Shown: positions 1-64,000, counted from the stretch's first letter. The stretch: 64,000 nucleotides of DNA from Gammaproteobacteria bacterium (GCA_965214795.1 OZ243976.1:4673783-4737782), one strand, 5' to 3'. The notes: generated by a model not told the origin, from the sequence alone. Translations and numbers: made by a program.

Positions 1-1532
1 AGCTCGAAGAAGCGGACGTCGCCCTTGGCGGCGGCCTGCTGCTCCATGACTTCTCGCGGGATCTGCAGCAGCACAAGCTTGACACCCCTGTTCTTCGCCT
101 CCTGAACCACGAGATTCTGAAGGCCCATCTCCCACTCCCAGCCGAGGACGTGCAGTTCCTCCTGCTTGAGCTTGGCGCACTCGTCCACCGCATCGCCGAC
201 ATCTCCAATAGTCACCGGCGCGTCCACCGCGCCGATGTGTACCATCGCCTTGGCCTTCCTTCCGTGCAGGTGAGTCATGCCCGCGACCGGCTGCGCGCCG
301 TAGAGCTTGAGAATGAAGGCAAGGTACTCGTAGAGCGCCTGCTCCGTGATCGGCTTGTTCTTCTTTTCGCCGAAAGTCACGCCTTGCCAGTACTGGCGTT
401 CGTATTTTCCAAGGTTCAGTACCTCGAACGGCTTGCAGTTCTCGATACCCAGCAATCGCTTGCGGGTGACATGGATACCCCAACGACCCAGATCGCAACC
501 GATCCAACGACGGCCAAGTTTCTCCGAGACAGCAAGAGTGGTCCCGGAACCACAGAAGAAGTCGGCGACCAGGCTTCCATCGCTGGAAGATGCCTTCAAG
601 ATGCGATCCAACAACGCTTCAGGCTTTTGAGTCGGAAAATCCGATCTTTCGGAACCCATCGGATTGACGGGTGATATGTCATCCCACACTGAATCGACGA
701 TGTCTCCTGGAACCTCGTCCAAATAGATCGTGCGCGTACCTCCGCCGGTGGGGTTCACGTCATTTCGATAGAGACGCCCATTCTTGTCTTTTTTGAATCT
801 TTGAATATAATCTGGTCGATGAGGTTTGTATTGAACATTCCAAATATAGCTATCAGAATTAGAGTAGATCAAAATGGTGTCATGTTTTCGGGGGAAATTC
901 CGTGAAGTCTTACGCTTGAACCCAAAATAGTGCCAAGAGATTTCGTTGACGAATCCATCAGATCCAAATACATCATCAAGAATTCCTCGAAGCAGATGAT
1001 TGACGTGCCAGTCACAGTGCACATAAAGGGTTCCATTTTGCGTCAGAAGATCACGCAGAGTCCGAAGGCGATCATTCAACATATCCACGTAACTCGAAGT
1101 ACCGCCGCCCCACGTATCTCGGTACGCCTTCTCTTCGATGATCGACTGCTTCTTGAATACCTGTTCCCCTGAATCACCGATTGGAGCCGTAAACGAAAAA
1201 TCCGCCCCCGTTGCAAACGGTGGATCGATGTAGATCAGATCGATCTTTCCGGCGAACCTCTCCAACAGAGAACTCATCACCGGCAGGTTGTCGCCCCAGA
1301 TCAGCTTGTTCTTCCAGCCCTCCTCGAAAGTGTCTCCTTCGTTGCCCTCGTAAACTTCAAACAGGGATGCCTGCACGCCCCCTCTCTTCGCCTCGCGCGT
1401 GGCGCGGCTCTCGTTGACGGTCTCGATGACCTGGAACGGCAGACTGACCCGCGGCACCTCCTTGAGCGTACCGTCCTCGTTGTACTTGCCCGGCCAGACC
1501 AGCTCGGTCTTCGTGACATCGATCTTCGGCAT
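1..1532 (-). CDS. Beta-class N6-adenine/N4-cytosine DNA methyltransferase, Type III Mod-like; the 3-prime end runs off the window
   Basis: Absent from the ORF track because there is no stop inside the window. My own minus-strand translation from ATG 1532-1530 stays open to nt 1: MPKIDVTKTELVWPGKY... Motif IV DLIYIDPPFATGADF lies at about 1201-1250. It precedes FPTQKPEALLDRIL and SAM motif I VADFFCGSGTTLAVSEKLGRRWIGCDL at about 500-620. The IV-before-I order is the beta permutation. The start overlaps the upstream stop (TAATG). Confidence 0.85.
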   Translation of the reverse strand, partial: MPKIDVTKTELVWPGKYNEDGTLKEVPRVSLPFQVIETVNESRATREAKRGGVQASLFEVYEGNEGDTFEEGWKNKLIWGDNLPVMSSLLERFAGKIDLIYIDPPFATGADFSFTAPIGDSGEQVFKKQSIIEEKAYRDTWGGGTSSYVDMLNDRLRTLRDLLTQNGTLYVHCDWHVNHLLRGILDDVFGSDGFVNEISWHYFGFKRKTSRNFPRKHDTILIYSNSDSYIWNVQYKPHRPDYIQRFKKDKNGRLYRNDVNPTGGGTRTIYLDEVPGDIVDSVWDDISPVNPMGSERSDFPTQKPEALLDRILKASSSDGSLVADFFCGSGTTLAVSEKLGRRWIGCDLGRWGIHVTRKRLLGIENCKPFEVLNLGKYERQYWQGVTFGEKKNKPITEQALYEYLAFILKLYGAQPVAGMTHLHGRKAKAMVHIGAVDAPVTIGDVGDAVDECAKLKQEELHVLGWEWEMGLQNLVVQEAKNRGVKLVLLQIPREVMEQQAAAKGDVRFFE

Positions 1533-2977
1533 TACTGGGCCTCTCCCATTCGCTTCAGGTACTGACTGCCCGCCGCCGTCAGTCGGTAGCGCTGCCGGCT
1601 GCTGCGCGGCTTGTCCGGGATCGTCATCTCGATCAGCCCGGCCTGGAGGGCGGGAACCAGATAGGTTGTATTGAAATGGACCCGGTGTTTCAATCCAAGA
1701 GCTTCCTGGATCTGTTGCCTGGTCATTTCACCTGACATTGCCAGTAGCAGTCGCTTTATAATATCTACTTGATCGGTGACTTGATCGGTGACTTGATCGG
1801 TGACTTCCGGGGCTACTTGATCGGTGACCCGATCATCCCCCGACACCACCCGAACCTCCGGGTTCGGACGAAAGGTGACGGTGAAGAAGCTGTCGGCTTC
1901 GAACTCCGGCTCCGGGCAGTCCTGCGCCCTTGCTCCGTCGCGGATGCGTCGGATGCCCGTGCCCGCCTTCTCTATAAAACCGATGCGATGGAGCAGGTCG
2001 GCGATGAGCGGGTTCCGCCGGATGCTCTTGTGCCCGAGATCGGTCAGGGTCAGGCCCTTGGGCAGGCTGCCGGGGCTGATCACCTCGATCCGGTCGGTGT
2101 AAACCTCGACGAAGACGTTGGCGCCGTCGAAGAACCAGTCGCGGTGCATGACCGCGTTGGTGATCGCCTCGCGCACGGCCTCCGTCGGGTACTTCAGGAT
2201 GTCCTGCCGCCTCAAGCCCTCGATCCGGTAGGCGGTGCGGGTGTTGCGCTCGATGAAGCGCATGGCGTTTTCGATGTCGGCCACGACCCCGCCGTCGAAG
2301 TCCTTGCGGTCCAGGATGTGCACCTTGTCGGTCCCCCTTCCCAGCAGGCAGGTGATGTACGCCTCCGGGAAAAAATGACGCACGTTCCTGGCGAAGAAGA
2401 GCACGCCCGCGTTGCGGAAGAGCAGCCGGTTGTCCGCCCGCTCGGCTACCTCGACGTTGACCAGCACGTCCTCGACCGGCGGGCGTCCGGTAATACCGGA
2501 CTGGCCGAGCCAAGCGTCGAACTTCTCCTGATCGAAGTCTTCCGGGTAGCTGAATCGGGGGCAGGGCGAGAGGTCGAACCGGACGACACCCTCGGCGGGG
2601 AAGAAGTCGCGGATTTCGTCGCGGCTCATCTTCTGGGTCACCGCGCCCTGACGCCAGAAGAATCCGTCGCTGCACTGCACCGGCTTGGCGTCGCTTTCCC
2701 GCACGTGGACCGCGAATACTCCATCCACCGGCTCCACCAGCACCTTCACCGGCGGGTCGCAGTTGCGGGCGATGTCCTGAATACGGGCGCGCAGGGTGTT
2801 GGTGTCCTTGATGCCGGTCACGATTCCGCCATCACTCACGCCCAGGAGGATCCTGCCGCCAATGGTGTTGGCCAAGGCGACGACCTCCCGCGCGAACGAT
2901 GCCGAGAGGCTCTCCTTGAACGCAAGGGTAGTGCCCTCGCCTTGCTGGGTGAGCATCTCGAGATCGGCAGGGGTCAT
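1532..2977 (-). CDS. AlbA_2 (Schlafen-type) DNA-binding domain plus HATPase_c_4-like domain plus C-terminal wHTH protein (often annotated RecG-like or transcriptional regulator)
   Basis: ORF 1532..3262. The likely start is MTPADLEML at ATG 2977-2975, overlapping the upstream stop (ATGA). N-terminal EGTTLAFKESLS...ALANTIGGRILLGVSDGGIVTGI. Central YPTEAVREAITNAVMHRDW...IEVISPGSLP...RNPLIADLLHRIGFIEKAGTGIRRI. A (VTDQ)n linker precedes a C-terminal helix-turn-helix-like tail. Confidence 0.75.
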   Translation of the reverse strand: MTPADLEMLTQQGEGTTLAFKESLSASFAREVVALANTIGGRILLGVSDGGIVTGIKDTNTLRARIQDIARNCDPPVKVLVEPVDGVFAVHVRESDAKPVQCSDGFFWRQGAVTQKMSRDEIRDFFPAEGVVRFDLSPCPRFSYPEDFDQEKFDAWLGQSGITGRPPVEDVLVNVEVAERADNRLLFRNAGVLFFARNVRHFFPEAYITCLLGRGTDKVHILDRKDFDGGVVADIENAMRFIERNTRTAYRIEGLRRQDILKYPTEAVREAITNAVMHRDWFFDGANVFVEVYTDRIEVISPGSLPKGLTLTDLGHKSIRRNPLIADLLHRIGFIEKAGTGIRRIRDGARAQDCPEPEFEADSFFTVTFRPNPEVRVVSGDDRVTDQVAPEVTDQVTDQVTDQVDIIKRLLLAMSGEMTRQQIQEALGLKHRVHFNTTYLVPALQAGLIEMTIPDKPRSSRQRYRLTAAGSQYLKRMGEAQ

Positions 2978-5847
2978 GCCGCGAGCGCCTCCGATTCGCC
3001 GATGACGCCCTCGGCGCGGCACAGCGCCCGCAGATCGCACTCCCGGCAAATCGCCGCTTCGGGCGGCGTCGCGACCGAGAACTCCCCCGCCCGGATACGG
3101 CGCACGGTTTCGTCGAAGTGCCGGCCCGCCGCGTCCACCCGATCCGGGCGATACGGCAGCACCATGAGAGCGTCCTCCTTGCACGTCTCCGAGGTCCAGT
3201 AGAGAAGCAGTCGGTCCACGTGCCTGCCGTGCCGGCGCTCCAGAATGTGCGCATAGGTGCAAAGCTGCCGTTCGTAGGCGGCGATCAAGGCGGGGCTGTT
3301 CTTCGGGCGCGGCGAGGTCTTGAAGTCGAGCAGCTCAAGCTTGCCGTCCCCGGCGAGCAGCAGGTCCACCTTGCCGGCGAGGATGTATCCGTCCTTCTCC
3401 AGCGATACGTCCACTTCCGTGTCGATGACCCGATTCATCTCGTCCTGATTCTGCCGGAAGTAGTCGATCACCTGCGTGAAGGCCGATTCCTTCGCCCGCT
3501 CGCCGATAGGTCGCACGTCGGAGAGACACAGGAAGTGAAAGGTCCGGTCGAACAGGTTCCGGATGCGCGTCTCGTCGAGCGTGTGGAGCCGGCCGTCAAG
3601 AGCGATACGGTGGATCTCCTCGATGGACTGGTGCACGAGCAGGCCGAAGAAGATCACCGCCGAACGGGAAGGCGTGAAGTCGTACTCGCGGAAGAACTGA
3701 TACTGGCGCGGGCAGGTTTCGTAGATCTTGAGGTCCCCGGTGAAGCTGTACGTCTTCTTGACCGGGATGCGCTCTTGCGGCTCGAAGCGTTGCGCAGCGA
3801 GCAGTTCCTTCTTGACGTAGGGCCACTGAGGGAGTCCCTGCCAGATGGATGCGAAGTGGTCCCTGGGCTGCTTGTGGGCGGTGAGCACCAGCAACTTCTG
3901 CGGCCTCGAAAACGCCACGTAGTGCAGGCGCATACGGTCGAAGTGGGTGACTCGGTTCTCGGGCTCGAACGGCGGTCGCCGGTAGAACGGGCCGAGATCC
4001 CGGTCGATCCGTTTGGGACTGGCCAACTGCGTCGAGAGCGAGCCGACCACGACCACCGGGAACTCAAGTCCCTTGGCTTGATGGATGGTCATCACCTGCA
4101 CGTGGCCCCTGGGGAAGGGCCGATCCGGATCCTCGTACTCGTTGATGCCACCGTCATGGAGAAGGCGCAGGAAGCTCGCGAAGAAATGGAAGCGGATGTA
4201 CTCGCGGTTCCTGTGCGTGAGCACCGGGTAATGATAGTAGTTCTGAAAGACGTTCAGGAGCTGGGAGAAGATGGCGAGGTTGCGGGCCGTGTTCTCGTTC
4301 CGGGTGGCGCTCCTGAACGGCTCCAGCGCAAGCAGGCGGTAGAAGTAGTCGGCGGGGCGGAGATCGAGCGTCTCACCCTTCTCGAGGGCGGCGATCTCGC
4401 CGGTCCACCGCTGAAGCGCCTCGGCGAGCGGATGCGGAGCACCGAAGCCCCGACCAAGCTGAACGAGAGCATCGTCCACGTATCCCGCCAGATTCGCCAC
4501 CGCACCGCCCCCAACCTCTCCGCGCCCGTCACCATACCAACCGAACAGAACGGCGTAGCTGGCAACCAGGTAGCGAATCTCGGGTGTCTCGAAGAATGCT
4601 CGGGCCCGGGGGCAGAACGCGGGGATGCCCTTGTCCCTGAGTGCCGCCAAGTATGGGCCGCTGTGGTCCTCGCGGACACTGTGGAGCAGCAGTGCCACCT
4701 GGTTGTAGTCCGCGAGGACTCCGTTCTCCTTCAGGAAGGCCACGAGGTCGGCGAATCTTTCGGCCTCGTCACGACGGTTGCGGCCCCAGATGCTGATGAC
4801 GGAGGGGTAGTCGGGATGCTTTCCCTTCGGATCCGCGGCGACGATCTTGTCGTAGCGGAACGAGCCGCCTTCCGGACTGGACCAGTCGGCTGAGGCCATC
4901 CAGCGGTCGTAGCGCTCCACGATCGCCTGGTGCGATCGGTAGTTGGTGGTCAACTTGACGGTCGCGCAGCCTGCAACCCGTAGCGGGAACTCCAGGATGT
5001 TGCGCACCGTCGCACCCCTGAAACGGTAGAGACTCTGGTCCTCGTCCCCTACCACGCACAGGTTCTTGCGAGTTCCCGCAAGCTTCAGAAGAAGCTGCTC
5101 CTGGACATGGTTGGTATCCTGGTACTCGTCCACCAGCAGGTAGAGCAGGCCAGGGGATACGGCGTCCGCGTTCGCTGGGTCGTCGAGCATGTCGCACACG
5201 AGCCGTTGCAGATGAGCGAAATCCACCTGATTGGCGTTCAGCAGGGCTTGTTCGTAGCGTTGGCAGGCAGCGCCGATGGCCCTGATGAACGCGTTGTCGG
5301 AAGTAGTCAGCCGGCGGAGATCGACAAGCTCTTCCGTGATCTTGTCGAAGTAGCGGCGCGCGCCCTCGATGGCCGTCCACCGAGTCCTCCAGCGGGTGAG
5401 AAACAGGCCGTCGTCGGGCGGGCCGACGATCTCGTCGAAATGTTCGAAGACGAAGAGGAGTTGCGTCAGTTCGTCCAGGGTCTCGTAGCTGTGTCCAAGC
5501 TCCGTCCGGTGGCGGTGTCGGGTAAGCACCTGGTTGCAGAAGCCGTGGATGGTGGAGATCGTCAGTTCGGAAAGGTCGCCTTCATAGCGCACCTTGCGGG
5601 CCGCCGCAGCCAGCCGGTCGCGCATCTCGAAGGCGGCTTTCTCGGTGAAGGTGCAGAGCACGATCTCCTTCGGTTCAGCCTTTCCCAGCAACAGGAGATT
5701 CAACGCCCTCAAGACGATGCTGAAGGTCTTTCCGGAACCCGGTCCCGCGACCACGAGCAGCGGGCCGTCGAGGTGTCCGACGACCGCACGCTGGCTCTCG
5801 ACGAGATCTGGGTAGTGCTCCGGAATGGCGGGGGCGATAGATCTCAC
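2974..5847 (-). CDS. UvrD/Rep/PcrA-family SF1 helicase fused to a C-terminal PD-(D/E)XK (Cas4/AddB-like) nuclease with a Cys cluster
   Basis: 957-aa ORF with a GTG start overlapping the radC stop (GTGA). Walker A VVAGPGSGKTF, motif II LLVDEYQDTNHVQ, TTNYRSHQAIV, MTIHQAKGLEFPVVVV. C-terminal nuclease signature CPRQYQFF...DLLLAGDGKLELLDFKT...YERQLCTY and terminal CRECDLRALC. Confidence 0.9.
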   Translation of the reverse strand: MRSIAPAIPEHYPDLVESQRAVVGHLDGPLLVVAGPGSGKTFSIVLRALNLLLLGKAEPKEIVLCTFTEKAAFEMRDRLAAAARKVRYEGDLSELTISTIHGFCNQVLTRHRHRTELGHSYETLDELTQLLFVFEHFDEIVGPPDDGLFLTRWRTRWTAIEGARRYFDKITEELVDLRRLTTSDNAFIRAIGAACQRYEQALLNANQVDFAHLQRLVCDMLDDPANADAVSPGLLYLLVDEYQDTNHVQEQLLLKLAGTRKNLCVVGDEDQSLYRFRGATVRNILEFPLRVAGCATVKLTTNYRSHQAIVERYDRWMASADWSSPEGGSFRYDKIVAADPKGKHPDYPSVISIWGRNRRDEAERFADLVAFLKENGVLADYNQVALLLHSVREDHSGPYLAALRDKGIPAFCPRARAFFETPEIRYLVASYAVLFGWYGDGRGEVGGGAVANLAGYVDDALVQLGRGFGAPHPLAEALQRWTGEIAALEKGETLDLRPADYFYRLLALEPFRSATRNENTARNLAIFSQLLNVFQNYYHYPVLTHRNREYIRFHFFASFLRLLHDGGINEYEDPDRPFPRGHVQVMTIHQAKGLEFPVVVVGSLSTQLASPKRIDRDLGPFYRRPPFEPENRVTHFDRMRLHYVAFSRPQKLLVLTAHKQPRDHFASIWQGLPQWPYVKKELLAAQRFEPQERIPVKKTYSFTGDLKIYETCPRQYQFFREYDFTPSRSAVIFFGLLVHQSIEEIHRIALDGRLHTLDETRIRNLFDRTFHFLCLSDVRPIGERAKESAFTQVIDYFRQNQDEMNRVIDTEVDVSLEKDGYILAGKVDLLLAGDGKLELLDFKTSPRPKNSPALIAAYERQLCTYAHILERRHGRHVDRLLLYWTSETCKEDALMVLPYRPDRVDAAGRHFDETVRRIRAGEFSVATPPEAAICRECDLRALCRAEGVIGESEALAA

Positions 5848-6527
5848 AGCAGCCCCGCCTCCCTGAAGCTGAAGGTCTCTTGCGGCGACACGATCAGGTG
5901 GTCGGCTACCCGAAGGCCGATGGTTTCCGCGGCCAGCACGATGGCCCGAGTGAGGACCTTGTCGTGCTCGCTCGGCTCGACGCTGCCGTTCGGATGGTTG
6001 TGCGCGAGCACCAGTGCCGCCGCCTGGCGCTTGAGCGCGGCTTCCACGACGCGGCGGGGATACACCACCGCACGGTCGATCGTGCCCTCCTGGAGCGTTT
6101 CGACGCCATTGCGGAGCAGCCGATACCCGGAATCCAGGTACGCCACCGCGAACACCTCATGCCTGAGGGCGCCGATCCGCATGCGCCAGAAGTCGCCGAG
6201 CCGCTCCGGGTCGCGAAACACTTCCGCTCCCTCCGACACTTCCTGCAAGTAGAGGGTCGCCAACGCGCGGACGACCTGCAGGGCGACCGCGGCGGCCTCA
6301 CCAACGCCGGCTACCGACTGCAACTCGGCAAGCGGCGCATCCATGACACCGCGCAGGCTGCCAAAGCGCTCGAGCAGCGCCTTGGCGGGCTGCTTCACGT
6401 CCGCGCGCGGGATGGCCAGGGTCAGCAGCAGTTCGACGGTTTCGTGCTCCGCGAATCCCGCCAGGCCGCTCTTCAGAAAGCGCTCTCTGAGGCGCTTGCG
6501 GTGCCCGTGGTAGTGAGGCCGTTCCAT
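5844..6527 (-). CDS. radC: RadC-family JAB/MPN domain protein
   Basis: ORF 5844..6578. The preferred start is MERPHYHGHRKRLRERF (ATG 6527-6525). The HhH region is followed by the JAMM motif VLAHNHPNGSVEPSEHD. Confidence 0.85.
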   Translation of the reverse strand: MERPHYHGHRKRLRERFLKSGLAGFAEHETVELLLTLAIPRADVKQPAKALLERFGSLRGVMDAPLAELQSVAGVGEAAAVALQVVRALATLYLQEVSEGAEVFRDPERLGDFWRMRIGALRHEVFAVAYLDSGYRLLRNGVETLQEGTIDRAVVYPRRVVEAALKRQAAALVLAHNHPNGSVEPSEHDKVLTRAIVLAAETIGLRVADHLIVSPQETFSFREAGLL

Positions 6528-6672
6528 CCCTGGGGTGCTCCGTCGGGTCGTGCGGGAACGCTCGTGACCCTGGGCCATCCGACGAGGTCCGCGGCTGCCG
6601 GTCCGGACTTGACGACGAACCCCGCCCGGGGGCGCGGATGCACCGAGCGGGCGGCGAGAGCGAGACCGTGCG

Positions 6673-7518
6673 TCAGGCGTACGAGATGCCCGCGACGGGT
6701 GGCCACGCCTCCATGGGGGGAGCGAGCGGAGGGGTGCCGCCGCCGATCACGGACTGGTCGAGGTCGAGAAACGCCCCGGTCATCATCCCGGACTCGTCGG
6801 AGGCGAGGTAGGCGATCGTCCGCGCCACCTCGTCGGGCTTCAGCAGCCGCCCGAACGGCATCTTCGCCTCCGCGGCGGCGAGCCACTCCTTCCCCCCGCT
6901 GTGGTAGCGGCGCTGGATCACGTCCTCGCCGTCCGAGTCCATCCAGCCGAGGTTGATGGCGTTGACCCGGATGCGGTGACGCACGACGGAGTAGGCGACG
7001 TTCTTCGTCAGCACGTTGAGCGCGCCCTTGGAGGCCGCGTAGGGACACAGGAACGGCTCGCTCCCGTGCGAGGCGACGCTGGAGACGTTCACGATCGAGC
7101 CAGCGACCCCCTCGCGCGCCATCAGCTTGACCGCGTCCTGCATGAGATAGAACGGGCCCCGCACGTTGACCGCCATCATCTGGTCGAAGAGTGCGGGCTC
7201 GGTGTCCCAGATCGTCCCGCGCTCGGTGAGCGCCGCGATGTTGGCGAGGGCGTGCAGGGTGCCGAAGGTCTCGTCGGCGGCCGCGATGATCCGGCGGCAG
7301 GCGTCGACGTCGGCGACATCGGCCTGCACGAAAACCGCGCGGCAGCCGCCGCTCGTCAGGCTCTCGGCGACCGCCTCGCCGCGCTCCGCGTTCCGTCCGG
7401 TGACGATGATGCCCGCGGCCCCCCGCTCCGCGAACAGCTCGGCCGTGGCGCGGCCGAGGCCCTGGGTGCTCCCGGTAATGACGGCATACTTGCCGGCAAG
7501 CGAACTCGTGTCGGTCAT
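6673..7518 (-). CDS. Short-chain dehydrogenase/reductase (classical SDR)
   Basis: ORF 6673..7563. The start [22 protein letters not shown] at ATG 7518-7516 is preceded by GGGGAGGAGGA. Catalytic YAASKGAL is present. Confidence 0.85.
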
Positions 7519-7639
7519 CGATTCCTCCTCCCCGGTCGGCGGGCGCGGGCTTTCGGTGCTCAAGCGTACAACACCGCGCGCGGCGCGAGTGCGTCGCGCG
7601 GCCAGCCTGCCGTCCGACCAGCCGGGCCCGGCCCCGGGC

Positions 7640-8404
7640 TCAGACGATCACCCGCTCCACCGGCACGCCGCGGACGTCCATCTCGAAGGCGAGCCCCTCG
7701 ACCGGCGGCCGGGCGTACGTCCAGGTAATGCCGTCCGGTGCCGCGCCCCGGGTGACGATCTCGTCGGCGAGGAACCCGTGGACCTCGTGCACGGTGTAGA
7801 CCTGGCTCACCGTGGCATCCGTCCACACGAGCCCGAGCGCGCCCATCCGGCGCTCCATCGCGCCAAGAACGTAGCGCGCCTTCTCGCGCATCGCGCTGGG
7901 CGAGGTGTCGCCGAGGCGGATGATCCGATCCCGGTACTCCCCGGGCCCCTCCGGCGCCTCACCCGAGCCGGCGATGACGAAGCTCTTCATTTCCGCGGAC
8001 TCTCCCGTCCCGGCGGGCACCGTGTACGAGAACGCGTGGAAGGAGGGCTCGACCGGGGGATCGACCTCGGGGCAGACGTTCGAGCGGGCGACCGGGTTCT
8101 CCTCGTCCTGGAAGATGCCCCATCGCTCGAGGGTGCGGACATAGGCCCGGTTGAAGGCGACGAAGCCTTCCTCGCTGAACTGGGCGGGCGAACGGAGCTC
8201 GCACGCGCAGAACGCGGTGGTCGGCCGGCCGATCGCGCCCAGATACGCCTCGATCCGGCGAAAGCCCTCTTCAAGGGGTACGGGACGGTGAAATCTCGCT
8301 CGTTCGATGGCGAAGCCGGGCTCCGCCGCGGCCCCGCCCGAGTACTGGAACCGGCCCCGGACATAGCGATAGCCCCCCGGCCCGAAAACCGCCGTCTCCG
8401 CCAT
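7640..8404 (-). CDS. Conserved hypothetical protein; tentative resemblance to the CnbZ-type (2-amino-5-chloromuconate deaminase-like) family
   Basis: The internal start [31 protein letters not shown] at ATG 8404-8402 follows GAGGAGG. High third-position GC. The upstream part of ORF 7640..8791 looks non-coding. The family name is from memory only. Confidence 0.6.
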
Positions 8405-8834
8405 CTCGCACCTCCTCTTCATCGCCTTCGCGCGGGCTCCGCTACGGTAGAGGAATCGCAGCGGGTCAATCAACGCGGCCAGCCGGTTTCTCGAGGGCCG
8501 AGGTGGACCGCCGCGGCGACTCCGGAGCCGGGCGGGTGTCGATGCCCGGGACGTGGCCGGGGAGGCCGGCGCGGCCGTGCCGGCGTTTGTCGGCGGCGAC
8601 CGCGTGAGGGGCCGGCCCGGATGCATGCCGAACAGGGCGGGAGACCGGGACGGAAGGTGGCCGCGGACGCGCCGCCGGCATTGTTCCGCTACTTTCGCGG
8701 CGAGGCTTCCGGCGCCGCCGCAGCGCCCTGCCCGGCCTCCCGGAACGAGGATGTCCCCCGAGCGACGATGCCCCTCCGAAAGACGTAGCATAGAAACCCG
8801 GACGGCAGGGCCGGGCTCAATGGGAGGCGGTGCG

Positions 8835-10085
8835 ATGCGGGCAGTCGTGCTCGGAAGCGGGGTCGTCGGTACCGCGGCCGCGTACTACCTCGCCCGGGAC
8901 GGCCACGAGGTCACCGTCCTCGAGCGGCACGAGGCGCCGGGCCTCGAGACGAGCTATGCCAACGCCGGTCTCGTCGCACCGGGGCACAGCTACGCCTGGG
9001 CCTCCCCCGCCGCCCCCCGGATCCTCGCGAAGTCGCTCATCGCGGCGGACCAGGCGCTCCGGCTCCGCCCCCGTCTCGACCCGCGCATGTGGGCGTGGCT
9101 CTGGCAGTTCCTCCTCCAGTGCACCGACGAGCGGGCCCGCGCCAACACGACCCGCAAGCTCCGGCTCTGCCGTTACTCGACGGACCTCCTCACCGAGCTC
9201 GCGCGGGACACCGGGGTCGAGTACGACGGCCTCGCCCGCGGCAACCTGTACGTCTATCGATCCGAGCGCAGCTTCGCGGCCGGAGTGCGCCGCACCCGGC
9301 TTCTCCGCGATCAGGGCCTCGAGCTCGAAGTGCTGGACCGGGACGGTCTCTGCGCTCGCGAGCCCGCCCTCGATCCGGTCCGAGAGAGGCTCGCGGGGGG
9401 CCTCTACTCGCCCACCGACCAGAGCGGCGACGCCCGGATGTTCAGCCGGAATCTCGCCGAGCACTGCCGCGAGGCGCTCGGGGTCCGGTTCCGGTTCGGG
9501 GTGACCGTGGAAGGGCTCGATGCGCAGGGCGACCGCATTGCGGCCGCGCGCACGAACGAAGGAGTGGTGAAGGGCGACGTGTTCGTGCTCGCGCTCGGCT
9601 TCATGAGCCCGTTCGTCTCGCGTACCGTGGCACTCAAGCTCCCCATCTACCCCGTCAAGGGGTACTCGGTGACGATTCCCCGGGGGTCGTCGAACCTGTC
9701 GCCGCGGATGGGAGTCTGCGACGAGGACCGCCTGGTCGTGACCTGTCCGATGGGCGACCGGGTCCGCGTCGCGGCCACCGCCGAGTTCACCGGGTACGAC
9801 AAGAGCCACCGGCCGGACGACTTCCGGGGGATGCTCGCATCCGTCCGGGAGCTCTTCCCATCCGCCGGCGACTACGACCGCCCCGAGTACTGGGCGGGGC
9901 TGCGGCCGATGACCCCCTCCACCGTCCCGATCCTCGGCCGGGCGCGCTACGAGAACCTCTACCTCGATACCGGCCACGGCCACATCGGATGGACGATGGC
10001 GTGCGGCTCGGGGAAGGTGACCGCCGACCTCGTCGCCGGGCGCGAGCCCGAGATCGACCTCGAAGGCCTGCTCTACGCCGGCTGA
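8835..10085 (+). CDS. dadA: FAD-dependent D-amino-acid dehydrogenase-like oxidoreductase
   Basis: In frame with ORF 8553..10085. The start MRAVVLGSGVVGTAAAYYLARDGHEVTVLER (dinucleotide-binding GxGxxG) follows GGGAGG. SYANAGLVAPGHSYAWASP and the C-terminal GHGHIGWTMACGSG match the DadA pattern. Confidence 0.85.
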   Translation: MRAVVLGSGVVGTAAAYYLARDGHEVTVLERHEAPGLETSYANAGLVAPGHSYAWASPAAPRILAKSLIAADQALRLRPRLDPRMWAWLWQFLLQCTDERARANTTRKLRLCRYSTDLLTELARDTGVEYDGLARGNLYVYRSERSFAAGVRRTRLLRDQGLELEVLDRDGLCAREPALDPVRERLAGGLYSPTDQSGDARMFSRNLAEHCREALGVRFRFGVTVEGLDAQGDRIAAARTNEGVVKGDVFVLALGFMSPFVSRTVALKLPIYPVKGYSVTIPRGSSNLSPRMGVCDEDRLVVTCPMGDRVRVAATAEFTGYDKSHRPDDFRGMLASVRELFPSAGDYDRPEYWAGLRPMTPSTVPILGRARYENLYLDTGHGHIGWTMACGSGKVTADLVAGREPEIDLEGLLYAG

Positions 10086-10176
10086 GACGCCGCCAGCACC
10101 CGGATCCAGATGCCGGAACTCGGGATCGCGTCGAAACCAGCAGGCGTACGAGAACGTCGGTGACCCATCCGCGTTC

Positions 10177-10614
10177 ATGAACGTCCACGACATCGACGAA
10201 GAGGAGGAGATCACCGCCGGGGCGATTGCGAGCGGCGAGGACGCCTCGCGTTTCGACGAGCGGCCGAGCCCCCGCTCGGGCGAGGGCGACGATCCGCTCG
10301 CGCTCTTTCTCGGCACGAGCGGCGACACGGAGGGTGACACGGAGCAGGCATCGAGCGGGGCGAACGAACTCCCGCCGCCGAAATCCCTGTTCGAGAACGA
10401 TCTTCGCTACTGCGAAGCCGCCCTCCACTACTTGGACTGGATCCAGGACACCATGACGACGGAGCGCGAGCCGTGGCTCAGGCTCATCTGCGCGATGGTT
10501 GGGGAGGGTGATGGACAGGCGATATATATGGTGAATATACACCGAATCCGTTACGGTCACCGCGCTCTATCAGCTACGGGAGTGAAGCTATGCCCGGACC
10601 GGCACGAAAGGTGA
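10177..10614 (+). CDS. Hypothetical acidic protein
   Basis: 145-aa ORF. The first ~100 codons have G/C almost exclusively at third positions, which favours this frame over the antisense ORF 9787..10560. No recognisable motif. The 3-prime end overlaps vapB and an AT-rich patch. Confidence 0.35.
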   Translation: MNVHDIDEEEEITAGAIASGEDASRFDERPSPRSGEGDDPLALFLGTSGDTEGDTEQASSGANELPPPKSLFENDLRYCEAALHYLDWIQDTMTTEREPWLRLICAMVGEGDGQAIYMVNIHRIRYGHRALSATGVKLCPDRHER

Positions 10615-10889
10615 AGGCGGACACATCGCCGGGACGCGATTCCCGCAAGTTCGCGCGCGTATTCATGAACGGGCGGTCGCAAGCGGTGAGGCTCCCGAAG
10701 GAGTTCCGATTCGATACGGACCGCGTGCTTGTTCGGCGCGAGGGTCGGAACGTAATCTTGAGCCCCATGTTCAAGGACTGGGATGACTACTTCCGGAACT
10801 CCACCCCGTTGTCGGATGACTTCGAGGCCGCAACACCCGAGATGCGCAAGGGCGAATTGCCCCTTGAAGAGCGGGAACCATTCGATTGA
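10590..10889 (+). CDS. vapB: VapB-type antitoxin (AbrB/SpoVT fold)
   Basis: VFMNGRSQAVRLPKEFRFDTDRVLVRREGRNVILSP is the canonical VapB N-terminus. The stop overlaps the vapC start. The true start may be the GTG at about 10611. Confidence 0.8.
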   Translation: MPGPARKVKADTSPGRDSRKFARVFMNGRSQAVRLPKEFRFDTDRVLVRREGRNVILSPMFKDWDDYFRNSTPLSDDFEAATPEMRKGELPLEEREPFD

Positions 10890-11284
10890 GAGCCATGCTC
10901 GACACGAACACCTGCATCTACGCGATGAAGCGGGTCACAGGATTCAAGGAGAGACTTCCCCTCCACAACTGCGGCATCTCGATCGTCGTGCTGGGAGAAC
11001 TGGAGTGGGGCGCATGGCTTTCCGGTCGCATGGACCAAAGCCTCGCCGCCATAAGAGATTTCGTCGGTTCTGTTCAGGTTGTCGATCCGGACGCGGAAGT
11101 CGCGCGGCAATACGGCCAGCTCCGCGCCCACCTGCGCTCGATCGACCAGCCGATCGGCCCGAACGATCTCTGGATTGCCGCTCACGCCTTGGCCCGCGAC
11201 GTGCCGCTGATTACCCACAACCTCTCCGAGTTCCGGCGCGTGCCGGGCCTGTCCGTCGATACCTGGATGACCGGAGCGGGTTGA
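10886..11284 (+). CDS. vapC: VapC PIN-domain toxin
   Basis: MLDTNTCIYAMK...ISIVVLGELEWGA...PIGPNDLWIAAHALARDVPLITHNLSEFRRV carries the PIN acidic residues in the expected spacing. Confidence 0.85.
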   Translation: MRAMLDTNTCIYAMKRVTGFKERLPLHNCGISIVVLGELEWGAWLSGRMDQSLAAIRDFVGSVQVVDPDAEVARQYGQLRAHLRSIDQPIGPNDLWIAAHALARDVPLITHNLSEFRRVPGLSVDTWMTGAG

Positions 11285-11288
11285 GGGC

Positions 11289-11740
11289 ATGGCCGACACC
11301 GCGGCGACCTTCGCCGGCATCCACAACGAGAACGAGTTCTACAGCCAACATTACCTCTCCGAGATCTTCACCGGGGACATCCGGGACACCCTCGCCCGAT
11401 GGCGCGACGCCACCGAAGCGGCGGGCGGGGCGAGTACCGGAGCGCGGACCCCGAACGAGGCCCTCCGAGCCCTCGCCCGCGACTACCTCCAGTTCCGCCG
11501 CCGTTCGCGCGCGAGCGCCGGCACGCGGCGCGCGTCGGGCAGCAGCGGCGGTGGTTCGGCCAACTCCTCGGCGCCCTCGGCTACGAGCACGAACCCCACG
11601 GCCACGTCCTCGACGACGGCGACGAAGTGCTGGTCCTCTTCGCCGGGCACACGCTCCGGATCGACCTTGAGGGCCTGCTCATGAATCGCGCCCACGCCCT
11701 GTTCCCGATGCCCAGCGAGGCGGCCCGATGGGCAGCACGA
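11289..11740 (+). pseudogene. Frameshifted N-terminal remnant (~150 codons) of a large restriction/methylase-type gene
   Basis: MADTAATFAGIHNENEFYSQHYLSEIFTGDIRDTLARWRDATEAAG...ALARDYLQFRRR reads like a genuine N-terminus. At about 11500 the sense continues in another frame (RERRHAARVGQQRRWFGQLLGALGYEHEPHGHVLDDGDEVLVLFAGHTLRIDLEGLL). It then stops just before the next gene. Confidence 0.45.
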
Positions 11741-11789
11741 GGCGATGGTGCTAGGCTGTGCCGCGGACAGGGCGAGTCGGGAGACGCTC

Positions 11790-12668
11790 ATGTGCGACGA
11801 GAGAACAATCCGCGACGCGGACGACTACCTGCGTCGCTCGGGAAACCTGACCCGGCGCGAGTTCGGGGCGCTGTCGGTTGGAACGGGGCTGGCCATGCTC
11901 TTGCCGCGGGCCGCGAACGCCTTGGCGGTGACAGCCGCGGACGTGGAAGTTTCGACCCCGGACGGCGCCGCGGACTGTCACTTCGTGCACCCGTCGAGCG
12001 GCACCCATCCAGGGGTGCTGATCTGGCCGGATGCGCTCGGCCTGCGGCCCGCCTTCGAGCAGATGGGGAGGCGGCTGGCCGAATCGGGATACTCGGTGCT
12101 GGTCGTCAATCCCTACTACCGCACCGTGCGGGCGCCGGTCATGGCCGAGGGCGCCTCGTTCCGGGACGAAGCGACGCGCAAAACGATCTTTCCCCTGATG
12201 CGCTCGTTGAGCGCCGAGACCAATGTAACGGACGCGAGGGCCTTCATCGGCTTCCTGGACGGTCAAAGCGCCGTGGACGGCGACAGGAAGATGGGGACGA
12301 TGGGATACTGCATGGGCGGCTCCATGACCATGCGCACCGCGGCGGCCCTCCCCGAGCGGATCGGCGCGGGCGCATCGTTCCATGGCGGCCGGCTCGTGAC
12401 CGACGCCCCCGACAGCCCCCATCTGCTCGTGGGCAAGATGCAGGCGAACTATCTCTTCGCGATCGCCGAGAACGACGACCGGAAGGACCCGGAGGCCAAG
12501 AACGTGCTGCGCGAGGCCTTCGCCGCCGCCGAGCTGCCGGCAGAGATCGAGGTCTACGAGGGCACGCTCCACGGCTGGTGTCCGCCCGATTCCGCCGTCT
12601 ACCACGAGGCGCAGGCGGAACGGGCCTGGAGTCGACTGCTGGCCCTGTTCGAGACCGCCTTGGCCTGA
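11790..12668 (+). CDS. Dienelactone hydrolase family protein with a Tat-type signal
   Basis: The start MCDERT (ATG 11790) follows GGGAGA. Twin-arginine motif LTRREFGALSVGTGLAMLL. Nucleophile elbow GTMGYCMGG and C-terminal YEGTLHGW. Confidence 0.8.
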   Translation: MCDERTIRDADDYLRRSGNLTRREFGALSVGTGLAMLLPRAANALAVTAADVEVSTPDGAADCHFVHPSSGTHPGVLIWPDALGLRPAFEQMGRRLAESGYSVLVVNPYYRTVRAPVMAEGASFRDEATRKTIFPLMRSLSAETNVTDARAFIGFLDGQSAVDGDRKMGTMGYCMGGSMTMRTAAALPERIGAGASFHGGRLVTDAPDSPHLLVGKMQANYLFAIAENDDRKDPEAKNVLREAFAAAELPAEIEVYEGTLHGWCPPDSAVYHEAQAERAWSRLLALFETALA

Positions 12669-12973
12669 GCGGATGGGGGCGCCTCCATCCGGTTCAGCCC
12701 CATCCGGATCGCGGCGAAGGACCCCGGCCGCGCTTCCACATGGTGTTCCGGCTGCCGCGCAACAATCCGGGTGAAAGGACCGAGAGGAGGTGCGGCCGCG
12801 CCGCGTATCGGGTATTCCCTCGCGAGGACATCGCCGAGTCCGGTCGGCCGGACCATTGTCGAGGGGCGGCCTCGACGGGGGATCAAGGGTCGATGGTGCG
12901 GGCGAAGAAGGCGTCGAGGAGGCGGCGGGCGGGGCCGCGCGGCCAGCCCACACTCCATCTTCGGGTCGGGAAG

Positions 12974-13105
12974 CAGCAATTCTCATTTTGCTCGTCGGGT
13001 CCCGCCGCAGGGCCGGCACGACCGTCGATCCGCCCCGGATCGAGTCGCCAGGAGAAGACGGCTTGCGGATCAGGGTGAAGTCAGGCGCCAAAATGAGAAT
13101 TGCTG
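12974..13105 (+). mobile_element. MITE-A copy 1 (132 bp)
   Basis: Perfect 17-bp terminal inverted repeats CAGCAATTCTCATTTTG / CAAAATGAGAATTGCTG. Flanked by the direct 9-bp duplication GTCGGGAAG (12965-12973 and 13106-13114). Confidence 0.85.
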
Positions 13106-13117
13106 GTCGGGAAGCAA

Positions 13118-13271
13118 GGCTGATTTTTGTTCAGAACACCCTCAATAAATTCAACATCTTACCGTGATCTTCAGGACAAGCGCGGATCGGACGTTCAAAT
13201 TCTGAAATCCTTGAGAAATCAACGAATTGGCCGTGAAAGCAGTCGAGCTTCAACGCGAACAAAAATCAGCC
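13118..13271. mobile_element. Second inverted-repeat element (154 bp, AT-rich), MITE-like
   Basis: Perfect 15-bp inverted repeats GGCTGATTTTTGTTC (13118-13132) and GAACAAAAATCAGCC (13257-13271). Bracketed by further copies of GGTCGGGAAG. Confidence 0.6.
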
Positions 13272-13342
13272 CTGGGTCGGGAAGCCATTCACTCGCGAGA
13301 CCGCGTGTAGAATCGCTTCATGGTTGGTCCCAGGGTCGGAGA

Positions 13343-13741
13343 GTGAGGCACCATCGACGCAAACGTCGTGCGATAAGCCCGTGGAGCTCGGAGGAATCGC
13401 CCCGGTCGGTAGCTTCGAAGGCGAACTACGTAGGAAGCGCCGAGCACAAGACCTACCCCAGCCACGCCGGTCCTCCTGCTCTCCGTTCGGATGCTACGCC
13501 TTGTGACCCGCAGATCTCGCTCAAGGAAATACAAGATGTTCTCGAACAGGCAATCAGTCGAGGCTGCGTCAGCGCGGCGTTCGAGCAAGGCTTTCCAAAG
13601 TACGTCTGGGGGTGGATACGGGGACAACTCTACGAAGCACGACACATCAACGGCCCGGCTGGAGCCTGCAAGGGATACTCGATTCAAGAGATAGAATACC
13701 CTCGAGATCTGGAGAAACGACTTGAGTGGGAGAATCCATAG
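13343..13741 (+). CDS. Small hypothetical protein (start uncertain)
   Basis: The 3-prime part of ORF 13127..13741 (the 5-prime part runs through the MITE-like element). Coding-looking segment ...SAEHKTYPSHAGPPALRSDATPCDPQISLKEIQDVLEQAISRGCVSAAFEQGFPKYVWGWIRGQLYEARHINGPAGACKGYSIQEIEYP. Candidate GTG start at 13343. The stop TAG abuts the GTG of the next gene. Confidence 0.45.
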   Translation: MRHHRRKRRAISPWSSEESPRSVASKANYVGSAEHKTYPSHAGPPALRSDATPCDPQISLKEIQDVLEQAISRGCVSAAFEQGFPKYVWGWIRGQLYEARHINGPAGACKGYSIQEIEYPRDLEKRLEWENP

Positions 13742-15073
13742 GTGCTCCATTTCGGCGTTGAATGGCACGATGCTCCTGGCGTAAGAGACCGGCTTCTCGC
13801 CCGAACTTGGTGCCGTCTGATCATCGAGGCAGACGGACGGCTCGTGACGGAAGTCCTTGACGATCGCTCCCGCAGCTTGCGGGGCGGCGTCTACGGCTCC
13901 GTTTTTCCTCTGAGCCAGTGGATCGTGGAGAACTGGTGGTTCCTGTTGAACGAGTCGTATCGATTCCCTGCCGCTTACAGCTCTCACGAGCTTGCGCGAA
14001 CACTTGGCGACCGCGCCTGGATTCAACGGCATAGCATGCTGGCCGCCCGGCAGGGCGGCGCATTGCCCGATTTGACGTTCTACCGGGATGAAGAGTCCGT
14101 GGTGGCCAGGTGGATGCGAGACGGCGACCATTCCACGCATCCCTTCCTGCGTTTCACGAACTCTGGCGAGGCTCGGATGGCCCCGATAGATGTGGAGCGT
14201 GGGTTCACTGAATTGGTCAACCAGGTTCTGGACCGGCTTGACGAGCTGGAAGATCCCGAGGCCGCAATGCTTCGGGAGGAATGGGCAGGGCTCTCGAAGT
14301 CGATGAACGAAGACCGAAAGATCTGTGAATGGTCGGCTCGCCTCGGTCTCGATCCCCACGACCCGGATGAACTCACCGACGAACAGGCTGAGATAATCAC
14401 CGCCCTCATATCTCCGCTTGAGGACTCGGTAAGAGAGGACCTGCTCGACGCGGAGCACTTCCGGAGCCTGCAAGCAGACCTCGAATGGTTGGATCAAGCT
14501 CGGTCAAGGGCAGCGGACGCCGGCAGACCCGCGGGTCCCGAGCCCGCCCTGTCGAATATCGAAGGCAGGACCGCCCACGAGCTCGGGTACAAATGCGCGA
14601 CCGCCCTCCGGCACCACCTCTGGCCGGCAGATGGGTACGAGCCCGTTCGGGAGATGGACGACGTCCTGCATCGCCTTGGCTGGGCGGAGTCCCCTTCCCG
14701 GACGATGGACTCCCGCCCGGCCGGCCCCCTGAAGGTCGCGCTTGAGCAAAGTGATCAAGGCGCTTGGGTCGCCTTGGTTCCGGCGGGCAATGCAGCCAGC
14801 GAGCGATTCAGTCTTGGAAGGTCGATCTTTCTCAGACATTTCGGCCGGAGCGGATGCAAACGCCGGCTGGTAACGGAGGGTCATACCCGGGAGCAGCGTG
14901 CCTCCCGCGCATTCGCCGCAGAGTTCCTTGCCCCAGCGGCAGGCCTGTCGCGGCACCTCGGGGAGCGAGTCCCGCATGATGAGATAGACGATCTGGCCGG
15001 CCACTACCAAGTCAGCCCCTCGGTAATCGTCCATCAGATTCAGAATCACCGCCTTGGATGGATCAGCGCATAG
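13742..15073 (+). CDS. Hypothetical protein with a C-terminal ImmA/IrrE-like (DUF955-type) region lacking an obvious HEXXH
   Basis: 443-aa ORF with a GTG start. The C-terminus ASRAFAAEFLAPAAGLSRHLG...LAGHYQVSPSVIVHQIQNHRL matches the conserved post-HEXXH part of ImmA/IrrE peptidases. Where HEXXH is expected the sequence is RFSLGRSIFLRHF. Confidence 0.65.
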   Translation: MLHFGVEWHDAPGVRDRLLARTWCRLIIEADGRLVTEVLDDRSRSLRGGVYGSVFPLSQWIVENWWFLLNESYRFPAAYSSHELARTLGDRAWIQRHSMLAARQGGALPDLTFYRDEESVVARWMRDGDHSTHPFLRFTNSGEARMAPIDVERGFTELVNQVLDRLDELEDPEAAMLREEWAGLSKSMNEDRKICEWSARLGLDPHDPDELTDEQAEIITALISPLEDSVREDLLDAEHFRSLQADLEWLDQARSRAADAGRPAGPEPALSNIEGRTAHELGYKCATALRHHLWPADGYEPVREMDDVLHRLGWAESPSRTMDSRPAGPLKVALEQSDQGAWVALVPAGNAASERFSLGRSIFLRHFGRSGCKRRLVTEGHTREQRASRAFAAEFLAPAAGLSRHLGERVPHDEIDDLAGHYQVSPSVIVHQIQNHRLGWISA

Positions 15074-15149
15074 ACGCCGTTCCCAGTCGGAATGATGCAC
15101 CGAGAAACAAATATGAGATACTGCCGTTGCTCCGCCCTTGTCTTAGCAT

Positions 15150-15170
15150 CTCAAGTTTCGGGGTTCAAAA
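15150..15170 (+). repeat. Solo copy of the arm of the nrdJ-leader palindromic element
   Basis: CTCAAGTTTCGGGGTTCAAAA matches CTCAAGTTTCGGGGTTTAAAA (reverse complement of 28645-28665) and CTCAAGTTTCGGGATTCAT (28491-28509). Confidence 0.5.
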
Positions 15171-15319
15171 ACGGTTGCGGCATCGGGGTTTTGTAGATCG
15201 ATCCATCGTGTTCCAATTGTACGGTCAACTCATCCGGTTAAAGACTTTGCACCAGCAAATCGTGTATTCGATCATCAACCGTCTGCTTCAGATCCTCTAC
15301 CGAACAACCCGACTTCCTC

Positions 15320-15706
15320 TCAACACCCCGTAGCGTTCCGGAAATTATCGCACGGAATATCCGCCACAATCGACCTGCAAAGCTCAGGGTGTTCATCCGG
15401 TCTTGCAAACGATCGCGAACCTCGCCGACACGAGCCCGGCGGGAGCTTGTAACGGATCGTCAGAGAGGCTCCCCTGTCGCTGTCTGGCTGATAAATTACG
15501 TCAGCGTTGCCCATTCTGTGCTCTTCCCACATGACCGCACAGCAAGAGGGCATTGCAGCAGCAGGCTCGCCAGACTTGGGCGGATAGCCACCGAGAGCTC
15601 GGCGAAGTTCGCCGGCATTTATCTCAACATGCCGGCGACCCTGTTGCTTGGCACGCCTGATCTGCGCCCGCAGTTCCGCTCTGAATTCATCTGCAGGTGG
15701 TGGCAT
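15320..15706 (-). CDS. Hypothetical protein
   Basis: The internal start MPPPADEFRAELRAQIRRAKQQGRRHVEINAGELRRALGGYPPKSGEPAAAMPSCCAVMW at ATG 15706-15704 follows GGAGGA. No family I can name with confidence. Confidence 0.55.
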   Translation of the reverse strand: MPPPADEFRAELRAQIRRAKQQGRRHVEINAGELRRALGGYPPKSGEPAAAMPSCCAVMWEEHRMGNADVIYQPDSDRGASLTIRYKLPPGSCRRGSRSFARPDEHPELCRSIVADIPCDNFRNATGC

Positions 15707-15854
15707 CAAGAATCCTCCCCATGAGACCCGCCCAACAGGTCTCCTCCTCACCACGGGACAGCCCGCCGAACCCTTCATCCCCATCGTACGCGCCGATGGG
15801 ATACAGAGAAAAGCTGCTGCTTACGGGACGGGGAACGGTGCTGACGTGGTGGGG

Positions 15855-16811
15855 TCAGGGAGCGGGGGAGGGAGCGAAGAAGGCGGCGAGGAGACGGCGC
15901 GCGGCGGCGGGCGGGGCGGTGCGCCCGGCCCGCACGTCGTCTTCGAGGCGGTCCGCGAGGGGCTTCAGGCGCGGGTCCTCCCACAGCCGTTCGCGCACCG
16001 CGGCTTCGATCTCCTCGCGGAGCCACTCCTCGGCCTGGGCGGTGCGCCGCGCCGCCCAGTCGCCGGACGCCTCCAACGCGGCGCGGCACGCCAGGGTCCG
16101 CTCCCACGCTTCGGTGATGCCGGTCCCGGTGAGGGCCGAGCAGGCCCCGACCGTGGGCTTCCACGCCGGGGTGCGCGGACGCATCAGGTGGAGCGCGTTC
16201 CGATACTCGGCCACCGTCCGGCCGGCCGGGTCGGCCTGAGCGCCGTCCGCCTTGTTCACCAGCACGAGGTCGGCGAGCTCCATCACCCCCCGCTTGATGC
16301 CCTGGAGCTCGTCGCCGGCGAGCGGGGCGAGGAGCAGCACGAAGAGGTCGGTCATCCCGGCCACCGCGGTCTCCGACTGACCGACTCCGACCGTCTCCAC
16401 CACGACCACGTCGAAGCCCGCCGCCTCGCAGAGCACGATGGCCTCGCGCGTGCGGCGAGCGACCCCGCCGAGGGTGCGACCGGCCGGGGTCGGTCGGATG
16501 AACGCCTCCGGATGCTGCGAGAGCTCCGTCATGCGGGTCTTGTCGCCGAGGATCGAGCCGCCCGCGAGCCGCGACGACGGGTCGATGGTGAGCACCGCGA
16601 CGCGGCGGCCGGTCTCGACCGCTCGCAGGCCGAACGCCTCGATGAAGGTGGACTTGCCGACGCCGGGGGACCCCGATATCCCGATGCGCACCGTGCCGGC
16701 CGGGGCCGGGAGAGCGTCGAGCAGGCCGAGCGCCTCGCTCCGGTCGGTGGGCCGGTCGGACTCGACGAGGGTGATCGCCTTCGCAAGGGCGCGTACCTCG
16801 CCCGCTCGCAC
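15855..16811 (-). CDS. meaB: Methylmalonyl-CoA mutase-associated G3E GTPase MeaB/ArgK
   Basis: 318 aa. P-loop GISGSPGVGKSTF, VETVGVGQSE, LVNKADG. The frame stays open upstream (…ALADRV), so the true start may lie 5-prime of the GTG at 16811. Confidence 0.9.
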   Translation of the reverse strand: MRAGEVRALAKAITLVESDRPTDRSEALGLLDALPAPAGTVRIGISGSPGVGKSTFIEAFGLRAVETGRRVAVLTIDPSSRLAGGSILGDKTRMTELSQHPEAFIRPTPAGRTLGGVARRTREAIVLCEAAGFDVVVVETVGVGQSETAVAGMTDLFVLLLAPLAGDELQGIKRGVMELADLVLVNKADGAQADPAGRTVAEYRNALHLMRPRTPAWKPTVGACSALTGTGITEAWERTLACRAALEASGDWAARRTAQAEEWLREEIEAAVRERLWEDPRLKPLADRLEDDVRAGRTAPPAAARRLLAAFFAPSPAP

Positions 16812-17030
16812 CCGATCGGCAAGGGCGGCGGCGCTCGGCGAGGGGGCCGCGGGCGGCTCTTGTCTCGCGTCAATCGCTCCGGCTCCGCAAGGACCGCAGC
16901 CACCGTCCCGCGCCCGGCACGCGGCACCCGACCGCTCGGCCGGTCGACCGCCCGTTCACCGTCACCGCACTCGCATCGAGGGACGAATGGAGCCGCGCAC
17001 CGCCGCCGCCGCGGAAACCGAGGCTCGCGG

Positions 17031-17190
17031 ATCCCCGGTCACAGCGCGCCATCGCGCGGCCACAGCGCCGCGCCGGACCCTGGTCACGGCGTAACGCCAT
17101 CCCCCGGTCACAGCGCCGTGCCATTCCCCGGTCGTGGCGCCGCACCGCTCCCCGATCACGGCGCCTCGCCGACCCCCGGTCACGGCGCTT
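17031..17190. repeat. Seven tandem units of ~24 bp (core GGTCACGGCGC)
   Basis: Core starts at 17037, 17058, 17082, 17106, 17130, 17154 and 17178. The spacings are 21, then 24 five times. The last unit contains the pccA stop codon (17180-17182). Confidence 0.8.
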
Positions 17191-19333
17191 CGAACTCCAC
17201 GATCGGCTGGTCCACGGCGAGGCTCGCCCCCGGCTCCGCGAGGACCGCGGCCACCGTCCCGTCCTGCTCCGCACGCAGGAGGTTCTCCATCTTCATCGCC
17301 TCGACCACCGCCACCTCCTCTCCCGCCTTCACCCGATCGCCCGGCCCGACCGCGACCCGCACCAGGAGGCCCGGCATCGGCGAGAGGAGGAAACGCGAGA
17401 GGTCGGGGGGGCGCTTCACCGGCATCAGGGCCCGCAGGGCGGCGGCCCGTCGGCTCAGCACCCGATAGAGGTCGGCGTGTCCGGCGTGGGTCAGCCGGAA
17501 CCCGTGCCCGCGCCGTTCGACCTGGACCGCGAGCGGCGCCCCGTTCACCGTCCCCTCGAAGCAGTCGAGCCCCGGCCGCCAGCCGGTCTCGACCCGATAT
17601 CGAGCCCGTTCCTCCCCGTGCGCCATCTCGACCACCCCGCCCGCGCCCCGAGGGAGGGAGACGGGGTGCGCCCGCTCGCCCCGATCGTCCTCCCCCGCGC
17701 CGGACTCGCCGCCGACCAGCACCACGTACTCCCGATCCACCCCATCGAACGGGTTCCCGGCCTCGGCGGGAGACCCGACCGCGGCGTTCAGCCGATCGAT
17801 CTCCCGACGCATCCACGCCGCGACCACGACGAGGTGCGCGGGCTCCGGCGGGGCTACCCGATCCGCCGCGAACCCGTCGGGAAAGTGCTCGTCAATGAAC
17901 GCGGTCGACAGCTCGCCGGCCCGGAACGCGGGGTGCCGGGCAAGCGCGGCGAGGAACGGGAGGTTGGTGGTCACCCCGCGCACGGTGTAGCGGTCGAGGG
18001 CGAGCTCGAGCCGATCGAGCGCCTCGTTCCGGTCCCGGCCGGCAGTGACGAGCTTCGCGATCATCGGGTCGTACCACACCGCGACCTCGCCGCCCTCCTC
18101 CACCCCGTCGTCGACCCGCACCCCGGCGCCGGCGCCGGCCGCCGCCTCTGCCCCATCCGCCGGCTCCGACGGCGGCACCGACAGCGGCACCGAAACCAGC
18201 GTCCCCGCCGACCCCGACGCCTCCGGGCCGCGCCCGCCCGTCGCCCACGGCGGCCGGTACCGGAGGAGCCTTCCGGTCGCGGGCAGGAAGTCCCGTTCGG
18301 GATCCTCCGCGTACACCCGCGCCTCCATCGCCCAGCCGTCCATCCGAACGTCGTCCTGGGTGAACGGCAACCGCTCCCCGGCCGCAATCCGGATCATCCA
18401 CTCCACCAGATCGAGGCCGGTGACCGCCTCCGTGACCGGATGCTCCACCTGGAGCCGGGTGTTCATCTCGAGGAAGTAGAACCGGCGCTCCGGATCCACG
18501 ATGAACTCGACGGTGCCGGCCGATACGTAGCCGGCCGCCCGCGCGAGGGCCACCGCCTGGGCGCCCATCCGTTCCCGCATCGCCCCGTCGACGAAGGGGG
18601 ACGGCGCCTCCTCGAGCACCTTCTGGTGCCGGCGCTGCACCGAGCACTCGCGCTCCCCGAGGTGAAGCACGTTCCCGTGCCGATCCGCCAGCACCTGGAC
18701 CTCGATGTGCCGCGGGCGCTCCACGTAGCGCTCGACGAAGATCCGCCCGTCGCCGAAGCTCGCGAGCGCCTCGCTCGTCGCGCCGCGGAATCCGTCCCGG
18801 ACCTCGTTCTCCCCGGCCGCGATCCGCATCCCCTTGCCGCCGCCCCCCGCCGAAGCCTTGAGCATCACCGGGTACCCGATCTCGCGAGCCACCGCGACCG
18901 CCTCGTCCACGTCGGCGAGCGCCCGCCCCACCCCCGGGATCGTGTCGACGCCGGCGTCGAGGGCGAGCTGGCGCGACTCGATCTTGTCGCCCATCGCCCG
19001 GATCGCGGCCGGGGGCGGCCCGATGAACGCGATGCCGGCGGCGGCGAGCGCCTCCACGAACCCCGCGTTCTCGGAGAGGAACCCGAACCCGGGGTGGACC
19101 GCATCCGCCCCCGTCGTCCGCGCCGCCTCCACCACCGCCCCGATGGCGAGATAGCTCTCCGCCGACGGAGGCGGACCCACGCACACCGCCGCATCGGCGA
19201 TGCGCACGTGCGGCGCGTCCTCGTCCGCCTCGGAGTAGATCGCCGCGGTGGAGATGCCCATGCGGCGCGCGGTCCGCGCGATGCGGCACGCGATCTCGCC
19301 CCGGTTCGCGATGAGGATCCGCTCGTAGCTCAT
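17180..19333 (-). CDS. pccA: Propionyl/acetyl-CoA carboxylase alpha subunit (biotin carboxylase plus BCCP)
   Basis: 717 aa. ILIANRGEIACRI, ATP-grasp GGGGKGMRIA, C-terminal biotinylation motif VVEAMKMEN. Confidence 0.9.
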   Translation of the reverse strand: MSYERILIANRGEIACRIARTARRMGISTAAIYSEADEDAPHVRIADAAVCVGPPPSAESYLAIGAVVEAARTTGADAVHPGFGFLSENAGFVEALAAAGIAFIGPPPAAIRAMGDKIESRQLALDAGVDTIPGVGRALADVDEAVAVAREIGYPVMLKASAGGGGKGMRIAAGENEVRDGFRGATSEALASFGDGRIFVERYVERPRHIEVQVLADRHGNVLHLGERECSVQRRHQKVLEEAPSPFVDGAMRERMGAQAVALARAAGYVSAGTVEFIVDPERRFYFLEMNTRLQVEHPVTEAVTGLDLVEWMIRIAAGERLPFTQDDVRMDGWAMEARVYAEDPERDFLPATGRLLRYRPPWATGGRGPEASGSAGTLVSVPLSVPPSEPADGAEAAAGAGAGVRVDDGVEEGGEVAVWYDPMIAKLVTAGRDRNEALDRLELALDRYTVRGVTTNLPFLAALARHPAFRAGELSTAFIDEHFPDGFAADRVAPPEPAHLVVVAAWMRREIDRLNAAVGSPAEAGNPFDGVDREYVVLVGGESGAGEDDRGERAHPVSLPRGAGGVVEMAHGEERARYRVETGWRPGLDCFEGTVNGAPLAVQVERRGHGFRLTHAGHADLYRVLSRRAAALRALMPVKRPPDLSRFLLSPMPGLLVRVAVGPGDRVKAGEEVAVVEAMKMENLLRAEQDGTVAAVLAEPGASLAVDQPIVEFEAP

Positions 19334-19352
19334 GGGCTCGGACCGCCGGTGC

Positions 19353-20885
19353 CTAGAGCGGGATGTTGTCGTGCTTCTTCCACGGGTTCTCGAGCCGCTT
19401 GCCGTGCAGCATCGCGAGCGCCCCGCAGAGCCGCCTCCGGGTATTGCGCGGCAGCACCACGTCGTCGATGAAGCCGAGCCGGCCGGCGACGAAGGGGTTC
19501 GCGAACTTCGTGCGGTACTCCTCGGTGCGGGCGGCCATCTTCTCCGGGTCGTCCCGGTCGGCCCGAAAGATGATCTCCACCGCCCCCTCCGGCCCCATCA
19601 CCGCGATCTCGGCCGACGGCCACGCGTAGTTCACGTCGCCCCGCAGGTGCTTCGAGGACATGACGTCATAGGCCCCCCCGTACGCCTTGCGGGTGATGAG
19701 GGTGACCTTGGGGACCGTCGCCTCGGCGTACGCGAAGAGCAGCTTCGCGCCGTGCCGGATGATCCCGCCGTATTCCTGGGCGGTGCCCGGGAGGAACCCC
19801 GGCACGTCCACGAAGGTGACGATGGGGATGTGGAAACAGTCGCAGAAGCGCACGAACCGGGCCGCCTTGCGGCTCGAGTCGATGTCGAGACACCCCGCGA
19901 GCACCGCCGGCTGGTTGGCCACGATCCCGGCCGGCGCCCCGTCGAAGCGGGCGAACCCGGTCACGATGTTGCGGGCGAAATCGGGCTGGAGCTCGAAGAA
20001 CTCGCCCTCGTCCACCACCCGCGAGACGAGCTCGTGGATGTCGTAAGGCCGGTTGGGGTTCGCGGGCACGAGGCGATCGAGGGCGGGCTCCGGCCGGTCG
20101 GCCGGGTCCCGGGTCGGACGGATCGGAGGGGTCTCCCGGTTGCTCGCGGGAAGGAAGCCGAGGAACTCGCGCACCCGCAGGAGCGCGTCCACGTCGTCCT
20201 CGAACGCGAGGTCCGCGACCCCGGAGCGGCCCGCGTGGGTAAGCGCTCCCCCGAGCTCCTCCTGGCTCACCTCCTCGTGGGTCACCGTCTTCACCACGTC
20301 GGGTCCGGTGACGAACATGTAGGACGAGTCCTTCACCATGAAGATGAAGTCGGTCATCGCGGGCGAGTAGACGGCGCCTCCCGCGCACGGCCCCATGACG
20401 AGCGAGACCTGCGGGATCACCCCCGACGCGAGGACGTTGCGCTGGAACACCTCGGCGTAGCCGGCGAGCGACGCCACCCCCTCCTGGATCCGGGCGCCGC
20501 CCGAGTCGTTGAGGCCCACCACCGGGGCGCCCACCTGCATCGCCTGGTCCATCACCTTGCAGATCTTCCGCGCGTGGGCGGCGGAGAGGGAGCCACCGAA
20601 GACAGTGAAGTCCTGGCTGAACGCGAACACCCGCCGGCCGTTCACGAGGCCGTGGCCGACCACCACCCCGTCGCCGGGGATCCGCTGCCCGGCCATCCCG
20701 AAGTCGTGGGAGTCGTGCTCGACGAACATGTCCCACTCTTCGAAGGAGCCCTCGTCGAAGAGCAGCTCCAGGCGCTCGCGCGCGGTGAGCTTGCCCTTGG
20801 CGTGCTGGGTCGCGATCCGTCTCTCGCCGCCGCCGAGGCGGGCGGCGGCCCGCCGGCGCTCAAGCTCCCGGATGATGTCCTGCAC
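19353..20885 (-). CDS. pccB: Propionyl-CoA carboxylase beta subunit (carboxyltransferase)
   Basis: 510 aa. [27 protein letters not shown], full-length carboxyl_trans pattern. Confidence 0.92.
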
Positions 20886-20981
20886 GGTCTTGCGTCGGCT
20901 GGTCGGAGCGGACCGGAGCGCGATCGAACGGTACCGAACGTACGCGAGCAGCGGAGAGCCGGCCGGGGATCAGGCCGGGGC

Positions 20982-23132
<2,151 letters not shown>

Positions 23133-23258
23133 GCCGCCGCCCTCCTCGTCTCTCGCCCCGCCGCCCGCCGCCGCGCGCCTCGGAGGCGGGGAACGCTCGA
23201 AACCGACTGCGAAAGATAACCCTTTCCGCCGCCGAACCCTAGCCGGCGAGCAGTGGGC

Positions 23259-23402
23259 CAGCAATTCTCATTTTGCTCGTCGGGTTCCGCGGCAGGACCG
23301 GCACGACCGTCGATCGGCCCCCCGATCGGCCCCGGATCGAGTCGCAAGGAGAAGACGGCTTGCGGCTCAAGGTGAAGTCAGGCGCCAAAATGAGAACTGC
23401 TG
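23259..23402 (+). mobile_element. MITE-A copy 2 (144 bp)
   Basis: Same ends as copy 1, with one mismatch in the right TIR. Flanked by the 9-bp duplication GCAGTGGGC (23250-23258 and 23403-23411). Lies between the divergent mutase and ppiB starts. Confidence 0.85.
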
Positions 23403-23528
23403 GCAGTGGGCCGCGGCCCGATCTGCGACAATGGCCGGCAATGGCGGACGGCCCAGGCCGACGGGACGGCGCGTCGTCCCGACCGCGCGTCCCACCTCTC
23501 TACCCGCTCCACCCGCCGGAGTCACCCG

Positions 23529-24026
23529 ATGCAAGCCACGATCACGACCTCCAAGGGCACCATCAAGCTGAACCTCTTCCCCGATCAGGCGCCGGTCACG
23601 GTGGCGAATTTCGTCAACCTCGCGTCGCGCGGCTACTACGACGGGCTCAAGTTCCACCGTGTGCTCGCGCGTTTCATGATCCAGGGGGGCTGCCCGCGCG
23701 GCACCGGAACCGGGGGACCGGGCTACCAGTTCGAGGACGAGTTCGACCCGTCGCTTCGCCATGACCGGCCGGGGCGCCTCTCCATGGCGAACGCCGGCCC
23801 CGGCACCAACGGATCGCAGTTCTTCATCACCCACGTGCCGACGCCGTGGCTGGACGATGCGCATTCGATCTTCGGCGAGGTCGCCGGGACGGACGATCAG
23901 GAAGTCGTCAACGCCATCGTCCAGGGAGATGTCATCGAGTCCGTCTCGATCAACGGGGACACCGAGGCGCTGCTCGCCGGTCAGGCCGACCGCATCGCGG
24001 AGTGGAACACTCGCCTCGCCCGCTAG
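23529..24026 (+). CDS. ppiB: Cyclophilin-type peptidyl-prolyl cis-trans isomerase
   Basis: The internal start [31 protein letters not shown] is ATG 23529. [29 protein letters not shown]. Confidence 0.9.
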
Positions 24027-24165
24027 CGCAGTCCACTCCGCCGACAGTCGCGCCCGGCTGTACGCGGGGTGGGCGTCGGCCGCCCGCCATTCGCCGAGCC
24101 GTCCTCGGGGAGATCACTGACGTCCCGGCCGATCGCCGGCCCGGCTTGGACTTCGGCCCGTTCCC

Positions 24166-24552
24166 TTACCAAAGGCGATTCACACCGTAGCGATCGAATA
24201 TGGTGTCGACTGAGACTACCGCCAGTTCATGCGCTAGAGCTTGGGCGATGAGCATTCGATCGAACGGGTCGCGGTGAGGTCCGGCGAGTCGCCCCGCGCG
24301 CTCAGCATCATGAACCGTAATCGCCAACTCCTCGAAACCTTGACCGGCGATTGCTCCTCCTACGTCCCGCACCAATTCCTCGCTACCAGGCAACTTGCCG
24401 AGACGGTGCTTCGTCGCGACCTCCCACGCTGAAGCGGCACTGACCATGACATCGTTCGTGGTGTCTCCGATTGCCCGACAGGCGGCGTGCGACAGGCGTG
24501 GACTGCCGGAGAGCCACCAGAGAAAGGCATGCGTGTCCAGCAACAACCGCAC
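24166..24552 (-). CDS. vapC: PIN-domain toxin (VapC family)
   Basis: MRLLLDTHAFLWW...SAASAWEVATK...HRDPFDRMLIAQA. Confidence 0.85.
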   Translation of the reverse strand: MRLLLDTHAFLWWLSGSPRLSHAACRAIGDTTNDVMVSAASAWEVATKHRLGKLPGSEELVRDVGGAIAGQGFEELAITVHDAERAGRLAGPHRDPFDRMLIAQALAHELAVVSVDTIFDRYGVNRLW

Positions 24553-24554
24553 GG

Positions 24555-24824
24555 CTACTTCCCCTCCTTTCGCTCTCGGACCTCCGGCTCAGGCTCACCC
24601 TCCCACGCTCTCAGCTCTTCCTCCGGAAGCGGGTCGAAGAAGCTGTTCTCAACGAGGAGGGTGCCCTTCATGGCGCCGAACTTGCGCTTGGCTTGGAGGT
24701 TGCACCGGACAAGCCGCGCAACGGGTACACCCCGCCGAGCGATGACCACCTCCTCCCCCGCTTCGACCTGCGCGAGCAAGCGGGACAACTGCGTCTTGGC
24801 CTGGTGAACGTTCACGATGGACAT
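24555..24824 (-). CDS. Phd/YefM-family antitoxin
   Basis: MSIVNVHQAKTQLSRLLAQVEAGEEVVIARRGVPVARLV. It ends 2 nt before the PIN gene start. Confidence 0.85.
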   Translation of the reverse strand: MSIVNVHQAKTQLSRLLAQVEAGEEVVIARRGVPVARLVRCNLQAKRKFGAMKGTLLVENSFFDPLPEEELRAWEGEPEPEVRERKEGK

Positions 24825-24990
24825 CGGGCGTCTCCCGGAAAGCGGATTTAGCTAGAAATATAGCTAGATCGCATGTCTTGTCAAACCCCGGCCGCGAGCG
24901 AGCTCACCAGCCGGCAACGCCGTTTGTGCGCGCCGGATCGTCTCCCGCAGGCTGAAGAGCGCCCCCAGCCGGCGGCGGCGGCGAGCGCGA

Positions 24991-25662
24991 TCAGGTTTCG
25001 GTTGTCCGTCTCCGAATAGTCCGAAGTTCCGGGGTTGGAAGAAACTCGGCGAGTGCATTGAACCACCGTATGAGATCCGGCAGTTTACAGTGGGTGTTTA
25101 CAGAGCTCGGATTGGGGGTGACGAAGACGCCGGCCCGGCCGATGGCCGCTTGTCGAGGACCCAGGCCCGTTCCGGCGGCGTTCCATCCCGCGTGACGGGC
25201 GAATTTGCGCCACGCCTCCACGCCCTGAAACCATACGACCCTCGGTTCAAACCGGAGGACGAGCGCCTCCGGACGCGCCGCGCCCTCGTGGTACTCGCGC
25301 GCGCCAAGCCCCGCGCTGCCGCGGGTGGGGCGCTTCACGATGTCGGTGAAGCCGATCCCGTAGCGCCCGACGAGCACGTCGATGGCGTCCGGGCCAGGCG
25401 TGAGCGGCGCATCGACGAGCCGCGACGCATTGAGAGCGCACCAGAACCGATTGCGGGGGTTGGCGAAATGGAATCCCGCCCGCACCGAGGGCAATGATGG
25501 ATTGATACCGACGGAAACCGCGCGGAGCCCCTCGCGAACCGCATCAGGAAGGGTCTTCACAGCCTGTGCGGGGCTCGACCCGGGATTGTTCGAGGGATCT
25601 CTCACGCAGCCCCCTGCCCGTCGTCGCGAACGTGTTGCATCGGGGGCAGCGTCTGGTAGCAT
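24991..25662 (-). CDS. mug: Mismatch-specific uracil-DNA glycosylase (Mug/family 2 UDG)
   Basis: LPDAVREGLRAVSVGINPSLPSVRAGFHFANPRNRFW...VFVTPNPSSVN. ATG at 25662 or, perhaps more likely, GTG at 25560. The upstream 100 codons of ORF 24991..25965 look non-coding. Confidence 0.75.
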   Translation of the reverse strand: MLPDAAPDATRSRRRAGGCVRDPSNNPGSSPAQAVKTLPDAVREGLRAVSVGINPSLPSVRAGFHFANPRNRFWCALNASRLVDAPLTPGPDAIDVLVGRYGIGFTDIVKRPTRGSAGLGAREYHEGAARPEALVLRFEPRVVWFQGVEAWRKFARHAGWNAAGTGLGPRQAAIGRAGVFVTPNPSSVNTHCKLPDLIRWFNALAEFLPTPELRTIRRRTTET

Positions 25663-25674
25663 CGCATCGGCAAT

Positions 25675-25932
25675 ATGAAGACGATATCGATCACAATAGA
25701 CGAACCGCTGCTCCGACGGCTGGACCAGGCCGCCAAGGCCGCCGGCAAGGCGCGGTCGGATCTGTTTCGCGTAGCGTTGACAGAGTGGCTCGCCGCCGGG
25801 CGGCGGCGCCAGTTGGCGGCGGAAGATCGGGCGGGGTACGAAGCGCAACCGGTTGGCGCGGACGAATTCGGTGGCCTCATCGCCGCGCAGGACGGCAACG
25901 CGTGGGATGCGGGCGACGGGAGTGACTGGTGA
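25675..25932 (+). CDS. Ribbon-helix-helix antitoxin (CopG/MazE-like)
   Basis: MKTISITIDEPLLRRLDQAAKAAGKARSDLFRVALTEWL. The stop overlaps the mazF-like start. Confidence 0.75.
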   Translation: MKTISITIDEPLLRRLDQAAKAAGKARSDLFRVALTEWLAAGRRRQLAAEDRAGYEAQPVGADEFGGLIAAQDGNAWDAGDGSDW

Positions 25933-26243
25933 GGCGCGGCGAGATCTGGATGTTCCGGTTCGCACCGCCCGACAAGCAGCGGCCGGTGCTGCTCCTGACC
26001 CGCTCCGACATGATCCCGGTCCTGCACAGCGTCACCGTCGCGCCGCTCACACGCACGATCCGCGGCGTGGCATCGGAAGTCGTCGTCGGCATCGACAGTG
26101 GGTTGAAGACTGATTCCGCCATCAACCTGCATCACGTCGCAACGATCCCGAAAGCCGGCCTGCGACGTTTCATCGGCGCCGTCCCTCCGGCGGTCCTTGC
26201 GCGAGTCCGCACGGCGCTGCTGTTCGCTCTCGGCTTCGAGTGA
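25929..26243 (+). CDS. mazF: MazF/PemK-family endoribonuclease toxin
   Basis: RRGEIWMFRFAPPDKQRPVLLLTRSD...VTVAPLTRTIRGVASEVVV...SAINLHHVATI. Confidence 0.85.
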   Translation: MRRGEIWMFRFAPPDKQRPVLLLTRSDMIPVLHSVTVAPLTRTIRGVASEVVVGIDSGLKTDSAINLHHVATIPKAGLRRFIGAVPPAVLARVRTALLFALGFE

Positions 26244-26342
26244 TGTCGAACCTGCGGCCGGGGCGCCACTCCAAGCAGCGCGACGACTCGTTTCGCGCCC
26301 CTCCCGCCATTCCACGAGGCACCGTGGCCGTCGCTTGACGAG

Positions 26343-28253
26343 CTAGTCGTTCGCATCGGCCGCGGGGTAGCCGATCGAGCGGAGGGCGTCCGCGATCTCG
26401 TCGAGGCTCGCCGGGTCGTCGATGGTGGCCGGCATCCGCCACTCCTCCCCGTTCGCGATCTTCTGCATGGTGCCGCGCAGGATCTTGCCGGAGCGGGTCT
26501 TGGGCAGGCGCTCCACCACCACCGCGGTCTTGAACGAAGCGACCGGCCCGATGCGCTCGCGCACGAGGGCCACCGACTCGGACACGACCTCCGGCGCGCT
26601 CCGGCCGCAGCCCGCGTTGAGCACCAGGAACCCGAGGGGGGCCTGCCCCTTGAGGGCGTCGTCCACCCCCGCGACCGCGCACTCCGCGACGTCCGGGTGG
26701 GCGGCGAGGACCTCCTCCATCGCCCCGGTGGAGAGGCGATGCCCGGCGACGTTGATGATGTCGTCGGTCCGCGACATGACGTAGACGTAGTCGTCCTCGT
26801 CCATGTACCCCGCGTCCGCCGTCTTGTAATAGCCGGGAAACTCCGTGAGATAGCTCTCGACGAAGCGCTCGTCCGCCCGCCACAGGGTGGGGAACGTCCC
26901 CGGCGGAAGCGGGAGCTTGACGACGAGCGCGCCGATCCGGCTTCGCTCCACCTCGTCCGCATTCTCGTCCACCACTCGCACGTCCATGCCCGGAACGCCC
27001 CGGGTCGGCGACCCTTCCTTGACCGGAAGCGGCTCGATGCCGACGCAGTTCGCGCAGATCGACCAGCCCGTCTCGGTCTGCCACCAGTGGTCGATCACCG
27101 GCACCCGGAGCTTGTCGCGCGCCCAGTTGAGGGTGTCCGGATCGGTGCGCTCGCCGGCGAGGAACAGGGTCCGGAAGGCGGAGAGGTCGTAGCGCCCGAT
27201 ATGCTCCCCGGCCGGGTCCTCGCGCTTGATCGCACGGAACGCGGTGGGGGCGGTGAACATCACCCGCACGTCGTGCTCGGAGACGATCCGCCAGAAGGTG
27301 CCGGGGTCGGGCGTGCCCACCGGCTTGCCCTCGAACACGATCGTCGTGTTGCCGGCGAAGAGCGGAGCGTAGACGATGTAGGAGTGCCCCACGACCCAGC
27401 CGATGTCCGAGGCGGCCCAGAACACCTCGCCCGGATCGACCCCGTAGATGTTCTTCATCGACCACTTGAGGGCCACGATGTGCCCGCCGTTGTCGCGCAC
27501 CACTCCCTTCGGCCGGCCGGTGGTGCCGGAGGTGTACAGGATGTAGAGGGGATCGGTGGCGGCGACCGGCACGCACTCGTGCGGCTCGGCGCCGGCGAGG
27601 AAGTCGCCCCAATCGAGGTCGCGCGCCGGGTCGAGCGCGCACGCATGCTCGGGGCGCTGGAGGATGACACATCGCTCCGGGCGGTGGCGGGCGAGCGCGA
27701 TCGCCCCGTCGAGGAGCGGCTTGTACTCGACGATGCGTCCGGGCTCGATCCCGCACGAAGCGCTGAAGATCACCTTCGGCTCGCAGTCGTCGATGCGCCC
27801 GGCGAGCTCTTTCGACGCGAACCCGCCGAACACCACGCTGTGCACCGCCCCGAGGCGCGCGCAGGCGAGCATCGCGACCACCGCCTCGGGCACCATGGGC
27901 ATGTAGATGATCACCCGATCCCCGCGCCCGACCCCGAGCCGGGCCAGCGCCCCGGCGCAGCGCGCGGCCGCATCCTGAAGCTCGGCGTAGGTGAGGCGCG
28001 CCTTGCGACCGGTGATCGGGCTGTCGTAGACGATGGCCGACTGCTCGCCGCGGCCCTCCTCGACGTGCAGGTCGACCGCGTTGTAGCAGGTGTTGACCTC
28101 GGCTCCCGCGAACCAGCGGTAGAACGGCGCCCGGCCGTCGTCGAGCACCCGATCCCAGCGGCGGTGCCACGAGACGGCCTCGGCCGCCTCCCCCCAGAAC
28201 CCCTCGGGGTCGCGGAGGGAACGCTCGAAGACGGCGTCGAATCGGCTGCTCAT
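26343..28253 (-). CDS. prpE: Propionate-CoA ligase / acyl-CoA synthetase (AMP-forming)
   Basis: ORF 26343..28451. The start MSSRFDAVFERSLRDPEGFWGEAAE is ATG 28253-28251. AMP motif YTSGTTGRPKGV and C-terminal LPKTRSGKILR. Confidence 0.85.
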   Translation of the reverse strand: MSSRFDAVFERSLRDPEGFWGEAAEAVSWHRRWDRVLDDGRAPFYRWFAGAEVNTCYNAVDLHVEEGRGEQSAIVYDSPITGRKARLTYAELQDAAARCAGALARLGVGRGDRVIIYMPMVPEAVVAMLACARLGAVHSVVFGGFASKELAGRIDDCEPKVIFSASCGIEPGRIVEYKPLLDGAIALARHRPERCVILQRPEHACALDPARDLDWGDFLAGAEPHECVPVAATDPLYILYTSGTTGRPKGVVRDNGGHIVALKWSMKNIYGVDPGEVFWAASDIGWVVGHSYIVYAPLFAGNTTIVFEGKPVGTPDPGTFWRIVSEHDVRVMFTAPTAFRAIKREDPAGEHIGRYDLSAFRTLFLAGERTDPDTLNWARDKLRVPVIDHWWQTETGWSICANCVGIEPLPVKEGSPTRGVPGMDVRVVDENADEVERSRIGALVVKLPLPPGTFPTLWRADERFVESYLTEFPGYYKTADAGYMDEDDYVYVMSRTDDIINVAGHRLSTGAMEEVLAAHPDVAECAVAGVDDALKGQAPLGFLVLNAGCGRSAPEVVSESVALVRERIGPVASFKTAVVVERLPKTRSGKILRGTMQKIANGEEWRMPATIDDPASLDEIADALRSIGYPAADAND

Positions 28254-28416
28254 GGTCGGACCCCTCGTTCCTTTGCACGTCGGGCGAAAGATAACGCTTT
28301 CGCCGCCGCCGGAGAACGCCCCGCCCGTCCCCGCCCGTCCCCGGCTTTTCCACAGCGTGCTCAGCCCCTGGCGACAGCCGGCCCAACAGCCGGTCCACCG
28401 TTCCGCCACAGCTCGG

Positions 28417-28463
28417 CCACAAGATATGGGGTCGCTCGGTTCAGGCTCCACAACATGTTGACT
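28417..28463 (+). promoter_or_regulatory. Candidate tandem NrdR boxes upstream of nrdJ
   Basis: CCACAAGATATGGGG (28417-) and CCACAACATGTTGAC (28448-; the core CAACATGTTG is a perfect palindrome). Their starts are 31 bp apart, which is the three-helical-turn spacing typical of paired NrdR boxes. The match to the consensus is judged from memory. Confidence 0.45.
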
Positions 28464-28483
28464 TGTTCGGCTCGTCTGCTATC

Positions 28484-28669
28484 GTTAACACTCAAGTTTC
28501 GGGATTCATCGGCGGAAATGGATTCCCGCTTGCGCGGGAATGACGGCCGTGGCGACGAGGGCGGTTGCCGCGGAGGCGGCGTGTCTTGCGAACAATGACG
28601 TCATTCCCGCGCAAGCGGGAATCCATCGCCCGATTCCAGGCATTTTAAACCCCGAAACTTGAGGTTAAC
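28484..28669. repeat. 186-bp long-armed palindromic (MITE/REP-like) element in the nrdJ leader
   Basis: Ends GTTAACACTCAAGTTTCGGG... and ...CCCGAAACTTGAGGTTAAC. The inner arms GGATTCCCGCTTGCGCGGGAATGACG and CGTCATTCCCGCGCAAGCGGGAATCC each contain an ATTCCC-N8-GGGAAT hairpin. Confidence 0.7.
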
Positions 28670-28698
28670 AGTCCTTTTCGCCCCTGCCGGAGGCAACC

Positions 28699-31600
28699 GT
28701 GGACGCAGCCGAGCACAACGTCCTTCCGCTTCGCTTGGCGCTCCGCCCGACGCAGCTTGCGGATCTCGAGCCGCAGCCGGCTTCCCTCGACATCTGGGAC
28801 TCCAAGTACCGGCTCAAGACCAGGACCGGCGAGCCCGTCGAACACGGCATCGACGATACCTGTCGGCGGGTCGCCCGCACGCTGGCCGACCTCGAGACCA
28901 CTCCGAAAGCTCGCAAGTACTGGCACGGCCGATTCTGCGAGGCGCTGCGCCGGGGCGCGATCCCGGCTGGCCGGATCGTTTCGAACGCCGGGGCGCAGGA
29001 CCACAAGCCCGCCACCTCCACCATCAACTGCACGGTATCGGCCGTCATCCTGGACTCGATGGACGACATTCTCGGGAAGGTCCACGAGGCCGGTCTCACC
29101 CTCAAGGCGGGGTGCGGCATCGGGTACGAGTTCTCCACCCTGCGCCCGCGCGGGGCGTGGGTGAGCGGAGCGGGTGCGCAGACTTCCGGGCCGCTCTCGT
29201 TCATGGACATCTTCGATCGGATGTGCTTCACCGTGTCTTCCGCCGGCGGGCGGCGCGGCGCGCAAATGGCGACGTTCGACGTCGGCCATCCCGACGCGAT
29301 GGAGTTCATCCGGGCGAAGCGCGAGGACGGGCGTCTTCGCCAGTTCAATCTCTCGCTCCTCATCACCCGGGAATTCGTGGACGCGGTCCGCAACGACCGC
29401 CCCTGGAAGCTCGCCTTCCCGATCTCCGCGAGCGAGAAGGAACAGATCGACCTCGACGACCCCGAGCAGGTCGTCTGGCGCCGCTGGCCGGCCCGTTTCG
29501 ACAGCTACACGTGCGACGGCGAAGGCCGCGTCGCCTGCCGCGTCTACCGGACGCTCCCCGCGCGCCGGATGTGGGACGCAATCATGTCCTCGACGTACGA
29601 CTTCGCGGAGCCGGGGTTCGTTCTGATCGACGAGATCAACGAGATGAACAACAACTGGTTCTGCGAGGAGATCCGCGCCACCAATCCCTGCGTCACCGCG
29701 GATGCCTGGGTGGAGACCGCCGGCGGGCCTCGGCAGGTAGGGGATCTCGTCGGGCGGCCGTTCGAGGCGATCATCGACGGGGCCGCTCATGCCACCGATG
29801 CGCGCGGGTTCTTCCCGACCGGCCGGAAGCGCATCGTGACTATCGAGACCGACGAGGGATACCGCCTGACTCTCACTCCCGACCACCGGGTCCGCCGCGT
29901 GGTCGAAGCCTCCCGCTACGCGATGCAGACCGAATGGATCGGGGCGGGGAACCTGCGCCCGGGCGACGAGATCATGCTTCACGATCACCGCGAGGCGCGG
30001 GAGTGGGACGGCCCCGGGACGGCGGCCGAGGGCTATCTGGTCGGTCTCCTCGTCGGCGACGGGACACTGAAGGAAGATGCCGCGGTGCTGTCCGCCTGGC
30101 CGGGCGCCCTCGCGGTGAACGGCGGCTACGAGCGCCCGGGGGTCGAGGCCGTGATGGATGCCGCCTGGTCGGCGGCGTGCGAGCTTCCGCACCGCGGTGA
30201 CTTTCGTGGCTGGCACGCGATCCCCGGGCGCGGCGAATATCGAATGAAGCTCGGGGCGCTGAAGCGGCTGGCGGACGGCCTCGGCCTTCGTCCGGGCCGC
30301 AAGGCGGCCGTCACCCCGGCGATGCATCAATGCTCCGCGGCGTTTCAGCGGAACTTTCTCCGCGGCCTTTTCGACGCCGACGGGAGCGTGCAGGGCGATC
30401 AGCGCAAGGGCGTCAGCGTACGTCTCGCGCAGAGCGACGAGAATCTGCTGATCGAGGTGCAGCGGATGCTCCTTCGGTCCGGAATCGTCTCGCGGCTCTA
30501 CCGGAACCGCCGGGCGGCGGGCATCCGACGCCTGCCCGACGGTCGAGGCGGTTCGCGTGAATACCGGGTGAGGGCGCAGCACGAGCTCGTCGTCGCGCGC
30601 GAGAACCTCCGGCGATTCGAGCGTGTGGTCGGGTTCAGCGACGCCGAGAAGGCCGGGCGGCTCGCGGCCGCGCTCGCCGGATTTCGGCGTGGCTTCAACC
30701 GCGAGCGCTTCACGGCCACCGTCCGGACGGTCATGCCCGCGGGTGAGGCCGAGGTCTTCGACGTCTCGGTACCCGGCGTCAACGCCTTTGACGCGAACGG
30801 TCTCTACGTCCACAACTGCGGGGAGCAGCCCCTGCCCCCCTACGGCGCGTGCCTCCTCGGGTCGGTGAACCTGACCGGCTTCGTGCGCGAGCCGTTCACC
30901 GCGAACGCCCGCTTCGACTGGGACGGCTTCCGCGATACGGTGGCCGTCTTCACCCGGATGCTCGACAACGTGGTGGAGATCAACGGGCTGCCCCTCGAGG
31001 AGCAGCGCCGCGAGATCACCGCCAAGCGGCGCCATGGCATGGGCTTCCTCGGGCTCGGCTCCACCCTCGCCCTCCTGGGGCTCCGCTACGGGAGCCCGGA
31101 ATCGCTCGCGTTCACGGAGGACGTGAGCCGCGAGCTCGCCCTCACCGGGTGGAAGACCGCGCTCGAGCTCGCCGAGGAGAAGGGGCCGGCGCCGATCCTC
31201 GAGGAGGAGTTCGAGATCACCCCCGCCATGCTCGCCGCCCGCCCGGAAATGGCACGCGACGGCATCGCGGTCGGCGACCGCGTGCCGGGCCGGGTCCTGC
31301 ACGCCCGGTACAGCCGCTACATGCAGCGGGTCGCGGAGGTCGAGCCGGAGCTGGTGGACCGGCTCGCGGAAGTCGGGGCGCGCTTCACCCACCACTCCTC
31401 CATCGCCCCCACCGGCACCATCTCGCTCTCGCTCGCGAACAACGCGAGCAACGGGATCGAGCCGAGCTTCGCGCATCACTACTCGCGCAACGTCATCCGG
31501 ACCGGGCGCAAGACCAAGGAGAAGGTCGACGTGTGGTCGTTCGAGCTCCTCGCCTACCGCGAGCTCGTGAACCCGGAGGCGGAGGAGCTGGACGACCTTC

Positions 31601-31983
31601 CCGACTACTTCGTGAGCAGCAGCGACATCACCCCGCGCGAGCACGTCGACGTGCAGGCGGCCGCGCAGTACTGGGTGGACTCCTCCATCTCGAAGACCGC
31701 CAACGTGCCCACGGACTTTCCGTACGAGGACTTCAAGGACATCTACCTCTACGCGATGGAGAAGGGGCTCAAGGGCTGCACGACGTTCCGGTTCAACCCG
31801 GAGGCGTTCCAGGGGGTGCTGGTCAAGGAGAAGGACCTCGAGAACACCACGTACCGCTTCACCCTGGACGACGGCGAGGTGATCGAGGTGCGGGGGAACG
31901 AGGAGATCGAGTACGACGGCGAGGTCCACACCGCCGCGAACCTCTACGACGCGCTCAAGGAAGGTTACTACGGGAAACTGTGA
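28699..31983 (+). CDS. nrdJ: Class II (B12-dependent) ribonucleotide reductase, NrdJa part, interrupted by an intein
   Basis: 1094 aa. The GTG start follows GGAGG. TINCTVS, KAGCGIGYEFSTLRPRGA, active-site TNPC / GEQPLPPYGACLLGSVNL split by 376 extra residues. Confidence 0.9.
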   Translation: MDAAEHNVLPLRLALRPTQLADLEPQPASLDIWDSKYRLKTRTGEPVEHGIDDTCRRVARTLADLETTPKARKYWHGRFCEALRRGAIPAGRIVSNAGAQDHKPATSTINCTVSAVILDSMDDILGKVHEAGLTLKAGCGIGYEFSTLRPRGAWVSGAGAQTSGPLSFMDIFDRMCFTVSSAGGRRGAQMATFDVGHPDAMEFIRAKREDGRLRQFNLSLLITREFVDAVRNDRPWKLAFPISASEKEQIDLDDPEQVVWRRWPARFDSYTCDGEGRVACRVYRTLPARRMWDAIMSSTYDFAEPGFVLIDEINEMNNNWFCEEIRATNPCVTADAWVETAGGPRQVGDLVGRPFEAIIDGAAHATDARGFFPTGRKRIVTIETDEGYRLTLTPDHRVRRVVEASRYAMQTEWIGAGNLRPGDEIMLHDHREAREWDGPGTAAEGYLVGLLVGDGTLKEDAAVLSAWPGALAVNGGYERPGVEAVMDAAWSAACELPHRGDFRGWHAIPGRGEYRMKLGALKRLADGLGLRPGRKAAVTPAMHQCSAAFQRNFLRGLFDADGSVQGDQRKGVSVRLAQSDENLLIEVQRMLLRSGIVSRLYRNRRAAGIRRLPDGRGGSREYRVRAQHELVVARENLRRFERVVGFSDAEKAGRLAAALAGFRRGFNRERFTATVRTVMPAGEAEVFDVSVPGVNAFDANGLYVHNCGEQPLPPYGACLLGSVNLTGFVREPFTANARFDWDGFRDTVAVFTRMLDNVVEINGLPLEEQRREITAKRRHGMGFLGLGSTLALLGLRYGSPESLAFTEDVSRELALTGWKTALELAEEKGPAPILEEEFEITPAMLAARPEMARDGIAVGDRVPGRVLHARYSRYMQRVAEVEPELVDRLAEVGARFTHHSSIAPTGTISLSLANNASNGIEPSFAHHYSRNVIRTGRKTKEKVDVWSFELLAYRELVNPEAEELDDLPDYFVSSSDITPREHVDVQAAAQYWVDSSISKTANVPTDFPYEDFKDIYLYAMEKGLKGCTTFRFNPEAFQGVLVKEKDLENTTYRFTLDDGEVIEVRGNEEIEYDGEVHTAANLYDALKEGYYGKL
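29689..30816 (+). mobile_element. Intein (376 aa) with a LAGLIDADG homing-endonuclease domain, inserted at the NrdJ catalytic NPC|GEQ site
   Basis: Begins at Cys (CVTADAWVETAGG). Block B LTLTPDHRV. LAGLIDADG motifs GYLVGLLVGDGTL and FLRGLFDADGSV. Ends LYVHN, followed by Cys+1 (CGEQPL). Confidence 0.85.
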
Positions 31984-32100
31984 GGGGGGAAGCTGTGAGG
32001 CGAGGCCAAGGGCCAAGGTTCAGGGCTGGAGTATCGATGCGGGCGCCCCCATGCAGGGAACGGTGGGGAACGAAGAGCAAGAGTCGAAGGCGGAGCGGGA

Positions 32101-32805
32101 ATGATGGCAATCAAGGTGGACGGGCGCATCGTGAAGTTCGCGGTCGCGGGCGATCCCGCCGCGGCGCAGGCGACCGCCGCCGAGGCCCCGAAGGGGGTCG
32201 CCGCCCGGCACCCGGAGCCTCGCCCGAGCGCCGACGTCATCCACATGCACGAGCAACTCGAGCGGCCCGAACAGCTCGCCGGCTCGACGTACAAGATCAA
32301 GACCCCGCTCTCCGACCACGCGCTCTACGTCACCATCAACGACATCGTCCTCAACTCGGGGACCGAGCACGAACTGCGCCGGCCGTTCGAGATCTTCATC
32401 AACTCCAAGAACATGGAGCACTTCCAGTGGATCGTGGCCTTGACCCGGATCATCTCGGCGGTGTTCCGGAAAGGGGGAGACGTCGCGTTTCTGGTCGAGG
32501 AGCTCCATTCCGTGTTCGATCCGGGCGGCGGCTACCTGAAGCGCGGCGGGAAGCACGTCCCTTCCCTGGTGGCCGAGATCGGCACGGTGATCGAGGAGCA
32601 CCTCATCACGATCGGGCTCGTGCAGCGCGAGGCGCCCGACGAGCGCCAGCAGCGCCACATCGACGAGGTCCGCCGCGAGCTCGGGTACGAAAAGGGCGAG
32701 TTCCCGCACGACGCAGCGCTCTGCGGGCGATGCCGCACCAAGGCGGCGGTCATGATGGACGGATGCATGACCTGCCTCAACTGCGGCGACTCGAAATGCG
32801 GCTGA
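32101..32805 (+). CDS. Class II RNR C-terminal polypeptide (NrdJb-like) with a terminal Cys4 finger
   Basis: 234 aa. LAGSTYKIKTPLSDHALYVTINDIV...RPFEIFINSKNMEHFQWIVALTRIISAVFR, ending CGRCRTKAAVMMDGCMTCLNCGDSKCG. Confidence 0.8.
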   Translation: MMAIKVDGRIVKFAVAGDPAAAQATAAEAPKGVAARHPEPRPSADVIHMHEQLERPEQLAGSTYKIKTPLSDHALYVTINDIVLNSGTEHELRRPFEIFINSKNMEHFQWIVALTRIISAVFRKGGDVAFLVEELHSVFDPGGGYLKRGGKHVPSLVAEIGTVIEEHLITIGLVQREAPDERQQRHIDEVRRELGYEKGEFPHDAALCGRCRTKAAVMMDGCMTCLNCGDSKCG

Positions 32806-33026
32806 GCCCGCGGATCCCGCCGGGAAGCGCCCTCCCGGGCTGCGGTGCGCACCCCCCATCGGAGGACGGAAACCCGCCGCCGGCCTGAACAGCGGGCGCC
32901 GGAAGGGAGTCCGGCTTTCGGCCCGCCTCCTCTCCGCCGCCACGAGGGGCGCCGGGAAGCGGCGGCATCTCGCTACCGCAGGGGCAAGGGCGGGGGCAGG
33001 GTCAGGGACGAGGAGAGGCGGCTGCG

Positions 33027-34451
33027 ATGAACGTGCTGTTCCTCATGTCGGACGAGCACAGCCGCGAGATCGCCGGCTGCTACGGCAACCGGATCGTCCG
33101 GACCCCGAACCTCGATGCCCTGGCCGCGCGCGGCACCGTCTTCGAGAACGCCTACTGCAACTCCCCGATCTGCGTTCCCTCGCGCGCGAGCCTCGCCACC
33201 GGCGACTACGTTCACCGCATCGGCTACTGGGACAGCGCCGCCGCCTATGACGGCAGGCTCCCGTCCTGGCATCACCGGGTGCGCGAGGCCGGCCGCGACA
33301 TGGTGTCGATGGGCAAGCTCCACTACCGGAGCGCGGACGACGACTGCGGCCTCACCGAGGTGCGGCACCCCATGTACATCGTGGACGGCATCGGCGACAC
33401 GCACGGGCTGCTGCGCCGCAACCGGCGGGTGCGGGAGGTGGCGCGCGAGCTGGCCGAGGAAGCGGGCCGCGGAATGTCCGTCTACACCCACTACGACACG
33501 ACAGTGGCCGATGCCAGCGTCCGCTGGCTCCGCGAGCGCGGAGAGCGGAGGAACGCGAAGCCGTGGGTGTTGTTCTCCTCGATGGTGTCGCCTCACTACC
33601 CGCTGATCGCACCGGAAGCGTTCTACGATCTCTACGCGGGCGCCGAGCTCCCGCGGCCGCGGCTCTACGACGAAGCCGCTCGGCCGAGCCACCCGGTGAT
33701 CGCCCACTATCGGGAGACGTGGAACTACGACGACTTCTTCGACGAGGAGCGGCTCGAGGTCGGGCTCAAGGCTTATTACGGGCTCTGCTCCTTTCTCGAC
33801 TTCCAGATCGGCCGCATCCTCGGCGCGCTCGACGCGGGCGGCTTCACCGACGACACGCTGGTCATCTACACCTCCGACCACGGCGAGAACCTCGGCAACC
33901 GCGGGCTGTGGGGAAAGTGCGTCATGTACGAGGAGTCGAGCGGCGTGCCGATGCTGATCGCGGGCCCGGGGATCGCCCCGGGGACGCGATGCGCCACCCC
34001 GGTCTCCCTCGTGGACCTCTACCCCACCATCGTGGAAGCCGCGTGCGGGAAGCTCGACGAGCGCGACCGCGCGCTCCCCGGCGAGAGCCTCGCCACCCTC
34101 GCCCGCGCGCGGCCGGCGGAGCGCGTCGTCTTCAGCGAGATGCACGACGACGGCTCGCTCACCGGCGAGTTCATGGTGCGCCGGGGCGACTGGAAGCTCA
34201 TCCACTACGAAGGTCATCCGCCGCAGTTGTTCGACCTCGCCGCCGACCCGTTCGAGATGCACGACCGCTCCGGACGGCCCGGGACGGCCGGCATTCAGGG
34301 CCGCCTCTACGACGATCTGCACCGGATCGTGGACCCCCAGGCGGCCAACCGGCGTGCCTTCGCCGACCAGGAAGCGCGCATCGAACGCCTCGGCGGCCCC
34401 GGCGCCATCCTTGCCCGCCCCGACTTCAACTTCACCCCGCTGTCCGCCTGA
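33027..34451 (+). CDS. Sulfatase (formylglycine-type, Cys variant)
   Basis: MNVLFLMSDEH, signature CNSPICVPSRASLATG, TSDHGENLGNRGLWGK. The start follows GAGGAGAGG. Confidence 0.9.
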   Translation: MNVLFLMSDEHSREIAGCYGNRIVRTPNLDALAARGTVFENAYCNSPICVPSRASLATGDYVHRIGYWDSAAAYDGRLPSWHHRVREAGRDMVSMGKLHYRSADDDCGLTEVRHPMYIVDGIGDTHGLLRRNRRVREVARELAEEAGRGMSVYTHYDTTVADASVRWLRERGERRNAKPWVLFSSMVSPHYPLIAPEAFYDLYAGAELPRPRLYDEAARPSHPVIAHYRETWNYDDFFDEERLEVGLKAYYGLCSFLDFQIGRILGALDAGGFTDDTLVIYTSDHGENLGNRGLWGKCVMYEESSGVPMLIAGPGIAPGTRCATPVSLVDLYPTIVEAACGKLDERDRALPGESLATLARARPAERVVFSEMHDDGSLTGEFMVRRGDWKLIHYEGHPPQLFDLAADPFEMHDRSGRPGTAGIQGRLYDDLHRIVDPQAANRRAFADQEARIERLGGPGAILARPDFNFTPLSA

Positions 34452-34618
34452 CGATGCCGCCCGGGGCGGCGGCCCGCTCGCTCCGTGGGGATCACAAGCG
34501 CTCCGGCAACACCGGACCTGGTCATGACCAAGTACTCACCTTCCATGCGAGCGCGAACGAATCCATCGCTCTCGAACACCTTGGCAAGATCCTGCCAACG
34601 CCGGGGGCTAACCGCCAT
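34307..34618 (-). pseudogene. HicA-like toxin remnant (weak)
   Basis: The N-terminal 45 aa MAVSPRRWQDLAKVFESDGFVRARMEGEYLVMTRSGVAGALVIPT fit the HicA/YcfA pattern, with GEY where GSH is expected. The ORF then reads through into the convergent sulfatase 3-prime end, which suggests decay. Confidence 0.3.
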
Positions 34619-34976
34619 ATTTCACCGATTCACGGCCGCGAGGGAGACCGGTGTCGCATTCCTCATTCCGGGATTCCCGCTCGGGAAATATCGAGTCCGC
34701 GCGGTAGCGGTCGGGCGCAATTCTTACCGATCGGGACAATTCCGCTGTTGGCACAGGACTTTCCCACGCTAATTCCGTTTGCAATATGACGGGGATTGGA
34801 TGATTGGCGTTGTCCGCGCGTTGCGGATGGTATTGGAGGAAGTTGCGCTGGCTTTCCCGCGCTGAAAGACCGCGGCATGGGGGAAGCGAGCCCGAAGCAC
34901 CGTGCGCGCCGCCGCTCCCGCCGCATGGAGCGTGGGCCGGGAAATCTCATACGCCTCGCTCAGGGCCGTCTTCGAG

Positions 34977-35120
34977 CAGCAATTCTCATTTTGCTCGTCG
35001 GGTCCCGCCGCAGGGCCGGCACGACCGTCGATCCGCCCCCCGATCCACCCCGGATCGAGTCGCCAGGAGAAGACGGCTTGCGGATCAGGGTGAAGTCAGG
35101 CGCCAAAATGAGAACTGCTG
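34977..35120 (+). mobile_element. MITE-A copy 3 (144 bp)
   Basis: Same sequence family as copies 1 and 2. Flanked by the 9-bp duplication GTCTTCGAG (34968-34976 and 35121-35129). Confidence 0.85.
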
Positions 35121-35374
35121 GTCTTCGAGGCGCGGGCGTGTTGTCCTGCCGCCGCCGTGGCACACTGGACCTTCCGGGAAGTCGTCAGGTCGGTGCGCTG
35201 GAGTACGGTCATCTGGCTTGCTCCTGTGGATGCCGGGTTTGGGCACCTCGAATCATCGCAAAGGATGCACGAGCTCGAGCCTTCTACGAGCGTTTCGGGT
35301 TCGTCCGTCTGCCGGACACGGAACGGCGCTTGTTCTTTCCCGTGGCGTCTGCCGAACGGCTGATCGGAGACTGA
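35121..35374 (+). pseudogene. C-terminal remnant of a GNAT acetyltransferase (TacT-like toxin type)
   Basis: Only the last ~35 codons look authentic: IIAKDARARAFYERFGFVRLPDTERRLFFPVASAERLIGD. The upstream frames are broken and MITE-A copy 3 abuts the remnant. Confidence 0.4.
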
Positions 35375-35445
35375 TCCCGTACGGGGATTCAAGTGCGGAG
35401 AAAGGCTTCAGTCGACGCATGCGTCTCCCCGGATCGGTGCCGATA

Positions 35446-37044
35446 TCATTGCGACTCTCGTACCCCGGCCCGAGGATTTCGGTTACCAGACTGATCGTCT
35501 ACGGCAACGAACAGGCCGAGGCCGAAATGTGACGAATGGCCGAGTGAAATGGGGCCGCGAACGGGTGTGTCGAACGCGAGCATGGCGTGATAGCCGCGCC
35601 TCTCCGTGTTCGTGGGGTCGTCTCGATTCCGTCGAGGTCTGTGCACACGTATCCAGTCGGCGGTTTGATCATCCACGCCGATCGTCAGACCGGCCGTATC
35701 GTATCCCTGCCGAGCCAGTTCGAGGCGAAGTTGCTCTTCGAGTGATTCCCCCGCCTTTATCCGGCCTTTACGGTTGCACATATGGCGTGGCGGAACATAG
35801 GGTGTCGCGGTCTCCCAGCGTGTGTATGCCTGCCCGCAGAAGCCGACCGGAGGCGGTACCTGAGAATCCAAGGGCACGAGCCGTACGGTCCAGGGATCCC
35901 TTGCTCCCGCCTTGACGAAGGAAAGCGGAAGTTCTCGTCCGGCCGCGTTCAGGATGGCGCGTTGTTCGTCGTCATCGAACGGTCGGTCGCGCCAGACAAG
36001 CAATCTTGTCGCCTTGCCCGTCTCGCGGTCGAAGAGAACCCCGAATCGGGCGTGTGGATGTCGGTGGTCTTGCAACGGTGTCCCGTCGGCCTCCTTGCCA
36101 GTGAGAAGACGCGCCGCTTCCCGCTGTGCCGTATTGGCCCGTTGCCAGCTTCCTCCGAGAAACTCCCGGATCACCCGTCCCCGGAAACGTCGAGTGAGCA
36201 CGACGATGTTTTTTCTCGGCGGGTCGACTCGCGCACCGATCATGAACTGGACGACGCATATCGGTGCTTTCGTCTGAGGCGTCGAACGCGGCAACTTCGC
36301 CGGCGGTCTGACGGGGCGCTTGGCGTGCAGCCAACGCGCCCCGGCCGGCACGGTCGAGTTCGCGACCGACGGATCATCCGTGGCCGCCTGAACCTGCTCC
36401 AAGGCGGCGTCCGCCGTCGGCACCAGCACCGGGACCGAACCCGATGAGGGTGTTTGCTTCAGGACGCAGTTGACGTCTACGTTTTCTGGCAGGTCATCAA
36501 CCCGTTGGATTTCCGTAATCGCTTCGGCGCGTCCGAAATAGGTCATCCGTTCCAAGCTGGCATCGAACCGGTCAAGCAGATCCCCCGACCACCGTTCACC
36601 GTCCACGACCCACCAGATAATGCCGGAATCCGTGTCAGCTTTCGAGCCGCCGACTACCCAGAAGTTATCGCGTACCAGCGTCGGCCTGTACCTTTTCTCG
36701 CCTGGGATACTCACACGCCGACCTTTTACCTTCTTCGTTCGGCTGGGCGGATCCCACTCAAACTTTGCTGGTTGGTATTGCCGCAATCCCGGGCCTCGCC
36801 AACTGAACGGCGGCAGGCACCAACCGAATGTGCTCGTGCAGAATGCCCCAACCAACGATTCGCGCCATGCTTGACACTCCACGCCGCGTTCCCGCTCCAA
36901 CTGATGGGACCGCGCCAGAATCGCACGAAGCAACCGCCAAGGACTCGGCGGCCACTCCCCGTGAGGGTCTTCGAACGGGAACGCGCGCCATGGATTGGCG
37001 TGGAAACGCCCCAGCGGAAATGTCTGTTGGAGGACGACACGCAT
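35446..37044 (-). CDS. csb2: Type I-G (I-U) Csb2 (Cas5u-Cas6u fusion, GSU0054 family)
   Basis: 532 aa. N-terminus FPLGRFHANPWRAFPFEDPHGEWPPSPWRLLRAILA. C-terminus GPISLGHSSHFGLGLFV. Confidence 0.85.
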   Translation of the reverse strand: MRVVLQQTFPLGRFHANPWRAFPFEDPHGEWPPSPWRLLRAILARSHQLERERGVECQAWRESLVGAFCTSTFGWCLPPFSWRGPGLRQYQPAKFEWDPPSRTKKVKGRRVSIPGEKRYRPTLVRDNFWVVGGSKADTDSGIIWWVVDGERWSGDLLDRFDASLERMTYFGRAEAITEIQRVDDLPENVDVNCVLKQTPSSGSVPVLVPTADAALEQVQAATDDPSVANSTVPAGARWLHAKRPVRPPAKLPRSTPQTKAPICVVQFMIGARVDPPRKNIVVLTRRFRGRVIREFLGGSWQRANTAQREAARLLTGKEADGTPLQDHRHPHARFGVLFDRETGKATRLLVWRDRPFDDDEQRAILNAAGRELPLSFVKAGARDPWTVRLVPLDSQVPPPVGFCGQAYTRWETATPYVPPRHMCNRKGRIKAGESLEEQLRLELARQGYDTAGLTIGVDDQTADWIRVHRPRRNRDDPTNTERRGYHAMLAFDTPVRGPISLGHSSHFGLGLFVAVDDQSGNRNPRAGVRESQ

Positions 37045-37056
37045 CGAAGCGACTCG

Positions 37057-38148
37057 TCAGTCTTCGGTGTCTTGCTCGTCGTCCGAATCGGTGTCTTCCT
37101 CACTCTCATCGGCGCCGGCACGAAACAGTTCTTCAGCCGGCCAGTAGACCTGCGTCACAGGCGAATCGCCGAACCCCGCGTTTTTGATGGCCGACTCGAT
37201 GTCGATGGTTGGCGGATAAACGGGTTCTTCGCGGCCGCGAATGCATAGCTCGTGAAGTTCGAGGTCGCATCCGCTTCGATAGCGGAACGGTCCTTGCAAG
37301 AGGCGCTCGATCTTCCACAGGGCGAGAGCCAGAAGGAATTCCTTCCGCGCGTCGTTCAGACCGCGATCTCCCCGACCGAATGACCGCAGCAACGCCAAGT
37401 CGATGACGAACGTCGCGACGATTTCGCTGGCGGTTTCCTCGTCGACGGAAAAGATAGGCTGCCCGGAAGACGTCTTTCCGAGCTTGTCGAATTTCACACC
37501 GGAACTGCGGACTCTGGATGCGTCGAACGCCTCGAGGTGCGCTGTCAACATCCTCGGCAACTTGATCCCCATGGCGGGAAAGAGCACCCCGTGGACGAGC
37601 GAGTTGGGATCGTAGCAAAAGATCGTGTTGAAGACAGTCCACCACTGCTCGGGGAGCGGATGTGATTTCTTGCCGAGGTCAGTGATTCCGAATTCTTCGC
37701 GGAGCACGTCGCCGAACGTCCGGTCGCCCGCTTCCCCGAGCCTTCCGTCGAGAAAGTAGGTCGAGGCCAACCGGTGCCCTTCAGAGAACGTCGTGACGAC
37801 GAGCCGGTTCGGCCCTCTCCCTTCTTCGGTAACATCCGGCCAGCCGTCATCAGTCCGACACTCGACGTAGGGCATACCCGCGAGTTCATGCGCCAAGTCC
37901 AAGGAATATCCGCTCGCCAAGCACACTGTCTCCAAGTGATTCGCCATGCTCGCCGCGCTGTCTACGATACAGACCTTCTGTGCACGGGTATCGGATCGCG
38001 GGGCGTCGTAAATGACATGCCCGATCTCGGGAAAACCCGCTGGTTGAAACCGGTCCAGGCCGGAAGCCGGCTTGAGGCTCGCGTGAAGCGTGAGACGAAG
38101 TTCCGAGCCATTCAGTAGCCTGGAGGGGTCGAGCGGATGGTCGGCCAT
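37057..38148 (-). CDS. csb1: Type I-G (I-U) Cas7u/Csb1 (GSU0053 family)
   Basis: ORF 37057..38193. The preferred ATG 38148-38146 follows GGAGAG. LKPASGLDRFQPAGFPEIGHVIYD...NSLVHGVLF. Unusual acidic tail ADESEEDTDSDDEQDTED. Confidence 0.85.
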   Translation of the reverse strand: MADHPLDPSRLLNGSELRLTLHASLKPASGLDRFQPAGFPEIGHVIYDAPRSDTRAQKVCIVDSAASMANHLETVCLASGYSLDLAHELAGMPYVECRTDDGWPDVTEEGRGPNRLVVTTFSEGHRLASTYFLDGRLGEAGDRTFGDVLREEFGITDLGKKSHPLPEQWWTVFNTIFCYDPNSLVHGVLFPAMGIKLPRMLTAHLEAFDASRVRSSGVKFDKLGKTSSGQPIFSVDEETASEIVATFVIDLALLRSFGRGDRGLNDARKEFLLALALWKIERLLQGPFRYRSGCDLELHELCIRGREEPVYPPTIDIESAIKNAGFGDSPVTQVYWPAEELFRAGADESEEDTDSDDEQDTED

Positions 38149-38159
38149 GGATGTCTCTC

Positions 38160-40280
38160 CTATTGTTCTGCGGGTTCGGTCGGCGTTCGCCAACGCCGGA
38201 AAACGGCAAGAGCCTGTCCGTCACGGGCCGGGATGGCCAGCGCCGCCAAAAGGCGGCTCGGATCGAGCCCGGAAGGGATCGCATTGAAATCGGCGAGGGT
38301 CACGCCGGCGGAACGGTATGCCGTCAGCGCCAATTCAACTGCGGCGCTCACGTCGCCATAGCGCAACATCGCGACGACCCGGCCAAGATGCGCGCAGGTC
38401 GCTGCGCTCTCGGTTTGAACGTCGCTCTCGCGGAGGATGCGACCGAACAGCCAGCGACTCGCGAGCGGGCGGAACAGCGCGTAGAGCGCCAGCATACCGT
38501 CAACCACGGGTGGAAGGCGGGTGAAGCTGCCCTGCATTTTCCTTGCCGCCTCTCGGTTTGCCTCGCCACTCCAGTCGAACAGGCAAAGGCGGTCGAGCCA
38601 GAGACATAATCGCTCTTCGTCCACATCTCCGGACAACCAGGCATGCACGTCATCGAGGTCCACGCGGACCGCGGCGTCAAACGGCGGCGGTGAGTTTGCT
38701 TCCCGAGACGCCTCCCAAACGCGCCGTTCCGCCGTCGCACACAGGTTCGCGGTCAACTCGGTATCGCTCCAGATACGGCGGGCGGGATGAGCCTCGGGGA
38801 ACTCGCAGCGTGCCCCCGTCCGCTCTCCCCGAACCCGAACGCCGATGCGGTACGCGATGAATTGTGGCGAGGTAGACGCTCCCACTAGAGAAGACATCGC
38901 CAGCGCCAAGCGAGCCTCCCGATCAGGTGGGTTATCTCGAAACAAATTGACTGCCCATTCACCCGGCAACAATCGAAATCGAACGTTCTGGCCTCGAAAC
39001 GTCCGATTTCGATCGACCTTGACAAGCGTATCGAACATTTCATCGACCAGCGCCCAAGCTTGTTCGGTGCGTCCTTCGCCCGGCTCCGAGGCCGCGAAGT
39101 CGACGAGTGCCTGTTCGAGCGGGCCGCGCAGACCGGAAAACTTCCATCGCTGGCGCACTTTTCGATCCGGTGGCAGCGCATCGCGAAGCTCCACAATCGT
39201 CCGAATCGCTCTTGTGGTTGCATTGTCCGGGTTCGTCTTCGGAACCGGGACCACGGTCGCCAACCGGGATTCGAATGTCTGCGCGCTTGTCGTATGCATA
39301 AGCAGGAAACGTCGAAACTCCGCCATACCCGCATCGACCCCGCGGCCCATGATTCCGACAGCGAACGCCGCCGAGGAAATCGCTCCCCTCGCTCCGAGCT
39401 CTGCCCTTCCGCGCAGGAACAACGACCTCAGCTCGGGCTCGGTCATCGGCTGATCCCAAATCGGGAGCCAGATCTCCGCCTCGATGTTGCCAGCTTCTTT
39501 CTCGGCTTTGGGAGGCATCGCCTCGGTAACGAACGGGAAGGCGCCCTTGGGCTGCCGACGGCTGCCGAGCTGCCGAGACGAACCGCCCGCGAAGTAAGGC
39601 AAGCCCTCACACGCCAGCACCATAGCCCAGGGTGTTACTTCGCCCTCACGATATGGTTGTTTCTTGCCACGCGGCGAACGTGGTGGTGCGCTTGGGTTGC
39701 CGTGATTGTAAATCTTGTTGGCTGCACCGAACCATGATCCTGCCTGGAAGGAATCCAGATACGTACAGGCTCCGCCCGAAAGAAATGCCTTGAGGTCGTT
39801 GTTGAGCACGTCACGGCTCTGGTTCCGTGGCTCCTTGATTACTTGGACAGCGTCCTTCCAGCCCTTGACGAAGTCCCGTTTCCCCGCGTTCCCTCCAGTG
39901 CCCAACAGAGGATTCATCCTGATCCGGCCGTCAAGCGCCAGATGCGCACCAAAGGCAGACAGTGATCGTTCCTCTGCTTCCAGGGCACGCCAACGCGCCG
40001 TCTGTGTCGACGTCTTCTTGGCGGCATCTGCCTTCTTGTTCTTGTCCCATGGTCTGTCGTATAAGCTCCATTTGCTTTCTTTGCCGATCTCGCTCACGAA
40101 CGAAACGACCTCTGCCATCGTGGCGGGGCCGCCGACAAGGCAGAAGCGGGCGTTGCGCCAACACGCTCGGACGCGAGGCCATTGCCGGGTAGCAAGCGAG
40201 AACAACCCAAGAGAAGCGAGATAAGCGCCGAGCGAATCCGCGTTCAGTCCGTTGAGCGGCACGACGGGAAGAGTGCTCAC
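38160..40280 (-). CDS. csx17: Type I-G (I-U) large subunit Csx17 (Cas8u2)
   Basis: ORF 38160..40436. The likely GTG start at 40280-40278 overlaps the cas3 stop (GTGA). VSTLPVVPLNGLNADSLGAYLASLGLFSL... The size (706 aa) and N-terminal pattern fit Csx17. Confidence 0.8.
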   Translation of the reverse strand: MSTLPVVPLNGLNADSLGAYLASLGLFSLATRQWPRVRACWRNARFCLVGGPATMAEVVSFVSEIGKESKWSLYDRPWDKNKKADAAKKTSTQTARWRALEAEERSLSAFGAHLALDGRIRMNPLLGTGGNAGKRDFVKGWKDAVQVIKEPRNQSRDVLNNDLKAFLSGGACTYLDSFQAGSWFGAANKIYNHGNPSAPPRSPRGKKQPYREGEVTPWAMVLACEGLPYFAGGSSRQLGSRRQPKGAFPFVTEAMPPKAEKEAGNIEAEIWLPIWDQPMTEPELRSLFLRGRAELGARGAISSAAFAVGIMGRGVDAGMAEFRRFLLMHTTSAQTFESRLATVVPVPKTNPDNATTRAIRTIVELRDALPPDRKVRQRWKFSGLRGPLEQALVDFAASEPGEGRTEQAWALVDEMFDTLVKVDRNRTFRGQNVRFRLLPGEWAVNLFRDNPPDREARLALAMSSLVGASTSPQFIAYRIGVRVRGERTGARCEFPEAHPARRIWSDTELTANLCATAERRVWEASREANSPPPFDAAVRVDLDDVHAWLSGDVDEERLCLWLDRLCLFDWSGEANREAARKMQGSFTRLPPVVDGMLALYALFRPLASRWLFGRILRESDVQTESAATCAHLGRVVAMLRYGDVSAAVELALTAYRSAGVTLADFNAIPSGLDPSRLLAALAIPARDGQALAVFRRWRTPTEPAEQ

Positions 40281-41791
40281 GAGTCTATTTCCCTCTTCGC
40301 GCTGGGTGCCTTGCTGGCCCGTTCGTCGGCCGAGCGCACCAGCGTTTCGAGGTAAGCCAGCGTGAACGGTCCGAGATTGCGCGGCTCGCCGTCCGGGACC
40401 GCGCCGCCGACACCCGGTTCCGCATCGGGCTCCCACGCACCGAGCAGGTCGGCGACCAGCCCGGTCCAGCCGGGCGCCTCAAAGATGAACTCCTGCCCAT
40501 CTTCCGAGAAGCGGCCCGACGCGCCATCGACCGCGCACGCGAAGTCCAGTGGCATTTCGTTCCACGGCAGCGATGCCGCGATCTTCGGTACGCCGCACAC
40601 ATCCTCGCCAGAGTCGGTCCGGGACGTGAGCACCGTCCGTACCTTGCCGTGGTGCGCGGCGGAGAGATAGATCGACAGGGCGGCAAAGCCGTTGTTCGCC
40701 CCTCGATAGTAGCTGTGCCACAGCGCCAATGCCGTCGCCGCCTCATGGCGAAGACCGGGACGGAAAGGGACATTCCACGCGCGCACGACACCCGGCACCG
40801 TGCGGATGCGTTCGAGGGTCGCGCGAGACACCTTCGAGTCCGTGTGCCAAGTGAACCGGGTGGGGGCGGTCGCGACCTCCCGTCCCGACGGCTCGGCTTG
40901 GCGATGCCGCACGCCGGTCGTTCGAAGAATGGTCTCGGTCTCCTGTGCTGCCGTGGGGCACTCCGCGATGGCCGCGAACTGATACGGTGCCTTCGCCCAT
41001 ATGTCCGACTGCGGCGGCGGCTTGGGTAGCTTGCTTTGCCACTGCGCGAGCGCCTTGCCGATGTCGTGTTCCGATGATGCGTGGACGACCGCCGAACCAA
41101 TATCGTTGTCGAGGTTCAGCGCCCGGACAATGCCCTTCGCCTCGCGCTCGGTGTCTCTCAGATGATCCGTCAACGTGACCCATATTCCACTCTCACTGTA
41201 TCGGTCATCCTCGAACTTCTCGTACGGTTCGCCCGGTGGCCGCACATTGTCCAGCTTGTCGCTCTTGCTCCCCGTCCAACCCAGCTCGCGGGAGTATCCC
41301 CCGTCGTTGCGCCGCAGCATCACCGACATGCCGGGCCGGACGTCTCGAGCGCGAACTGCCGTCCATGCCTCGCGCTTGTCGTCCCAAATCCATGCGTTCC
41401 TCTTTTCCAGGAAGTCCCGTAGTCTGCCGACGGCCACGGCGCATCCTTCGCCATGAGCAAACGCCGGCCCGGTCAATCCCTCCGTACGTCGCAACTCGGC
41501 ATCGGAATGCCACTCGCGCCAGAAGACCGTCACGTCCGCGTTCTCGTCCTGACTTCGGACGAACGGGCTCACGTCGGTGAAGCCCCCGAAGACATCCGGC
41601 TCGGTCGAAAAGAGTCCATGCACGTCGATGGCCCTCGGACATGGTTCCGGCTCGGGAGCCAGCGCCCTCTCGACCAAGGCCTTGATTTCCTCCCGTGCGC
41701 TCAATCTCGCCAGGGCGTTCTTCGCGGGCAGCGTGTCATCGGACTCGCACACCGCGATCAACTCGTTGACGAGCTTGCGCCCATACTTCAC
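40277..41791 (-). CDS. cas3: Cas3 C-terminal half only (linker plus HD nuclease); helicase half absent
   Basis: 504 aa. HD-domain motifs HASSEHDIGKA, RPGLRHEAATALAL, LSAAHHGKVR. No Walker A/B or DEAD/DExH motif is present here or in the next 8 kb. The frame stays open for 32 codons above the GTG at 41791, to a TAA at 41890-41888. Confidence 0.75.
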   Translation of the reverse strand: MKYGRKLVNELIAVCESDDTLPAKNALARLSAREEIKALVERALAPEPEPCPRAIDVHGLFSTEPDVFGGFTDVSPFVRSQDENADVTVFWREWHSDAELRRTEGLTGPAFAHGEGCAVAVGRLRDFLEKRNAWIWDDKREAWTAVRARDVRPGMSVMLRRNDGGYSRELGWTGSKSDKLDNVRPPGEPYEKFEDDRYSESGIWVTLTDHLRDTEREAKGIVRALNLDNDIGSAVVHASSEHDIGKALAQWQSKLPKPPPQSDIWAKAPYQFAAIAECPTAAQETETILRTTGVRHRQAEPSGREVATAPTRFTWHTDSKVSRATLERIRTVPGVVRAWNVPFRPGLRHEAATALALWHSYYRGANNGFAALSIYLSAAHHGKVRTVLTSRTDSGEDVCGVPKIAASLPWNEMPLDFACAVDGASGRFSEDGQEFIFEAPGWTGLVADLLGAWEPDAEPGVGGAVPDGEPRNLGPFTLAYLETLVRSADERASKAPSAKREIDS

Positions 41792-42483
41792 CGCCTCGGC
41801 TTCATAGGGACCGATGAACCGTGCGTTCCGCTTCGGCTTCTCCGGTCCTTCATCACTTCGCTTGAAGGGCGAACCCGTTGTACGGCCTTACGGCCGTTAG
41901 TTGGTCACACCATACGCAGCGTGCTGCCTGTCGTGCCGTGTCTGCGACCCGGTGCGCTCCCTTGCCGAACGGCTGCCATGTAGCGTCACCCCGGCCATGG
42001 AAAAGGCGCCGCCGTTTTGGGACCCCGCCGTATGCCGGCCGTATATCTGTCCACTTCGGGCCGTGATTTCAATGGGTTGAAGCGCAGCCGGTCGCGTCGG
42101 TTCGGCCAATCCCACGGGAATCACCGGATAGGCTCTTTCCTACAGGCATCCCGGTCGTTCGCGTGCTTCCGCTGATCGGTGGCGCCTTTTCCACGATAGC
42201 CCCGGCGTCCCAAGGACGCGCTCCGAACACCCAAGCGCGGCCATACCTGCGCCCGTTGTTGAACGCCGCCGCGTGCGCGTCGGCGTGCGCGGGGATGCGG
42301 AGCATACGATGAGCATACGCGCCAGATTCCCTCGCATCCCGCCGTATGCCGTGAGCATACACAGCGACGGGCACGCGCACGGGCATGATCGCGCCGGGCC
42401 GGAAGGCGCGGCGGCGGGATGGCGTGCAGGGAGGTTTTCGTGTCCCCGCGGGCCGTGTCGATGGCCGGAAGGAGGGCGGGGAG

Positions 42484-43735
42484 CTACAGGCCGAGGTCGA
42501 TCTCGACGGACTTCTGTTTCGGTTCTGCGGCCTTTTCGTACTCGGATCCGCGGACGGGACCGCCGATCCGGCTCGGATCCTCGCCGGGTTCGCGATCCTT
42601 GTCGCCCGATTCCGCGCCCGTTCGTTTGCGTTCGGCGCTCCGCTCCCGCGATATCCGGTCGCGTTCCTGGCCGGTTTCACGGTCGATTCGATACCCGCGC
42701 TGGTGCTCGCGATGGGTCTGACGATCCGGTTCGATGCCGCGATCCATCGTGTCCAACACGCGTGCCACGCGATCACCGCCGCGCTCCTGCGGCTTCTCGA
42801 CTCCGAAGACCGCCTCGTGCGCGGCCTGTCTCGCGGTCGCGTCGAGCGCCGCGACCCGCTCGCCCGTCGCCCGTTCCAACTGGTCGGCGAGCTTCCAGGC
42901 ATCGTCGGTGAGCAGATCGGCCCGGTCGCGCGCACGGCTGATGGCCACATAGAACGCCTGTTGATTGGTCAACCGGGCATTGCCGGTGGGCATCGCGGCG
43001 ATGATGCGGTCCACCGTCCGGCCCTGGAAGGCATGGACGGTGGCCACGAAGGCGCGGTCGATGTGCCGGAGTTGGGGATCGCCGTTGCTGAGTTTCATCA
43101 GAGAACCGTCCTCGAGACGGAAGCGGACGCCGGCCTTCTCGGTGGAATTGACCGTCGCGGTCTCGCCGTTGGCAAGGCCCGTGGCGGGATCGTTGCGCGT
43201 CCAGCGCACCCGATCGCCGGCGCGGAGTTCCATTCCCTCGGACCTGTAGACCTCGACGCCGCCCTTGGCACCCGCGATCAGGTACGGCTTCCACAAGGTC
43301 TCGCTGCCCCGCTCGTCCTTGAGGACGACTGAATGCCCGTTGTGTTCGAGCCGCGCGACCGTCCGTTCGTCGCCCTTCCCGACCCCGAGCGTCTTGTATT
43401 GCCGGGTGAAGATCACCGTGTCGCCGGCCGCGTAGTTCGACGCGCGGGCCATCTGCGCCCGGGTCAGGTCGCGGGGGACCAGTTTCTCGCCCCGGCGCGC
43501 CGGTCCGGCGACAGGTTCAGCCAGAGGAGCGCGGTCTCGACACCGAGATCGTTCCGCTCCACCTGCGTCACCCGCTCGCCGAGCCTGGCAAATGCGGTCT
43601 TCACGTCGCCTGCGAGACCGGCGCGTACCGCCTCCTTCAGCGCCGCGTCGCGCTGGCGATGGTCCGCTCCGCACCCTGGCCCGCGCGCATCAGCGCGATG
43701 GTCTCGGACTCGCGCGCGATTGAGTCGGAGAAGGC
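42484..43735 (-). pseudogene. Conjugative relaxase (TraI/TraA-type) helicase-domain remnant A, internally deleted and frameshifted
   Basis: ORF 42484..43674 carries the C-terminal part ...VEVYRSEGMELRAGDRVRWTRNDPATGLANGE...VHAFQGRTVDRIIAAM...AFYVAISRARDRA. An upstream piece in another frame (FSDSIARESETIALMRAGQ) parallels [16 protein letters not shown] of remnant B. The P-loop segment between the two pieces is missing. Confidence 0.7.
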
Positions 43736-44809
43736 GGGCGCAAGGCGCCCAACAAGCGGGTCGTCGTCGGACGCTACGGTCGCGTCACCCCCGATCAGGC
43801 ACAGCGCCGCGCACAGGAACTGCTCGGCCGCGTCGCCGGCGGCGACGATCCCGCAGGCAAGCGCGCCGACGCTCGCGCCCTGCCCACATTGGGAGAGGCC
43901 TGCGACGACTACATCGAGACCGGCCGCCGCCTGGCCGACATGACGCAGCGTTCCTATCGCCGTTATTCCAACCTCTATCTCGGCGACTGGCGATCGCGTC
44001 CGCTCGATGCGATCACCCGGCGCGATGTCGAGGCCCGCTTCCAGCTCATCACCGAGCGCCACGGCCCGGTCCCGGCCAATCAGTGCCTGTCCTTCCTGCG
44101 CTCGGTCTACCGCCGGCCCTGCGTGGATCAAGAAGGTCTGCGCAATCCGGTCAAACTGTGGCGGGCGGGCGGCGGGCGCTACCACGCCAAGAGAAGGAAG
44201 CGGATTTCCTCGCTGGCCGAGGTTCTGCCGAAATGGCGCGCAGGGATCGAGGCGGTGGTGCGCAACCCGGTGCACCGGGACGTGTTTCTGTTCGGCCTCT
44301 ACACCGGCATGCGCCGGGGCGAGATATTTACCCTGCGCTGGGAGCGGGTGGACATGGAGGCGGGGCTGTTCCGGGTCGAGGAGACCAAGACGGGGGTGCC
44401 GCTGGAGCTGCCGGTCACGCGTCAGCTCGGGGAGATCCTCGCGCGTCGCCGGGCCGGCGGCGAGGTCATGTACGCGGACTTGCGGGACTGGGTGTTTCCG
44501 TCGCTCACCAGCAAGTCGGGCCATGTCGAGGAGCCTCGCGCGCATTACGCCGGCATCACGAAGGTCGGCGGCGCGAAGTTCTGGTTCCATGCGCTGCGCA
44601 ACGCGTTTATCACGGTGGCGGAGCGCGAGCTCATGCTGCCGCGCTCGCTGATCAAGCGGCTCGTCGACCATGCCCGGCCGCAGGACGTGACCGAGGGCTA
44701 CGCCGCCGACTGGACCGTCGAGCAGTTGCGCGAGCCGGCGCAGCGAGTGGCCGACCGGATCGACGCACTGATGAACACCAATACGCGCCCGGAAAGGGCC
44801 GCAGCGTAG
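43724..44809 (+). pseudogene. Tyrosine recombinase (P4/DUF4102-type integrase) lacking its first ~30-40 codons
   Basis: The open frame starts right after TGA 43721-43723: ...KRVVVGRYGRVTPDQAQRRAQELLGRVAGGDDPAGKR...LGDWRSRPLDAIT. Catalytic region FGLYTGMRRGEIFTLRW, FHALRNAF, GY. The first in-frame start codon is TTG at 43889. Confidence 0.8.
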
Positions 44810-44896
44810 AGCGCGCCGACTTCGCCCGGTTTGGAGGGCCGTCGCCGCGCGACAGGCGCTTACGGCCGGCACTGTCGATGCGGTATCGTGGCGCAC

Positions 44897-45934
44897 ATGC
44901 CCGATCTCCACGACTCCTCGTTCAAGCTGTGGTTCGATCACGTCGAGATGGTCCGCGATCTGTTGCGCGGCTTCGTGCCCGAGGACGTGGTCGAGGCGTT
45001 CGACTTCGACACCCTGGAACAGCTCCCCGCCGAGTACATCGGCGACGACCTGCGCCAGAGCCGTGGCGACATGGTCTGGCGCGTGCGCTTCCGTGGCGAG
45101 GCGGCGGGAGAATGGCTCTATCTCTTGGTGCTGCTGGAGTTCCAGTCCACGGTGGACCGGCACATGGCGGCGCGGGTGCTCGCCTATACCGCGCAGACCT
45201 TCATCAAGCTGATCCGCAACGAGGCGTTGCCGGCGGACGGCAGGCTGCCGCCGGTGCTGCCGGTGGTCATCTACAACGGGCGCACGCGCTGGTCGGCGCC
45301 GGAAGAGATGGGCGAGGCGATCGCGACAGTGGGCGACGGGCTGGCGCCGTTCCAGCCGCGGCAACGCTACCTGCTGCTTGACCAGCACGCGATGAGAGTG
45401 GACGATCTGCCTCCCGGCAACGTGGTTTCGGCGCAGATCGAACTGGAACAGGGTTCGGTGTCGGCGATGGCGTCGGTGTTGCGGAAGCTGGGCGAGCTTC
45501 TGAACGAGCCGCGGCACGGCAGTCTGCGGCAGGCGTTCGCGGAGTGGGCGCGGCGGGTGGTGGAGGGGAGCCGTCTGGCGGCGTCGCAGCCGGAGTTGGT
45601 GGAAACGTTGAGGGCGTTGGAGGAAACGGGGGATTTGAAGGCCATGGGATCGCTGTTGGCTGAACGGATCGACGAGTTCGCCGATGAGCGCCTTGCCAAG
45701 GGTCTGGCCGAGGGTCTGGCGCGGGGCAAAGCAGAGGGCCTCGATCAGGAACGGGCGTTGTTGTCGCGCCTGACGGCACGGAAGTTCGATGCGGCGACGG
45801 CGGCGCGTCTGGCGGCGTTGCTGGAGGGCGTGGAGGACCCCGAACGTCTGGCCGAGGTCGGCGAGCAGGTGATCGACTGCGCCACCGCGGCCGAGTTGCT
45901 GGCCCGCGTGGAGCGTGCCGCCGGGCGGGATTGA
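44897..45934 (+). CDS. Rpn-family recombination-promoting nuclease / putative transposase (PDDEXK_2, YhgA-like)
   Basis: MPDLHDSSFKLWFDHVEMVRDLLRGF...GDMVWRVRF...WLYLLVLLEFQSTVDRHMAARVLAY...PVLPVVIYNG. Confidence 0.85.
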   Translation: MPDLHDSSFKLWFDHVEMVRDLLRGFVPEDVVEAFDFDTLEQLPAEYIGDDLRQSRGDMVWRVRFRGEAAGEWLYLLVLLEFQSTVDRHMAARVLAYTAQTFIKLIRNEALPADGRLPPVLPVVIYNGRTRWSAPEEMGEAIATVGDGLAPFQPRQRYLLLDQHAMRVDDLPPGNVVSAQIELEQGSVSAMASVLRKLGELLNEPRHGSLRQAFAEWARRVVEGSRLAASQPELVETLRALEETGDLKAMGSLLAERIDEFADERLAKGLAEGLARGKAEGLDQERALLSRLTARKFDAATAARLAALLEGVEDPERLAEVGEQVIDCATAAELLARVERAAGRD

Positions 45935-46106
45935 CGTGATCGCGCAAGGCCGAGGCGCCGACGCCTCGTAGAAATGCGGCGCCGCGCCAGGGGCGCGGTT
46001 GCCGCAGCACAGGACGTCGAAGTCGCCATCGGTGCGATCCTCGGAGACAAAAGGGTGCGCCGACCGTTCCGCTCGTCATGCGGGGATTTTGTGCGCCGAA
46101 CGCGTA

Positions 46107-47254
46107 GTGTCATGTCCCTTAAATACGCGCAGATGGACGTTCCAGCCTGTCGAAGATCGACTCCGCCGTCGCGGCCCAGATGAAGGGGGAGGCGGAGGCA
46201 TTGTACTGTGCGATGAAGGCCTCGATCGTGTGGACGAGCTGGGCCACGCTGTGGAACGAGCCGCGCTGGATGGCCCGCTGGCTGATGAGGCCAAACCAGC
46301 GTTCCACCTGGTTGAGCCATGAGGCGGAAGTGGGGGTGAAGTGAAGATGGTAGCGCGGTCTTTTGGCGAGCCAAGCGCACACCTTGGGATGCTTGTGGGT
46401 CGCATAGTTGTCCACCACGAGATGAAGGTCGAGCTCCGGTGGAGTCTCCTTGTCAATGAGCCGCAGGAAGGCGAGAAACTCCTGATGGCGATGACGCTTG
46501 CAGCATTTGCCGAGCACCTTGCCGGTGGCCACATCCAGGGCGGCGAACAGCGTCGTGGTCCCATGACGGATGGAATCATGGGTATAGCCTTCGACGTAGC
46601 CCAGTCCCATCGGCAGCGTGGGCTGCGTACGATTGAGCGCCTGTATCTGGCTCTTCTCATCGACGCACAACACCATCGCGTTGTCCGGCGGATTGAGGTA
46701 AAGACCGGTGATATCACGAACCTTCTCGATGAAAAAGGGGTCGCTGGACAGCTTGCAGGTGTCGCTCAGATGCGGCTTGACCCCGAACAGGGAAAACCAG
46801 CGTTGCACGGTGCTCTTCGACACGCCCTCGGCCTGCGCCATCAGGCGCACGCTCCAAGCGCTGGCGTTGTCGGGCTTGTCCTGCAAGGCGCGGTTGATCA
46901 GCTCCGCGACCTTCTCGTCCCCATAGGTGCGAGGCCGTCCTGGGCGCAGCTCATCATGCAGTCCCGGAACGCCCCGCTCGAGGAACCGGCGTCGCCATTT
47001 GCCGACCGCCGAGAGCGAGACATCAAGGCGTTGAGCGACACCGGTATTGGTCAGGCCCTGCCCACAGGCGAGGATGATGCGGGCGCGCTGGACCAACCCG
47101 TAGGGCATTGAGGTGGACTGGGAGAGGGCGAGCAATTGTTCGCGTTGGTCGTCGGTGAGAATCAGCGGGGGAAGTTGGCGTCCGCGCGGCATGGGGGCCT
47201 CCGGGGGCTGGATGAGGCCGATATCATATTCCGCGTATTTGAGGGACGAAACAC
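46107..47254 (-). mobile_element. IS630-family insertion sequence (1148 bp)
   Basis: Imperfect terminal inverted repeats GTGTCATGTCCCTTAAATACGCG (left) and GTGTTTCGTCCCTCAAATACGCG (reverse complement of the right end). Flanked by the TA dinucleotide on both sides (46105-46106 and 47255-47256), as expected for IS630/Tc1. Confidence 0.85.
46119..47192 (-). CDS. IS630-family DDE transposase
   Basis: The internal start [20 protein letters not shown] is ATG 47192-47190. HTH regions, then [13 protein letters not shown]...[13 protein letters not shown]...WLNQVERWF. Confidence 0.88.
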
Positions 47255-49226
47255 TAGTGGCCGCCGCGCTCGCCTGGCGGCCGGGCGCGGTCGCCATTGA
47301 AGCGGCGGAGAAAGCGGTGGACGACCTCCAGAAAGCCGGCGCGCTCCATGCGGCGCCCGCGCATGAGGCCGGCGACGGGATGACGACGGACAAGGCGCTC
47401 GCGGACGAGCGCGAAACCATCGGGTTGATGCGCGACGGTCAGAGGCGCGGGCGGCCGGTGATGCGAAGCTGGATGGTGAGCGCGCGCCTGCACAGGGGAC
47501 CGCTTACCCACGGGCAGCGGGAAGCGGTCAAGCTCATCCTCGGCGCGAAGGACCGGGTGGTGGGCGTCCAGGGTTACGCCGGCACCGGCAAGACCCGCAT
47601 GCTGAGGCGCGTCCGGGCGCTCGCGGGAAAGAGCGGCTACCGCATGATGGGGCTTGCGCCGTCGGCTTCGGCGGCCAGGACCCTCGGCGCCGAGGCCGGC
47701 ATCGACGGCGAGACGCTGCAGCTCTTCCTTGCACGCAACGCCGGCGTCGCCGAGGGCCGGCTCTCGAAGAAGGGCGAGCGCGATATGCGCTCCGCGTTCA
47801 AGAAGACTGTGCTGGTGGTCGACGAAGGGTCGCTCGCTTCCACCGCCCAGGCCCGCAACCTGCTGCGGATCGCGACCGTGCTGCGCATCCCCCGCGTGGT
47901 GCTGGTCGGCGACTCGAAGCAGCTCGACGCGGTGGATGCCGGCAAGCCGTTCGCGCAATTGCAGCAGGCGGGCATGAAGATCGCCGTCATGGACGAGATC
48001 ATGCGTCAGCGCGATCTGGAGCTTAAGGCCGCAGTCGAGGCGAGCCTCGCGGGCGAGATCGGCAAGGCGTTCGAAAAGCTCGGGGCGAACGTCGCCGAGG
48101 TGAAGGCCGACAACATCGCGGGCGCCGTCGCCGCGCGGTGGCTCGCGCTCTCCCCGGCGGAGCGCGACCGCACCGGGGTGAAGGCGCCGAGCCACGAGCT
48201 GCGCGACGGGATCAACGGCCACGCCCGCGAGCGTCTCGCCCGCGAGGGCCGCATCCATGGACCGGTCCTGCAAGGCGAGCGGCTGGTCTCCCGTGGCTAC
48301 ACCAACGCGGAGAAGGCGCTCGCCGGAAACTATGCGGTGGGCGACGTCGTGGCTTTCCACCGTCCCTGCAAGCGGATCGGGGTCGAGAAGGGCGACGAGC
48401 GCCGCGTGGCCGGGGTCGACCACAGGTACCGCGAGGTCCTGCTCGACGGCGGCGAAGACGGCACCGTGCGCTGGAAGCCCGGCGAGCTCGCCGGACGCAG
48501 GGGCGGCAGCGAGGTCTACCGGGCCGAGGCGATCGAGCTCCGCGCCGGCGACCGCGTCCGCTGGACCCGCAACGACACGGCGCTCGGCTTGGTCAACAGC
48601 CACACCGCGGAGGTGGTGGCGGTGACGGGCGGCAAGGTGTCCTTCCGGCTCGAGGACGGGCGCGCGCTGAGCCCGAACGAAGGCGATCCGCAGCTGCGCC
48701 ATCTCGACCATGCCTGGGCCTCGACCGTGCATGCGTTCCAGGGCCGCACCGTCGACAACGTTATCGCCGCCATGGAGGCGAACCATCCGCACCTGACCAC
48801 CTCACCGCGCATTTCAAGCAGCACGCGGATGGCTCCTACAGCGTCATCGGCTAAACGCGGCACAGGTGGGAACCGTTGCCTCCGCGACGCTAACACGACC
48901 GGCAGGCAAACACCCGCAGAGCCGTGTCGACTATAACACGGACCCACGCCAAGCGCTTACACCGGACATGTAAGGGTTCGATCGAGCCGCGAAAGCCCGG
49001 CTCGGTCGGCTTTCGCCGCGAAGCGCCTGCACGCGTCGGCCGGTCTCGTCGACACGGCGGAGAACGTTCTTGTTCCGGCGCGCGGGGACTTCTGTCTCCA
49101 CGGCACAACCGAATCCCTACCCGGACGCCCCGGATCCCGGACACGCGTTTGCGTTCGCCCGGGTTTGATTCCCATCGTTTGCCAATAGTTTGCCAGAGCG
49201 GCGGGATCGGTATCCCACGAAACGAG

Positions 49227-49262
49227 AAAGCTCCCGGAATCATCAACGATTCCAGGAGCTTT
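49227..49262 (-). terminator. Hairpin, possible intrinsic terminator
   Basis: 15-bp arms AAAGCTCCCGGAATC / GATTCCAGGAGCTTT (one mismatch) around a 6-nt loop. On the minus strand it is followed by CTCGTTTCG, a weak U tract. It lies just downstream of ridA and the tRNA-like fragment. Confidence 0.4.
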
Positions 49263-49266
49263 TCTC

Positions 49267-49300
49267 GGTTGCGGGGGCAGGATTCGAACCGGCGACCTTC
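49267..49300 (-). other. tRNA 3-prime fragment (T-arm plus acceptor 3-prime strand), probable att scar
   Basis: The minus strand reads GGTCGCCGG-TTCGAAT-CCTGC-CCCCGCA-A-CCg. This gives a T-loop, a T-stem with one mismatch, a 7-nt acceptor strand, a discriminator and a near-CCA. No complementary 5-prime acceptor strand exists upstream (that sequence is the ridA coding end). Confidence 0.5.
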
Positions 49301-49766
49301 AGGCCTTGAGCTTGACGGTGACTTCGACCTCGACCGTGATGCCGGCCGGAAGCGAGTCCATGCCGACCGCGGATCGGGCCCCATGCCCCGCTTCCTCGCC
49401 GAACACCTCCACCATCAGGTCCGCGAACCCGTCGATGACCTGAGGATGCGCCCCGAAATCGGGGTCGGCGTTGACCATGCCGAGGGTGCGGACCACGCAC
49501 TCCACCCGGTCCAGGGACCCGAGGGTCTTGCGGAGCTGGGCCAGCGCCTGGAGGCCGCAGAAGCGCGCCGCCTCCACCGCCTCCTCCACCGTCCGCTCGC
49601 TCGGGACCTTGCCGGTAACCAGGCCCTCGCCGTCGGGCCGGATGGGCCCCTGACCGGATACGTGCGCGAACCCGCCCGCGACCCGGACCGGGAGGTAGGT
49701 TCCGAGCGGGGAACCCGGCTCCGGGAGGGTAATTCCAAGTTCATCGAGTCGGGCTTCCGCACTCAT
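49299..49766 (-). CDS. RidA/YjgF/UK114 family protein
   Basis: 155 aa. FAHVSGQGPIRPDGEGLVTGKV...GHGARSAVGMDSLPAGITVEVEV. Confidence 0.85.
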   Translation of the reverse strand: MSAEARLDELGITLPEPGSPLGTYLPVRVAGGFAHVSGQGPIRPDGEGLVTGKVPSERTVEEAVEAARFCGLQALAQLRKTLGSLDRVECVVRTLGMVNADPDFGAHPQVIDGFADLMVEVFGEEAGHGARSAVGMDSLPAGITVEVEVTVKLKA

Positions 49767-49914
49767 GTTCTCTCTCCTCTGGTGAGGTTCGGCCGTGCTC
49801 TGTCAGGGCATCTCGCCGAAGGAAGGCGGTCGTGCCGCGTGAGGAGCGCCCCTTCGAACCGGAGGCACGCCGCGCGGCTTCTCCGCCCCTCCGGGCCCCC
49901 CTCCACCCGCAAGG

Positions 49915-50703
49915 TCAGCGGCCCTTGAATACAGGGGGGCGCTTCTCGACGAAGGCGCGGGCCGCCTCCCTGTGGTCCTCGGTGAGGCCGGAGCGGGTGT
50001 GGCCCCACGCTTCGAGGTCCAGGCAATCGGCGAGCGGGCGGCTCTCCGCCGCGTTGAGGTTGCGTTTCATGTAGCGAAGAGCGATAGAGGGGCCGGCCGC
50101 GATGCGCTCCGCGGTCTTCTGCACCTCCGCGTCGAACGCCTCGTCGGGGAACACCCGGTTGGCGATCCCGAGGGCGAGGGCTTCCTCCGCCCCCACCCGG
50201 TCCGACAGGTAGTAGAGCTCGCGTGCCTTCGCGGAGCCGACGAGGCGGGTCAGGAACCACGATCCTCCGAAGTCCCCGGAATAGCCGACCCGGGCGAACG
50301 CGGTGACGAAGCGGGCGGAGGCCGCCGCCAGGCGGAGATCGCAGGAGAGCGCGATGGAGAGCCCGGCTCCCGCCGCCGCGCCCCGCACCGCCGCGATGGT
50401 GGGCTTCGGAGACTCGTGGAGGAGGCGCGCAATCTCCATCCGGTCGCGGAGCGACTGCGCCCGCTCCTCGAAGGTCCCCGCGAACTCCTCGTCGCGGGCC
50501 ATCGCCTTGACGTCGCCCCCGGCCGAGAATGCCCGCCCCGCCCCGTCGACGACGATGCAGCCGACCGAGGCGTCGCGGGCGAGCCGCGGGATCGCTTCGA
50601 GCAGCCCGTCCATCATCTCCCCCGAGAGCGCGTTCAGGCTGTCCGGCCGGTTCATGGTGAGGGTCGCGACGCCGTTCTCGCATCGCTCCAGCAGTTCGCT
50701 CAT
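49915..50703 (-). CDS. Enoyl-CoA hydratase/isomerase (crotonase family)
   Basis: The internal start MSELLERCENGVATLTMNRPDSLNAL is ATG 50703-50701. GAGRAFSAGGDVK, AAVRGAAAGAGLSIAL. Confidence 0.85.
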   Translation of the reverse strand: MSELLERCENGVATLTMNRPDSLNALSGEMMDGLLEAIPRLARDASVGCIVVDGAGRAFSAGGDVKAMARDEEFAGTFEERAQSLRDRMEIARLLHESPKPTIAAVRGAAAGAGLSIALSCDLRLAAASARFVTAFARVGYSGDFGGSWFLTRLVGSAKARELYYLSDRVGAEEALALGIANRVFPDEAFDAEVQKTAERIAAGPSIALRYMKRNLNAAESRPLADCLDLEAWGHTRSGLTEDHREAARAFVEKRPPVFKGR

Positions 50704-51018
50704 CTCTTCTCCTGTTTCACTCGTTCCCACCGGCGCCCAGCCGCCGGCGGCTCGCTCGGTTGGCCGCTGCTCGCGCCAGCACCAGCGCCCGCGCCGCACG
50801 GGGCCGCCCGGCCCGGGGTGCTCGCCCGGGGCCGCCAGGGCGAACTTCCCCGCCGGCGCCTCGAACGGCGTGCACGCCCGTGCACCCGGGGCCGCCCCCG
50901 CAATGACGGGCGCCACTCTCCGGCCGGCGGCAGTCCGCGTCGAAGCGGCTCGAGGGAGTACGGCCCGCTACCGCGAGCGGATTGGCGGCCGCAGCAGGAA
51001 GTCGGGGATTTTTTCGGG

Positions 51019-52128
<1,110 letters not shown>

Positions 52129-52130
52129 GG

Positions 52131-52670
52131 CTATCCTCCTTCCGCTAGGTAGCGGTCGAACTCTTCGTTGAACGCGAACAGCTTGGGATCGGCGAGGCGG
52201 TCGACGTAGACCACCCCGTCGAGGTGATCGAGCTCGTGCTGGAACACGGTGGCGAGGAACCCCTTCGCGACGACCCGGGCCGGCTTCGCCGCCTCGTCGA
52301 GGTAGTCCACCCGGATCCGGCAGGGACGCTCGACGTATCCCCGCATCCCGGGCACCGAGAGGCACCCCTCCCAGTAGCCGGCGGGGGTCGGATCGAGGAC
52401 CGTGGTCCGCGGGTTGAAAACGGTGAACGAGGCCTTCCCCCGGTCGAGGTCGCGCTCCGCATCGCCCGGATCGAACTCGATGATCGCGAGGCGCACCGGT
52501 TCGTGCACCTGGGGGGCGGCGAGCCCGACCCCGGCGTATTCGGCCATCGTCTCGCGCAGGTCCTCGACGAGCCGTCTCGTCGCGGGCGACCGGATTTCGG
52601 AGCGGGTCAGCTCGCGGCAGGGGGTGCGCAGCACCGGGTGTCCGAGGCGGGCGACCTTCCGGATCGCCAT
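52131..52670 (-). CDS. def: Peptide deformylase
   Basis: [25 protein letters not shown] motifs. Confidence 0.9.
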
Positions 52671-53443
52671 CAGAACCGGGTGCGGTGCGAGGCGCCGCCA
52701 TCAATGGTGATGATGGTGCCGGTCGTGTTGGCGGAGAGATCGGAGGCGAGGAAGGCGACCATGTCGCCGATGTGCTCGGGCTGCCCCGGCGGATAGTCCT
52801 GGTTCATCACCTCTCGCCAGCGCTCGGAGTCGCCGAGGTCGCGCTCCGCGATGGTCCGCATGAGGGTGACCAGCCGCTCGGTCTCGATCTGGCCCGGGTT
52901 GATCCCCACCACCCGGATCCCGTCGATGGTGCTCCCCGCCCCGAGGGCCCGGGTGAACGCCATCAGGCTCGCGTTGCCGGCCGAGCCCGCGATGTAGCCC
53001 GTGATCGGCCGCTCGCCGGCGGCGCCGATGACGTTGATGATGACCCCCTTGCCGCGCGCCTTCATGTTCTCGTAGGCGGCCCGGCAGGTGTTGGTATAGC
53101 CGAAGACCTTGAGGTTCCACGCATGCCGCCACGTGCCCTCGTCCACCGCCTGGAGGTCGCCGCCCGGGATCGCCCCCGCGTTGTTGACGAGGATGTCGAT
53201 GCCGCGGCAGGTCCCGATGAGGGTGCGGGCCGCGTCGCCGTCGGAGAGGTCCACGGGATGGATCTCGGCCCGGACGTTCCAGCGGCTCCGGATCCGGTCG
53301 CGGGCGGCGGCGAGGTCGGCTTCGGTACGCGCGGCGAGGTGCACGTGGCACCCTTCGCGGGCGAGGCTCTCCGCCGCCGCGTACCCGATGCCCTTTGATG
53401 CGCCGGTGATGAGCGCGGTGCGCCCCGCTATCCCGAGTTCCAT
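52670..53443 (-). CDS. SDR-family protein (atypical active-site region)
   Basis: 257 aa. [10 protein letters not shown] cofactor motif, NNAG, INPG. The position where YxxxK is expected reads AGSAGNASL. Confidence 0.8.
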
Positions 53444-53859
53444 CCGGTTTCCTCCTACTCTCCTGCTGTCTCTGCTGTCCCGCTTCGCGTCCGCCGCTAT
53501 GCCGGGCCGCTTCGTCTCGATGGGACCTGTATCCGCAGCCTGACCGCCATCTCACCGACCCCGTGGGATTGGATTGCGCTGCGCTCGTCCGACCCCTCCG
53601 GGGCCGGCAGCTCTCCGGCAGGTCGGGTCGGCCGCGGGCGTGACGCGACATCGCGCGGAGCGACCGCCGGCTTCACACCGCGTGCCGGTTCGTCAAGCCA
53701 TGGATGCAAGGCCCTCCCCATGCCTCCATCCGACCGCCACGCATCGACCGCCCGGGAACCCGGCCATGCGGCAACCCCGAACGACCCGGTGGCAGTCCCG
53801 ACCGCCCTCGCCGCCATGGCCGCCCTCGCCACCGTGGGCACCGTGGCCACCCGGGGGGG

Positions 53860-55941
53860 TCAACGCCCGCCGATCCGCCCCCCCTCGCTCGCCACGCGCT
53901 CGAGGAGCGCGGCCGGGCGCCACTCCTCCCCGTGAGCCGTCTCGAGCTCCTTCATCCTCGCGACGATCCGATCGACCCCGATCTCGTCGGCGTGGAACAT
54001 CGGCCCCCCCCGGTAGACGGGCCAGCCATAGCCGTAGACCCACACCACGTCGATGTCGCTCGCCCGCAGGGCGATCCCTTCCTCCAGGATCTTCGCCCCC
54101 TCGTTGATCATCGGATAGACGAGGCGCTCGAAGATCTCCTCGCGCCCGATGTCCTCCCGGCGCCGGATCCGGCGCTCCTCGGCGAACTCCCGGATGATCC
54201 CCTCGACGACCGGAGAGGGCTTCGGAACCCGGCTGCCCGGCTCGTAGTCGTAGTAGCCGGCCCCGGTCTTCTGCCCGCGCCGCCCCGCCTCGCAGAGGCG
54301 CTCGCGAATGGTCGAGCCGGTGGACGTCGCCGCGTTCCAGCCGAGGTCGAGCCCCGCGAGGTCGGCCATCGCGAACGGCCCCATGGGCAGGCCGAAGTCG
54401 TAGAGCACCGCATCGACCTCCGCGGGCGGCGCCCCTTCGAGGATGAGCCGGGTCGCCTCGCGCTGGCGCGCGAAGAGCATCCGATTGCCGACGAAGCCGT
54501 GGCACACCCCGACCAGCACCGGCACCTTCCCGAGCCGGCGCGAAAGGGCCATCGCGGTCGCGATGGTCTCGTTGGCGCTCTTCTCCCCCCGGACCACCTC
54601 GACCAGGCGCATGACATTGGCGGGGCTGAAGAAATGGGTGCCGATGACGCTCTCCGGCCGAGCCGTGACGGCGGCGATGGCGTTCACGTCGAGGGCGCTC
54701 GTGTTGGTTGCGAGCACGGCGTGGCCGGGCGCAAGGCGGTCGAGACGGCGGAAGGTCTCCTGCTTGACCTCGAGCTCCTCGAACACCGCCTCGACCACGA
54801 CGTCCGCCTCGCGCGCCGCGTCGAGATCGAGGGTCCCGTCGAGGAGGCCGAGGCGCTCTTCGACCTGCTCCGCGGTGAAGCCCCCGCGCGCCGCGGTGTT
54901 CTCGTAGTTCCGGCGGATGGTGGCCAGCCCGCGATCGAGGGCCTCCCGGTTCATCTCCACCATCGACACCGGGATCCCGGCATTGGCGAAGCACATGGAG
55001 ATGCCCCCGCCCATCGTCCCGCCGCCGACGACGACCGCCCGCTTGACGTCGAGGGTCTCGGTACCGCGGGGAACGTCCGGGATCTTCGCCGCCTCGCGCT
55101 CGGAGAAGAAGAAGTACTGCTGGGCGCGGGCCTGCACCCCGCCCATGAGCTCCGCAAAGATCGCCTGCTCGCGGGCCATGCCCTCGTCGAAGGGCTGCTC
55201 GACCGCCGCCTCCACCGTCTTGATGCAGGCTTCCGGCGCCTCGAAGCCACGCATCCGTCGCGCGTGCTTCTTCCGGAAGTCGTCGAAGAGCGTGGAGCGG
55301 CCGCGCGCCGGGGCCACCTTCTCGTCGCGGTCACGGATCCGGACGAGGGGGCGGCCCTCCGCCGCCGCACGGCGCGCGAACGCGATGGCGCCCTCGGTGA
55401 GGTCGCCCTCCACGATCTCGTCCGCGAGACCGTGCGCGAGCGCCTCGCGGGCCCCGATGGGATTGCCGCCCACGATCATCTCGAGAGCCTTCTCCGGCCC
55501 CACCACCCGCGGCAGGCGCTGGGTGCCCCCCGCGCCCGGACACAGGCCGAGCTTGACCTCGGGGAGCCCGAACCGCGCGGATGCGACCGCGACCCGGAAG
55601 TGGCAGGCGAGCGCGGTCTCGAATCCGCCCCCGAGGGCGGTGCCGTGGACCGCGGCGACCACCGGCTTCGGCGCGTCGTCGAGGACGTCGATCATCTCGA
55701 GGAAGCCGGGCGGCTCGATGGGCTTGCCGAATTCGGTGATGTCCGCCCCCGCGATGAACGTCCGGCCCGCGCAGGCGAGCACGATGCCGGCCACTCCCGG
55801 ATCGGCGACCGCCTCGCGCACGGTGTCGCAGATCCCCTGGCGGACGTGCCGGCTCAGGGCGTTGACGGGGGGGTTGTTAATGATGATGACGGCGATGCCG
55901 TCACGAACTTCGAGCTGGACGGAATCCGATGTCGCGGCCAT
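53860..55941 (-). CDS. Fused enoyl-CoA hydratase / 3-hydroxyacyl-CoA dehydrogenase (FadB/FadJ-like)
   Basis: The internal start MAATSDSVQLEVRDGIAVIIINNPPVNAL is ATG 55941-55939. Crotonase GRTFIAGADI. NAD fold VVVGGGTMGGGI. HFFSPANVMRLVEVV. Confidence 0.9.
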   Translation of the reverse strand: MAATSDSVQLEVRDGIAVIIINNPPVNALSRHVRQGICDTVREAVADPGVAGIVLACAGRTFIAGADITEFGKPIEPPGFLEMIDVLDDAPKPVVAAVHGTALGGGFETALACHFRVAVASARFGLPEVKLGLCPGAGGTQRLPRVVGPEKALEMIVGGNPIGAREALAHGLADEIVEGDLTEGAIAFARRAAAEGRPLVRIRDRDEKVAPARGRSTLFDDFRKKHARRMRGFEAPEACIKTVEAAVEQPFDEGMAREQAIFAELMGGVQARAQQYFFFSEREAAKIPDVPRGTETLDVKRAVVVGGGTMGGGISMCFANAGIPVSMVEMNREALDRGLATIRRNYENTAARGGFTAEQVEERLGLLDGTLDLDAAREADVVVEAVFEELEVKQETFRRLDRLAPGHAVLATNTSALDVNAIAAVTARPESVIGTHFFSPANVMRLVEVVRGEKSANETIATAMALSRRLGKVPVLVGVCHGFVGNRMLFARQREATRLILEGAPPAEVDAVLYDFGLPMGPFAMADLAGLDLGWNAATSTGSTIRERLCEAGRRGQKTGAGYYDYEPGSRVPKPSPVVEGIIREFAEERRIRRREDIGREEIFERLVYPMINEGAKILEEGIALRASDIDVVWVYGYGWPVYRGGPMFHADEIGVDRIVARMKELETAHGEEWRPAALLERVASEGGRIGGR

Positions 55942-56517
55942 GAGGGCTCCCGTGCTGGTCCACTCGGCGGGAGCATTCCCACCAATGGCTGATCGTATCA
56001 CCCGACGGGAGGGTGAGGTCACGCCTCCCGCCGAAGCGCGCAGGGCTCGTTTTTTGTTCGGCGACAGGTGAACCGGGCCGGTTCGGCAGGCCGTCGGGGA
56101 GCGCATTTCGTCGTCCGCGGGTCGGTTCGGGCCTCGGGAAGCGGCCCTCGGGCGCACGGCCGGCCGATCCGCATCCGCGGCCGGCACTCGGTCACGACAA
56201 AGAAATGGTCCCGCCGAAGCGCGATGTCGGGTTGCGCCTTCGGCCAACCCGACCTGCCAGGGCAACCACAAGGGTTGCCCCTACGGTCCCTCACAGGTCG
56301 GATCAGCCAAGCGTAATCCGACAACACGGGATGGTGCGGGGGCTGTCAAGTCAGGGATATGAGCCCCCTTGAAATGGCCTCGGGACGACAACCCCGAGGG
56401 CGACCCCCTACGACATGACGAGCTGTATACCGAGGGCCGACGTCCCGCCGAGGCGATGCCGCGATGACTCGCGACGGCTATCATTCCGGGCACGCTGGCC
56501 ACGACGGACGCAACCTC

Positions 56518-56760
56518 ATGCCTGCCGCCACCTTCGACACACTCGCCGCCGCCCGGGACCTCGAGACCACCGGAATCGAACGCATGCAGGCCGAAGCGAT
56601 AGTCGTCGCCATCGGACGCGCCGGTGAGGAAGTCGCGACGAAGCGTGATCTCGATCCCCTGGCCACGAAGGCGTTCGTTCTCCAGGTGGGGATCGGGATT
56701 GTGCTCGCGAACGCCGCCCTGCTGGTCGGGATCACGGCAAGCCTCGTCAAGCTGTTCTGA
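56518..56760 (+). CDS. Small membrane-anchored coiled-coil protein (DUF1640-like)
   Basis: MPAATFDTLAAARDLETTGIERMQAEAIVVAI...ATKRDL, followed by a hydrophobic C-terminus VLQVGIGIVLANAALLVGITASLV. Confidence 0.6.
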   Translation: MPAATFDTLAAARDLETTGIERMQAEAIVVAIGRAGEEVATKRDLDPLATKAFVLQVGIGIVLANAALLVGITASLVKLF

Positions 56761-56766
56761 GACGCG

Positions 56767-57258
56767 CTAGAAGACCGGCTCGCCCCGCTCGTGGGCGAGG
56801 AGCCGCTCCTTGCGGTCGAGCCCGCCGCCGTAGCCGACGAGGCGCCCTCGCGACGAAGCTGTATGCGACGAGCGGGTTGGACGGTCGAGGTGGTTGTCCA
56901 GAATCCCCAATGTACCCGTGATTTCCAGTCCCACCGCGATGGCATACCGGCGCGCGTGTCGGTCATCCAGCACAAGTAGATGATTTGGCGTCTCCAGCCC
57001 CAGGGCGAGAACCTCCTTTTCTCCATTGCCCAGACTGGTGACGAGAGGCAACCGCTTGTGCTCACTCACCGGCCGCTCTGTCACCCACGGGATGTCCGCC
57101 ATTTCCGGCAGCCGGACGCCTCGCCTCCTGCCTTCGGCCAATTCAGCCACGACCGCCGAAGGCACTTGCGCCGATCCGAACAGGGCCGGCAGCAGGTGCA
57201 GCAGGTCCGACTGATGCAGGTACTGCAACGGCGACGTATCACAGATGACGGCGCGCAC
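56767..57258 (-). CDS. DUF3368-type PIN-like putative toxin
   Basis: VICDTSPLQYLHQSDLLHLLPALFG...GNGEKEVLALG...LVLDDRHARRYA...GTLGIL. The C-terminal ~45 aa look atypical, so a frameshift is possible. Confidence 0.7.
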   Translation of the reverse strand: MRAVICDTSPLQYLHQSDLLHLLPALFGSAQVPSAVVAELAEGRRRGVRLPEMADIPWVTERPVSEHKRLPLVTSLGNGEKEVLALGLETPNHLLVLDDRHARRYAIAVGLEITGTLGILDNHLDRPTRSSHTASSRGRLVGYGGGLDRKERLLAHERGEPVF

Positions 57259-57505
57259 TGGCCAGATCGCGTTGCATTTCTTCCTCCGAGAGATCGAATG
57301 TGTCGACCCCGTAGTCCGACAACTTGTTCAAAAACAGCGGCTTTGGCACCTTCGCCAACTCGGCCGCCGCGCCGGTGGACAATCGCCCCATCTCGTGGAG
57401 CTTGACGGCAATGAGAATCTTCGCCTCTTCGCTGAACTCCTCCGGGGTCATGCCCAACGCCAGCAGGACATCATCGCCGTAGTCGATGGTCAACGATCGG
57501 ATCAT
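57239..57505 (-). CDS. UPF0175-family antitoxin
   Basis: MTPEEFSEEAKILIAVKLHEMGRLSTGAAAELAKVPKPLFLNKLSDYGV. Overlaps the DUF3368 gene start by 20 nt. Confidence 0.8.
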   Translation of the reverse strand: MIRSLTIDYGDDVLLALGMTPEEFSEEAKILIAVKLHEMGRLSTGAAAELAKVPKPLFLNKLSDYGVDTFDLSEEEMQRDLASARRHL

Positions 57506-57546
57506 GATGCGTTCCTCATTTTCGCGTCATCGTTCACCGCGGAAAG

Positions 57547-60500
57547 TTACGGTGAGAGGGCTACCTGCGACGGCCTGCTCCTGCCCTCTCCGAAATAGAG
57601 CGCCTTGAACCGGTCCATCTGCTTGATCCTGTCGATGAGGGCCCGCTCCTGCCGCGAGTTGGAGACGTTCCTGACGAGGAACTTCGCATCCGTATCCGTC
57701 GAACGGAGAACGAGGTAATTGGCGATCGCCGAAAACACGGAGACGTCGAAATCCCGCGCCTCCTGGGAGGCGAGTACCAGCGAGATGCCGTATTTGCGAC
57801 ACTCCTTCGCCATCGTCGGAATGAGCTTGAGCCGGGCGGCGCGATGCGCTTCGTCGAAGATCAGCGCATGCGTGATCCGCTCCTGGATGCCCCGGCGGAA
57901 CATGTCCTTGTAGAGCCCGTAGAACACCAGGGACGCGAACGCGCGCTGCAAGTTGTCGTTCTGCGTCGTGTGGATGCGGATGACCGTCGGCAAGGCGCCT
58001 TCCCACAAGCTGCCCTGGGACTCGATACCGGCATCGAAGAAACCGTAGTCGTCCAGCTCGCCCAGACGCCCGAGCAGGGTTCGCAAGCCGCGGTCCGGCT
58101 TCGGATCGTCCCGCAGAATCTCCACGAAGCGCTTGAATGCCGGCTCCGAAGCACCCGCCGTTCCGGTGGCCCAACCCGCCTCCTCGAAGCTCTGCTTGAT
58201 GGCTCTGCGAATACGATCCGCTTGAATATCCCCGAGTTCCGGGTAGACGGCGGTGAAGATGTCCCGCATGACCCCGGCAACGTCCAGGTGCGCCATCCGC
58301 GCCGTTCGGTCGATTACTCGCAGCGGGTTGAAGCCGAGCCCGTCGAAGTCGACGAAGCGGACGTCCCCGAGGGACTCTTCAAGCCTCTCGTCGATATCCT
58401 GATGATAGGAAAAGACGACCGGCCGAACGTTCGCGGCGACCATTTGCTCGCACAGGTTCACGACACAGGTGGTCTTCCCCATGCCCGGCAGGCCGGCGAT
58501 CAGAAGGTGGGGATTGCCGCTCACTCCGAGACGCCAGTCGACCTCGGTGTTCGTGAGCGTGTCCGTCCCGAGACGAACAGCCGGGGGAGGGTCGTCCTGA
58601 TCGGACGGCAGTGCATCCGGGGTGGGCGGTGTATCCGGGGCGGCAATGGACTTCTCGGCGGCGTCCGTTGGTCGAGATTTCAGGCCGCCTTCGGATCGCG
58701 CTCGGCCCTTCGCCGATCGCACCGAGGGTTGCTGGCCCGCCGTTTCGGAAGGAGGCGCCTCCAAGCCGAAATCCGAGTCCGGCAGCAGACCGGGACCGAA
58801 CAGGAATACCCGCGTGCCCCAATCGTCAGGGGAGATTCGCGACGGGCGACGGCCGGCGTACTCGGGGCAGAACAACCAGCCGAGGTCGCCTCGCGTATCG
58901 GCGGTGAAGGCGTACTCTCCGCCCCTTTCGATCATGCGATCGATTTCGGCCAGGAGAGCCTTGTGCCGCTCCGCCGGCAGGTAGTGCCGGTGCGCCTTGT
59001 CGGCATAGAAGCGCAGCACCCGGGCCAGCTTGGCGCGCCGGATCGCCCGGAACGCGGCGCATACGTCCTCATGACCGTACCAACGATCCCATCCCTCGCG
59101 GAGCGTCCGGGTCTGCCCGTCGATCCGCTCCAGGATCTCCGGCGACCGGGCGGTGCGCAGGTGGCGGCGGTACTTCACCTCGACGAACCGGAAGACCAAG
59201 CCCTTGCGGGCCGGCGCGGTGACGTAGATGAGGTCCGGGCGGGTCCCTCGCTCGTCGTCGCCTTTGCCTTCAGCCAGCGGCGGGAGCAGGTCGCTCACGT
59301 CATCGACCGGAACGATGAACCCGTCCTCGAGCGAAACCCAGCAGGCGTCGCTTGCGGAAGCACGCCGACAGTGGGCGTGAGAGACCGCCAGGGCAACCAG
59401 CTCCGACGTGGCCGGCCGGTGGCCGGTGAGGCGAATGGCGAGCCGCCCGCTGAGCGCCTTCAGGTGTTCCAGGAGGAACTCGGCGTTGCGGCGGCTGTGG
59501 CTCAGCCCCATCTGATCGAGTGCGTCGTCCAGCAGGCCGCGAACCTCGTCGAGATTCGCGGTGGAGGTGATCAACTGGAGACATCCGAGGTCTTCACGCT
59601 CCGGCACGCAGTCGATGACGTAGGCGTCGTAGATTTCCCGGTTGTCCCGCGGCGAGTCGAAATACTCGATGCCGGCGTTGCGGTCCAGGGTTACGACCCA
59701 GTCGCAGAGCCGATGCAGCTCCGCAAGGCTGTCGGCTTTCTCGCGGAAAATTTCCGTCTTCAACACGGGCCATCCCGCCCCCCTGTCGAGGTGGCGGGCA
59801 ACTGCCCTTTGCGTGGCGTCCCGGAGGCGCGCGAGCGTTTCGGTGTGGGTCCGGCGGGACGGATGTTTTTCGCCTTCCGAAGCGGACGGAACCGCACTGA
59901 CCCACACGGGCGAAGGCAGGCTCGAATAGCGCCGCTCGTAGAACGACAGCAAGCCGAAGGCATGGTACGGGCCGGAGGTCCGTTCCGCTTCCCCGTCGCC
60001 GGCAACGACGCGGGACTCGAACGTGTCGAACGCAATGGCGAGATGCGCCGCCGTCTCCGGGTCTTGCCGCTCCTTGCGCGCCCAGCGCAGCCGGGGCATG
60101 TGGACGCGGCCCGGAAGGCTCAGGGAATCCAGCATCCAGCGGTCTTCGGCGGCGAGGACGCCCGCACCGCTGCGGCGTTTCTCGCGTGCCTCGGCGATGA
60201 ATCGGCCGGCAACGGCCCGCTGTTCCACCGACGGGTAGAGCTCCAGCGAGAACATCGGCGCCGCGGCGGCTCCTTCCTCGTCCCCGCCTTCGTCGTCTTC
60301 CTCCTGGCGATAGCGCTCATGGACGCCGCCGAGGGATCGGGCGACAGTCAGCCCGTCGCCGGCCCGGAGCGCATGGACATGCAGAAAGCGGGGTTTGTCG
60401 TGGCAGTCCAGGTACTTGACGATTTCGTTCCCCAACACCCTGGCGCTCTGGCTGCCCACCGTCGGCGCGGTGTCCGCCGCTTCGCTTTCGCCAAGGGCGC

Positions 60501-61857
60501 GGGCCAGGATCGCCAGCGCCGCCTTCGGCTCCTTGTCCTTGTCGGGCACCATTCCCACTGCATGAAAGCCGAGCGTATCGGCGAAGACGAACGCTCCGCC
60601 CTCCGGGTTCGGCAGGAAGGCGGGGAACATGGCGCCGTCGAGGCCGGCGAACTCGGCGCGGAGGTCCCGAGCCTTTTGCCCCTGCTCGAAGGCGGTATGA
60701 AGAACGAGGTTGTCGTAGGCAGTCTGCCACGCTACCCGCAGGGGATGGGCGGGCAGGACGATGAGGCCGACGGTGCGCCCGGACAGCGACTGCACTTCGA
60801 CGGTATTCGCGAGGGCGAGCGCGGGGCTGCCCTTCTCCAGCAGGGCGGCCCAGGCCCGCAGATACTCCTGTACGACGCCGAAAGGCGCGACCGTCTCGTC
60901 GTATACCTGGGCCACGCCGCCGCCCGCGCCGAAGCGCTGGGCCATCCTGCGGCTGGCCGCCGCCGCGCGCTTCCATGCGTCGCCGTCACCGCCATCGAAT
61001 GGCTTGAACTCCGCCGCGCCGGCGCGCTCCCCCGAGCCCCGCACCTTGACCGTCCACCAGCCGATCCCGCCCTGTCTCTTGATCCATTGCTCTTCGGCCT
61101 CGGCGATCAGCGCGGGCCGAAAGACCCGAAAGCTCTTGCGTCTCCCCTGCTCGAGCGGCGTTCGCAACAGGACGAAGCCCTTGGAATCGACGGTGACCGA
61201 GGGGGCCGACGTCATCGTCGAGACGGCTTCACGCCTCCCCAACTCGGCGAGCCCCTCGCTGAACGTCCGAACCTTCGCGCCGACCCCGCCGATCTCCTGC
61301 TCCGGGGGGTCCCCGAAACGGACGATGAACTCCTCGCTCTTCTGGGGTTCGATCGCGTCATTGCCGACCACCTCGACCACCGCCTTGGCCGACAGCAGCG
61401 TGGTTTCATCCAGCGACGAGAAATCGTCGTTGCTGAACCGGCATTTCTCTCCGCCTTTCCGCGCGGAATGGGCAACCTCCCGAACGGCGAGCTCCTCCTC
61501 CATGCCGGTCCGGAGGGTGACGCGGTATTCGGCCGCGTTCTTCTCGAGGTCGGCCGGGTCGGTCTTCCACCTGACCTCCAGGGTCGAGAAGCGGCCGCTC
61601 TGGTCCGCGTCCGGCCGCAGGACGAGAGCCGGCGGCTTTTCCGCATCCGCTTCTTCGATCAGGCCGGACCATCTGGCGATGGTGCCGCTGCCAAACAAAA
61701 CTTCGCCCCAGGCCCAGGGCTCATCGTCCCGAAAGTGCTGCATACGGTGGAGCCAAAGGACATGGTTCGAATTGTTCATCGAGCGCCCGCGGGCGGAACG
61801 GGTGAAGTAGAGCGAGTCACTTTCGCGCGACTCTTGCTTACTCTGTATCTGAACCAT
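57547..61857 (-). CDS. 1436-aa protein: unassigned N-terminal ~870 aa, PD-(D/E)XK-like nuclease motif, Pro/Ser linker, C-terminal HerA/FtsK/VirB4-class P-loop ATPase
   Basis: Continuous ORF. RPDLIYVT...LVFRFVEVKYR at nt 59173-59238. Walker A GLPGMGKT at nt 58471-58494. Walker B LIFDEAH at nt 57844-57864. ECRKYGISLVLASQEARDF is typical of DUF87/HerA-type ATPases. The ATG at 61857 follows AGGTG. Confidence 0.85.
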   Translation of the reverse strand: MVQIQSKQESRESDSLYFTRSARGRSMNNSNHVLWLHRMQHFRDDEPWAWGEVLFGSGTIARWSGLIEEADAEKPPALVLRPDADQSGRFSTLEVRWKTDPADLEKNAAEYRVTLRTGMEEELAVREVAHSARKGGEKCRFSNDDFSSLDETTLLSAKAVVEVVGNDAIEPQKSEEFIVRFGDPPEQEIGGVGAKVRTFSEGLAELGRREAVSTMTSAPSVTVDSKGFVLLRTPLEQGRRKSFRVFRPALIAEAEEQWIKRQGGIGWWTVKVRGSGERAGAAEFKPFDGGDGDAWKRAAAASRRMAQRFGAGGGVAQVYDETVAPFGVVQEYLRAWAALLEKGSPALALANTVEVQSLSGRTVGLIVLPAHPLRVAWQTAYDNLVLHTAFEQGQKARDLRAEFAGLDGAMFPAFLPNPEGGAFVFADTLGFHAVGMVPDKDKEPKAALAILARALGESEAADTAPTVGSQSARVLGNEIVKYLDCHDKPRFLHVHALRAGDGLTVARSLGGVHERYRQEEDDEGGDEEGAAAAPMFSLELYPSVEQRAVAGRFIAEAREKRRSGAGVLAAEDRWMLDSLSLPGRVHMPRLRWARKERQDPETAAHLAIAFDTFESRVVAGDGEAERTSGPYHAFGLLSFYERRYSSLPSPVWVSAVPSASEGEKHPSRRTHTETLARLRDATQRAVARHLDRGAGWPVLKTEIFREKADSLAELHRLCDWVVTLDRNAGIEYFDSPRDNREIYDAYVIDCVPEREDLGCLQLITSTANLDEVRGLLDDALDQMGLSHSRRNAEFLLEHLKALSGRLAIRLTGHRPATSELVALAVSHAHCRRASASDACWVSLEDGFIVPVDDVSDLLPPLAEGKGDDERGTRPDLIYVTAPARKGLVFRFVEVKYRRHLRTARSPEILERIDGQTRTLREGWDRWYGHEDVCAAFRAIRRAKLARVLRFYADKAHRHYLPAERHKALLAEIDRMIERGGEYAFTADTRGDLGWLFCPEYAGRRPSRISPDDWGTRVFLFGPGLLPDSDFGLEAPPSETAGQQPSVRSAKGRARSEGGLKSRPTDAAEKSIAAPDTPPTPDALPSDQDDPPPAVRLGTDTLTNTEVDWRLGVSGNPHLLIAGLPGMGKTTCVVNLCEQMVAANVRPVVFSYHQDIDERLEESLGDVRFVDFDGLGFNPLRVIDRTARMAHLDVAGVMRDIFTAVYPELGDIQADRIRRAIKQSFEEAGWATGTAGASEPAFKRFVEILRDDPKPDRGLRTLLGRLGELDDYGFFDAGIESQGSLWEGALPTVIRIHTTQNDNLQRAFASLVFYGLYKDMFRRGIQERITHALIFDEAHRAARLKLIPTMAKECRKYGISLVLASQEARDFDVSVFSAIANYLVLRSTDTDAKFLVRNVSNSRQERALIDRIKQMDRFKALYFGEGRSRPSQVALSP

Positions 61858-61901
61858 GACACCTAGCTAACAACGGCTGCCGCTAATGGCCCGAATTCCT
61901 G

Positions 61902-62744
61902 TCAATCAAGCTGCAATAGTTCAGACGCGATTTCTTCTGTACTTTTCAGAGACGTATTCAGAGCAATCTTATCCGCCAACATGGGACTTTGACGAGCGAC
62001 TTCATCCTTTGAAATTTCGTGCCAGATAGGCAAGATGCGGATATCATCCTCAGCTTCGAGAGAAAAAAGGCCGTCGAGTTCCTTTTGAGTCCATTCTTTC
62101 GCGAAGAAATATTTCGACAAGACAACTACGCCAAAACGTGAATGCGCTAGTCCTTGGTCGATATTTCGTCGCAGGCTGTCGCCAACTTTCAGAGTGAACT
62201 CGTCATACCAAACCTTGGCTCCCCTGGCTCGGAGCCTTTCTGCCAATTCCCGAACAAAGTCATTTTTATCTTCGGTCGCGTGTGAAATGAAGAAATCGTA
62301 GTCGGTTCCTTGGGCGGGCGCAGGGAGATTAGTGCCGTGCAACAGGGTTGCACGGTGCTGAATCTCACTCGTAACCCGTCGTTCATGTTCCTCGCGTTCG
62401 CGGATCAGTCGCCTTTGTTCGTCAGCTATTTTCTTGCGCCTCTTTTCACTCTCGCGAGCCTGCTTAACTTCATACGAACTCAGACTTCTGAATTTGTCGG
62501 CGATCTTTCCAGAAATCTCCGCACGCTTTTTCTGCACGTTGGCCAAGTCTTTAGAGGCACGTTCAATTTCTTTCAATTTACTCTGCGACGTCGAAAGGTT
62601 GTTTGTTCGGCTAGCCGCTGCTTGCGCACGACTGATCTTCGCCTGAATATTGGCCTCCTTTGCAGTCTCCCGAGCTTCGGCTTTTCGGAGATCAGCGATC
62701 TCTTTGGTAAGTCGGTTGATCTGGCTCTGGTTCGCGGAAGTCAT
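61902..62744 (-). CDS. Coiled-coil plus TIR-domain protein
   Basis: 280 aa. Residues 1-130 are Lys/Glu/Arg/Ala-rich with heptad-like character. The TIR domain (nt ~61905-62303) carries DYDFFISHATEDK, VWYDEFTLKVGDSL, SRFGVVVLSKYFFAKEWTQKELDG. The gene is markedly AT-richer than its surroundings (hand count 26/60 G+C for 61921-61980). Confidence 0.85.
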   Translation of the reverse strand: MTSANQSQINRLTKEIADLRKAEARETAKEANIQAKISRAQAAASRTNNLSTSQSKLKEIERASKDLANVQKKRAEISGKIADKFRSLSSYEVKQARESEKRRKKIADEQRRLIREREEHERRVTSEIQHRATLLHGTNLPAPAQGTDYDFFISHATEDKNDFVRELAERLRARGAKVWYDEFTLKVGDSLRRNIDQGLAHSRFGVVVLSKYFFAKEWTQKELDGLFSLEAEDDIRILPIWHEISKDEVARQSPMLADKIALNTSLKSTEEIASELLQLD

Positions 62745-62747
62745 GGT

Positions 62748-64000
62748 TCACCTCATTCGACCCTGTACTTCGTTTCGTGAAACATTGGAAACAATAATCA
62801 GCAATATCGCCGCGATTCGTCGAGCGGTATCGGTGAAGTGTTGGACTTCTGCGGGCGAGAGAGGGCGGGCGAGGATGGTTCGTTCGCGGTAGGAGAGCCA
62901 TTTCTTGAGGACTTGGTAGCCGCCGAGCTTGTAGCCCCAGACGGCGGCGGGGACGTTGCGCCAACAGGCACGGTCGTTCAGGTAGATATCGAGCGTCGTT
63001 TCGCCGAGCGCAAACAAGGCGCGGCCCAGGATGGTGCGCTCGTCCGGCGTATAGGCGCGCTTGACGATTCGGCCCTGGCCGGGCATCACGGCGTCGTTCT
63101 GGCCAAAATGGCCCCAACCCACCGTGACGGTGAAGTCTTGACCGGCCATGTTGCCCCCGTCGGTGGTGGCAGGAACGGCGATGGCGGCGATCTCCGGGCG
63201 CAGCGCGCCCCGGGTAACCCCCGAAACGGGCGCGTCGGGATCGAGTAGTTGGGCGAGCTCACGGCCCCGTGCCGCCGATCGGGCGAAGACCTCCACCGCG
63301 CCTTCGGTCTCCTGCGGGCGGGACGCCCCTGCCTGCGCTTGGTCGGCGGGCAGGCGCATTCCCAAGGGCCAGCCGGGCAGCGGGATGCGCGGCCATTCCA
63401 TTGCGAGAGCCCCGGCGTTGGTCTGGCGGTAGGCCGGATCGTGCAGCACAGCCAGGATGTGGTGGAACAGGTCCTCCACATTCGCGCCCAAGCGTCCGAG
63501 ATAGCGTTGGGCGGCGCCCGACAGATTGGGGCGGCGTTGCGTGCCATCTCCACCGTTGCCGATGCCGTCGTCACGGAGCCATGCCGGGAACATGTTTGCG
63601 CCGCGTTCAATCAGATGAAGGGACGCCATGCGTTGCGTGACACAGGCTTGCGGTTCCGCCGCGTCCTTCCTCAGATGTGGGGCGGCGGAAAGCCAGAGAT
63701 TCCCGTCAAAAACATGTGGTCTATAATCTGGGCGCCTTTCATTGAGAAGCTTCGTCTCCGCTTCCCAATAAAGCCAGCGAACGTCGAACGGCCGGTAAGT
63801 GTGGCGAATGAACCCTGTATCGCTTGGGCCGCCACGTGCAAGCAACGCATCGCGTATCGCGCGGGGGTCATACCTTGCTCTGATCTTCATGGCCGACGGG
63901 TGGAGCGCGGCGATCTCGTCATGGCTTGAGTTGACGTCGAAGTAGTCTCTAATGCGCGACTTCAACGAGGCGAGATCGATATCAATCACAAAAGCGTCGC
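62748..64000 (-). CDS. C-terminal part of a type ISP / type IIG-like restriction-modification enzyme (5-prime end outside the window)
   Basis: The frame is open to the window edge. YRPFDVRWLYWEAETKLLNERRPDY, FHHILAVLHDPAYRQ, NVPAAVWGYKLGGYQVLKKWLSYRE resemble the type ISP C-terminal specificity/coupler domain. Confidence 0.7.
   Translation of the reverse strand, partial: DAFVIDIDLASLKSRIRDYFDVNSSHDEIAALHPSAMKIRARYDPRAIRDALLARGGPSDTGFIRHTYRPFDVRWLYWEAETKLLNERRPDYRPHVFDGNLWLSAAPHLRKDAAEPQACVTQRMASLHLIERGANMFPAWLRDDGIGNGGDGTQRRPNLSGAAQRYLGRLGANVEDLFHHILAVLHDPAYRQTNAGALAMEWPRIPLPGWPLGMRLPADQAQAGASRPQETEGAVEVFARSAARGRELAQLLDPDAPVSGVTRGALRPEIAAIAVPATTDGGNMAGQDFTVTVGWGHFGQNDAVMPGQGRIVKRAYTPDERTILGRALFALGETTLDIYLNDRACWRNVPAAVWGYKLGGYQVLKKWLSYRERTILARPLSPAEVQHFTDTARRIAAILLIIVSNVSRNEVQGRMR

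What the first reader, a model, noticed from the sequence alone, without database searches (positions are those of the whole stretch)
35446..41791. Orphan type I-G (I-U) CRISPR-Cas interference module with no adaptation genes and no array
csx17, csb1 (cas7u) and csb2 (cas5u/6u) are full-length, uninterrupted and tightly packed. There is a GTGA overlap at 40277-40280, and gaps of 11 and 12 nt between genes. The canonical continuation (cas4-cas1 fusion, cas2, CRISPR array) is missing. Only 72 nt downstream of csb2 lie a GNAT pseudogene and a MITE. I could find no direct-repeat array anywhere in the 64 kb.

The module sits next to relaxase and integrase debris, so it probably travelled on a conjugative element. 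Two readings are possible. It may be a decaying locus. It may instead be a minimal effector that uses crRNAs encoded elsewhere, which would be analogous to type IV systems and transposon-associated type I systems. The intactness of three large ORFs argues against simple decay.
Basis: partly seen in the sequence, partly recalled or inferred. Interest (0 to 1): 0.7.

Follow-up and report, generated by a model that had tools for sequence, protein, structure and literature searches.

The report
Decaying array-less type I-G cas operon
This is a real type I-G CRISPR interference operon, but its Cas3 motor has just been cut in half by a rearrangement. A nearly identical sister genome has lost the other half of the operon instead, so this is a defence island caught mid-decay rather than a new minimal system.

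Summary
The span holds four minus-strand ORFs, not three.

- **Intact genes:** cas8g/csx17 (38160-40280), cas7g/csb1 (37057-38148) and csb2 (35446-37044). All three are confirmed by HMM and are full length.
- **Truncated gene:** the fourth ORF (40277-41791) is the 3' remnant of cas3g. It keeps the HD nuclease region but has lost the whole helicase core. The break lies exactly at 41851|41852.
- **Missing parts:** no cas4/cas1, cas2, CRISPR array or single I-G-like repeat exists in the 64 kb.

A sister genome is 99.1-99.9% identical in the three blocks the two loci share. At the same chromosomal site it carries full-length cas3g, but its cas8g is cut at codon ~177 and cas7g and csb2 are gone. 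The island is therefore being dismantled by large deletions. The intact ORFs reflect how recent the damage is, not selection.

In this I-G lineage, 15 of 19 close relatives also have no adaptation genes or array nearby. One of them has cas4g/cas1g, cas2 and a ~95-repeat array 1.2 Mb away on the same chromosome. Missing neighbours are therefore normal for the lineage. Verdict: an ordinary, damaged member of a known system, with modest comparative interest.

The parts
40277..41851 (-). cas3g 3' remnant. It corresponds to the last 524 codons of an ~894-940-aa Cas3g. The longest ORF starts at GTG 41791 and gives 504 aa. The HD nuclease region is kept and the whole SF2 helicase core is missing.
   Evidence: TIGR02621 matches only profile positions 422-854 (198 bits, cutoff 400). 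tblastn with full-length relatives matches their residues ~413-945 only. All helicase invariants are absent and all C-terminal invariants, including the HD motif, are present. The exact junction with the sister genome lies at 41851|41852. The 524 shared residues are identical to the sister Cas3g.
38160..40280 (-). cas8g / csx17 (large subunit), 706 aa, intact. Its GTG start overlaps the cas3 stop codon (GTGA).
   Evidence: TIGR04113, 330.7 bits, cutoff 150. It aligns end to end with 705-aa relatives. P0001 is 100% identical and lies on a 5,409,393-bp contig.
37057..38148 (-). cas7g / csb1 (backbone subunit), 363 aa, intact
   Evidence: TIGR02570, 45 bits (cutoff 38); PF09617, 90.8 bits. It is 72-82% identical to 16 relatives in several phyla.
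35446..37044 (-). csb2 (Cas5-Cas6 fusion, the pre-crRNA endonuclease), 532 aa, intact
   Evidence: TIGR02165, 105.8 bits, cutoff 45. The C-terminal GHSSHFGLG motif and all 61 family-invariant residues are kept. The catalytic role of a C-terminal histidine comes from PMC9638904.
35240..35374 (+). C-terminal ~45 codons of a TacT-type GNAT toxin gene (remnant)
   Evidence: The translation reads ...AKDARARAFYERFGFVRLPDTERRLFFPV...*. Pfam Acetyltransf_7 matches only at E 0.03, profile positions 60-83 of 84. The sister genome keeps the N-terminal ~50 codons of tacT plus tacA1.
34632..35239 (.). Window-specific filler that is absent from the sister genome. It contains a 20-nt inverted-repeat pair (34974-34993 / 35104-35123).
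   Evidence: Block boundaries come and the junction at 34631|34632. The inverted repeat is I10. MITE status was not established.
41852..42483 (.). Window-specific 632 nt of unknown origin that abuts the cas3 break. It carries two exact copies of GGCATACGGCGGG.
   Evidence: The segment has no counterpart in the sister genome. The motif lies at 42024-42036 and 42338-42350, with 0.2 matches expected by chance. No protein family hit was found.
42484..43689 (-). C-terminal fragment of a MobF/TraA-type relaxase-helicase (pseudogene)
   Evidence: NCBIfam TraI/TraA hits cover only C-terminal parts of the profiles and fall far below the cutoffs. There is weak DNA similarity to mobF of Cereibacter plasmids. 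A paralogue lies at 47104-48936 (I1/I2).
43724..44809 (+). Tyrosine integrase with an incomplete N-terminus. The part from 43989 onward is shared with the sister genome.
   Evidence: PF00589 at 3.5e-13, plus a partial Arm-DNA-bind_3 domain. The junction lies at 43989|43988.
44810..45934 (+). Rpn/YhgA-like gene (Transposase_31)
   Evidence: PF04754 at 2e-25; RpnA at 2e-11. Homologues lie next to the module in L048 (both flanks) and in L009.
46119..47438 (-). IS630-family transposase
   Evidence: NF033545, 253 bits, cutoff 100.

Best explanation
The locus is the interference half of a type I-G CRISPR-Cas system (cas3g-cas8g-cas7g-csb2). It sits on a small chromosomal island with lower G+C (62% against 68-71% in the flanks), next to sulfatase and nrdJ genes.

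In this I-G lineage the interference operon is usually not adjacent to cas4g/cas1g-cas2 and the array. The missing neighbours are therefore the ancestral, normal state for the lineage (inferred). In intact relatives the system would work in the canonical way described for T. sulfidiphilus (known from the literature):
- Csb2 cuts pre-crRNA from an array located elsewhere.
- Cas7g, Cas8g and Csb2 form Cascade.
- Cas3g docks on Cas8g, nicks the target with its HD domain and degrades it using its helicase.

In this genome a recent rearrangement replaced the 5' half of cas3g with mobile-element debris. The lost part includes Walker A, DExQ and motif VI. The replacement is 632 nt of unknown sequence plus a relaxase fragment. 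Processive interference is therefore abolished (shown: the truncation; inferred: the loss of function).

cas8g, cas7g and csb2 are still intact only because the event is very recent. The island is in the process of being lost.
For: **Identity of the genes:**

**Truncation of cas3g**
- It matches only profile positions 422-854 and relatives' residues ~413-945.
- The DEAD domain (residues 48-216) and the Cas3-like_C_2 domain (294-403) of full-length L008 Cas3g lie entirely in the missing part.
- No helicase invariant is present.

**Sister genome (GCA_964347695.1, L054)**
- It shares three blocks at 99.1-99.9% identity, separated by sharp junctions.
- It has full-length cas3g, but cas8g is cut at codon ~177 and cas7g and csb2 are missing.
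- The same variant appears on a contig from a second ENA analysis record (L056).
- The shared 2104 nt differ at 3 positions, and there are no amino-acid differences over 524 Cas3 residues.

**No sign of long-term relaxed constraint.** Unique changes at otherwise invariant sites number 6 of 201, 4 of 185, 3 of 168 and 5 of 178 for the four proteins. This is within the range of the relatives.

**No repeat, array or cas1 in 64 kb:**

**Lineage context**
- 15 of 19 close relatives have no adaptation genes or array in the sequence held. That sequence covers about 7-8.4 kb downstream of csb2 and 5-7 kb upstream of cas3.
- In several of them housekeeping genes follow directly.
- 10 of the 12 array-less loci from the species-representative genome set have all four genes in a single frame and full length.
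- dN/dS is 0.11-0.30 between array-less pairs.
- In the L010 genome, cas4g/cas1g, cas2 and a ~95-repeat array lie 1.2 Mb from the interference operon.
- Elsewhere the two halves are separated by 4-11 kb of cargo genes.

**Known requirement for the helicase:** Walker A and Walker B mutants of I-G Cas3 bind and nick DNA but do not degrade it (PMC9638904).
Against: - I could not scan the rest of the 5.41-Mb source chromosome. A remote array, an adaptation module or a second cas3 cannot be excluded. Matching contig lengths among Cas4/Cas1g hits found none, but those hit lists were cut at 120 of at least 8000.
- The remnant retains every conserved residue of the HD region and has a possible GTG start, so a residual activity is not excluded.
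- The source and the sister are metagenome-style assemblies. Structural variants could in principle be assembly chimeras. Against this, the sister variant recurs on contigs under a second ENA analysis record.
- The claim that the split state is normal for the lineage rests on one verified long-distance example.
Confidence: 0.75

Rival explanations
1. The locus is still a working minimal effector. Cas8g-Cas7g-Csb2 load crRNAs made from an I-G array elsewhere in the genome. They then act without a helicase, either as a DNA binder/repressor or, together with the HD-bearing Cas3 remnant, as a guided nickase.
For: - Three full-length genes keep all family-invariant residues.
- The remnant keeps the HD motif and every C-terminal invariant residue.
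- Helicase-dead I-G Cas3 still binds and nicks targets in vitro (PMC9638904).
- Split systems with remote arrays exist in the lineage.
Against: - The truncation is only a few mutations old, so intactness says nothing about selection.
- The sister lineage discarded cas8g, cas7g and csb2. This argues that the Cascade genes are dispensable in this population.
- The remnant has no native start codon or ribosome-binding site. Its GTG is an internal codon in relatives.
- No promoter-like site was found.
- No array is known in this genome.
Confidence: 0.12
2. The interference-only cassette arrived as cargo of an integrative or conjugative element. It was never linked to an array in this host and served the element, for example in competition between mobile elements, by using host arrays. 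This concerns origin and is compatible with the best explanation.
For: - G+C of the cas block is 62.3%, against 68-71% in the flanks.
- In the window and sister together, the block is bracketed by two tyrosine integrases, tacAT, a PIN-like gene, an Rpn-like gene and a relaxase fragment.
- Cas proteins about 80% identical occur in different phyla, with dS as low as 0.2-0.35.
- In L048 the module lies between two direct copies of an Rpn-like gene.
Against: - Cas7g has no relative in 72,556 plasmid records or in IMG/VR contigs.
- Most relatives sit between housekeeping genes or in defence islands, without conjugation genes.
- The relaxase fragment abuts the break in cas3. It may therefore be what disrupted the operon rather than what carried it.
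- No att sites or tRNA were found.
Confidence: 0.35
3. The truncation is an assembly artefact. The contig is chimeric at 41851|41852, and the real genome has an intact four-gene operon.
For: - The source and the sister appear to be metagenome-derived assemblies.
- The two structural variants share 2.1 kb at 99.86% identity, which could mislead an assembler.
Against: - The source contig is 5.41 Mb and is held by both NCBI and ENA.
- All four junctions are sharp, with unrelated sequence beyond them.
- The alternative variant was assembled on contigs under two ENA analysis records and never continues into cas7g or csb2.
- A simple chimera would not also explain the differing tacT and integrase junctions.
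Confidence: 0.05

Closest known systems
Type I-G (formerly I-U) CRISPR-Cas, as characterised in Thioalkalivibrio sulfidiphilus (Shangguan et al. 2022, PMC9638904) and defined by NCBIfam/TIGRFAM models for GSU0051-GSU0054 and Csx17
   Same: - The gene order cas3g-cas8g-cas7g-csb2 is the same.
- All three Cascade proteins pass their family cutoffs.
- The Csb2 C-terminal Cas6-like motif is conserved.
- Relatives use 36-nt repeats with an 8-bp hairpin that end in ATTGAAGC, the 8-nt 5' handle.
- In T. sulfidiphilus five unrelated genes also separate csb2 from cas4-cas1.
   Different: - Here cas3g lacks its helicase half.
- No cas4g/cas1g, cas2 or array lies within 64 kb.
- In this sub-lineage the interference operon is usually uncoupled from the adaptation genes and array, in one case by 1.2 Mb.
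Systems without adaptation genes, some also without arrays, that are thought to use crRNAs made elsewhere: subtype III-G (no array found) and, by my own recollection, type IV (Makarova et al. 2025, PMC12669027, for III-G)
   Same: There is no adaptation module and no array at the locus. At least one relative has its array at a distant locus.
   Different: - In those systems the loss is a fixed trait of the subtype, and the effectors are specialised.
- Here the proteins are canonical I-G. 4 of 19 relatives have adjacent adaptation genes and arrays.
- Array-bearing and array-less loci are interleaved in the tree.
Transposon-associated type I-F3 / I-B / V-K systems (CASTs)
   Same: Both are minimal effector operons that lack adaptation genes and sit near mobile-element genes.
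   Different: - CASTs lack cas3 as a lineage trait, are linked to tnsABC-tniQ and carry their own short arrays (my own knowledge).
- Here relatives and the sister genome have full-length cas3g.
- No Tns or TniQ genes were found among the annotated neighbours.
- No array or lone repeat is present.
Partial or degraded CRISPR-cas loci in general
   Same: There is a truncated core gene, mobile-element debris at the break, and alternative deletion variants among near-identical genomes.
   Different: Nothing essential differs. The only unusual point is that the two complementary deletion variants were both captured, so the ancestral four-gene operon can be reconstructed.

Membership tests
Type I-G CRISPR-Cas | Cas8g/Csx17 large subunit | tested here: met
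   TIGR04113, 330.7 bits, cutoff 150. The protein is 706 aa and aligns end to end with relatives.
Type I-G CRISPR-Cas | Cas7g/Csb1 backbone protein | tested here: met
   TIGR02570, 45 bits (cutoff 38); PF09617, 90.8 bits (cutoff 25).
Type I-G CRISPR-Cas | Csb2, a Cas5-Cas6 fusion with a C-terminal RNA-cleaving domain | tested here: met
   TIGR02165, 105.8 bits, cutoff 45. The C-terminal GHSSHFGLG motif and all 61 invariant residues are kept. Catalysis itself was not tested.
Type I-G CRISPR-Cas | Cas3g: an SF2 helicase followed by a C-terminal HD nuclease in one protein | tested here: not met
   Only the C-terminal 524 codons remain. TIGR02621 scores 198 bits against a cutoff of 400, covering profile positions 422-854. 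Walker A, DExQ and motif VI are absent. The sister genome has the full gene.
Type I-G CRISPR-Cas | Cas4-Cas1 fusion (cas4g/cas1g) and cas2 | tested here: not met
   tblastn of two Cas4g/Cas1g proteins against the window found only a weak PD-(D/E)XK match in a UvrD-type helicase-nuclease at 2974-6156. The rest of the genome was not searchable.
Type I-G CRISPR-Cas | CRISPR array of ~36-nt hairpin repeats ending in ATTGAAGC | tested here: not met
   None was found in 64 kb by TRF, the repeat finder, a periodicity scan, motif searches, Rfam and covariance model R1 with filters off. The best hit scores 14 bits and lies inside a coding ORF.
Type I-G CRISPR-Cas | crRNA-guided DNA interference | not testable with these tools
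   This needs RNA-seq or small-RNA data and plasmid or phage challenge assays.
Derived 'guide-borrowing' or transposon-associated minimal class 1 systems (type IV, III-G, CAST I-F3/I-B) | Loss of the adaptation module and own array as a fixed lineage trait | tested here: inconclusive
   15 of 19 close relatives lack them nearby. Four have them adjacent and are interleaved with the others in the tree. One array-less locus has them 1.2 Mb away.
Derived 'guide-borrowing' or transposon-associated minimal class 1 systems (type IV, III-G, CAST I-F3/I-B) | Absence or inactivation of Cas3 as a lineage trait, with partner genes such as tnsABC-tniQ, DinG or CysH | tested here: not met
   Relatives have full-length cas3g with all motifs. 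The sister genome, 99.86% identical over the shared cas block, has a full cas3g. No such partner genes appear among the annotated neighbours.
CreTA-type RNA addiction modules that safeguard Cascade genes | A crRNA-like antitoxin with a degenerate repeat inside or beside the cas operon | tested here: not met
   The gaps between genes are -4, 11 and 12 nt. No repeat-like element was found in the window or in 15 array-less relatives by covariance model or motif-plus-hairpin scans.

The most novel reading that the evidence does not exclude
The four-gene I-G interference cassette is a horizontally mobile unit in its own right. It moves between phyla without adaptation genes or an array. It becomes functional by plugging into an I-G array and adaptation module that already sits elsewhere in the recipient genome, so immunity memory and effector are inherited separately. 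The window would then hold a recently disabled copy. A more extreme version is that the helicase-less remnant plus Cascade still acts as a guided binder or nickase.
Probability: 0.25. Interest if true: 0.55.

Novelty: new member of a known kind. Interest (0 to 1): 0.3.

Why it matters
For this window the practical message is corrective. What looked like a compact, intact, possibly novel minimal CRISPR effector is a canonical type I-G interference operon that has just lost its Cas3 helicase. Two near-identical genomes carry complementary deletions of the same island. This gives a clean natural snapshot of how CRISPR-Cas loci are lost: by large rearrangements linked to mobile elements, not by slow point-mutation decay.

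The comparative by-product is of some wider interest. In one environmental I-G lineage the effector operon and the adaptation-plus-array unit are usually physically uncoupled. The effector operon shows low synonymous divergence across phyla. If a census of complete genomes confirmed this, it would bear on two questions: how modular CRISPR-Cas inheritance is, and how often locus-based annotation tools misclassify split systems as orphan or non-functional.

Tried and rejected
- **Exact-sequence look-ups.** Csb2 and P0001 gave nothing from the look-up of encoding contigs. The source genome is not indexed there.
- **PDB sequence searches.** Csb2 and the Cas3 remnant gave no hit. I therefore could not place the catalytic His503 of T. 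sulfidiphilus Csb2 by alignment and relied on motif conservation.
- **Plasmid and viral searches.** Megablast of the locus and tblastn of Cas7g against plasmids found no match. IMG/VR had no relative. This gives no database support for plasmid or phage carriage.
- **Breakpoint at 41887.** tblastn suggested this position. I rejected it because nucleotide comparison with the sister genome places the break at 41851|41852. The extra 12 codons were a spurious extension.
- **Weak repeat-like hits.** One lies at 63959-63994 (E 0.27) and one at 47260-47303. I rejected both. The first lies in frame inside a Type ISP restriction-enzyme ORF that runs off the window. The second lies in the overlap between the TraA-like helicase ORF and the IS630 transposase ORF.
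- **Conserved flanks or terminal repeats shared by array-less relatives.** No general pattern was found. Only locus-specific features appeared (L010 inverted repeats, L048 Rpn-like direct repeats).
- **Finding a cas4g/cas1g on the source chromosome by matching contig lengths.** This was inconclusive because the hit lists are cut at 120 of at least 8000.
- **Promoter scan.** No sigma-70-like site was found in 34400-42600. This is uninformative for a high-G+C organism.
- **MITE status.** I could not establish whether the inverted repeat at 34974-35123 is a MITE.


Full report
**1. What is in the sequence**

Between 35446 and 41791 the minus strand carries four tightly packed ORFs, not three.
- a GTGA stop/start overlap at 40277-40280;
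- an 11-nt gap at 38149-38159;
- a 12-nt gap at 37045-37056.

NCBIfam and Pfam identify three of the ORFs:

| ORF | Gene | Evidence |
|---|---|---|
| 38160-40280 | cas8g/csx17 | TIGR04113, 330.7 bits, cutoff 150 |
| 37057-38148 | cas7g/csb1 | TIGR02570, 45 bits, cutoff 38; PF09617, 90.8 bits |
| 35446-37044 | csb2 (Cas5-Cas6 fusion) | TIGR02165, 105.8 bits, cutoff 45 |

The fourth ORF (40277-41791, 504 aa) is not named in the finding. It matches the type I-G Cas3g model only over profile positions 422-854, at 198 bits against a cutoff of 400. It also has a weak HD-domain hit.

**2. cas3g is truncated**

- Full-length Cas3g proteins from relatives (about 940 aa) align to the window only from their residue ~413 onward. 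No other fragment exists in the 64 kb.
- In a full-length relative, the DEAD domain (residues 48-216) and the helicase C domain (294-403) lie entirely in the missing part.
- I aligned 23 relatives. Every invariant helicase residue is absent from the window protein: Walker A PTGxGKT, the DExQ box and motif VI QRxGR. Every invariant residue of the C-terminal ~520 aa is present, including the HD dyad and the downstream histidines.
- Published work on the T. sulfidiphilus system shows that Walker A/B mutants of I-G Cas3 still bind and nick targets but no longer degrade them (PMC9638904). A protein with no helicase core at all cannot support canonical interference. This last step is inference.

**3. 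No array, no repeat, no adaptation genes in the window**

- Tandem Repeats Finder, the direct-repeat finder and a custom periodicity scan found nothing CRISPR-like.
- Arrays from 21 related loci share a 36-nt repeat with an 8-bp hairpin and the 3' end GGCCYCRTTGAAGC.
- Motif searches for that 3' end, a hairpin-plus-handle scan, Rfam, and a covariance model of the 21 repeats run with filters off all failed to find even a single credible repeat.
- The best model hit scores 14 bits (E 0.27) and lies in frame inside a restriction-enzyme ORF.
- tblastn with two Cas4g/Cas1g proteins found nothing relevant.

**4. The sister genome settles the 'decay' question**

The 504-aa remnant falls in a 90%-identity cluster with two 894-aa full-length Cas3g proteins. 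One of these lies on contig CAYGAF010000002.1 of assembly GCA_964347695.1. That contig also carries near-identical copies of the window's sulfatase and propionyl-CoA carboxylase genes.

Nucleotide comparison of that locus (L054) with the window gives three collinear blocks:

| L054 | Window | Content | Identity |
|---|---|---|---|
| 878-2997 | 46107-43989 | Rpn-like gene and integrase | 99.1% |
| 4990-7093 | 41851-39748 | 3' half of cas3g plus the first ~177 codons of cas8g | 99.86% |
| 10639-16564 | 34631-28720 | HicA-like remnant, sulfatase, nrdJ | 99.2% |

- The junctions are sharp, with unrelated sequence beyond them.
- The sister has a complete cas3g with Walker A, DEVQ and motif VI. Its cas8g stops at codon ~177, and cas7g and csb2 are absent. 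In their place are the first ~50 codons of a tacT GNAT toxin gene, tacA1, a tyrosine integrase and two ORFs.
- The window shows the converse. The cas3g 5' half and two small upstream genes are replaced by 632 nt of unknown sequence, a relaxase C-terminal fragment and the N-terminal part of an integrase. cas8g, cas7g, csb2 and the last ~45 codons of tacT remain.
- The same cas3-only variant occurs on a contig from a second ENA analysis record (L056).
- The 2104 shared nucleotides differ at three positions, and the 524 shared Cas3 residues are identical.

Two essentially conspecific genomes therefore carry different large deletions or replacements of one ancestral island. That island held an intact cas3g-cas8g-cas7g-csb2 operon followed directly by tacT-tacA and an integrase. 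The three intact ORFs in the window reflect the youth of the lesion.

This fits the other measures. The window proteins show no excess of changes at otherwise invariant positions: 6 of 201, 4 of 185, 3 of 168 and 5 of 178, all within the spread of the relatives. Their dN/dS against relatives is 0.09-0.26, like that between intact pairs. Nearly all of that divergence predates the truncation, so it carries no information about present selection.

**5. The wider lineage**

A scan of species-representative genomes with Cas7g returned 46 loci. The 16 closest (72-82% identity) come from Acidobacteriota, Gammaproteobacteria, Alphaproteobacteria, Rhodothermales, Binatia, Latescibacterota and Dehalococcoidia. 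I added three ENA contigs chosen only for Cas8g similarity and contig length.

- Of these 19 loci, four have cas4g/cas1g, cas2 and an array within 0.3-4 kb of csb2.
- The other 15 have none in the sequence held, which covers about 7-8.4 kb downstream of csb2 and 5-7 kb upstream of cas3. They also contain no single repeat.
- In several of the 15, the next genes are ordinary housekeeping genes such as ddl, livM-like, an efflux outer-membrane subunit and ABC transporters.
- Ten of the 12 array-less loci from the species-representative genome set have all four genes full length in a single frame.
- Loci with and without arrays are interleaved in a concatenated tree.
- Array-less pairs give dN/dS of 0.11-0.30 at dS of 0.2-0.45. 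This includes a pair from Pseudomonadales and Binatia at dS ≈ 0.32, which indicates fairly recent transfer between phyla.

I then matched contig lengths between Cas8g hits and Cas4/Cas1g hits. One array-less genome (L010, a 3.65-Mb chromosome) has an isolated cas4g/cas1g-cas2 followed by a ~7-kb array of about 95 identical I-G repeats. This unit is flanked by housekeeping genes and lies 1.2 Mb from the interference operon. In other relatives the two halves are separated by 3.9, 4.8 and 10.7 kb of unrelated cargo. Because of the 10.7-kb case, a few of my 15 array-less loci may simply have their partner just beyond the sequence I hold.

The sensible reading is that in this lineage the interference operon and the adaptation-plus-array unit are loosely linked or fully split. 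The absence of neighbours in the window is therefore neither evidence of decay nor evidence of an exotic mechanism.

**6. Mechanism**

For intact relatives I infer the canonical I-G pathway established biochemically:
- Csb2 cleaves pre-crRNA four nucleotides after the hairpin and stays on the 3' hairpin.
- About seven Cas7g subunits, Cas8g and Csb2 form Cascade.
- Cas3g binds through Cas8g, nicks the displaced strand with its HD domain and degrades DNA with its helicase.
- The crRNAs are supplied from a distant array.

For the window, the helicase step is physically impossible with the gene present. Whether the remnant is made at all is doubtful. Its GTG is an internal codon in relatives, it lacks a well-spaced ribosome-binding site, and no promoter-like site was detected.

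**7. Origin**

- The cas block has 62.3% G+C, against 68-71% in the flanking core genes.
- Taken together, the window and the sister show the block bracketed by integrases, tacAT, a PIN-like gene, an Rpn/YhgA-like gene, an IS630 transposase and relaxase fragments. Arrival on an integrative element is therefore plausible.
- Direct support is lacking. There are no plasmid or viral relatives, no tRNA or att site, and most relatives have no conjugation genes nearby.
- The relaxase fragment touches the cas3 break, so it may mark the disrupting event rather than the vehicle.

**8. Comparison, novelty and verdict**

The proteins are canonical type I-G. The locus fails the membership features that concern full-length Cas3g, Cas4-Cas1, cas2 and the array. 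It fails them through loss or separation, not through divergence. It is not analogous to type IV or transposon-associated systems, because relatives and the sister keep full cas3g and no transposition partners are present.

I rate it a new, damaged member of a known kind, with interest 0.3. The most novel reading still open is that the interference cassette is an independently mobile unit that relies on arrays already present in the recipient genome. I put that at about 0.25.

Noticed in passing
L010 (OZ220484.1, 2.599-2.620 Mb) and L050 (same chromosome, 1.385-1.407 Mb): This is a split type I-G system. The interference operon and an isolated cas4g/cas1g-cas2 with a ~95-repeat array (repeat ATTTTCCCCCGCTTTTTGCGGGGGCCTCATTGAAGC) lie 1.2 Mb apart. 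Both are embedded among housekeeping genes.
   Followed up: partly
L048:5413-6443 and 14838-15844; L048:16735-22118: The four-gene I-G module is bracketed by two direct, near-identical copies of an Rpn/YhgA-like (Transposase_31) gene 9.4 kb apart. Rpn-like genes also lie near the module in the window (44810-45934) and in L009. Downstream in L048 is a second, different cluster with a Cas_GSU0054-family gene and an 1135-aa Cas3 with an HD domain.
   Followed up: partly
L010:4997-5101 and 12652-12756 (third copy at 3055-3161): 105-nt inverted repeats (89% complementary) directly abut both ends of the four-gene module. This resembles a MITE-flanked composite. Other loci do not show it.
   Followed up: no
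L007:10109-11950; L051:8429-9976; L052:8321-9868: A gene with AAA-ATPase_like and PDDEXK_9 domains sits immediately upstream of cas4g/cas1g in three loci of this lineage. It may be an accessory gene of the adaptation module.
   Followed up: no
L006 versus L009, cas7g/csb2 boundary: dS is about 0.40-0.44 for cas3, cas8 and cas7 but 1.0 for csb2. This suggests a recombination breakpoint, with the repeat-recognising csb2 travelling with the adaptation-plus-array unit in L009.
   Followed up: no
window 42024-42036 and 42338-42350 (minus strand): Two exact copies of GGCATACGGCGGG lie in the 632-nt window-specific segment between the relaxase fragment and the cas3 break, with 0.2 matches expected by chance. 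They could be remnants of an oriT or a protein-binding site.
   Followed up: no
window 28669-31983 (+): The class II ribonucleotide reductase gene nrdJ is interrupted by an intein. The sister annotation lists Intein_splicing and LAGLIDADG_3 domains. A separate TSCPD-domain ORF follows at 31999-32805.
   Followed up: no
window 17045-17188: Six copies of a 24-nt tandem repeat (CGCGCCATCCCCCGGTCACGGCGC-like, about 70% matches) lie between the MeaB and propionyl-CoA carboxylase alpha genes.
   Followed up: no
window 1532-6746 and 57547-64000: Both ends of the window carry other defence-like genes. At the left end are a Schlafen/AlbA_2-HATPase_c_4-Fic_C protein, a UvrD-helicase-PD-(D/E)XK nuclease and RadC. 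At the right end are a 1439-aa P-loop protein with no confident family, a TIR-domain protein, and a Type ISP restriction-enzyme C-terminal domain ORF that runs off the window.
   Followed up: no
window 34466-34618 (-): This is a short HicA-toxin-like remnant (Pfam E 0.004) at the boundary of the block shared with the sister genome.
   Followed up: no
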